From contig LT635948.1 of NCBI GenBank assembly GCA_900128565.1, forward strand, positions 1 to 34,898: a stretch of DNA of 34,898 bases, written 5' to 3'. The notes beneath the pieces are model-generated. The model was not told where the DNA came from. It was given only the letters and a program-made list of their open reading frames with translations, and made no database searches. Each line of letters starts with the position of its first letter. The stretch's first letter is position 1. Shown in pieces: positions 1 to 34,898 of the stretch. Position numbers and translations under genes: made by a program. The stretch comes from Stramenopiles sp. TOSAG23-6. Taxonomy: Eukaryota.

Positions 1-42
1 TTTTTAATTTTTTTTTCGCCCGGAATTTTGTCCCAAACCATT

Positions 43-84
<42 letters not shown>

Positions 85-99
85 TTTTTCACAATACAT
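1..99 (+). other. Non-canonical intron, 3' part only (ends TTTTTTCACAATACAT)
   Basis: Family 3' motif sits directly before G-TAT-CAA-ATT (MYQIT). A noisy copy of the internal motif is present (cgcccggaattttgtcccaaac). Confidence 0.7.
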
Positions 100-1281
100 G
101 TATCAAATTACATCTGATCATTTATGTGAATTATTAATTGATTTACATAAACGAGGTATTAAACTCACCATTCTTCTCTCTGCAACAATTTACGATGAAA
201 CGGATCATGTACGTTTTCATGATTTATTTCAATTTATAATTTATAATTTGTATTTTGTTTTCATACGAAATTTTGTACCTAACAAATATTTTTTCAAAAT
301 ATTTTTTTACTATACATGAAATGGCTACTTCTTGCTACGAGAAACTCGTTTCGGTTGGAATCGTTCTTCATTCTGCATGGCAATATGATCGGTATATGTA
401 CAACCATCAAAAGTTTTGGATTGTAGATGGAAAAGAACTCGTATATTATCTATAATGAATGTTTTACCTAATTGTTTTACTATGAAAATTTTGTACCTAA
501 CGAATTTTTTTATTATCCAAAAAAAAAAAAAAAAANATTTTTCACAATACTTGGATTAAGTACAGGAAATTGGTCTGATTCTGATTACCCAGGAGGCGCT
601 GCAACATTTACTCCACATTCTGATGATCCAAGTGCTTGGCGTCGATCGAACAGAGATTTTACATTGAAACTCACAGGAAATCCTCAAGTTATTAAAGTAT
701 ACCAAAATGTTATTACTGGGGATGTATGTTTTTCATCATGAATTTTTATTTTTTTTTTTCGTATGAAATTTTGTACCTAAGCAAAAAAACAAAAACAAAA
801 AAGATTTTTTTTTTTTAAATGTTTATTTTCATCATGAATGTTGAATTTATTTTTTTACGATGAAAACATTTTATAACAAACTCAATATTTGTGTAAACTA
901 TTTTTCAAAATACATCTGGCAAATGCAACGGTGTGGCAAAACAAAGCAGGCAGTGGATCATGTGCAACACTTGGTTGTAGTTATGTAACTGGAAGACGTG
1001 GTAAATGCCAATGTGATTCAAAATGTGTTCAATATAATAATTGTTGTTCTGATCATGCAAAGATATGTAATGCATCACCCTCCACAAAACCTCATCATAG
1101 ACCTCCAACGCCATCATCTGGAGGTAGTAATTCTTGTGCAACTTTGGGTTGTTATTATGTTCGTGGAAGAAAAGGTAAATGTACATGTGATCATCGATGT
1201 GAAAAAAAAGGAACATGTTGCTCTGATTATCAATCTGTGTGTTTATCCAACAACCCCGATGAATATTTTGCAATTGCATAA
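100..1281 (+). CDS. Phospholipase D (HKD) superfamily protein with two C-terminal somatomedin-B-like domains; 5'-partial; exons 100-208, 318-440, 553-723, 916-1281
   Basis: The spliced frame reads (M)YQIT...DETDH|EMATSC...HQKFWIVDGKEL|GLSTGNWS...RDF...VITGD|LANATVWQ, giving an HxKxxxxD...GN PLD motif. It then has two Cys-rich SC...C.CD..C.....CCSD....C repeats of SMB type. Confidence 0.8.
209..317 (+). other. Non-canonical intron GT...CAT, 109 nt, phase 0
   Basis: CAT|GTACGTTTTCAT...TACGAAATTTTGTACCTAAC...TTTTACTATACAT|GAA; joins ORF frames 98 and 255. Confidence 0.85.
441..552 (+). other. Non-canonical intron GT...CTT, 112 nt, phase 0
   Basis: CTC|GTATATT...TTTTGTACCTAAC...TTTTTCACAATACTT|GGA; restores HQKFWIVDGKELGLSTGNW. 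The nearest downstream AGs (559-560, 564-565) are out of frame. Confidence 0.85.
724..915 (+). other. Non-canonical intron GT...CAT, 192 nt, apparently two tandem family units
   Basis: GAT|GTATGTTTTTCATCATGAAT...TTTTTCAAAATACAT|CTG; contains an in-frame stop (739-741), so it must be removed. Confidence 0.8.
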
Positions 1282-1507
1282 AAGGATTTAAATTTATCAA
1301 AATGTGTAAAACAATTTTGAGAAAAAAAAATAAAAGTTTATTGAAAACGTTTCAATTATCTTTTTATAAACGTTTCCATTGTCTTCTTTAACTGTAGATA
1401 CAACATTTGTACTCAAGGGTAGTAGAACTTGTCCACTTACTGACTTCAGATGACATGTTTTGTCACGCAGTTGAGATTCAGTCACATACTCCACTGTGAC
1501 TTTGACC

Positions 1508-1555
1508 CACTGGTAACGCATCCATCAGCGCCACTTGATGGATGCGTTACCAGTG
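1508..1555. repeat. Perfect 20-bp inverted repeat with 8-nt loop spanning the F-box gene stop codon
   Basis: CACTGGTAACGCATCCATCA (1508-1527), loop gcgccact, TGATGGATGCGTTACCAGTG (1536-1555). Confidence 0.95.
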
Positions 1556-2586
1556 ATTGCGGACATCGCAAGTTTTCGATTAGCCTCCCAGTTCATATTG
1601 ACACCGTTGAGTTTGTCACCTAAACGGTTACCCAAGAGCTTGAGTTTGTCATAGTCCCAGTCATTGTCAATATCAAAGTCTGAGTTAGGCCGCTCACCGG
1701 CTTCCAAAAGTTTGACACTCAACACAAATTGCGCGACCTCTCCGACAGCTCCGACAACCTTACCAAAAGGATGGCGACCGGTGTCAGTAAATTTGTAATT
1801 GCAATGCAACATGAAAGTTGCATTTTGGCCGTTTGCAAGGTTGCATTTTTGGTACCAGTTTTCCATCGGCCTAGAGGAAGGATCACCAACACTTGAGAGG
1901 CAATCTATCTCTTGACCCCGATTCACAAAATGAGTGAACACGGCAATTTTGCGCCGCTGGGAATCAACACAGAACAGCCGAAACGACATAAAACCAATAG
2001 GCTGAGCACAGCAATCGCGTTCCGCAGGCCAATATCCCTGGACAGGACTAGCAACGTCAGTAAGTTCTAGGCTTCTAGCAAAAACACAAAGTTCGTTATT
2101 TATTTCATCTTCTAGAAATGTTTCCTCGTCATTATGTGGCTGTGCCCGAGCACGCACTCGGCACCCCTTGGCTAACACATGTTTGGTCCGGAAGATAGTT
2201 TTCTTCAATTCTTTGCCGTCAAAGTCACACTGTGACAGCTCCAAGAGAAAGCCGACGTTGTCTGGATTGATGCAAACTTGCGATGGCGAGAACTGGATGA
2301 CAGGCTCGACATAGCGACTTTTCGTGCATGCGGAAGCGTCCAGATCCAGTTGAAAGAGGCGCTGGTAGAGCAACCTTGGAGACAAATCGTCGCCCAGGAA
2401 AGGAGAGAGCCACATGGAGCGTGCGCTGTTGAGCAGCTGTGAAGCCGCCCAGACCTCGTCGAGCAGCTGCTTCTTTTCGCGTAGGGAAAGAAGGTAGCTG
2501 CACACAGATTCAGTGCAGAGGAGCTCGGGTGGACAGAGGAAGGAAATGGCCACGACAACGACATCTTCGGGGAGTAACAGAAGCAT
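1525..2586 (-). CDS. F-box-like protein, 353 aa, intronless, GC-rich
   Basis: Long ORF. N-terminal LLLLPEDVVVVAISFLCPPELLCTESVC fits the F-box pattern (LP.E....I..FL...EL.....VC). The rest is not recognised. Confidence 0.6.
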   Translation of the reverse strand: MLLLLPEDVVVVAISFLCPPELLCTESVCSYLLSLREKKQLLDEVWAASQLLNSARSMWLSPFLGDDLSPRLLYQRLFQLDLDASACTKSRYVEPVIQFSPSQVCINPDNVGFLLELSQCDFDGKELKKTIFRTKHVLAKGCRVRARAQPHNDEETFLEDEINNELCVFARSLELTDVASPVQGYWPAERDCCAQPIGFMSFRLFCVDSQRRKIAVFTHFVNRGQEIDCLSSVGDPSSRPMENWYQKCNLANGQNATFMLHCNYKFTDTGRHPFGKVVGAVGEVAQFVLSVKLLEAGERPNSDFDIDNDWDYDKLKLLGNRLGDKLNGVNMNWEANRKLAMSAITGNASIKWR

Positions 2587-2993
2587 GCTGCGTGAACATA
2601 TATTACTTCACTCTCTCCACTTACTAGTTTTTCCAAGAACTTTTGCTTCTTATCTATGCGTGGCCTATCGTGCGCGAGCGAAACAATTCATGAAAAAAAA
2701 ACACCGATCGGCGATTTTGGTCCAACCAATTTTGGTACGGAAATCCGTACTGGCATACAACTTGGTATGAAAAACAAAAATGTAAAAATAATGGATGAAA
2801 AATATCCCAATGAAAGATGCGCACAGCATCAAATCATTTGAAAAAAAATCAGAATGGTCAACACGAAAAAAAAACTGTGATTATTTTTTTATTATATCAA
2901 ATTACCTTTACTTACTTATTGAATAAATTTATTTTTCTAGTTAGTAAAAACCATTCAATTATTTTTCATTATTCTTTATACTATCAAAATGTA

Positions 2994-4778
2994 TTAGGTA
3001 GCAACACGAGTACCATATCTTCGTAAGGTTGGGTTGGTATGATAAATACACAAAGGTGGAATGCCTACTTTTCGCCAATCTAATTTTTCTGTATTCATCC
3101 ATTTGTTTTCAAAACCTAAGGAATCTTTAAGAACTTTGAGGTAACTTCCACCTCTAAATGTAACAACATCTCCTAGATCAGTTTGAATTTCTTCTAAAAA
3201 TAATTTTAATTTTGCACTCAATTTACAAACAATTTGGGCGAATCGTATAAATGTTGGTACACCAAATGTATCCAATGATGAAATGAAACAATTTTGCTCT
3301 TCCAATGTTTTCATTGTGTTTTCATCTATTTCAAGTCCATTTCTTTGCTCAGGATTTGACTGAATACTACGCATGTATTGTGAAAAAATATTTTACAAAA
3401 AAATTGTTAGGTACGGAATTTCGTACGAAAAAAAATATTTGAAATTTATCATGGAAACGTACATCATACGAAGAAGAGTTTCTCTAGATGAAATCATCTC
3501 GCTGGCAATACCCAAGTTTGTAACAGATTCGCCCAAATATGGCGCAAGTTCAGGATTTGAATACTTGACAAGGTATGTCAACTTTTGTATCATTGGAACT
3601 TCAAGTGTTTTCCATATTTGTTCAATTGCTGATTGATACGAAGGTTTAACTCGTGCTCGATTTGGAGTTTTCATTCCTGTTTTTGTTGTTGTTGACTTTT
3701 TTGATGAATTTTCTTGAGATGAATCATTTACTGTTTCATCATTATCTATCATTTGATCATTAAAATCTCTATTATGTGTACTATCTACTATTTCAAGTTT
3801 GGTATTAGATTTATTTCCAACTACGTTTTCATCCACCAACGTTTGAGTTTTATCTTTCCTTTTTTCAAAATTACTTCGCCATGGTTTTGCCTTTGCTATT
3901 CTTTCTTCTTCAGTTAATGTACTAAGAAATGTCCCAAGAGTTCGACTTTTGCGAACCTTTCTAAATACTAACGGTCGATGAGTGACAGCAGTTCCAAGAG
4001 CTCGAGTGCGTATGTGATTTGCAAAACCTGCAGTTTGTTGTTTCCATCGATTTTCTACTTCATCAGGAGGAGGCATAACTATTGGCTTTGAAGTAGGCCA
4101 TCGATGCCGTACAGTTTTTAAATGTTCATTTGCATTAAATGGTGCTGCATCATTATTACTGTCTTTCGAATCTATATTACTTTCATAATGCATCTCTTCT
4201 AATACATCTGCTTCAATAACATCAAGTCGAAGTTTTCTTAATTCAACTTGAAGTATTGTTTCACTTCTTTTTCGGTTTGCTGTAGTATGAAAAACACCTT
4301 TACGATCCATAGCTTTGTGTACTTCAGAGCATTTACGCCGTAAAGCTTCAACTATTAGTCCAATTCTTGAACGAACACGTTGAGCTGCATCTTCTCTCTG
4401 TGTATCATTCATACCTTTTACAAACTTATAAATAGAATGTTCACCAATAAGGGTTGGATTTGTCTCTGCTGGATCTCGTGAAGGTCCCATATTGGCCATG
4501 GCATCCTCAAGTTCTTCCAATACTTGCTTAACTACAGGAGGATCGATGATATTCTCTTTGATTTCTTTTTCAACGATTACTTCTTGTATTGGCTTTCCAG
4601 CTGCTTTCTGTCGTGCTTGGAGTACCTTTTTCTTCGGGTCTGTGACTGGTGTTAATGTAAAAGCGTTTCGAGTGTCTAGTAATCTTGTTTTCGGAACTTC
4701 GGCTTCGTACACTTTCTTATACCTTAACTCACTTGCAAGCGAACGCTTTTTTCTCCGTCGCGGTTGAGAGTAGGACAT
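2994..4778 (-). CDS. Uncharacterised protein with CCDC87-like C-terminus, about 564 aa; exons 4778-3463, 3372-2994
   Basis: Two ORFs are joined by a family intron (LLRMM|RSIQ). IEQIWKTLEVPMIQKLTYLVKYS and LGDVVTFRGGSYL resemble CCDC87-family motifs as I recall them (unverified). Confidence 0.6.
3373..3462 (-). other. Non-canonical intron GT...CAT, 90 nt, phase 2
   Basis: ATG AT|GTACGTTTCCAT...CGTACGAAATTCCGTACCTAAC...TTTTTTCACAATACAT|G CGT; contains an in-frame TAA. Confidence 0.85.
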
Positions 4779-5055
4779 GATTAAATATTTTTAAGAAATG
4801 TTTCACAATAGTCTCTACACAGTGAGCTACAAATTTTCAAGTCACTTTTACCTTTGTTATTAGGTGGTAAGTCCTGTTGGTCAAATTTCACTTGTAACGT
4901 TTTGTAACTGCTGCTTTGACCACGCTATATTTGCTACTCAAGTAAGCTTCTAGACTAGAGTCTCGTATATACGTATACTTATATAGACTAGATAACTAAA
5001 CCAAGTAGACTATTTTTGTGTTTATGTACTTTTAAAATACAATAGTAGTATTTCG

Positions 5056-6671
5056 ATGAATTTCAAATACAATGACCTCAAACGAGGTACAGGTGTAACA
5101 GTATCAATTCAAACTGACAAAAACTTGTTTGAATTCCTGGTTGAGCTCAATTTAGATTGTTATTTTGATAAGATAGTTGAGAACTTTAGTGTTTTCACTG
5201 TTGAAGAATTTCAAAATGCTTTACGTCGTCAAAACGATGATTCAACTTTGAAACATTTCATAAAGAAAAAAATTCACCGTATTAAAATGTTCAGGGCTAT
5301 AAAACAATACAGTCAAATAAACCCCATCAGACCAAACAAAACTAAATGCCATTTACAAGTGAATACAAACATAAACACAAAGACTAAAAATTTATTAAAG
5401 ATACCCAAAGTATCTAATTCCCAACACATCAAAATTGGCCAATTTGTCTATTGGTGTGAAAAACGATCAACAGAAATAATATGCCACATTGGCCGTGTAG
5501 AAAGTTTTCTTCCTGTATTCAATCCAACAGCTGCACGAAAAAATATACAAGTCATTTTGACATGTTTCAAAGAAAAAATAAAAGATTCTGGAATTATTTT
5601 CAAAACCGATCAAATTATAACAAAAGCTACAGATAAATTACATATAATAGATAAAAGTCTGACAAGCGTTTATAATAAAGAACTAAATTCTTGGAAATTA
5701 AAAAATAGGAATGTAGCTCTATTACTTCCCGGTATAAAACCTAAAAGTGTACCTCATGCTGATCTTAAAAAGAAAAAGGCAATGAATCATGATGTTTTTG
5801 TGTACTGTGTTTTAGTATTTGCTACAGAAAAGATTCATTTTGAAAATGTCCAAGAAAGTTTTTTATGTACACTATCAAAATATATATCAAGACCAATACA
5901 GATAAAATATATATCTTCATATGATCAAACAAATACTAAAATATCAAGTAGTCCAAAAGAGGCATTGACACGTGTCGATGTTATTATAACAATGACAGCT
6001 ATAGCAAATTGTGGATTACAATGTGTTGAAAAGAATAATGATACATGTACGTTTTCAAAACGTTTTCAAAATTGAATCTTTATATAAATTGTTTTTTGTG
6101 TCAAAATGTGTACCTAACAAAAAAATTGAATTTACCTTTTTTTTTTTTTTTTCACAATACATCAATTGCTCAAATGCTATATATTACACACCAACACATG
6201 TGTAACGGTGCTTCATTGAATGATACTCTTTTAAAGAAATGTAATTTAAATTTAATTAATATATCAGATTTAAGTGCATTAGCCATAGACTATCAACCTC
6301 AGAAATTGAAAAATCGTATAAATAATAAGAATAATAATGCAAATTTACTTGAAGAAGGAAATTTTGTAGCATTAAAAAATCCAAACTTTTCAGATCTATT
6401 AGAAAGCCCAGAAAAACCTTTATGGTTTGTTTTTCGTGTAATGCAAATTATTTCTAGTAAATTTGGTCAACTATATCATTTAAATATGTTTAAAGAAGTG
6501 CAACTTGGAAGTGGATACTTTATACCCACTAATGAATGGTTGGTACAAACATCCACTAATATGAGAAATATTGATTTGCATTTTGATTTGAAAACGAATT
6601 TATGGAAATGTAAATTACTTGTTCGTGATGAATTATTTAGAAATAGTATGGAATATAAAATTTCTTGTTGA
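5056..6671 (+). CDS. Hypothetical protein with N-terminal SAM-like domain, about 499 aa; exons 5056-6046, 6163-6671
   Basis: LFEFLVELNLDCYFDKI...IKKKIHRIKMFRAI is SAM-like. ORFs 5056 and 6045 join through a family intron (NNDT-S-IAQML). Confidence 0.65.
6047..6162 (+). other. Non-canonical intron GT...CAT, 116 nt, phase 1
   Basis: ACA T|GTACGTTTTCAA...TGTGTACCTAAC...TTTTTCACAATACAT|CA ATT GCT. Confidence 0.8.
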
Positions 6672-6849
6672 TTATTTGATTTTGTGAGATAATTTTTTTT
6701 TGTAGTATTGTAGTATTCGTATTCGAAAGAAAGAATTAAACAGCCAGTCAGTCGACAATACTGGCTCGACGAGTCGGACAAACTTTACTGGTCAACTTTT
6801 TTTGAGTGTGTATAATAAGAGTTTTAAAATAACTTTTGTTCTCCACGAA

Positions 6850-8341
6850 ATGATGAATCCTTTGTCAGCAATGATGACGTCTTTAAAGGCAGGTAATGCA
6901 GGCGAATCGCGCCATACACCCTTGATAGAAAGTGCAAAAATGTTTAAAGAGAAGGGCAATGCTTTATACAAAGAAAAAAAGTTTAAAGAAGCAAATGCTG
7001 CTTATTCGGAAGGAACACGGGTGCTGTCGGCATCTTTGGATCCACTTATGAATGGCCTTGCTGGCGAGGAATATGCACCAGTAGAAGCATATAAACTCAT
7101 GAAGATTATTGGAAGCAATCGTGCCGCTGCATTGATGGAAGTTTGTAAGCAGGATGATTCTAAAGTGTTGGTGTATGGTCTGGACATGCAAAAACAAAGG
7201 CTAAAGCTCTTGGAGATTGGAGCGAGCGTTACCCCAAGTGGAGTGAAATCTGCTTCAAAAGGATCAAAGCCTGATCCTAAGGATGTGGAAGATTGGACAG
7301 CAGTACGATGCAGACTCGAAATGTTGAACTTAGCAGTTCATCTTGTTGACGATGAAAATCGAAGAGTACCGCTGAGTCAAGCAGACCTTACAAAGTTGAA
7401 GCAACATAACAAGGATAAGGCAAAATATCCTAACCCACCAAAGCGAATAGATGATGGTCCAGTGTTTGCACGTATACGTAAAAAGTTGACAAAGAGAAGA
7501 AGTGTCATTGTAAAAATGATTGAAACTATACGAGAGAAATATTCCAAAGAAGTGAAAGAATACCCCCGAGAGCTTCTTTATCCCCCTGTTATAATTACGC
7601 CAATAGTTATTCATCCTTCTGCAAAAACCATTAAGCCTAGTAGAGTTTCACGTTCACCTTTAGATGAAATGATGTCTGATAAATTTTATTGTGGAAAACC
7701 GAAGAATAATTTCAGCACTATAAAAGCCATATACATTGACGATCATTCATTCAGTGAAATTGAAATACCTGCTTCAAGATGGATTGAAGTAATGAAAGCA
7801 CATGAGAAACCATCTGTACCTGAATGTTTAGGTGTAGAATTAGCCGTTCTCTTTGATAAACCATTTAGTGGTGATAACCAGTTTGGAACATATCTAATGA
7901 TTGATAAAATATCTGGCTTTGCTCCAATGAAGTATCAAATGAGACCAGGTGTACGTTTTCATTTCAATATTTTACCNAANTTTTTTTTNGNTACGAAATT
8001 TTGTACCTAACGATTTTTTTTTGAAATATTTTTTCACAATACGGCCTTGCACTGTTGTTCGAAGAAATGGTACAGACTATACTAATGAGGAACATATGCA
8101 ACTTCATAATTTCATATATAATCTCTTGGATGAGTATGCGGATGGCGCAGTAGACCCAGAGCGTGATCTTACACCTGCGATATGGAAATCTTTGGTTGAT
8201 AGTAATCAAAAATATAGGGAAGACAATGCTGAAGAAATTGCAGAAGAAGAAGCGTTTTTTAGACATTTAAATCCTCATTTATATCCACCAGATGAGGCAT
8301 CCATTGCTGCAGGCAAGAAATATTACACTCCGTCGATGTAA
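6850..8341 (+). CDS. TPR-domain protein, about 465 aa; exons 6850-7950, 8045-8341
   Basis: AKMFKEKGNALYKEKKFKEANAAYSEG...SNRAAA is a co-chaperone-type TPR. First ATG is at 6850. The spliced junction reads GFAPMKYQMRPG|PCTVVRRNG. Confidence 0.75.
7951..8044 (+). other. Non-canonical intron GT...CGG, 94 nt, phase 0
   Basis: GGT|GTACGTTTTCAT...TACGAAATTTTGTACCTAAC...TTTTTCACAATACGG|CCT. Confidence 0.8.
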
Positions 8342-8446
8342 GATATTTTTATATACAACTTCAAACATATAAAAGTTATAATTCTTTTATTCTTTATTGA
8401 TGTTTTTTTTAGACATTTTCAAATTTTCTTCATCGTCCAAAAAATT

Positions 8447-9349
8447 TTAGTGTTGTTTATTAGACTCTGCTGAAGTTTTAAAAAGATTTTCTAATTTTTC
8501 ATTTCGTTTTAACCATGGATGATTGGGGGATACACTGTTTAGTTGCTTTATATAACCTTGAATAACAGAATCACCCTTTCCATTCCACTGCGCACAAGTA
8601 ATAATATTTACAAGTGTATCGCCATCTTTAGCGTTCATCCCAAGAGCTTCTTGGAAGGCTTGGTCTGCAGCTTCATAATTACTTAAATGAATATTTGCAA
8701 CGCCAAGACCATTTAAGAGAAGTACGGTTGGTCCATATTTATCAATAAGTTCCTGGTAAATGTATGACGCTTCCTGGTATTTAGCTCCACCTGTAATCAA
8801 GTATAACCATGACATGCAAAGTTGAGTAAGAGTACTGTCGTCGTCGACTTGTTGCAGAACGAGAAGTTGTTTCTGTGCAAGATCAATTCTTGACATTGCA
8901 ATGTGTATTTGTAAAGTAAGTGACATTTGCTCCATATCTGAATCATCACGGAGAGTAGCAAGGGCTAATGGTAACTCTCCCTCGCGGTAAAAAACAGTCG
9001 CAGCGATAGTTTGAGCCATTGACATTGCTTTTCCTGGTGCGACATCTGCTTTCAAAAGTTCTTTCAACGATTCCACGACTTTAGCGCGAGATGTATCACT
9101 AGAATCAGATTCGTATTCTGCTAAAAGTTTTACGGCAGCAATTGGAGGTTCGATTTCGTCTCCGTCCAACTCTGTTTCATCGAGAACATAACCTGGGTTT
9201 CCCATTCCAATGTAACACCTGTAGACATACGCATCACGCTCAGTCACAACTTCTTCTGAAGATGGGCGAATTCCACCAGCTTCTCGTATACCTAACTGAA
9301 AATTTCCTAACCAGAAATAGTTCTTTAGCATAAATAACTCATCTGCCAT
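8447..9349 (-). CDS. COPE: Coatomer subunit epsilon (COPI), 300 aa, intronless
   Basis: MADELFMLKNYFWLGNFQ, ERDAYVYRCYI, RIDLAQKQL...DDDSTLTQL..SW, KYQEASYIYQEL, LLLNG, PNHPW are hallmark epsilon-COP/Sec28 motifs. Start ATG is at 9349. Confidence 0.93.
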   Translation of the reverse strand: MADELFMLKNYFWLGNFQLGIREAGGIRPSSEEVVTERDAYVYRCYIGMGNPGYVLDETELDGDEIEPPIAAVKLLAEYESDSSDTSRAKVVESLKELLKADVAPGKAMSMAQTIAATVFYREGELPLALATLRDDSDMEQMSLTLQIHIAMSRIDLAQKQLLVLQQVDDDSTLTQLCMSWLYLITGGAKYQEASYIYQELIDKYGPTVLLLNGLGVANIHLSNYEAADQAFQEALGMNAKDGDTLVNIITCAQWNGKGDSVIQGYIKQLNSVSPNHPWLKRNEKLENLFKTSAESNKQH

Positions 9350-9467
9350 GGTGTGAATCAAAATTACGGAGAAGAATTTTTCAAGTCTCGTTTTTTTGTC
9401 TCGAGACGAGGTGAAAAATAAAATCGTCAAAACGAATAAATCTCAAATGAAATTCTCGCAATTGAAT

Positions 9468-9540
9468 GCCACGTGGCGCGATATTGTAAAATTGCAAGTG
9501 ACACGAGGTAGGACCTGGTTGTTACCCTACATGCGCATGC
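9468..9540. promoter_or_regulatory. Candidate cis-elements in the divergent COPE/Sel1 promoter: GCCACGTGGC and CATGCGCATG palindromes
   Basis: Perfect 10-bp palindromes at 9468-9477 (G/E-box type) and 9530-9539 in a 254-nt head-to-head spacer. Confidence 0.35.
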
Positions 9541-9603
9541 TATAAATTATAAACACTGCTGCTGCTAAATTGGTATACAAAAGCCGCAAATCGAGGCTAC
9601 ATC

Positions 9604-11010
9604 ATGGAAGCAGAGTATGAACTTGGTTTACGTTATTATACGGGTCATGGTGTCACTCAATGTGATAAAACTGCTGCTGAATTGTTTAGAAAAGCTGCGA
9701 ATCAAGGCAATAGCAGTGCACAAAATCATCTTGGTTATTGCTATGAACATGGTCATGGTGTTGCTGAAGATAAAGAAGAAGCTTTCAAGTGGTATTCTAA
9801 ATCTGCAAATGCGAAGAAAAGTGAAGCGTCTGGATTATTCCTGTTTAAAGATCTGAAAAGTAAAAATGGTTCTTCCATTGGTACGACGCTTACAAGTCTT
9901 TCTCGCGCGACTCCTCGTCGCATGATACCTAATCCAACAAATGCACTTTTCAAAATTGGAAGTGTTACCCGTATTCGCAGTTTCTACCAACGAGTCCTTA
10001 TTTTTTTCATAACATATAACCCTGATAAAGTTATTAATGTTCCTAGAATTGTCGAAAAATATGCAGGTTGTGAGAAAGAACTATTTGAGGAACTCTCTGA
10101 GCGATATCCTGAGTCTTTACCAGAAGTATTAAATCCCATACCTAATTCCTTACGTAATATAAATGAAGGACAATATAATCTTGGTTATTGCTATGCTAAT
10201 GGTGTTGGTGTTGCTGAAGATAAAGAAAAAGCTTTCAAGTGGTATACTAAATCTGCTCATTCCCGTTGTAGTGATGCACAAAACAGTCTTGGTTACTGCT
10301 ATGAACATGGTCATGTTGTTGATGAAGATAAAGAAGAAGCTTTCAAGTGGTATTCTAAATCTGCAAATGCAAGTAATAGTGCAGGACAAAATAATCTTGG
10401 TTATTGCTATGATAATGGTGTTGGTGTTGCTGAAGATAAAGAAGAAGCTTTCAAGTGGTATTCTAAATCTGCTGATTCCGGTGATAGTGAAGGTCAAAAT
10501 AATCTTGGTAACTGCTATTATTACGGTGAAGGTGTTGCCGAAGACAAAAAAGAAGCTTTCAAGTGGTATACTCAATCTGCTGCTGCTGGTAATAGTGAAG
10601 GTCAAATTAATCTTGGTGACTGCTATAATAATGGTTATGGTGTTGAACAAGATTATAAAGAAGCTTTCAACTGGTATGCTAAATGTGCAAATGCAGGTAA
10701 TATGATTGGACAGTGTTATGTTGGTGATTGCTATTATAATGGTTATGGTGTCACTAAAAATTATAAAAGAGGAGCAAAGTGGATCAAGAAAGCAAAAAAG
10801 CAGATAACGGATTCAACAGATGAGGGAATAAAAGACTTGATAATGAAATATGACAACTCAAAATGTGTGAATTGTGGTAAAGTTGACAAAATTACTAAAT
10901 TATTCTTTTGTACTGGGTGTAAATGTGTGTGGTATTGTTCAAAGAAGTGTCAAAAAGCACATTGGAGTATACACAAAAAACCGTGTCGCAACTCAAAAAG
11001 TGTAAATTGA
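9604..11010 (+). CDS. Sel1-like repeat protein with C-terminal MYND zinc finger, 468 aa
   Basis: 36-aa repeats AQNxLGYCYxxGxGVAEDKEEAFKWYSKSA. C-terminal CVNC...CTGCKCVWYCSKKCQKAHWSIHKKPC is a zf-MYND. Confidence 0.92.
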   Translation: MEAEYELGLRYYTGHGVTQCDKTAAELFRKAANQGNSSAQNHLGYCYEHGHGVAEDKEEAFKWYSKSANAKKSEASGLFLFKDLKSKNGSSIGTTLTSLSRATPRRMIPNPTNALFKIGSVTRIRSFYQRVLIFFITYNPDKVINVPRIVEKYAGCEKELFEELSERYPESLPEVLNPIPNSLRNINEGQYNLGYCYANGVGVAEDKEKAFKWYTKSAHSRCSDAQNSLGYCYEHGHVVDEDKEEAFKWYSKSANASNSAGQNNLGYCYDNGVGVAEDKEEAFKWYSKSADSGDSEGQNNLGNCYYYGEGVAEDKKEAFKWYTQSAAAGNSEGQINLGDCYNNGYGVEQDYKEAFNWYAKCANAGNMIGQCYVGDCYYNGYGVTKNYKRGAKWIKKAKKQITDSTDEGIKDLIMKYDNSKCVNCGKVDKITKLFFCTGCKCVWYCSKKCQKAHWSIHKKPCRNSKSVN

Positions 11011-11232
11011 TGAAAATAAATTATTAAATTGGTTGAAAATAATATGATGAATTGAATTTGTATGAAAAAAATAGAATATTGTCAAATTTACTTAATTAGT
11101 GAGCGCAAACCACTTTTGATGTAGAGGCTTTTATTGGTTTATTTTCGAAATTAGAAACTGATCAAAGTAATAAACGAGATCATCAAAATTTTAAAAATTA
11201 TTTTTTTTATATTTTTTTTTATATTTTTTTCG

Positions 11233-12132
11233 TCATTTTCGATGTAATTTAAAAACTTTAATTTTGTCTATGGAAAAATCAGGATGAACATTTTCTCCAG
11301 AAATATTCCATCTGAAATATTTCCGTAAAGCATTAAATAGAATCTCATCTGTTTCATTTGATCTAGTTTGATGGGCTAATAAAATTACCGCGTCTGGATT
11401 AATATCGGTCAATTGTATTAATACATTAGTCAAAGGCTTCACCAAATCTGCAAGCCATACTACATCTGCACCAAGGATAATATCATATACTTTTAAATCA
11501 TTTGGAGTGAACCAATCTAAAGCCTCTACATGAATATTAGCCATTTGAGAAGCACTAGAATTACGTTTTAAAGCTTCACTGGCATTACGGTTTAGTGTTT
11601 CAAGACAATATGGAAGATCAGTCAAAGTAACAGAAGCAGCGCCTAATAAAGCAGCAGCAATACCTGAAAGACCTGTTCCAGCACCTAATTCTAAAACGTT
11701 CTTTCCAGTGATAGAGTTACAATTGGATGAGTTGATGGGACAGACAGAAGACTCGGGTGACCACACATGTTCTAAATATTTTGCGAGAACAATACTACCA
11801 TCCCACACAAATCGACCAGTGTCACCGTCTTGTTGCTTTTTAGTGTCTCTAATGACTGGTGCAGGATGTACTATTATTGGTTTACCCCGTACCGAAAACT
11901 CTCCTGCAGTAAAGTTAAAATTAAACTCTTGTCCCTTTAATAAAAGTTGTTTGCCACTTGCGACTATAGGTGTTGCAGTACGAATTAAACTCCACTCTTG
12001 AGTGTCTGGTTGCCATTCTCGTACACTACCATCAGAAGACGTATGTATACGTTTCTTACCAACCTGACTGTGGCTTATATTTGACGTATAAAATAAATAT
12101 AAAGTATATGAGAATAATAGCCTCGAATACAT
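11233..12132 (-). CDS. METTL21/Methyltransf_16-type protein lysine methyltransferase, about 299 aa (start uncertain)
   Basis: TGRFVWDGSIVLAKYL, VLELGAGTGLSGI, VTLTDL, LDW, DIILGADVVW. First in-frame ATG is at 12132. Confidence 0.85.
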   Translation of the reverse strand: MYSRLLFSYTLYLFYTSNISHSQVGKKRIHTSSDGSVREWQPDTQEWSLIRTATPIVASGKQLLLKGQEFNFNFTAGEFSVRGKPIIVHPAPVIRDTKKQQDGDTGRFVWDGSIVLAKYLEHVWSPESSVCPINSSNCNSITGKNVLELGAGTGLSGIAAALLGAASVTLTDLPYCLETLNRNASEALKRNSSASQMANIHVEALDWFTPNDLKVYDIILGADVVWLADLVKPLTNVLIQLTDINPDAVILLAHQTRSNETDEILFNALRKYFRWNISGENVHPDFSIDKIKVFKLHRK

Positions 12133-12294
12133 AAACAACCCTTTAAAAATGCAGACGAAAGTATACAAAATGAATAAATAGGTCCTATATTGACTTGTGA
12201 AAAAGACACTTCGAGATAATATATTTCTGTCAAACGCAAACTCAAACTGAAAAAAAAAAAACACGAAATAAAAAATTCAAATCAGCTTTTTTGA

Positions 12295-12338
12295 CCAATC
12301 AAATCAGTCATCGCTCTTTTCGCGCGGAACATGCGCAT
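12295..12338. promoter_or_regulatory. Candidate cis-elements in a divergent promoter: CCAAT, TTTTCGCGCG, CATGCGCAT
   Basis: A cluster of CCAAT-box, E2F-like and TGCGCA motifs between the head-to-head methyltransferase and carrier genes. Confidence 0.3.
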
Positions 12339-12513
12339 CAAGATGATCAAACTTCTTGAATATTGAAGGAGTAAAGTAAAAGGGACATAAATTTAGGTCC
12401 GCAATTGTAAGCCACATTCACCAGTACTTTTCAATAGCAAGCAGAATGAGACTATTTTAGTTTTTTAATAATAGTATTAGAAATAGTAGAGGCTTTACTC
12501 TTTAGAATACATA

Positions 12514-13591
12514 ATGGTTGCCTCTCCACAACCTGGACCTGCAGAAGCAACACTTTCCCGTACAATTCAAGGTTTCTTCAAAGTTGAGTCTGAAGTTAAA
12601 GGAAAAGTCAATGAATTTTCTCCGCCTCCAATGATGCGTTTTCTAATGGCTGGTGCTGGAGCGGGAGCTATAACAAAAACATGTGTTGCGCCATTAGAAC
12701 GATTAAAAATCCTATTTCAGGTCCAGGCAATGCAAAGTGGTGCTCCAAAGTATCAGGGAATACCACATGCAACGAGAACAATTTTTAAGGAGGAAGGTGT
12801 TATTGGATTTTGGCGTGGTAATGGTGCAAATGTGTTGCGTGTAATACCAGTATATGCTCTAAAGTTCGGTTTCAATGATACATTTAAAGGTTTAGTCCGA
12901 AAGGATAAACAAACAAAACTTAATTTTGTTCAATTAGTTACTGCTGGTTCCATGGCAGGACTTTTTCAGACTTGTATAACATATCCTCTAGAATTAGTTC
13001 GCACTCGTCTTACTCTCGGTGTTGGTTTAGGTCTACGATATAATGGTATTGTTGATTGTTTGATGAAGACATTACGTGGTGAAGGTATTACGGGACTGTA
13101 CAAAGGTCTTTCGCCTACTATATTATCTGGTGTACCTTATGTTGGTTTACAAATGTCATTTTATGAATTAAATACTCGTTTTGCAAGGGAACATTTTAGT
13201 CTTGAATCTGGAACAATGACTAAGCTAATATGTGGTGCTTCAGCGGGTGTTGCTGCGCAAACGTTGACGTATGCAGGTGATACAATACGTAGACGAATGC
13301 AAACAGATGGAGCATGTGGAAAACCTCGAACGTATGGTGGAATGTTTGTACGTTTTCATCATGAATTTTCAATTTTTTTTTTAGTACGAAATTTTGTACC
13401 TAACGATTTTTTTTTACTACAAAAATATTTTTTCACAAGTACATGATTGCTTTAGACAAATATTGAAAAAAGAAGGTGCAATTGGTTTTTACAAAGGTGT
13501 TCATGTTAATTGTATTAGAGCTATCCCTGGTGCTGCAATCCAATTTGTTGCATATGATGCATTGAAGTCTCTTTTTGGAGCAACCAAATAA
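12514..13591 (+). CDS. Mitochondrial carrier (SLC25 family; CoA/adenine-nucleotide carrier-like), about 326 aa; exons 12514-13347, 13445-13591
   Basis: Three carrier repeats: APLERLKILFQ, YPLELVRTRL, YAGDTIRRRMQ; also GFWRGNGANVLR. Splicing gives YGGMF|DCFRQILKKEG..GFYKG. Confidence 0.92.
13348..13444 (+). other. Non-canonical intron GT...CAT, 97 nt, phase 0
   Basis: TTT|GTACGTTTTCAT...GTACGAAATTTTGTACCTAAC...TTTTTCACAAGTACAT|GAT TGC. Using the AG at 13438-13439 with this donor causes a frameshift and early stop. Confidence 0.85.
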
Positions 13592-13820
13592 TAGAAAGCT
13601 ATACTAAGTAAATACTATATAGTAATAATAATAATAATGGAAACAAAATATAATATTTTGAAAAATCAATTTACATAGAAATATTCCGTATTAAAAGTAT
13701 ATTTTGAATGGGTACAAATAAAACATCCATACCAAAACATTTAATAATTTAAAACGTATATTTTTAATTTATGCTGATATCAATTTGGCTATTTATTTTT
13801 AAATGCTTTTCATTACAATT

Positions 13821-15731
13821 TTATTCTGATGTTAATTCGGACATTAATTTTGGAATAGTTTTATCAATAGCATCTTCCACAGCTTTCAATTGATCTGGTC
13901 GAAGAGATCGAAAAGAAGCTCTCCAATCATCAATATTTGAAACATGTTTTCGAAATTCATCAAGATTTGGAAAATCTCCTGTAGGTATTCTATATTTTTT
14001 TGAGACTTCAAAAAAGACATTTGCCATATCATTTACTAAATCTTCTCTTGCTTTTACTTTTCCAAAAAATAATGGCATTTGTGACTTTAAATAAGATATT
14101 AATAATATATGAACTTTAACTTCACGCCATCGTTTTGCAAGGTACGAAACTTTTCTAATTAGATTATTTCTTGGTAAATCATATAATTCATCTAATAAAG
14201 TTGCTTTATCTCGTTTGAATAATAATTTATTCGTAATATTACCTTGTAAAGGTTTATTCCAAAACGAACCTAAATATATCCGTGTAACTTCTGGGGTTTT
14301 CAATACTTTACCTAAAGCCCAGAGTAAAGCACCGTATACACGCAATAATTCACATCCAGATATTTGATCAGCTTTATTAAGTACAACTCGAATTTTGTTT
14401 GCATTTGATGAAGTAGCTAGGATTGCACCTTCAAACTCATCACTAATATCTAATTTATTTGCATCAAAAAACAAAAGTAATCGATCCACGCGTGAAGCAA
14501 ACCATTTAACAACTGCATTGAAATCATATGATCGACCTATAGTTTGTTTTTCACCAGATAAAATTCCAGGTGAATCAATGTATACAAGAAAAATATGTTT
14601 TCAGTTTGAAATTTGTTAGCACAAAATAATTTCGAAATCGAATAATTAGTTGAACAATATACATTTAAAAAATATATATTTCAACAATATAATTGAAATT
14701 CAAAATGAGTGATAAATACATACATCAATGTATATCTATCTAAAATACTATTTCCACTAATAATAGGTATTTCTATTCCTTCAAACCTTTCTAAAAAACT
14801 ACTTCCAAATCTAATCAAACTTGCAAAAGGTCGATCTGGTTGAACTGTAACTGTATGACCTGGTACAGACCTTGCTTCATTACAACCATGACCACCACGC
14901 ATAATAGCTGACCATTTGTCTGTTGTTGGTTCCGGACCAATACGCATGTATTGTGAAAAAATATTTTTTTTTAACAAAAAAGATTTGTTAGGTACAAAAT
15001 ATTTTTTATGAAAAAAAATAAATTTGAATTTTAATTTTGAAAATGTACATATTTGGATAATCTCCAACAATTGACCTGATAAAAGAGGTTTTACCTACAG
15101 AATATTGACCAAGTAAAAGTACCATAGGTTTTGCATCAAAATCAGCAGAACGTAATAGGGGCTGTACCATCCTATCGTAGAGGTAGATTTCCTCCATTGG
15201 CTTTATATGATTAAAATATAATTTTTTGAGTTGGTTACTTAGTAAACGAAATTCTTCATCAGACTTTGAAGTTTTAATATCCAAATGAGTATCAGAAGGA
15301 TTGTCCGCGATTCCTGTAAATATGAAAGTATCTGATGGCTGTAAAGAATCAGGAGAATTATTGACTAACTTTTGTAATTCAACACTTTTCTGGATTTGTT
15401 TTGTTTTTTCTTCTAATTGCTGATCCTTTTGTTGTAGACTAGAACGTAACTGAGATATAATAGCATTTTGCTCCTCAATTTTCTTCTCTGCGTTTATACG
15501 AGAAGAATTATCTTTATGACGCAAATCATTTATCATTGAAATCTTATGGAGATACTCAGCACGTTGACGTTGAAGACTTCTACGCATTCCAAGTCTGATC
15601 TTTAGAGTATCTGGCACACCTCGACCAAGAAGAACATCACAGACTTCGTTGGCAAACACAGAAGGATTTTCAGCTTCATCAACTTCTAAATTGTCATCAA
15701 CTTTTAAATTGTCACTGTTTGACATGTTCAT
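13821..15731 (-). CDS. EHD/RME-1 family dynamin-like ATPase, about 553 aa; exons 15731-15049, 14945-14724, 14577-13821
   Basis: DFDAKPMVLLLGQYSVGKTSFI, M|RIGPEPTTD, LI|DSPGILSGEKQ, GRSYDF, LFFDANKLDISDEF, IRVVLNKAD, RVYGALLWALGKV..TPEV.RIYLGSFW, GDFP. Confidence 0.93.
14578..14723 (-). other. Non-canonical intron GT...CAT, 146 nt, phase 2 (divergent family member)
   Basis: TTG AT|GTATGTATTT...TTTTGTGCTAAC...TTTTTCTTGTATACAT|T GAT TCA CCT; restores LIDSPG. There is no AG until after the codons for DSPGILSGEKQT. Confidence 0.9.
14946..15048 (-). other. Non-canonical intron GT...CAT, 103 nt, phase 2
   Basis: AAT AT|GTACATTTTC...TTTTGTACCTAAC...TTTTTCACAATACAT|G CGT ATT; restores DYPNMRIGPEPTTD. 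There is no AG in the intron or before the end of the PTT codons. Confidence 0.9.
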
Positions 15732-15955
15732 TTTTGAAATAATGCTACATTGAATTGATTCGAATAACACAGCGTATTGGAACGATTCCAAATAATTGGC
15801 CAATCAGATATTTTGATGATTTTCGTTTTTGACTTCATTTTGAGACTTTTTTTTTTCCACTTTTTTCCACTTTTTTTGAGTTTAGTTTAAAAAAGTTTTT
15901 GCCAAAACATTTTCATTTTATAATACACAAAATAATACAGCTTTTTACAATATAG

Positions 15956-16042
15956 GATTTGGCATGGAAACCTGATGGCTCTCAACTTGCTTCTGTGGCT
16001 GAGGATTCCAAAATATAACTTTTTGATTTTCATTTTAAATGA
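15956..16042 (+). pseudogene. Isolated WD40-repeat fragment with in-frame stop
   Basis: Translates DLAWKPDGSQLASVAEDSKI*LFDFHFK*, a typical WD40 blade pattern. Not in the ORF track. Confidence 0.6.
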
Positions 16043-16141
16043 TGTTTTTTTAAATGAACTATTTATAAAAAAAAATTAATATAATTTTAAGAAATTTTTA
16101 AAACTCAAAAGTTTTAATCCTAAAATATAAACTACAATTCA

Positions 16142-17449
16142 TTACCAACTTGAATCATTTGAAAAATCAATTGAGAAGTTATAATTCTCATACCTCTCAT
16201 AACCTGGGGCTTTCACATCTATTAGCCATTTCAATACTTCAATCTTACCTTTTTCAGCTGCAATACGACACGTATTTTCATCCCAAGGACAAGGTGGATT
16301 TTGACTTCTCACCCATTTCAATACTTCTAATTGACCATCATAAGCTGCAAAACTACACGTTTCTTCATCCCATGGACAAGGTGGATTTTGACTTCTTACC
16401 CATTTCAATATTTCTAAGTGGCCACCTTCAGCTGCAGCCTCACACGTTTCTTCATCCCATGAGCAAGGTGGATTTTGACTTCTTAACCATTTCAGTATTT
16501 TTAAGTGACCATAAGCTGCTACACGACATGTACCTTCACTCCATGGACAAGGAGGATTTTGACTTCTTAGCCATTTCAATACTTCCAAATGACCATTTAA
16601 AGCTGCTCTATTACATGTACCTTCATACCATGGACAAGGTGGATTTTGGCTTCTTAACCATTTCAATACTTTTAATCGACCATTTTCAGCTGCAACACGA
16701 CACGTTTCTTCATCCCATGGACAAGGTGGATTTTGGCTTCTTAACCATTTCAATACTTCCAAGTGACCACTTGCAGCTGCATTTTCACAAGTATATTTAT
16801 TCCACGGACAAGGTGGATTTTGACTTCTTACCCATTTCAATACTTCTAAGTGGCCATTTTCAGATGCTTCATAACATGTACTTTCATCCCATGGACAAGG
16901 TGGATTTTGACTTCTAACCCATTTCAATACTTTTAAGTGGCCATACTCAGCTGCTTTACGACACGTTTCTTCATCCCATGGACAAGGTGGATTTTGACTT
17001 CTTACCCATTTCAATACTGCTAAGTGACATAATGCAGCTGCTAAATGACATGTGCCTTCATTCCAAGGACAAGGTGGATTTTGACTTCTTACCCATTGTA
17101 ATGCTTCTAAGTGACCACCATAAGCTGCATCACGGCACGTATTTTCATCCCAAGGACAAGGTGGATTTTGACTTCTTACCCATTTTAATACTTCTAATTC
17201 ACCATACTCAGCTGCTACACGACATGTCCATTCATCCCAAGGACAAGGTGGATTTTGACTTCTTAACCATTTCAATACTTTTAAGTGACCCTTTGTAGCT
17301 GCATTTCTACATGTATTTTCATCCCAAGGACAAGGTGGATTTTGACTTCTCACCCATTTCAATACTTCTAATTGACCATCATAAGCTGCAAAACTACACG
17401 TTTCTTCATCCCATGGACAAGGTGGATTTTGACTTCTTACCCATTTCAA
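16142..17449 (-). CDS. Ankyrin-like tandem repeat protein (CPW-type), 5'-truncated at the palindrome axis; 14 units of 29 aa (87 nt)
   Basis: Repeats SQNPPCPWxxxTCxxAAxxGHLEVLKWxR. The ORF-track N-terminus (MTIISCK...) is only read-through of the opposite arm. Confidence 0.85.
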   Translation of the reverse strand: MKWVRSQNPPCPWDEETCSFAAYDGQLEVLKWVRSQNPPCPWDENTCRNAATKGHLKVLKWLRSQNPPCPWDEWTCRVAAEYGELEVLKWVRSQNPPCPWDENTCRDAAYGGHLEALQWVRSQNPPCPWNEGTCHLAAALCHLAVLKWVRSQNPPCPWDEETCRKAAEYGHLKVLKWVRSQNPPCPWDESTCYEASENGHLEVLKWVRSQNPPCPWNKYTCENAAASGHLEVLKWLRSQNPPCPWDEETCRVAAENGRLKVLKWLRSQNPPCPWYEGTCNRAALNGHLEVLKWLRSQNPPCPWSEGTCRVAAYGHLKILKWLRSQNPPCSWDEETCEAAAEGGHLEILKWVRSQNPPCPWDEETCSFAAYDGQLEVLKWVRSQNPPCPWDENTCRIAAEKGKIEVLKWLIDVKAPGYERYENYNFSIDFSNDSSW

Positions 17450-18757
17450 TTGAAATGGGTAAGAAGTCAAAATCCACCTTGTCCATGGGATGAAGAAACG
17501 TGTAGTTTTGCAGCTTATGATGGTCAATTAGAAGTATTGAAATGGGTGAGAAGTCAAAATCCACCTTGTCCTTGGGATGAAAATACATGTAGAAATGCAG
17601 CTACAAAGGGTCACTTAAAAGTATTGAAATGGTTAAGAAGTCAAAATCCACCTTGTCCTTGGGATGAATGGACATGTCGTGTAGCAGCTGAGTATGGTGA
17701 ATTAGAAGTATTAAAATGGGTAAGAAGTCAAAATCCACCTTGTCCTTGGGATGAAAATACGTGCCGTGATGCAGCTTATGGTGGTCACTTAGAAGCATTA
17801 CAATGGGTAAGAAGTCAAAATCCACCTTGTCCTTGGAATGAAGGCACATGTCATTTAGCAGCTGCATTATGTCACTTAGCAGTATTGAAATGGGTAAGAA
17901 GTCAAAATCCACCTTGTCCATGGGATGAAGAAACGTGTCGTAAAGCAGCTGAGTATGGCCACTTAAAAGTATTGAAATGGGTTAGAAGTCAAAATCCACC
18001 TTGTCCATGGGATGAAAGTACATGTTATGAAGCATCTGAAAATGGCCACTTAGAAGTATTGAAATGGGTAAGAAGTCAAAATCCACCTTGTCCGTGGAAT
18101 AAATATACTTGTGAAAATGCAGCTGCAAGTGGTCACTTGGAAGTATTGAAATGGTTAAGAAGCCAAAATCCACCTTGTCCATGGGATGAAGAAACGTGTC
18201 GTGTTGCAGCTGAAAATGGTCGATTAAAAGTATTGAAATGGTTAAGAAGCCAAAATCCACCTTGTCCATGGTATGAAGGTACATGTAATAGAGCAGCTTT
18301 AAATGGTCATTTGGAAGTATTGAAATGGCTAAGAAGTCAAAATCCTCCTTGTCCATGGAGTGAAGGTACATGTCGTGTAGCAGCTTATGGTCACTTAAAA
18401 ATACTGAAATGGTTAAGAAGTCAAAATCCACCTTGCTCATGGGATGAAGAAACGTGTGAGGCTGCAGCTGAAGGTGGCCACTTAGAAATATTGAAATGGG
18501 TAAGAAGTCAAAATCCACCTTGTCCATGGGATGAAGAAACGTGTAGTTTTGCAGCTTATGATGGTCAATTAGAAGTATTGAAATGGGTGAGAAGTCAAAA
18601 TCCACCTTGTCCTTGGGATGAAAATACGTGTCGTATTGCAGCTGAAAAAGGTAAGATTGAAGTATTGAAATGGCTAATAGATGTGAAAGCCCCAGGTTAT
18701 GAGAGGTATGAGAATTATAACTTCTCAATTGATTTTTCAAATGATTCAAGTTGGTAA
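17450..18757 (+). CDS. Mirror copy: ankyrin-like repeat protein (5'-truncated)
   Basis: Exact reverse complement of 16142-17449. Confidence 0.8.
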   Translation: MKWVRSQNPPCPWDEETCSFAAYDGQLEVLKWVRSQNPPCPWDENTCRNAATKGHLKVLKWLRSQNPPCPWDEWTCRVAAEYGELEVLKWVRSQNPPCPWDENTCRDAAYGGHLEALQWVRSQNPPCPWNEGTCHLAAALCHLAVLKWVRSQNPPCPWDEETCRKAAEYGHLKVLKWVRSQNPPCPWDESTCYEASENGHLEVLKWVRSQNPPCPWNKYTCENAAASGHLEVLKWLRSQNPPCPWDEETCRVAAENGRLKVLKWLRSQNPPCPWYEGTCNRAALNGHLEVLKWLRSQNPPCPWSEGTCRVAAYGHLKILKWLRSQNPPCSWDEETCEAAAEGGHLEILKWVRSQNPPCPWDEETCSFAAYDGQLEVLKWVRSQNPPCPWDENTCRIAAEKGKIEVLKWLIDVKAPGYERYENYNFSIDFSNDSSW

Positions 18758-18856
18758 TGAATTGTAGTTTATATTTTAGGATTAAAACTTTTGAGTTTTA
18801 AAAATTTCTTAAAATTATATTAATTTTTTTTTATAAATAGTTCATTTAAAAAAACA

Positions 18857-18943
18857 TCATTTAAAATGAAAATCAAAAAGTTATATTTTGGAATCCTCAG
18901 CCACAGAAGCAAGTTGAGAGCCATCAGGTTTCCATGCCAAATC
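18857..18943 (-). pseudogene. Mirror copy: WD40 fragment
   Basis: Exact reverse complement of 15956-16042. Confidence 0.55.
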
Positions 18944-19167
18944 CTATATTGTAAAAAGCTGTATTATTTTGTGTATTATAAAATGAAAATGTTTTGGCAA
19001 AAACTTTTTTAAACTAAACTCAAAAAAAGTGGAAAAAAGTGGAAAAAAAAAAGTCTCAAAATGAAGTCAAAAACGAAAATCATCAAAATATCTGATTGGC
19101 CAATTATTTGGAATCGTTCCAATACGCTGTGTTATTCGAATCAATTCAATGTAGCATTATTTCAAAA

Positions 19168-21078
19168 ATGAACATGTCAAACAGTGACAATTTAAAAGTT
19201 GATGACAATTTAGAAGTTGATGAAGCTGAAAATCCTTCTGTGTTTGCCAACGAAGTCTGTGATGTTCTTCTTGGTCGAGGTGTGCCAGATACTCTAAAGA
19301 TCAGACTTGGAATGCGTAGAAGTCTTCAACGTCAACGTGCTGAGTATCTCCATAAGATTTCAATGATAAATGATTTGCGTCATAAAGATAATTCTTCTCG
19401 TATAAACGCAGAGAAGAAAATTGAGGAGCAAAATGCTATTATATCTCAGTTACGTTCTAGTCTACAACAAAAGGATCAGCAATTAGAAGAAAAAACAAAA
19501 CAAATCCAGAAAAGTGTTGAATTACAAAAGTTAGTCAATAATTCTCCTGATTCTTTACAGCCATCAGATACTTTCATATTTACAGGAATCGCGGACAATC
19601 CTTCTGATACTCATTTGGATATTAAAACTTCAAAGTCTGATGAAGAATTTCGTTTACTAAGTAACCAACTCAAAAAATTATATTTTAATCATATAAAGCC
19701 AATGGAGGAAATCTACCTCTACGATAGGATGGTACAGCCCCTATTACGTTCTGCTGATTTTGATGCAAAACCTATGGTACTTTTACTTGGTCAATATTCT
19801 GTAGGTAAAACCTCTTTTATCAGGTCAATTGTTGGAGATTATCCAAATATGTACATTTTCAAAATTAAAATTCAAATTTATTTTTTTTCATAAAAAATAT
19901 TTTGTACCTAACAAATCTTTTTTGTTAAAAAAAAATATTTTTTCACAATACATGCGTATTGGTCCGGAACCAACAACAGACAAATGGTCAGCTATTATGC
20001 GTGGTGGTCATGGTTGTAATGAAGCAAGGTCTGTACCAGGTCATACAGTTACAGTTCAACCAGATCGACCTTTTGCAAGTTTGATTAGATTTGGAAGTAG
20101 TTTTTTAGAAAGGTTTGAAGGAATAGAAATACCTATTATTAGTGGAAATAGTATTTTAGATAGATATACATTGATGTATGTATTTATCACTCATTTTGAA
20201 TTTCAATTATATTGTTGAAATATATATTTTTTAAATGTATATTGTTCAACTAATTATTCGATTTCGAAATTATTTTGTGCTAACAAATTTCAAACTGAAA
20301 ACATATTTTTCTTGTATACATTGATTCACCTGGAATTTTATCTGGTGAAAAACAAACTATAGGTCGATCATATGATTTCAATGCAGTTGTTAAATGGTTT
20401 GCTTCACGCGTGGATCGATTACTTTTGTTTTTTGATGCAAATAAATTAGATATTAGTGATGAGTTTGAAGGTGCAATCCTAGCTACTTCATCAAATGCAA
20501 ACAAAATTCGAGTTGTACTTAATAAAGCTGATCAAATATCTGGATGTGAATTATTGCGTGTATACGGTGCTTTACTCTGGGCTTTAGGTAAAGTATTGAA
20601 AACCCCAGAAGTTACACGGATATATTTAGGTTCGTTTTGGAATAAACCTTTACAAGGTAATATTACGAATAAATTATTATTCAAACGAGATAAAGCAACT
20701 TTATTAGATGAATTATATGATTTACCAAGAAATAATCTAATTAGAAAAGTTTCGTACCTTGCAAAACGATGGCGTGAAGTTAAAGTTCATATATTATTAA
20801 TATCTTATTTAAAGTCACAAATGCCATTATTTTTTGGAAAAGTAAAAGCAAGAGAAGATTTAGTAAATGATATGGCAAATGTCTTTTTTGAAGTCTCAAA
20901 AAAATATAGAATACCTACAGGAGATTTTCCAAATCTTGATGAATTTCGAAAACATGTTTCAAATATTGATGATTGGAGAGCTTCTTTTCGATCTCTTCGA
21001 CCAGATCAATTGAAAGCTGTGGAAGATGCTATTGATAAAACTATTCCAAAATTAATGTCCGAATTAACATCAGAATAA
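19168..21078 (+). CDS. Mirror copy: EHD-family ATPase; introns 19851-19953 and 20176-20321
   Basis: Exact reverse complement of 13821-15731. Confidence 0.9.
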
Positions 21079-21307
21079 AATTGTAATGAAAAGCATTTAA
21101 AAATAAATAGCCAAATTGATATCAGCATAAATTAAAAATATACGTTTTAAATTATTAAATGTTTTGGTATGGATGTTTTATTTGTACCCATTCAAAATAT
21201 ACTTTTAATACGGAATATTTCTATGTAAATTGATTTTTCAAAATATTATATTTTGTTTCCATTATTATTATTATTACTATATAGTATTTACTTAGTATAG
21301 CTTTCTA

Positions 21308-22385
21308 TTATTTGGTTGCTCCAAAAAGAGACTTCAATGCATCATATGCAACAAATTGGATTGCAGCACCAGGGATAGCTCTAATACAATTAACATGAAC
21401 ACCTTTGTAAAAACCAATTGCACCTTCTTTTTTCAATATTTGTCTAAAGCAATCATGTACTTGTGAAAAAATATTTTTGTAGTAAAAAAAAATCGTTAGG
21501 TACAAAATTTCGTACTAAAAAAAAAATTGAAAATTCATGATGAAAACGTACAAACATTCCACCATACGTTCGAGGTTTTCCACATGCTCCATCTGTTTGC
21601 ATTCGTCTACGTATTGTATCACCTGCATACGTCAACGTTTGCGCAGCAACACCCGCTGAAGCACCACATATTAGCTTAGTCATTGTTCCAGATTCAAGAC
21701 TAAAATGTTCCCTTGCAAAACGAGTATTTAATTCATAAAATGACATTTGTAAACCAACATAAGGTACACCAGATAATATAGTAGGCGAAAGACCTTTGTA
21801 CAGTCCCGTAATACCTTCACCACGTAATGTCTTCATCAAACAATCAACAATACCATTATATCGTAGACCTAAACCAACACCGAGAGTAAGACGAGTGCGA
21901 ACTAATTCTAGAGGATATGTTATACAAGTCTGAAAAAGTCCTGCCATGGAACCAGCAGTAACTAATTGAACAAAATTAAGTTTTGTTTGTTTATCCTTTC
22001 GGACTAAACCTTTAAATGTATCATTGAAACCGAACTTTAGAGCATATACTGGTATTACACGCAACACATTTGCACCATTACCACGCCAAAATCCAATAAC
22101 ACCTTCCTCCTTAAAAATTGTTCTCGTTGCATGTGGTATTCCCTGATACTTTGGAGCACCACTTTGCATTGCCTGGACCTGAAATAGGATTTTTAATCGT
22201 TCTAATGGCGCAACACATGTTTTTGTTATAGCTCCCGCTCCAGCACCAGCCATTAGAAAACGCATCATTGGAGGCGGAGAAAATTCATTGACTTTTCCTT
22301 TAACTTCAGACTCAACTTTGAAGAAACCTTGAATTGTACGGGAAAGTGTTGCTTCTGCAGGTCCAGGTTGTGGAGAGGCAACCAT
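21308..22385 (-). CDS. Mirror copy: mitochondrial carrier; intron 21455-21551
   Basis: Exact reverse complement of 12514-13591. Confidence 0.9.
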
Positions 22386-22766
22386 TATGTATTCTAAAGA
22401 GTAAAGCCTCTACTATTTCTAATACTATTATTAAAAAACTAAAATAGTCTCATTCTGCTTGCTATTGAAAAGTACTGGTGAATGTGGCTTACAATTGCGG
22501 ACCTAAATTTATGTCCCTTTTACTTTACTCCTTCAATATTCAAGAAGTTTGATCATCTTGATGCGCATGTTCCGCGCGAAAAGAGCGATGACTGATTTGA
22601 TTGGTCAAAAAAGCTGATTTGAATTTTTTATTTCGTGTTTTTTTTTTTTCAGTTTGAGTTTGCGTTTGACAGAAATATATTATCTCGAAGTGTCTTTTTC
22701 ACAAGTCAATATAGGACCTATTTATTCATTTTGTATACTTTCGTCTGCATTTTTAAAGGGTTGTTT

Positions 22767-23666
22767 ATGTATTCGAGGCTATTATTCTCATATACTTTAT
22801 ATTTATTTTATACGTCAAATATAAGCCACAGTCAGGTTGGTAAGAAACGTATACATACGTCTTCTGATGGTAGTGTACGAGAATGGCAACCAGACACTCA
22901 AGAGTGGAGTTTAATTCGTACTGCAACACCTATAGTCGCAAGTGGCAAACAACTTTTATTAAAGGGACAAGAGTTTAATTTTAACTTTACTGCAGGAGAG
23001 TTTTCGGTACGGGGTAAACCAATAATAGTACATCCTGCACCAGTCATTAGAGACACTAAAAAGCAACAAGACGGTGACACTGGTCGATTTGTGTGGGATG
23101 GTAGTATTGTTCTCGCAAAATATTTAGAACATGTGTGGTCACCCGAGTCTTCTGTCTGTCCCATCAACTCATCCAATTGTAACTCTATCACTGGAAAGAA
23201 CGTTTTAGAATTAGGTGCTGGAACAGGTCTTTCAGGTATTGCTGCTGCTTTATTAGGCGCTGCTTCTGTTACTTTGACTGATCTTCCATATTGTCTTGAA
23301 ACACTAAACCGTAATGCCAGTGAAGCTTTAAAACGTAATTCTAGTGCTTCTCAAATGGCTAATATTCATGTAGAGGCTTTAGATTGGTTCACTCCAAATG
23401 ATTTAAAAGTATATGATATTATCCTTGGTGCAGATGTAGTATGGCTTGCAGATTTGGTGAAGCCTTTGACTAATGTATTAATACAATTGACCGATATTAA
23501 TCCAGACGCGGTAATTTTATTAGCCCATCAAACTAGATCAAATGAAACAGATGAGATTCTATTTAATGCTTTACGGAAATATTTCAGATGGAATATTTCT
23601 GGAGAAAATGTTCATCCTGATTTTTCCATAGACAAAATTAAAGTTTTTAAATTACATCGAAAATGA
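22767..23666 (+). CDS. Mirror copy: METTL21-type methyltransferase
   Basis: Exact reverse complement of 11233-12132. Confidence 0.82.
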   Translation: MYSRLLFSYTLYLFYTSNISHSQVGKKRIHTSSDGSVREWQPDTQEWSLIRTATPIVASGKQLLLKGQEFNFNFTAGEFSVRGKPIIVHPAPVIRDTKKQQDGDTGRFVWDGSIVLAKYLEHVWSPESSVCPINSSNCNSITGKNVLELGAGTGLSGIAAALLGAASVTLTDLPYCLETLNRNASEALKRNSSASQMANIHVEALDWFTPNDLKVYDIILGADVVWLADLVKPLTNVLIQLTDINPDAVILLAHQTRSNETDEILFNALRKYFRWNISGENVHPDFSIDKIKVFKLHRK

Positions 23667-23888
23667 CGAAAAAAATATAAAAAAAAATATAAAAAAAATA
23701 ATTTTTAAAATTTTGATGATCTCGTTTATTACTTTGATCAGTTTCTAATTTCGAAAATAAACCAATAAAAGCCTCTACATCAAAAGTGGTTTGCGCTCAC
23801 TAATTAAGTAAATTTGACAATATTCTATTTTTTTCATACAAATTCAATTCATCATATTATTTTCAACCAATTTAATAATTTATTTTCA

Positions 23889-25295
23889 TCAATTTACACT
23901 TTTTGAGTTGCGACACGGTTTTTTGTGTATACTCCAATGTGCTTTTTGACACTTCTTTGAACAATACCACACACATTTACACCCAGTACAAAAGAATAAT
24001 TTAGTAATTTTGTCAACTTTACCACAATTCACACATTTTGAGTTGTCATATTTCATTATCAAGTCTTTTATTCCCTCATCTGTTGAATCCGTTATCTGCT
24101 TTTTTGCTTTCTTGATCCACTTTGCTCCTCTTTTATAATTTTTAGTGACACCATAACCATTATAATAGCAATCACCAACATAACACTGTCCAATCATATT
24201 ACCTGCATTTGCACATTTAGCATACCAGTTGAAAGCTTCTTTATAATCTTGTTCAACACCATAACCATTATTATAGCAGTCACCAAGATTAATTTGACCT
24301 TCACTATTACCAGCAGCAGCAGATTGAGTATACCACTTGAAAGCTTCTTTTTTGTCTTCGGCAACACCTTCACCGTAATAATAGCAGTTACCAAGATTAT
24401 TTTGACCTTCACTATCACCGGAATCAGCAGATTTAGAATACCACTTGAAAGCTTCTTCTTTATCTTCAGCAACACCAACACCATTATCATAGCAATAACC
24501 AAGATTATTTTGTCCTGCACTATTACTTGCATTTGCAGATTTAGAATACCACTTGAAAGCTTCTTCTTTATCTTCATCAACAACATGACCATGTTCATAG
24601 CAGTAACCAAGACTGTTTTGTGCATCACTACAACGGGAATGAGCAGATTTAGTATACCACTTGAAAGCTTTTTCTTTATCTTCAGCAACACCAACACCAT
24701 TAGCATAGCAATAACCAAGATTATATTGTCCTTCATTTATATTACGTAAGGAATTAGGTATGGGATTTAATACTTCTGGTAAAGACTCAGGATATCGCTC
24801 AGAGAGTTCCTCAAATAGTTCTTTCTCACAACCTGCATATTTTTCGACAATTCTAGGAACATTAATAACTTTATCAGGGTTATATGTTATGAAAAAAATA
24901 AGGACTCGTTGGTAGAAACTGCGAATACGGGTAACACTTCCAATTTTGAAAAGTGCATTTGTTGGATTAGGTATCATGCGACGAGGAGTCGCGCGAGAAA
25001 GACTTGTAAGCGTCGTACCAATGGAAGAACCATTTTTACTTTTCAGATCTTTAAACAGGAATAATCCAGACGCTTCACTTTTCTTCGCATTTGCAGATTT
25101 AGAATACCACTTGAAAGCTTCTTCTTTATCTTCAGCAACACCATGACCATGTTCATAGCAATAACCAAGATGATTTTGTGCACTGCTATTGCCTTGATTC
25201 GCAGCTTTTCTAAACAATTCAGCAGCAGTTTTATCACATTGAGTGACACCATGACCCGTATAATAACGTAAACCAAGTTCATACTCTGCTTCCAT
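23889..25295 (-). CDS. Mirror copy: Sel1-repeat/MYND protein
   Basis: Exact reverse complement of 9604-11010. Confidence 0.9.
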   Translation of the reverse strand: MEAEYELGLRYYTGHGVTQCDKTAAELFRKAANQGNSSAQNHLGYCYEHGHGVAEDKEEAFKWYSKSANAKKSEASGLFLFKDLKSKNGSSIGTTLTSLSRATPRRMIPNPTNALFKIGSVTRIRSFYQRVLIFFITYNPDKVINVPRIVEKYAGCEKELFEELSERYPESLPEVLNPIPNSLRNINEGQYNLGYCYANGVGVAEDKEKAFKWYTKSAHSRCSDAQNSLGYCYEHGHVVDEDKEEAFKWYSKSANASNSAGQNNLGYCYDNGVGVAEDKEEAFKWYSKSADSGDSEGQNNLGNCYYYGEGVAEDKKEAFKWYTQSAAAGNSEGQINLGDCYNNGYGVEQDYKEAFNWYAKCANAGNMIGQCYVGDCYYNGYGVTKNYKRGAKWIKKAKKQITDSTDEGIKDLIMKYDNSKCVNCGKVDKITKLFFCTGCKCVWYCSKKCQKAHWSIHKKPCRNSKSVN

Positions 25296-25549
25296 GATGT
25301 AGCCTCGATTTGCGGCTTTTGTATACCAATTTAGCAGCAGCAGTGTTTATAATTTATAGCATGCGCATGTAGGGTAACAACCAGGTCCTACCTCGTGTCA
25401 CTTGCAATTTTACAATATCGCGCCACGTGGCATTCAATTGCGAGAATTTCATTTGAGATTTATTCGTTTTGACGATTTTATTTTTCACCTCGTCTCGAGA
25501 CAAAAAAACGAGACTTGAAAAATTCTTCTCCGTAATTTTGATTCACACC

Positions 25550-26452
25550 ATGGCAGATGAGTTATTTATGCTAAAGAACTATTTCTGGTTAGGAAATTTT
25601 CAGTTAGGTATACGAGAAGCTGGTGGAATTCGCCCATCTTCAGAAGAAGTTGTGACTGAGCGTGATGCGTATGTCTACAGGTGTTACATTGGAATGGGAA
25701 ACCCAGGTTATGTTCTCGATGAAACAGAGTTGGACGGAGACGAAATCGAACCTCCAATTGCTGCCGTAAAACTTTTAGCAGAATACGAATCTGATTCTAG
25801 TGATACATCTCGCGCTAAAGTCGTGGAATCGTTGAAAGAACTTTTGAAAGCAGATGTCGCACCAGGAAAAGCAATGTCAATGGCTCAAACTATCGCTGCG
25901 ACTGTTTTTTACCGCGAGGGAGAGTTACCATTAGCCCTTGCTACTCTCCGTGATGATTCAGATATGGAGCAAATGTCACTTACTTTACAAATACACATTG
26001 CAATGTCAAGAATTGATCTTGCACAGAAACAACTTCTCGTTCTGCAACAAGTCGACGACGACAGTACTCTTACTCAACTTTGCATGTCATGGTTATACTT
26101 GATTACAGGTGGAGCTAAATACCAGGAAGCGTCATACATTTACCAGGAACTTATTGATAAATATGGACCAACCGTACTTCTCTTAAATGGTCTTGGCGTT
26201 GCAAATATTCATTTAAGTAATTATGAAGCTGCAGACCAAGCCTTCCAAGAAGCTCTTGGGATGAACGCTAAAGATGGCGATACACTTGTAAATATTATTA
26301 CTTGTGCGCAGTGGAATGGAAAGGGTGATTCTGTTATTCAAGGTTATATAAAGCAACTAAACAGTGTATCCCCCAATCATCCATGGTTAAAACGAAATGA
26401 AAAATTAGAAAATCTTTTTAAAACTTCAGCAGAGTCTAATAAACAACACTAA
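25550..26452 (+). CDS. COPE: Mirror copy: coatomer subunit epsilon
   Basis: Exact reverse complement of 8447-9349. Confidence 0.9.
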   Translation: MADELFMLKNYFWLGNFQLGIREAGGIRPSSEEVVTERDAYVYRCYIGMGNPGYVLDETELDGDEIEPPIAAVKLLAEYESDSSDTSRAKVVESLKELLKADVAPGKAMSMAQTIAATVFYREGELPLALATLRDDSDMEQMSLTLQIHIAMSRIDLAQKQLLVLQQVDDDSTLTQLCMSWLYLITGGAKYQEASYIYQELIDKYGPTVLLLNGLGVANIHLSNYEAADQAFQEALGMNAKDGDTLVNIITCAQWNGKGDSVIQGYIKQLNSVSPNHPWLKRNEKLENLFKTSAESNKQH

Positions 26453-26557
26453 AATTTTTTGGACGATGAAGAAAATTTGAAAATGTCTAAAAAAAACATC
26501 AATAAAGAATAAAAGAATTATAACTTTTATATGTTTGAAGTTGTATATAAAAATATC

Positions 26558-28049
26558 TTACATCGACGGAGTGTAATATTTCTTGCCTGCAGCAATGGAT
26601 GCCTCATCTGGTGGATATAAATGAGGATTTAAATGTCTAAAAAACGCTTCTTCTTCTGCAATTTCTTCAGCATTGTCTTCCCTATATTTTTGATTACTAT
26701 CAACCAAAGATTTCCATATCGCAGGTGTAAGATCACGCTCTGGGTCTACTGCGCCATCCGCATACTCATCCAAGAGATTATATATGAAATTATGAAGTTG
26801 CATATGTTCCTCATTAGTATAGTCTGTACCATTTCTTCGAACAACAGTGCAAGGCCGTATTGTGAAAAAATATTTCAAAAAAAAATCGTTAGGTACAAAA
26901 TTTCGTANCNAAAAAAAANTTNGGTAAAATATTGAAATGAAAACGTACACCTGGTCTCATTTGATACTTCATTGGAGCAAAGCCAGATATTTTATCAATC
27001 ATTAGATATGTTCCAAACTGGTTATCACCACTAAATGGTTTATCAAAGAGAACGGCTAATTCTACACCTAAACATTCAGGTACAGATGGTTTCTCATGTG
27101 CTTTCATTACTTCAATCCATCTTGAAGCAGGTATTTCAATTTCACTGAATGAATGATCGTCAATGTATATGGCTTTTATAGTGCTGAAATTATTCTTCGG
27201 TTTTCCACAATAAAATTTATCAGACATCATTTCATCTAAAGGTGAACGTGAAACTCTACTAGGCTTAATGGTTTTTGCAGAAGGATGAATAACTATTGGC
27301 GTAATTATAACAGGGGGATAAAGAAGCTCTCGGGGGTATTCTTTCACTTCTTTGGAATATTTCTCTCGTATAGTTTCAATCATTTTTACAATGACACTTC
27401 TTCTCTTTGTCAACTTTTTACGTATACGTGCAAACACTGGACCATCATCTATTCGCTTTGGTGGGTTAGGATATTTTGCCTTATCCTTGTTATGTTGCTT
27501 CAACTTTGTAAGGTCTGCTTGACTCAGCGGTACTCTTCGATTTTCATCGTCAACAAGATGAACTGCTAAGTTCAACATTTCGAGTCTGCATCGTACTGCT
27601 GTCCAATCTTCCACATCCTTAGGATCAGGCTTTGATCCTTTTGAAGCAGATTTCACTCCACTTGGGGTAACGCTCGCTCCAATCTCCAAGAGCTTTAGCC
27701 TTTGTTTTTGCATGTCCAGACCATACACCAACACTTTAGAATCATCCTGCTTACAAACTTCCATCAATGCAGCGGCACGATTGCTTCCAATAATCTTCAT
27801 GAGTTTATATGCTTCTACTGGTGCATATTCCTCGCCAGCAAGGCCATTCATAAGTGGATCCAAAGATGCCGACAGCACCCGTGTTCCTTCCGAATAAGCA
27901 GCATTTGCTTCTTTAAACTTTTTTTCTTTGTATAAAGCATTGCCCTTCTCTTTAAACATTTTTGCACTTTCTATCAAGGGTGTATGGCGCGATTCGCCTG
28001 CATTACCTGCCTTTAAAGACGTCATCATTGCTGACAAAGGATTCATCAT
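26558..28049 (-). CDS. Mirror copy: TPR protein; intron 26855-26948
   Basis: Exact reverse complement of 6850-8341. Confidence 0.72.
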
Positions 28050-28227
28050 TTCGTGGAGAACAAAAGTTATTTTAAAACTCTTATTATACACACTCAAAAA
28101 AAGTTGACCAGTAAAGTTTGTCCGACTCGTCGAGCCAGTATTGTCGACTGACTGGCTGTTTAATTCTTTCTTTCGAATACGAATACTACAATACTACAAA
28201 AAAAAATTATCTCACAAAATCAAATAA

Positions 28228-29843
28228 TCAACAAGAAATTTTATATTCCATACTATTTCTAAATAATTCATCACGAACAAGTAATTTACATTTCCATAAA
28301 TTCGTTTTCAAATCAAAATGCAAATCAATATTTCTCATATTAGTGGATGTTTGTACCAACCATTCATTAGTGGGTATAAAGTATCCACTTCCAAGTTGCA
28401 CTTCTTTAAACATATTTAAATGATATAGTTGACCAAATTTACTAGAAATAATTTGCATTACACGAAAAACAAACCATAAAGGTTTTTCTGGGCTTTCTAA
28501 TAGATCTGAAAAGTTTGGATTTTTTAATGCTACAAAATTTCCTTCTTCAAGTAAATTTGCATTATTATTCTTATTATTTATACGATTTTTCAATTTCTGA
28601 GGTTGATAGTCTATGGCTAATGCACTTAAATCTGATATATTAATTAAATTTAAATTACATTTCTTTAAAAGAGTATCATTCAATGAAGCACCGTTACACA
28701 TGTGTTGGTGTGTAATATATAGCATTTGAGCAATTGATGTATTGTGAAAAAAAAAAAAAAAAGGTAAATTCAATTTTTTTGTTAGGTACACATTTTGACA
28801 CAAAAAACAATTTATATAAAGATTCAATTTTGAAAACGTTTTGAAAACGTACATGTATCATTATTCTTTTCAACACATTGTAATCCACAATTTGCTATAG
28901 CTGTCATTGTTATAATAACATCGACACGTGTCAATGCCTCTTTTGGACTACTTGATATTTTAGTATTTGTTTGATCATATGAAGATATATATTTTATCTG
29001 TATTGGTCTTGATATATATTTTGATAGTGTACATAAAAAACTTTCTTGGACATTTTCAAAATGAATCTTTTCTGTAGCAAATACTAAAACACAGTACACA
29101 AAAACATCATGATTCATTGCCTTTTTCTTTTTAAGATCAGCATGAGGTACACTTTTAGGTTTTATACCGGGAAGTAATAGAGCTACATTCCTATTTTTTA
29201 ATTTCCAAGAATTTAGTTCTTTATTATAAACGCTTGTCAGACTTTTATCTATTATATGTAATTTATCTGTAGCTTTTGTTATAATTTGATCGGTTTTGAA
29301 AATAATTCCAGAATCTTTTATTTTTTCTTTGAAACATGTCAAAATGACTTGTATATTTTTTCGTGCAGCTGTTGGATTGAATACAGGAAGAAAACTTTCT
29401 ACACGGCCAATGTGGCATATTATTTCTGTTGATCGTTTTTCACACCAATAGACAAATTGGCCAATTTTGATGTGTTGGGAATTAGATACTTTGGGTATCT
29501 TTAATAAATTTTTAGTCTTTGTGTTTATGTTTGTATTCACTTGTAAATGGCATTTAGTTTTGTTTGGTCTGATGGGGTTTATTTGACTGTATTGTTTTAT
29601 AGCCCTGAACATTTTAATACGGTGAATTTTTTTCTTTATGAAATGTTTCAAAGTTGAATCATCGTTTTGACGACGTAAAGCATTTTGAAATTCTTCAACA
29701 GTGAAAACACTAAAGTTCTCAACTATCTTATCAAAATAACAATCTAAATTGAGCTCAACCAGGAATTCAAACAAGTTTTTGTCAGTTTGAATTGATACTG
29801 TTACACCTGTACCTCGTTTGAGGTCATTGTATTTGAAATTCAT
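28228..29843 (-). CDS. Mirror copy: SAM-like hypothetical protein; intron 28737-28852
   Basis: Exact reverse complement of 5056-6671. Confidence 0.62.
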
Positions 29844-30120
29844 CGAAATACTACTATTGTATTTTAAAAGTACATAAACACAAAAATAGTCTACTTGGTT
29901 TAGTTATCTAGTCTATATAAGTATACGTATATACGAGACTCTAGTCTAGAAGCTTACTTGAGTAGCAAATATAGCGTGGTCAAAGCAGCAGTTACAAAAC
30001 GTTACAAGTGAAATTTGACCAACAGGACTTACCACCTAATAACAAAGGTAAAAGTGACTTGAAAATTTGTAGCTCACTGTGTAGAGACTATTGTGAAACA
30101 TTTCTTAAAAATATTTAATC

Positions 30121-31905
30121 ATGTCCTACTCTCAACCGCGACGGAGAAAAAAGCGTTCGCTTGCAAGTGAGTTAAGGTATAAGAAAGTGTACGAAGCCGA
30201 AGTTCCGAAAACAAGATTACTAGACACTCGAAACGCTTTTACATTAACACCAGTCACAGACCCGAAGAAAAAGGTACTCCAAGCACGACAGAAAGCAGCT
30301 GGAAAGCCAATACAAGAAGTAATCGTTGAAAAAGAAATCAAAGAGAATATCATCGATCCTCCTGTAGTTAAGCAAGTATTGGAAGAACTTGAGGATGCCA
30401 TGGCCAATATGGGACCTTCACGAGATCCAGCAGAGACAAATCCAACCCTTATTGGTGAACATTCTATTTATAAGTTTGTAAAAGGTATGAATGATACACA
30501 GAGAGAAGATGCAGCTCAACGTGTTCGTTCAAGAATTGGACTAATAGTTGAAGCTTTACGGCGTAAATGCTCTGAAGTACACAAAGCTATGGATCGTAAA
30601 GGTGTTTTTCATACTACAGCAAACCGAAAAAGAAGTGAAACAATACTTCAAGTTGAATTAAGAAAACTTCGACTTGATGTTATTGAAGCAGATGTATTAG
30701 AAGAGATGCATTATGAAAGTAATATAGATTCGAAAGACAGTAATAATGATGCAGCACCATTTAATGCAAATGAACATTTAAAAACTGTACGGCATCGATG
30801 GCCTACTTCAAAGCCAATAGTTATGCCTCCTCCTGATGAAGTAGAAAATCGATGGAAACAACAAACTGCAGGTTTTGCAAATCACATACGCACTCGAGCT
30901 CTTGGAACTGCTGTCACTCATCGACCGTTAGTATTTAGAAAGGTTCGCAAAAGTCGAACTCTTGGGACATTTCTTAGTACATTAACTGAAGAAGAAAGAA
31001 TAGCAAAGGCAAAACCATGGCGAAGTAATTTTGAAAAAAGGAAAGATAAAACTCAAACGTTGGTGGATGAAAACGTAGTTGGAAATAAATCTAATACCAA
31101 ACTTGAAATAGTAGATAGTACACATAATAGAGATTTTAATGATCAAATGATAGATAATGATGAAACAGTAAATGATTCATCTCAAGAAAATTCATCAAAA
31201 AAGTCAACAACAACAAAAACAGGAATGAAAACTCCAAATCGAGCACGAGTTAAACCTTCGTATCAATCAGCAATTGAACAAATATGGAAAACACTTGAAG
31301 TTCCAATGATACAAAAGTTGACATACCTTGTCAAGTATTCAAATCCTGAACTTGCGCCATATTTGGGCGAATCTGTTACAAACTTGGGTATTGCCAGCGA
31401 GATGATTTCATCTAGAGAAACTCTTCTTCGTATGATGTACGTTTCCATGATAAATTTCAAATATTTTTTTTCGTACGAAATTCCGTACCTAACAATTTTT
31501 TTGTAAAATATTTTTTCACAATACATGCGTAGTATTCAGTCAAATCCTGAGCAAAGAAATGGACTTGAAATAGATGAAAACACAATGAAAACATTGGAAG
31601 AGCAAAATTGTTTCATTTCATCATTGGATACATTTGGTGTACCAACATTTATACGATTCGCCCAAATTGTTTGTAAATTGAGTGCAAAATTAAAATTATT
31701 TTTAGAAGAAATTCAAACTGATCTAGGAGATGTTGTTACATTTAGAGGTGGAAGTTACCTCAAAGTTCTTAAAGATTCCTTAGGTTTTGAAAACAAATGG
31801 ATGAATACAGAAAAATTAGATTGGCGAAAAGTAGGCATTCCACCTTTGTGTATTTATCATACCAACCCAACCTTACGAAGATATGGTACTCGTGTTGCTA
31901 CCTAA
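30121..31905 (+). CDS. Mirror copy: CCDC87-like protein; intron 31437-31526
   Basis: Exact reverse complement of 2994-4778. Confidence 0.58.
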
Positions 31906-32312
31906 TACATTTTGATAGTATAAAGAATAATGAAAAATAATTGAATGGTTTTTACTAACTAGAAAAATAAATTTATTCAATAAGTAAGTAAAGGTAATTT
32001 GATATAATAAAAAAATAATCACAGTTTTTTTTTCGTGTTGACCATTCTGATTTTTTTTCAAATGATTTGATGCTGTGCGCATCTTTCATTGGGATATTTT
32101 TCATCCATTATTTTTACATTTTTGTTTTTCATACCAAGTTGTATGCCAGTACGGATTTCCGTACCAAAATTGGTTGGACCAAAATCGCCGATCGGTGTTT
32201 TTTTTTCATGAATTGTTTCGCTCGCGCACGATAGGCCACGCATAGATAAGAAGCAAAAGTTCTTGGAAAAACTAGTAAGTGGAGAGAGTGAAGTAATATA
32301 TGTTCACGCAGC

Positions 32313-33374
32313 ATGCTTCTGTTACTCCCCGAAGATGTCGTTGTCGTGGCCATTTCCTTCCTCTGTCCACCCGAGCTCCTCTGCACTGAATCTGTGTGCA
32401 GCTACCTTCTTTCCCTACGCGAAAAGAAGCAGCTGCTCGACGAGGTCTGGGCGGCTTCACAGCTGCTCAACAGCGCACGCTCCATGTGGCTCTCTCCTTT
32501 CCTGGGCGACGATTTGTCTCCAAGGTTGCTCTACCAGCGCCTCTTTCAACTGGATCTGGACGCTTCCGCATGCACGAAAAGTCGCTATGTCGAGCCTGTC
32601 ATCCAGTTCTCGCCATCGCAAGTTTGCATCAATCCAGACAACGTCGGCTTTCTCTTGGAGCTGTCACAGTGTGACTTTGACGGCAAAGAATTGAAGAAAA
32701 CTATCTTCCGGACCAAACATGTGTTAGCCAAGGGGTGCCGAGTGCGTGCTCGGGCACAGCCACATAATGACGAGGAAACATTTCTAGAAGATGAAATAAA
32801 TAACGAACTTTGTGTTTTTGCTAGAAGCCTAGAACTTACTGACGTTGCTAGTCCTGTCCAGGGATATTGGCCTGCGGAACGCGATTGCTGTGCTCAGCCT
32901 ATTGGTTTTATGTCGTTTCGGCTGTTCTGTGTTGATTCCCAGCGGCGCAAAATTGCCGTGTTCACTCATTTTGTGAATCGGGGTCAAGAGATAGATTGCC
33001 TCTCAAGTGTTGGTGATCCTTCCTCTAGGCCGATGGAAAACTGGTACCAAAAATGCAACCTTGCAAACGGCCAAAATGCAACTTTCATGTTGCATTGCAA
33101 TTACAAATTTACTGACACCGGTCGCCATCCTTTTGGTAAGGTTGTCGGAGCTGTCGGAGAGGTCGCGCAATTTGTGTTGAGTGTCAAACTTTTGGAAGCC
33201 GGTGAGCGGCCTAACTCAGACTTTGATATTGACAATGACTGGGACTATGACAAACTCAAGCTCTTGGGTAACCGTTTAGGTGACAAACTCAACGGTGTCA
33301 ATATGAACTGGGAGGCTAATCGAAAACTTGCGATGTCCGCAATCACTGGTAACGCATCCATCAAGTGGCGCTGA
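32313..33374 (+). CDS. Mirror copy: F-box-like protein (hairpin at 33344-33391)
   Basis: Exact reverse complement of 1525-2586. Confidence 0.58.
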   Translation: MLLLLPEDVVVVAISFLCPPELLCTESVCSYLLSLREKKQLLDEVWAASQLLNSARSMWLSPFLGDDLSPRLLYQRLFQLDLDASACTKSRYVEPVIQFSPSQVCINPDNVGFLLELSQCDFDGKELKKTIFRTKHVLAKGCRVRARAQPHNDEETFLEDEINNELCVFARSLELTDVASPVQGYWPAERDCCAQPIGFMSFRLFCVDSQRRKIAVFTHFVNRGQEIDCLSSVGDPSSRPMENWYQKCNLANGQNATFMLHCNYKFTDTGRHPFGKVVGAVGEVAQFVLSVKLLEAGERPNSDFDIDNDWDYDKLKLLGNRLGDKLNGVNMNWEANRKLAMSAITGNASIKWR

Positions 33375-33617
33375 TGGATGCGTTACCAGTGGGTCAAAGT
33401 CACAGTGGAGTATGTGACTGAATCTCAACTGCGTGACAAAACATGTCATCTGAAGTCAGTAAGTGGACAAGTTCTACTACCCTTGAGTACAAATGTTGTA
33501 TCTACAGTTAAAGAAGACAATGGAAACGTTTATAAAAAGATAATTGAAACGTTTTCAATAAACTTTTATTTTTTTTTCTCAAAATTGTTTTACACATTTT
33601 GATAAATTTAAATCCTT

Positions 33618-34799
33618 TTATGCAATTGCAAAATATTCATCGGGGTTGTTGGATAAACACACAGATTGATAATCAGAGCAACATGTTCCTTTTTTTTCAC
33701 ATCGATGATCACATGTACATTTACCTTTTCTTCCACGAACATAATAACAACCCAAAGTTGCACAAGAATTACTACCTCCAGATGATGGCGTTGGAGGTCT
33801 ATGATGAGGTTTTGTGGAGGGTGATGCATTACATATCTTTGCATGATCAGAACAACAATTATTATATTGAACACATTTTGAATCACATTGGCATTTACCA
33901 CGTCTTCCAGTTACATAACTACAACCAAGTGTTGCACATGATCCACTGCCTGCTTTGTTTTGCCACACCGTTGCATTTGCCAGATGTATTTTGAAAAATA
34001 GTTTACACAAATATTGAGTTTGTTATAAAATGTTTTCATCGTAAAAAAATAAATTCAACATTCATGATGAAAATAAACATTTAAAAAAAAAAAATCTTTT
34101 TTGTTTTTGTTTTTTTGCTTAGGTACAAAATTTCATACGAAAAAAAAAAATAAAAATTCATGATGAAAAACATACATCCCCAGTAATAACATTTTGGTAT
34201 ACTTTAATAACTTGAGGATTTCCTGTGAGTTTCAATGTAAAATCTCTGTTCGATCGACGCCAAGCACTTGGATCATCAGAATGTGGAGTAAATGTTGCAG
34301 CGCCTCCTGGGTAATCAGAATCAGACCAATTTCCTGTACTTAATCCAAGTATTGTGAAAAATNTTTTTTTTTTTTTTTTTGGATAATAAAAAAATTCGTT
34401 AGGTACAAAATTTTCATAGTAAAACAATTAGGTAAAACATTCATTATAGATAATATACGAGTTCTTTTCCATCTACAATCCAAAACTTTTGATGGTTGTA
34501 CATATACCGATCATATTGCCATGCAGAATGAAGAACGATTCCAACCGAAACGAGTTTCTCGTAGCAAGAAGTAGCCATTTCATGTATAGTAAAAAAATAT
34601 TTTGAAAAAATATTTGTTAGGTACAAAATTTCGTATGAAAACAAAATACAAATTATAAATTATAAATTGAAATAAATCATGAAAACGTACATGATCCGTT
34701 TCATCGTAAATTGTTGCAGAGAGAAGAATGGTGAGTTTAATACCTCGTTTATGTAAATCAATTAATAATTCACATAAATGATCAGATGTAATTTGATAC
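33618..34799 (-). CDS. Mirror copy: PLD + somatomedin-B-like protein; introns 34800-34898 (partial), 34582-34690, 34347-34458, 33984-34175
   Basis: Exact reverse complement of 100-1281. Confidence 0.78.
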
Positions 34800-34814
34800 A
34801 TGTATTGTGAAAAA

Positions 34815-34856
<42 letters not shown>

Positions 34857-34898
34857 AATGGTTTGGGACAAAATTCCGGGCGAAAAAAAAATTAAAAA

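Follow-up and report, generated by a model that had tools for sequence, protein, structure and literature searches.

Intron-like inserts of one repeat family, ending without AG, in six genes of a stramenopile

The window, its genes and its inserts

The stretch of DNA analyzed here (the window; 34,898 nt), which stems from an uncultured marine protist, is a perfect palindrome: bases 17450–34898 are the exact reverse complement of 1–17449, so that only 17,449 nt, half of the window, are unique, and each insert is present a second time, on the opposite strand, at 34899 minus its coordinates. This had been overlooked in the first-pass annotation, the coordinates and inserts of which could otherwise be reproduced: ten inserts (nine complete, one partial) in six genes. 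These six, which include the genes for an EHD protein and a mitochondrial carrier, are among 11 in the unique 17 kb. Identical proteins in the protein database carry the label GSMAST32. None of the Rfam families, those of the minor snRNAs (U11, U12, U4atac, U6atac) included, was detected in the 17.4-kb arm. The inserts are listed below for the first arm, a slash marking the cut when it is placed directly before GT.

1–99, plus strand: I1, PLD-like gene; 3′ part of a family intron, truncated by the window end; end TTTTTTCACAATACAT
209–317, plus strand: I2, PLD-like gene, phase 0; cAT/GTACG...GTACCTAAC (275–283)...CTATACAT/g; flanks AT and AT
441–552, plus strand: I3, phase 0; TC/GTATA...GTACCTAAC (493–501)...CACAATACTT/; flanks TC and TT
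724–915, plus strand: I4, phase 0; AT/GTATG...CTAAG...ATAAC...CAAAATACAT/
3373–3462, minus strand: I5, unnamed gene 2994–4778 (minus), phase 2; AT/GTACG...GTACCTAAC (3406–3414)...CACAATACAT/
6047–6162, plus strand: I6, unnamed gene 5056–6671, phase 1
7951–8044, plus strand: I7, unnamed gene 6850–8341, phase 0; GT/GTACG...CACAATACGG/; flanks GT and GG
13348–13444, plus strand: I8, mitochondrial carrier gene 12514–13591, phase 0; TT/GTACG...CACAAGTACAT/; flanks TT and AT
14578–14723, minus strand: I9, EHD gene, phase 2; AT/GTATG...GTGCTAAC (about 14615–14622)...GTATACAT/; precedes IDSPGILSGEKQ
14946–15048, minus strand: I10, EHD gene, phase 2; AT/GTACA...GTACCTAAC (14987–14995)...CACAATACAT/; within YPNM/RIGPEPTTD
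17449–17450, no strand: centre of the perfect inverted duplication, its junction inside an ankyrin-repeat gene

All nine complete inserts begin with GTAY (GTACG five times, GTATG twice, GTATA and GTACA once each), that is, with GT in a GTRNGT-like donor as in U2-type introns. A CTAAC-type motif, described before as typically lying about 35–50 nt from the end, is present 33–51 nt from the end in every insert except the partial I1; CTAAC itself occurs in eight of the nine complete inserts, I4 having only CTAAG and ATAAC, and GTGCTAAC stands in I9 in place of GTACCTAAC. T-runs follow the motif in 9/9 complete inserts, which corresponds to the YTRAY 10–50 nt before the 3′ end plus pyrimidine tract of U2-type introns. 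With at most one mismatch, GTACCTAAC is found 18 times in the window (nine per palindrome arm), compared with 4.1 expected, a number reached in 0 of 100 shuffles; seven of the nine matches per arm lie in inserts, the others being the CTAAG variant in 724–915 and a ATACCTAAC that occurs by chance within the COPE gene. As had been noted, all ten inserts end in TAC plus 2 nt (CAT in eight, CTT and CGG in one each). At the frame-preserving boundary, the complete ones thus end in CAT (seven), CTT or CGG, but never in the YAG of a U2-type intron (0/9). Between branch motif and 3′ end, AG occurs once in 390 nt, where about 10 would be expected; this strong avoidance could point to AG still being recognised as an acceptor, but the common descent of the copies explains it as well.

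Once the 5′ cut is placed before GT, the whole downstream exon can be read through, in 9/9 inserts, only if the 3′ end is cut at TAC+2 (or the in-frame TAC−1), whereas other 3′ registers run into a stop after 0–44 codons; the chance of the frame being kept in all nine is (1/3)^9 = 5e-5. Homology leads to the same boundaries. When compared with EHD4 (7sox_A), residue 227 of exon A, the split Met codon and residue 1 of exon B of the EHD gene align with residues 67, 68 and 69 of the chain, and exon C begins at chain residue 135 (the D of DSPG). A MAFFT alignment of the carrier with 120 rows shows no break between the columns on either side of I8. The earlier claim that conserved motifs fix the intron lengths is borne out in that both the EHD and the carrier junctions are without indels relative to homologs, but not for the boundary itself, the register of which can slide by 2 nt; at no boundary allowed by homology in these two genes is there an AG. 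I3 interrupts the HKD motif (HQKFWIVDGKEL/GLSTGN): positions 4–15 of the 28 in the PLDc profile match the end of exon 3, which indicates that the motif is split by the intron at 441–552. The inserts are intron-like and in frame, their removal is needed to restore the catalytic motifs, and the observation of AG-less inserts is confirmed.

A repeat family carrying intron signals

When aligned, the inserts proved to be copies of one repeat family, alike beyond their splice signals. Mean column identity is 55%, donor, branch motif and T-tract being conserved and the remainder diverged; I7 and I8 have an identical stretch of 31 nt (TACGAAATTTTGTACCTAACGATTTTTTTTT) in common, I9 is the most diverged copy, and I4 is a tandem of two partial copies (724–813 and 826–914). 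In the 17.4-kb arm, an nhmmer profile of the inserts recovered no copies beyond these ten (E 6e-17 to 6e-5), the truncated I1 matching model positions 29–100 (E 6.5e-9), and none of the copies was intergenic or antisense. Every insert is oriented sense to its host gene (10/10; one-sided P = 0.001), which speaks for their being removed at the level of RNA and not of DNA. The terminal inverted repeats are short, 3–5 nt (GTA...TAC, or ATGTA...TACAT if the flanking repeat is counted), and no autonomous parent element was seen in the arm. Many similar copies in unrelated genes are a feature of introners, and here ten copies reside in six genes, with one more on a related contig, L003. The U2-type spliceosome with relaxed 3′ recognition proposed in the first-pass annotation is in keeping with donor, CTAAC and T-tract, but the repeat-family nature of the inserts had been overlooked, and with it the reading moves away from relaxed splicing machinery towards a mobile element bringing its own ends; the earlier interpretation as a whole is partly supported.

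The inserts are probably best read as spliceosomal introns that derive from introners and have YAU as their acceptor. They would be real introns, taken out of the pre-mRNA by a U2-type spliceosome, and would belong to a single introner-like family of short (about 95-nt) mobile elements in a stramenopile. Its own signals come with each copy: a donor (/GTAYGT), a branch site ((G)TACCTAAC) followed by a T-tract, and a fixed 3′ block, TTTTTCACAATAC, after which 2 nt remain. The AT before GT and at the intron end would most simply be a 2-nt target-site duplication stemming from insertion, and splicing out the element together with one repeat copy would restore the original coding sequence. The 3′ site may be measured by pairing of the 5′ GUA with the UAC just before the 3′ end.

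L003, the one related contig found, carries one family-type intron (L003a) beside an apparently canonical GT-AG intron (L003b). The latter has the same donor and branch motif, and a 498-codon frame is kept only with a CAG acceptor (/GTACGT...CACAG/). As L003b keeps the frame when cut at /GTACGT, the lineage appears to cut directly before GTACGT. The requirement for CAG in L003b, together with the mere 17.4 kb of unique sequence, leaves unsupported the earlier suggestion that every intron genome-wide lacks AG.

Two RNA-library runs, both from the same seawater sample and examined as contigs, yielded no contig or read across a spliced junction. Contigs from these libraries cover the intergenic region 12089–12487 as well as exons, and one (14693–14845, 0 differences) is colinear with the DNA over the exon/intron border of I9; the library thus contains DNA or unspliced RNA and is uninformative on splicing. 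About 700 contigs per run stack on parts of the intron motif (summed depth about 925–4865, compared with 0–321 in other bins), which shows that the insert family is very numerous in that seawater sample.

The register of removal and alternative readings

A 2-nt repeat, AT on either side, flanks six of the nine complete inserts (7/10 if L003a is included), which lets the cuts shift by 2 nt between GT...AT and AT...AC, and in these six introns the two modes of removal yield the same mRNA. AT precedes the donor in 7/10 introns (6/9 here plus L003a), compared with a frequency of 0.093 in exons (P = 5.6e-6). Uncertainty about the removed interval amounts to 2 nt at most, and none of the allowed registers gives it an AG end. 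The rule that the acceptor lies 2 nt after TAC, as formulated before, keeps the frame in 9/9 inserts, but with AT...AC being equivalent in 6/9 its exact form is unsupported. I8 is the only junction at which the registers differ in the protein, Phe resulting from GT...AT and Tyr from AT...AC; at this site Phe is found in 14 of 119 homologs and Tyr in none, which favours GT...AT as far as homologous sequences can tell. From this single informative junction, and by analogy with L003b, the cuts are most likely made before GT and after CAU, the acceptor being Y-A-U instead of Y-A-G; three of ten acceptor ends are counted as other than AT in this register, those named being I3 (TT) and I7 (GG).

That the same introns are of AT...AC type, the 5′ cut being made 2 nt ahead of GTAYG and the 3′ cut immediately behind TAC by U2- or minor-type splicing, deserves serious consideration but is unlikely. 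The identical mRNA in 6/9 introns (7/10 with L003a) is compatible with it, TAC is constant in 10/10 inserts and represents a classical YAC end, and the slide is synonymous at I3 (Leu in either register) and I7 (Gly in either register). As intron termini, moreover, A+1 and C−1 are known to be compatible, and Blastocystis, another stramenopile, is a relative. There, 77% of 253 putative minor introns are AT-AC (PMC10639083). At I8, however, AT...AC would become TT...AC and entail the Tyr seen in none of the homologs, and the 5′ ends would vary altogether (AT six times, TC, GT and TT), leaving I3 as TC-AC, I7 as GT-AC and I8 as TT-AC. Minor introns have the donor RTATCCTT and the branch site TCCTTAAC 10–20 nt from the 3′ end; the inserts match neither, their donor region reading (AT)GTACGTTTTC and their branch motif lying 33–51 nt from the end. 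L003b, too, points to a cut directly before GTACGT.

Excision of the RNA outside the normal second-step rules, by a non- or partly spliceosomal route guided by pairing of the intron ends, such as has been suggested for the nonconventional introns of euglenozoans, is improbable. Short direct repeats do flank the inserts, the ends are complementary (AUGUA...UACAU) and pair with each other in 3/6 folds, and the noncanonical introns of euglenozoans likewise have short flanking direct repeats and end pairing and are possibly MITE-derived (PMC12621601). Yet the end helix comprises just 3–5 A-U-rich pairs, fold z-scores range from −2.07 to +0.87 with no insert being strongly structured, and a perfect U1/U6-type donor and CTAAC are conserved, neither of which a spliceosome-independent route would need.

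Little credence can likewise be given to the inserts staying in the RNA, be it as recent insertions of a miniature transposon that kill the genes or as IES-like sequences that are cut from the DNA in a different nuclear state. It would fit such elements that the inserts form a repeat family, have short inverted ends and are flanked by a 2-nt repeat, that one contig is colinear with DNA over an exon/intron border and that spliced transcripts are absent from the RNA-library contigs. It is hard to see, however, why insertion or excision at the DNA level should respect the transcribed strand, as all ten inserts do, with none intergenic or antisense; donor, branch motif and T-tract are conserved despite divergence of the rest, the flanking exons are intact and in frame (9/9), and six of 11 genes within 17 kb, including EHD and the carrier, would all have to be dead. 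Ciliate-type internal eliminated sequences were considered as a class and rejected (10/10 sense; flanks AT, not TA).

Ordinary GT-AG splicing at other boundaries, as imposed by the existing models P0001 and P0242, is hardly credible and is already contradicted by homologs: P0242 runs into both EHD introns and loses VGKTSFIRSIVGDYPN (P-loop) and IDSPGILSGEKQTIG (DSPG motif), unlike EHD homologs; P0001 takes its GT at +4 and its AG at −5 of I8, which adds three residues (VLH) found in 0/119 homologs; and for I6, I9 and I10 no in-frame, stop-free GT-AG pair exists within ±40 nt. The assertion that the window holds no canonical GT-AG intron needs qualification insofar as in-frame alternatives do exist at I8 and at I5 (same GT, in-frame AG 6 nt further on, two codons removed), that at I8 being contradicted by homologs. 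The present gene models for this organism are thus wrong, and its splicing may be unusual.

Comparison with known intron systems

The constrained introns of hemiascomycete type read GTATGT...TACTAAC...YAG, and the inserts resemble them in the near-invariant donor GTAYGT and the CTAAC branch motif; they differ in that the acceptor is not YAG, TACCTAAC contains an extra C and similarity among the copies extends beyond the signals. In U12 introns, the 3′ site is set by position rather than by AG, and it is apparently positional here as well. By sliding, 6/9 inserts could be AT...AC like the minor U12-type introns of Blastocystis (PMC10639083), but donor and branch consensus are unmatched and the distance from motif to end is 33–51 nt.

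A MITE origin has been proposed for the non-canonical introns of Fritillaria borealis. These are mostly AG-A(N), as summarised in PMC7789003, and they too constitute a pervasive non-canonical class with A as the penultimate base of the 3′ end and a variable last base; their 5′ end, however, is not GT (AG) and their host is an animal, whereas here a textbook GTAYGT is found in a stramenopile and deviation is confined to the final base of the acceptor. Euglenozoan nonconventional introns (PMC12621601) share border direct repeats that blur the cut, complementarity of the two ends and the suspicion of being derived from MITEs, but lack a U1-pairable donor and have strong end pairing, compared with GTAYGT and an end helix of 3–5 bp here. 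Assignment to this class was rejected (GTAYGT donor; z-scores −2.07 to +0.87; end helix ≤5 bp).

Amoebophrya introner elements, as described in PMC7789003, have extensive and diverse repeats, stem-loops and little conserved splice-site sequence, whereas the inserts have retained a donor and a branch site of yeast-like type and are without significant structure; common to both are non-canonical ends in repeat-family introns with direct and inverted repeats in a marine protist. Introners in general are transposon-derived intron families known from Micromonas, Aureococcus, dinoflagellates and others (PMC12130899, PMC7789003). The families described were screened for 5′ GT, GC, GA or AT and 3′ AG or AC (PMC12130899), from which the inserts differ by an acceptor that is non-AG in every allowed register, and also by terminal inverted repeats of just 3–5 nt and by the lack of an autonomous parent in the 17.4-kb arm. 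According to PMC12130899 and PMC7789003, introners share with the inserts the many near-identical short copies in unrelated genes, carrying splice signals, what would be a short flanking duplication, where removal of the element and one repeat restores the coding sequence, and the occurrence in marine protists, including stramenopiles.

Gene content of the unique arm and anatomy of the inserts

The window was found to be a perfect inverted duplication, bases 17450–34898 being the exact reverse complement of 1–17449, with arms that are 100% complementary, no spacer, and the palindrome centre (17449/17450) inside an ankyrin-repeat gene. This arrangement most probably reflects a chimera formed in whole-genome amplification or assembly, rather than biology, and the unique sequence is thus just 17.4 kb. 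The arm is AT-rich, with eukaryotic genes tightly packed on it. Exon 1 of its mitochondrial carrier gene is 100% identical to the database protein eukprot:GSMAST32.ASY1.ANO1.508.1, the next named matches being stramenopile and rhizarian proteins (57–60% identity); by the label of the GSMAST32 protein, the organism is a MAST-3-type stramenopile. The genes of the arm and its ten intron-like inserts (I1–I10, of which I1 is partial) are as follows:

PLD-like gene with two somatomedin-B domains (Pfam): I1 (1–99), I2 (209–317), I3 (441–552), I4 (724–915)
Unnamed gene, minus strand: I5 (3373–3462)
Unnamed gene: I6 (6047–6162)
Unnamed gene: I7 (7951–8044)
Mitochondrial carrier gene: I8 (13348–13444)
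EHD GTPase gene, minus strand: I9 (14578–14723), I10 (14946–15048)
Ankyrin-repeat gene, minus strand: 16142–17449
Coatomer epsilon gene
Sel1/MYND protein gene
Lysine methyltransferase gene
Among the genes of the arm, three have no Pfam match reaching the gathering score, one of them with a weak SAM-like match below it

In the PLD-like gene, both somatomedin-B domains (E 5e-15) are encoded by the C-terminal exon (916–1278); their pairing with an HKD phospholipase D fold is unusual. An intronless 353-codon ORF without Pfam match (1525–2586, minus strand) has a GC content of ~40–43% per kb window vs ~28–35% nearby; it may have been acquired recently or belong to another class of gene. Its 3′ end is overlapped by a long perfect GC-containing hairpin (1508–1555; stem ~20 bp, CACTGGTAACGCATCCATCA...TGATGGATGCGTTACCAGTG), which lies ~230 nt beyond the stop (1281) of the convergent PLD-like gene. 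The ankyrin-repeat gene, truncated by the palindrome centre, is highly regular: its ~29-residue units each contain ...LKWxRSQNPPCPWDE.TC..., and the internal repeats are ~82% identical.

The ten inserts lie where the first-pass annotation had placed them, with ends as it had described. All nine complete inserts start with GTAY, a CTAAC-type motif is located 33–51 nt upstream of the insert end, and a T-tract and a fixed 3′ block follow, which in 10/10 cases terminates in TAC plus 2 nt (CAT in eight, CTT and CGG in one each). With at most one mismatch allowed, the palindrome contains 18 occurrences of the motif GTACCTAAC vs 4.1 expected. When the 5′ cut was placed before GT, the whole downstream exon was open in 9/9 cases only if the 3′ cut fell 2 nt after TAC (TAC+2) or at the in-frame position TAC−1; all other registers ran into a stop within 0–44 codons. 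Between branch motif and insert end, AG occurs once in 390 nt, compared with ~10 occurrences predicted by composition. This scarcity fits a machinery still using any AG it met; common descent of the copies explains it too. In six of the seven CAT-ending, CTAAC-bearing introns, the cut coincides with the first CAT that follows the branch motif, the exception being I9, and I3 and I7 contain no CAT at all; a simple scan for CAU is therefore insufficient to define the cut. Whole-intron folds had no significant stability (z −2.07 to +0.87), and no Rfam family was detected in the 17.4-kb arm.

Relationship, orientation, and abundance of the inserts

The inserts align to a consensus of ~100 nt (GTACGTTTTC...TACGAAATTTTGTACCTAAC...AAAATATTTTTTCACAATACAT), and their likeness extends well past what splice signals need. 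When a nucleotide profile built from eight of the copies was run on the arm, it recovered exactly the ten inserts (E 6e-17 to 6e-5); no other match rose above noise, and intergenic and antisense copies were absent; I4 consists of two partial copies in tandem. All ten inserts are oriented sense to their host genes (one-sided P = 0.001), including the three in minus-strand genes. As an element acting at the DNA level has no reason to follow the transcribed strand, this orientation argues for removal from RNA and is the best argument available here for it.

Further copies were sought with the pattern GTACCTAAC-N10-40-TTTTCACAATAC, which had 0 matches in the viral contig collection, three in metagenome contigs, and one among genome contigs. 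The last (L004, a bacterial genome) and two of the metagenome contigs (L001 and L002) were chance matches. The third metagenome contig, L003, is the one genuine relative that these searches of public collections turned up. It contains one intron of the family type (L003a; 2475–2578, minus strand, AT|GTATG...CACAATACAT|), at whose cut the first CAT rule also holds, and one ending in AG (L003b; 409–536, plus strand). Telomere-like CCCTAA/TTAGGG units in opposite orientations are present at ~2270–2330, in the middle of this 3.2-kb contig and immediately downstream of the stop codon of its intron-bearing gene.

Two runs of RNA libraries from a single seawater sample, which contain 5–7% of the sampled words, yielded 726 and 774 contigs matching 7992–17449. 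These contigs pile up on the intron motif segments (summed depth ~925–4865 vs 0–321 in other bins), which indicates that the family is very numerous in that sample. Exon depth on this stretch was thin (2–3), and no contig from the two runs joined across I8, I9, or I10, which neither supports nor refutes splicing. Joints such as 8024>13374 do not reflect splicing; they come from one intron copy matching another. Besides exons, the contigs cover intergenic sequence (12089–12487), and one is colinear with the DNA across the border of I9; hence, the library carries DNA or pre-mRNA.

Junctions, canonical alternatives, and the cut register

The first-pass annotation had relied on conserved protein motifs for the length of the inserts, and comparison with homologs bore this out. 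In the EHD gene, exon A runs up to the full codon aligned with chain residue 67 of EHD4 (7sox_A), the Met codon split by the insert aligns with residue 68, exon B has its first codon at residue 69, and exon C starts at residue 135, the D of DSPG. For the carrier gene, the conceptually spliced protein was aligned with 119 homologs by MAFFT, and the twelve columns around the junction were contiguous. The predicted insert length is thus fixed by homology at three junctions (two EHD, one carrier). In addition, I3 splits the HKD motif of the PLD-like gene, exon 3 covering positions 4–15 of 28 of the PLDc profile.

For I5, canonical splicing is possible: the same GT can be paired with an AG 6 nt downstream, which would remove two codons from a host gene without known homologs. 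For I8, GT at +4 and AG at −5 form an alternative that is used by the existing carrier model (P0001); however, it inserts VLH, and such extra residues are present in 0/119 homologs. No in-frame, stop-free GT-AG pair exists within ±40 nt for I6, I9, or I10. If the cut were at CACAA|, with TACAT remaining exonic, two residues would be added within YPNM-RIGPEPTTD, contrary to the EHD4 comparison.

The existing EHD model (P0242, 552 aa) translates into both introns, loses VGKTSFIRSIVGDYPN and IDSPGILSGEKQTIG, which correspond to the P-loop and DxxG regions, and additionally skips VSYLAKRWREVKVHILLISYLK inside exon C. Both P0001 and P0242 are distorted because canonical splice sites were forced on them, and published-style annotation thus failed to recognise these introns. 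Searches with carrier exon 1 and EHD exon C returned no transcript-derived protein across a junction, the two existing models being the only matches of >73% identity. The organism's existing protein models are damaged, EHD lacking its GTP-binding motifs and the carrier having gained three residues, and gene counts and functional inference for such assemblies may be biased until intron models are retrained.

The exact position of the cut is obscured by a flanking repeat. The 2 nt before GT and the 2 nt after TAC are AT/AT in six of nine introns, and likewise in L003a; the remaining flanks are TC/TT, GT/GG, and TT/AT. AT precedes the donor in 7/10 cases (exon AT frequency 0.093; P = 5.6e-6), so that removal of GT...AT, TG...CA, or AT...AC would yield identical mRNA in most cases. 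A 3-nt ATG duplication was rejected, as it holds in only 4–5/10. Both registers are synonymous at I3 (Leu) and I7 (Gly), which leaves I8 as the sole informative junction: GT...AT gives Phe, found in 14/119 homologs (W 54, L 15, M 14, F 14, I 10, V 4, G 2), and AT...AC gives Tyr, found in 0/119. L003b shares the GTACGT donor of the family, has the branch motif GTACCTAAT, and ends in a canonical TTCACAG acceptor, which contrasts with the 3′ block of the family, TTCACAATACAT. Its 498-codon frame is kept only if it is cut as |GTACGT...TTCACAG|; the TAC+2 rule leads to a stop after seven codons. The lineage thus appears to cut directly before GTACGT. From this analogy and the one junction at I8, we prefer the GT...AT register, in which the acceptor would be CAU instead of CAG. 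Besides family-type ends, AG acceptors appear to be in use in this lineage as well, and the earlier claim that every intron genome-wide lacks AG could not be upheld, given L003b and only 17.4 kb of unique sequence here.

Proposed mechanism and comparison with known systems

At the DNA level, there is good support for an intron family that lacks AG acceptors. We infer that a U2-type spliceosome would recognise GTAYGT and CTAAC as usual and that its second step would then cut 2 nt past the invariant UAC. Speculatively, a ruler may be provided by the 5′ GUA pairing with the UAC ahead of the 3′ end (AUGUA/UACAU including the flanking repeat). The flanking AT repeat itself is most simply explained as a 2-nt target-site duplication like that of introners. 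It is conceivable, though in our estimate unlikely, that an introner family with a non-AG acceptor has come to occupy a large fraction of the genes in this lineage of abundant uncultured marine stramenopiles, and that the major spliceosome sets the 3′ cut by GUA/UAC pairing (UAC 2 nt before the cut), not by AG, accepting Y-A-U. If true, a pairing-defined acceptor would be a new way of specifying the 3′ splice site, introduced by a mobile element. It would exist side by side with ordinary AG acceptors and account for the poor gene prediction on these assemblies.

Full-text literature searches did not turn up a description of such introns, either in MAST-3 or in other stramenopiles. The article text of two MAST genome papers contains "splice" 0 times and "intron" twice (PMC5778133, where one "intron" passage concerns the gene-prediction method), and "splice" once and "intron" 0 times (PMC8163842); their supplements might hold intron statistics. 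If RNA data confirm the introns, the number of independent lineages in which non-AG acceptors are pervasive would rise to three or four, and this one would be the cleanest, having a textbook donor and branch site. As the last intron base alone departs, it would isolate the question of site choice in the second splicing step, and the tie of this departure to a mobile intron family bears on intron gain.

Among the closest known systems, the inserts share their logic with introners, for which PMC12130899 describes the coding sequence as being restored when the element is spliced out together with one copy of the repeat; introners, however, have canonical ends. The introner elements of Amoebophrya are likewise non-canonical, though their structure differs greatly. 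Fritillaria AG-A(N) introns have a similarly relaxed last base, yet a non-GT donor. The termini of minor AT-AC introns would be possible for the inserts, but consensus and spacing are wrong, and euglenozoan nonconventional introns have flanking repeats as observed here, but no donor.

Follow-up and report, generated by a model that had tools for sequence, protein, structure and literature searches.

What are the introns of this locus, which letters must be removed with them, and how did they enter unrelated genes? The window, the whole 34,898-nt stretch of DNA that was analysed, carries introns with a conventional 5' site and a 3' end without AG. The first-pass annotation had described them as one introner/MITE family with a GTAY...RTAC core and an AT-preferring 2-bp target-site duplication. 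We put at about even the chance that the introns are copies of one short high-copy introner-like repeat in nuclear genes, of spliceosome type and with a non-AG 3' end. Judged from its sequence, the system looks like a mobile element that makes introns and is new in kind.

Window layout and intron inventory

The window and its reverse complement are identical throughout (0 mismatches). This perfect palindrome holds only 17,449 nt of unique sequence, and each intron is therefore mirrored in the second arm; double counting would be wrong. Intron counts refer to the unique arm (1-17449) only. It contains nine complete predicted introns and one, I0, truncated by the window start (Table 1). Seven of the nine complete introns have a core of 88-114 nt, the remaining two of 144 and 190 nt. 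The host is described as a gene-dense marine eukaryote, and the intergenic share is 15% (2682 nt). Genes end in TAA or TGA and, read with the standard code, are free of in-frame stops.

I2 interrupts the HKD motif of PLD. The joined translation continues through the motif, and the PLDc match stops at the exon edge. I8 interrupts the EHD-type GTPase gene within an ATG codon. The host genes of I4, I5 and I6 had no family match. The host gene of I0 is the PLD-like/somatomedin-B gene.

Table 1. Predicted introns, mirror arm and metagenome contigs from DNA runs that cross exon-intron borders. Flanks are the dinucleotides before/after the core.
Feature	Position	Core	Strand	Flanks	Description and evidence
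I0	1-99	to 97, AT 98-99	+		3' part of a family intron; alignment, 3' block ATATTTTTTCACAATAC at 81
I1	209-317	209-315 (107 nt) + AT	+	AT/AT	PLD-like gene; alignment, frame
I2	441-552	441-550 (110 nt, one N)	+	TC/TT	Alignment, frame
I3	724-915	724-913 (190 nt)	+	AT/AT	Two tandem family units
I4	3373-3462	3375-3462 (88 nt) + AT	-	AT/AT	Alignment, frame
I5	6047-6162	6047-6160 (114 nt) + AT	+	AT/AT	Alignment, frame
I6	7951-8044	7951-8042 (92 nt, four N)	+	GT/GG	Alignment, frame
I7	13348-13444	13348-13442 (95 nt)	+	TT/AT	Mitochondrial carrier gene; alignment, frame
I8	14946-15048	14948-15048 (101 nt) + AT	-	AT/AT	EHD-type GTPase gene
I9	14578-14723	14580-14723 (144 nt) + AT	-	AT/AT	EHD-type gene
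Mirror arm	17450-34898				Exact reverse complement of 1-17449; same ten introns again, not independent
Contig, run X3	8014-9485				Crosses exon-intron border
Contig, run X4	12868-13375				Crosses exon-intron border
Contig, run X3	13393-13735				Crosses exon-intron border
Contig, run X3	14946-15381				Crosses exon-intron border

One repeat family

The introns share sequence well beyond the splice signals, as the first-pass annotation had stated. I0 to I8, nine of the ten introns, have exact strings of 11-31 nt in common (control mean 9, maximum 14), and the alignment consensus spans nearly the full intron length. The three strings quoted at first reading were all found in the unique arm: GTACGTTTTCAT at 209, 7951 and 13348, TACGAAATTTTGTACCTAAC at 264, 7992 and 13385, and ATATTTTTTCACAATAC at 81 and 8026 on the forward and 14964 and 3391 on the reverse strand. 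All seven copies per arm of GTACCTAAC lie within introns. In the palindromic window, GTAYRTTTYCA has 12 matches (six per arm) against 0.32 expected and TTTYAMAATAC 16 against 0.57. One TTTYAMAATAC site per arm, at 5030, lies outside introns (2 of 16 matches).

The element opens with a conventional-looking 5' site, GTAYGT, followed by a box of branch type, TTTTGTACCTAAC, at 32-50 nt from the end and by a T-rich tract; this order is that of a spliceosomal intron. Its 3' end is ...CACAATAC, without AG. Conservation is strongest at the 5' site, in the branch region and along the 3' tract. This distribution would also be expected of old ordinary introns in a compact genome that are alike by constraint on unusually long and strict splice signals, as in Ostreococcus or yeasts, with no mobile family involved; the retention of those features alone in I9 fits as well. 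We consider such an origin improbable. The common blocks total about 70 of about 95 nt and include spacer segments such as CATCATGAATTT, exact common strings reach 31 nt, and I3 is a tandem. Local alignment of each half of I3 to I7 and I4 defined a first unit that spans the 5' end through the CTAA box, and a second that starts with the TTTTCATCATGAAT block and continues to the 3' end. The second unit is partly decayed and keeps all blocks in the same order, an arrangement that constraint on splice signals would not generate. In the metagenomes, composite contigs with such tandems are recurrent, and thousands of contigs match intron segments at 90% or more and diverge at the core ends.

I9 was rejected as a sequence member of the family; its longest string in common with any member is 12 nt or less. 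It has the termini GTATGT...GTATAC (+ AT) and a GTGCTAAC box (CTAAC) 36 nt from the end.

Termini and the proposed excised unit

The core described at first reading was confirmed: all nine complete cores start with GTAY and all ten introns end with RTAC. An AG 3' end is absent from all ten introns, and seven of the nine complete cores contain no AG anywhere. A recount of the flanks gave the same distribution, AT/AT in six of nine and three deviating pairs, each one change short of a perfect 2-nt repeat. The downstream pair is AT in eight of ten introns, at a background frequency of this dinucleotide of 0.096 outside introns.

Reading frames are uninterrupted in all nine complete introns only when the core and 2 nt are taken out. 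At the I8 junction, the joined protein fits the EHD4 chain 7sox_A residue for residue (67, 68, 69), and exon 3 of the EHD-type gene, at the I9 junction, begins at residue 135 of the same chain. The earlier view of core plus one dinucleotide as the unit to be removed is upheld by the frames and by both junctions. We propose that the major spliceosome would excise the element with one copy of the bracketing 2-nt direct repeat, mostly AT, with a first cut directly before GTAYGT and a second after the downstream repeat copy. The non-AG 3' site would then be CAT, formed by the final element base and the duplicate.

If the cut is shifted 2 nt upstream, six of nine introns read AT...AC like U12-type minor introns. 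However, the 5' box is off the minor consensus and the CTAAC box is 32-50 nt from the end. The branch box of U12-type introns is located about 10-20 nt from the end.

An end helix, ATGTAY/RTACAT, is predicted at a probability of 0.56-0.99 in seven of the nine complete introns; it is 0.17 or less in I2 and I6. In the proposed mechanism, this short helix may keep both intron ends together. The helix might instead itself set two cuts staggered by 2 bp, so that the introns would leave the RNA without ordinary 3'-site choice by the spliceosome, in a manner related to that of nonconventional introns with pairing ends in euglenids, hemistasiid diplonemids and Amoebophrya. The missing AG is in line with this, one border is variable wherever the cuts are placed, and non-canonical introns with pairing ends have already been described (PMC7789003, PMC12621601, PMC11282704). 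We judge it a poor candidate: I2 and I6 lack the helix yet need the same removal of core plus 2 nt, and GTAYGT, the CTAAC box and the T tract are signals of a U2-type spliceosome. These are kept in I9, which is unrelated in sequence, and we count this intron in favour of spliceosome-type introns.

The known end-pairing introns also differ in detail. Euglenid and hemistasiid introns are described with short direct repeats at the borders and ends joined by base-pairing, but without the conserved GT, branch motif and pyrimidine tract (PMC12621601, PMC6221363) that are all strong here. Amoebophrya A25 and A120, marine protists too, are reported to have non-canonical introns and introner elements, with direct repeats across the exon/intron border, a border that is ambiguous within the repeat, and inverted repeats that pair the ends (PMC7789003). 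In that account the inverted repeats measure 8-20 nt and the direct repeats 3-5 nt, the end dinucleotides are very diverse, and U1 snRNA was not found (PMC7789003). In the present introns, inverted repeats measure 4-6 nt, and the 5' site looks compatible with U1.

Copy number and presence in DNA

In four seawater metagenome runs, 3326, 1310, 592 and 649 contigs matched the window. The summed depth in run X3 was 12004, 28316 and 386 in three intron bins, the highest being the I7 bin, a measure that is not copy number and possibly includes other organisms. The other bins had mostly about 1-13, with 55-393 over a Sel1-repeat gene. Contigs with loose ends at 8042 (I6; 35, 16 and 5 contigs) gave three consensus sequences that all start with AT; those at 13347 (I7; 19, 16 and 7 contigs) gave three that all end with ACA ahead of T13347. 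The sequence of other copies is therefore (A)CAT-GTACG...ATAC-AT, with hyphens at the element borders.

I6, I7 and I8 are present in DNA: four contigs from the DNA runs X3 and X4 (Table 1) carry them at exon-like depth. This bears on the idea that the segments are not introns but sequences eliminated from DNA, as the IES of ciliates with 2-bp pointer flanks. Short AT-rich segments within coding sequence, a 2-nt direct repeat reduced to one copy on removal and a short inverted terminus would all suit an IES. We regard this as very improbable. The four contigs span exon-intron borders at low depth, no intron is skipped by any joint listed, and the stop codons conform to the standard code. A TA-bounded register would moreover add two codons, incompatible with the I8 junction. 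No empty site or intron-less allele and no spliced RNA was seen among the metagenome joints listed, and none of the 15 listed of 92 joints spans I7, I8 or I9. One RNA-library contig (14693-14845) continues from the exon into I9. The intergenic stretch 12089-12487 is also covered by RNA-library contigs, and the libraries therefore look DNA-like for this organism.

Origin of the flanking repeat and mode of spread

The most likely source of the 2-nt repeat is a 2-bp duplication of the target at a C-AT-G-like site. A duplication of AT is plausible by analogy, since ISL2EU transposons (PHIS superfamily), the one cut-and-paste group known to do so, make a 2-bp 5'-AT-3' duplication at a palindromic target (PMC4482050). 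Their target is given as A-AT-T, their inverted repeats of 6-259 bp start with GG, and they are reported there only from animals (PMC4482050). Here the flanks suggest C-AT-G, the termini start with GT and the transposase was not found in the window. The AT-preferring duplication of the first-pass annotation thus has a precedent. Its reading of AT/AT is not the sole one: AT is its own reverse complement, and AT/AT therefore equally represents an inverted terminus lengthened to ATGTAY/RTACAT. AT may also be a fixed component of the intron end. The decay of the duplication, also proposed there, agrees with I2 and I6, where the two pairs still have one base in common. It draws on three introns only, and I6 would need three changes from AT/AT; with a near-consensus core, such decay is unlikely in this intron.

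The designation as introner/MITE holds for the single repeat family, with the I3 tandem and thousands of contigs. The inverted terminus is short for a MITE, 4 nt (GTAY/RTAC) or 6 nt with AT, and the ends are unmatched beyond. As noted earlier, the window encodes no transposase: no such family was found, nor was a long autonomous element seen.

The same high-copy family could have spread at the RNA level, by reverse splicing into transcripts, reverse transcription and recombination. There would be no target-site duplication; the true intron, GT...AT, would end with the downstream AT, and exon contexts with AT upstream (protosplice sites) would be preferred. The short terminal inverted repeat and the lack of a transposase in the window agree with this, as does I7, with a consensus 3' end (TAC + AT) and a deviation on the exon side only (TT). 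All ten copies are genic and sense-oriented, and the 2682 intergenic nt of the window hold none; antisense copies are absent as well. With only 15% intergenic sequence, this absence is weak evidence and would arise by chance about one time in five. We consider RNA-level spread unlikely. The flank consensus of the other copies, (A)CAT upstream and AT(G/A) downstream, is palindromic, which is easier to reconcile with symmetric integration into DNA than with a preference for an exon context. The supposed intron end also varies in I2 (TT) and I6 (GG), with one base still matching the upstream pair. In the reading we favour, spread would have been via DNA transposition.

Comparison with known introners

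Splice sites at the 3' end that stem from duplications are described for Micromonas (AG) and Fritillaria (TAC; last three bases YAY) (PMC11282704, PMC13326754). The introners of Micromonas pusilla, Aureococcus and dinoflagellates are likewise reported to occur in unrelated genes as short introns that are nearly identical and number in the thousands; a short direct repeat brackets them, one copy lies within the intron and completes a splice site, and the element has no internal transposase (PMC11282704, PMC12130899). In these accounts, a canonical AG comes from the duplicate (or GT/GC from the element), and duplicates measure at least 3 bp (PMC11282704, PMC12130899). In contrast, the introns studied here have no terminal AG and a 2-nt repeat, and all ten in the window have these ends.

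In the larvacean Fritillaria borealis, an animal, non-canonical introns that derive from MITEs share non-AG 3' ends (AC, AT) genome-wide and an exonic repeat copy before the intron, and their removal is presumably U2-type spliceosomal (PMC13326754, PMC11282704). Their last three bases are given as YAY (PMC13326754), here TAC, or CAT with the cut 2 nt further. As described, they mostly start with AG, vary widely at their ends and carry a TAC repeat (PMC13326754, PMC11282704), whereas the present introns combine a strong conventional GTAYGT, a clear CTAAC box and an AT repeat in one dominant family.

One repeat family

Nine of the ten introns in the unique left arm, I0 to I8, belong to one sequence family. 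They lie in six genes and pairwise share exact strings of 11-31 nt; for random non-intron 100-mers of the arm, used as a control, the strings shared with any intron average 9 nt and never exceed 14 nt. Exact shared strings were used instead of global pairwise identity, which is uninformative here: shuffled AT-rich controls reached up to 74% against 81% observed. The first-pass annotation had claimed one family for all introns. This does not extend to I9 of the EHD-type GTPase gene, a sequence outlier that shares at most 12 nt with any other intron and retains only GTATGT, a GTGCTAAC box 36 nt before the end and GTATAC followed by AT.

The alignment consensus spans nearly the full intron length. 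It consists of a 5' block GTACGTTTTCAT(C)ATGAATTT, a T run, CGTACGAAATTTTGTACCTAAC, a T/A run of varying length and AAATATTTTTTCACAATAC. The string GTACCTAAC occurs seven times per arm, each time within an intron, and the three strings quoted in the first-pass annotation lie where it had placed them. I3 has two tandem units. The first begins at the 5' end and extends as far as the CTAA box; the second, which has a decayed branch box, begins with the TTTTCATCATGAAT block and takes up the rest of the intron. Metagenome contigs also have one unit directly abutting another. One family apparently supplies nearly all introns in the window; like introners, it comprises many full-length-similar copies as introns in unrelated genes.

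Neither the pattern from branch box to 3' end nor further family patterns had a match in viral contigs. The first of these patterns had seven matches in metagenome contigs and three in GTDB contigs. All ten were rejected as copies, each being an isolated chance match in unrelated DNA, mostly of higher GC content, in which a second family motif is absent. A profile of the introns' read-through peptides had no match at E <= 0.001 among 1.84 billion proteins.

Intron ends and proposed excision

Nine of the introns are complete, and the tenth, I0, is truncated by the start of the window. The cores have the termini first described, GTAY at the start of all nine complete introns and RTAC at the end of all ten. 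Core length is 88-114 nt in seven of the nine; the remaining two measure 144 and 190 nt. The dinucleotide flanks were likewise read exactly: AT/AT in six of the nine, then TC/TT, GT/GG and TT/AT, the unequal pairs being those of I2, I6 and I7. AT is the downstream pair in 8/10 introns; its dinucleotide frequency elsewhere is 0.096. With both mirror arms counted, the 5' motif has 12 matches in the window (0.32 expected from shuffles) and the 3' motif 16 (0.57 expected).

When the exons are joined without the core and the following 2 nt, the reading frame is uninterrupted in all nine complete introns. The I8 junction agrees exactly with the solved EHD4 structure: exon 1 runs to chain residue 67, the split ATG is residue 68 and exon 2 continues from 69. 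At I9, exon 3 begins at EHD4 chain residue 135; the local HMMER alignment of exon 2 ends six residues short of the exon end, so this junction is consistent with EHD4, not exact. Translation of the exons joined at I2 runs on through the PLD HKD motif, which I2 appears to split. A register bounded by TA or TAC (core minus 4) would leave the frame intact as well, but adds two codons and is excluded by the I8 junction. The repeated flanks make the exact cuts ambiguous at DNA level; cut models give different junctions only at I2, I6 and I7, and only in RNA.

The 5' ends, GTAYGT or GTAYAT in all nine complete introns, are of the U2 type, and so is a CTAAC-type box 32-50 nt before the end, followed by a T-rich tract. 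The 3' ends depart from U2-type GT-AG introns in all ten cases: none ends in AG, all have TAC and then 2 nt, and 7/9 complete cores are free of any AG. In U12-type AT-AC introns, the 5' box is of the minor type and the branch box is found 10-20 nt before the 3' end. Here, AT is followed by the 5' box GTAYGTTTTCAT and the CTAAC box is more distant, which sets these introns apart from that type.

Judged by these signals, the introns are most likely removed by the spliceosome, since the U2-type signals persist in the unrelated I9. GTAYGT, the CTAAC box and the T tract would serve as recognition sites. A 5' cut at |GT, which fits the usual 5' consensus, would place the 3' cut after TAC+NN, and the last three bases would be CAT in 8/10 introns. 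According to PMC13326754, such a YAY type of 3' end is used genome-wide by Fritillaria. Alternatively, both cuts might lie 2 nt upstream, giving AT...AC in six of nine. ATGTAY at one intron end is complementary to RTACAT at the other. In seven of the nine complete introns, a closing helix has a predicted probability of 0.56-0.99, and in I2 and I6 of at most 0.17; a non-standard excision guided by this helix appears quite improbable.

The RNA libraries behave like DNA for this organism and are silent on splicing either way. This follows from three observations: an RNA-library contig passes, free of differences, from EHD exon 2 into I9 and covers 31 nt of this intron, RNA-library contigs cover an intergenic stretch at exon depth, and the intron:exon depth ratio is alike in RNA and DNA runs. 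Stretches without RNA-library cover carry no meaning. Among the 15 contig junctions (joints) listed of 92, none crosses I7, I8 or I9.

A lone string resembling the 3' block, TTTTAAAATAC, is preceded by ATGTAC and located 16 nt 5' of the next gene's start codon. It could be what is left of a 5'-UTR intron of this type, or the 3' end of one.

Positions of features in the window and gene families of the left arm
Feature	Position	Strand	Basis
Complete introns I1-I9	209-15048
1-kb windows of raised GC	1001-3000
Hairpin, ~24 bp	1500-1560
Intronless 360-aa ORF	1525-2607	-
Lone string like 3' block	5030-5040
Stretch used for contig mapping	7992-16000
Spanned borders, X3	8014-9485
Spanned borders, X4	12868-13375
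Spanned borders, X3	13393-13735
Spanned borders, X3	14946-15381
Deep bins of Sel1-repeat gene	9594-10928
Bin with RNA above DNA	11196-11462
Intergenic stretch with RNA-library contigs	12089-12487
Ankyrin array, near-identical units	16142-17449	-
Rfam microRNA matches	17384-17515
Palindrome centre	17449/17450
Duplicate of left arm	17450-34898
PLD-motif protein with two somatomedin-B domains	left arm		Pfam
Coatomer epsilon	left arm		Pfam
Sel1-repeat/MYND protein	left arm		Pfam
Lysine methyltransferase	left arm		Pfam
Mitochondrial carrier	left arm		Pfam
EHD-type dynamin-like GTPase	left arm		Pfam
Ankyrin array, cut by palindrome centre	left arm		Pfam

Copies in seawater metagenomes

Part of the region is present in nine runs, and seawater metagenomes contain the organism at a useful depth. 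Contigs of four runs were mapped on one stretch of the left arm; N's within I2 and I6 dictated this choice, and both introns were left out for RNA evidence. Most non-intron bins have a depth of about 1-13 in X3, except the bins of the Sel1-repeat gene (55-393). Summed depths of intron bins point to a copy number of thousands, as an order of magnitude; summed depth does not equal copy number and may include other organisms.

Contigs and summed depth in three intron bins for the four mapped runs
Run	Library	Contigs	I6 bin	I7 bin	I8 bin
X3	DNA	3326	12,004	28,316	386
X4	DNA	1310	3,787	10,192	67
X8	RNA library	592	1,221	5,520	12
X9	RNA library	649	1,095	5,765	10

Other copies diverge from the window at the core ends. 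At 8042 (35, 16 and 5 contigs), all three consensus sequences continue with AT; at 13347 (19, 16 and 7 contigs), all three end with ACA before T13347; at 14945, the match extends through AT. The family-wide context is therefore approximately (A)CAT|GTACG ... ATAC|AT(G/A).

DNA elimination, as of ciliate-type IES, would remove the elements from bulk DNA. I6, I7 and I8 are present in both DNA-run metagenomes, and four contigs of these runs extend across exon-intron borders with a depth like that of exons. The 15 joints listed of 92 include no intron-less allele and none that skips an intron. An IES-like reading is ruled out by the presence of the elements in bulk DNA, and its probability is close to nil.

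In each of the four runs, the bins of the Sel1-repeat gene exceed adjacent single-copy bins in depth by a factor of 5-40, and nearly all mapped contigs carry a fixed difference, 9664 G>T. The pattern points to a large family of Sel1 paralogues in this organism or in related ones. RNA is clearly above DNA in only one bin, which comprises the 3' end of the methyltransferase gene and the sequence downstream of it; summed depth there is 86-99 in both RNA libraries and 3.7-8.5 in both DNA runs. Either expression of this region is strong or a transcribed repeat matches it.

Origin of the family

An origin from a transposon with AT duplication is an evenly balanced proposition, and the likeliest of the readings considered. 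The 2-bp AT target-site duplication (TSD) first proposed to supply the splice site is a real possibility. The repeat is perfect in six of nine introns and one change off in the other three, but AT is self-complementary and could belong to the element. The palindromic flank consensus C-AT-G fits symmetric integration. A decay of the duplication had been suggested for the pairs with TC or GT upstream. Each of the three unequal pairs is one change away from a perfect pair, but this occurs by chance in about four of ten random pairs; for I6, decay from AT/AT is unlikely, as three changes would be needed beside a near-consensus core.

MITEs have terminal inverted repeats (TIRs) of about 10 bp or more, a TSD of fixed length, copies in both orientations and outside genes, and an autonomous partner with the same ends. 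Several findings count against a transposon origin. The inverted terminus has only 4-6 nt: GTAY/RTAC match (6 nt with AT) and the next bases differ. All ten copies in this window are genic and in sense orientation. This bias is also expected from selection, and the lack of intergenic copies is weak evidence because only 15% of the DNA is intergenic. The absence of a transposase from the window, noted at first, was borne out by Pfam, which detected no transposase family. No empty site was present among the 15 joints listed of 92. AT/AT flanks are equally expected from a fixed intron end and an exon preference. That these are ordinary introns with strict signals is improbable; the tandem structure of I3 is expected from duplication or nested insertion, not from splice-signal constraint. 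Spread by reverse splicing is unlikely.

Transposons of the ISL2EU/PHIS type duplicate AT in a palindromic A|AT|T target, have a TIR starting with GG and encode a DDE transposase, according to PMC4482050. The AT repeat is alike in six of the nine introns; here, the flanks are C/G-like instead of A/T, the termini start with GT and no transposase was found. PMC11282704 reports duplications that complete the 3' site in Micromonas and Fritillaria. The nearest systems are introners with co-opted duplications (PMC11282704), MITE-derived AG/AC and AG/AT introns of Fritillaria (PMC13326754) and repeat-flanked non-canonical introns of Amoebophrya (PMC7789003). In comparison, the introns described here pair a uniform non-AG end with a 5' site and a branch box of strong, conventional type; the repeat has 2 nt, the inverted terminus is very short and the family apparently makes up nearly all introns seen. 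No published description of this family was found in the literature searched, supplements being outside its scope.

A more far-reaching and rather doubtful proposal is that essentially all introns of this organism, numbering in the order of thousands, are one mobile family inserting with AT duplication, possibly by a PHIS/ISL2EU-like enzyme. The position of the 3' cut would then be fixed, 2 nt beyond ...TAC and facing the 5' cut over the end helix, with no role for AG recognition. If this were true, the family would be the first AT-duplicating introner, with a PHIS/ISL2EU-like enzyme possibly outside animals and a protist spliceosome, or another machine, following a new 3'-site rule in a small-genome marine eukaryote. 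The origin of new introns and the flexibility of the GT-AG rule are open questions, and informative lineages are few (Micromonas, Aureococcus, dinoflagellates, Amoebophrya and Fritillaria). The family would add a clean design to these: a textbook 5' site and branch box, a non-AG end, one copy of a 2-nt repeat leaving with the intron and a compact genome in which copies apparently number in the thousands.

Window structure and gene content

Over all of its 34,898 nt, the window matches its reverse complement (0 mismatches) and consists of two mirror arms of 17,449 nt each without a spacer. All introns studied are located in the left arm; the right arm, as its duplicate, was left out of counts. 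The simplest explanation for so large a perfect palindrome without a spacer is amplification or a fold-back chimera from assembly. Its centre interrupts an ankyrin-repeat gene, and the Rfam microRNA matches there are artefacts of the palindrome. These hairpin artefacts were the only Rfam matches over the window; snRNA was absent.

The arm is gene-dense eukaryotic DNA, with 14,767 of 17,449 nt being genic. Four further genes have no Pfam family. The nearest relative of the coatomer epsilon is 51% identical in a homologue search of 5.8 billion proteins, a collection in which the organism's own coatomer protein is absent. Neither this search nor a protein atlas yielded a usable taxonomic placement. 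The 360-aa ORF has no Pfam match, an N-terminus that looks F-box-like by eye and a near-perfect hairpin immediately beyond its stop. It is located in the GC-richest part of the arm (40-43% in 1-kb windows, 28-33% on either side) and may be a recently acquired gene. The ankyrin array is composed of near-identical 33-residue units with the motif ...LKW(V/L)RSQNPPCPWDE...; the high similarity of its DNA repeats indicates that the array is young or homogenised.
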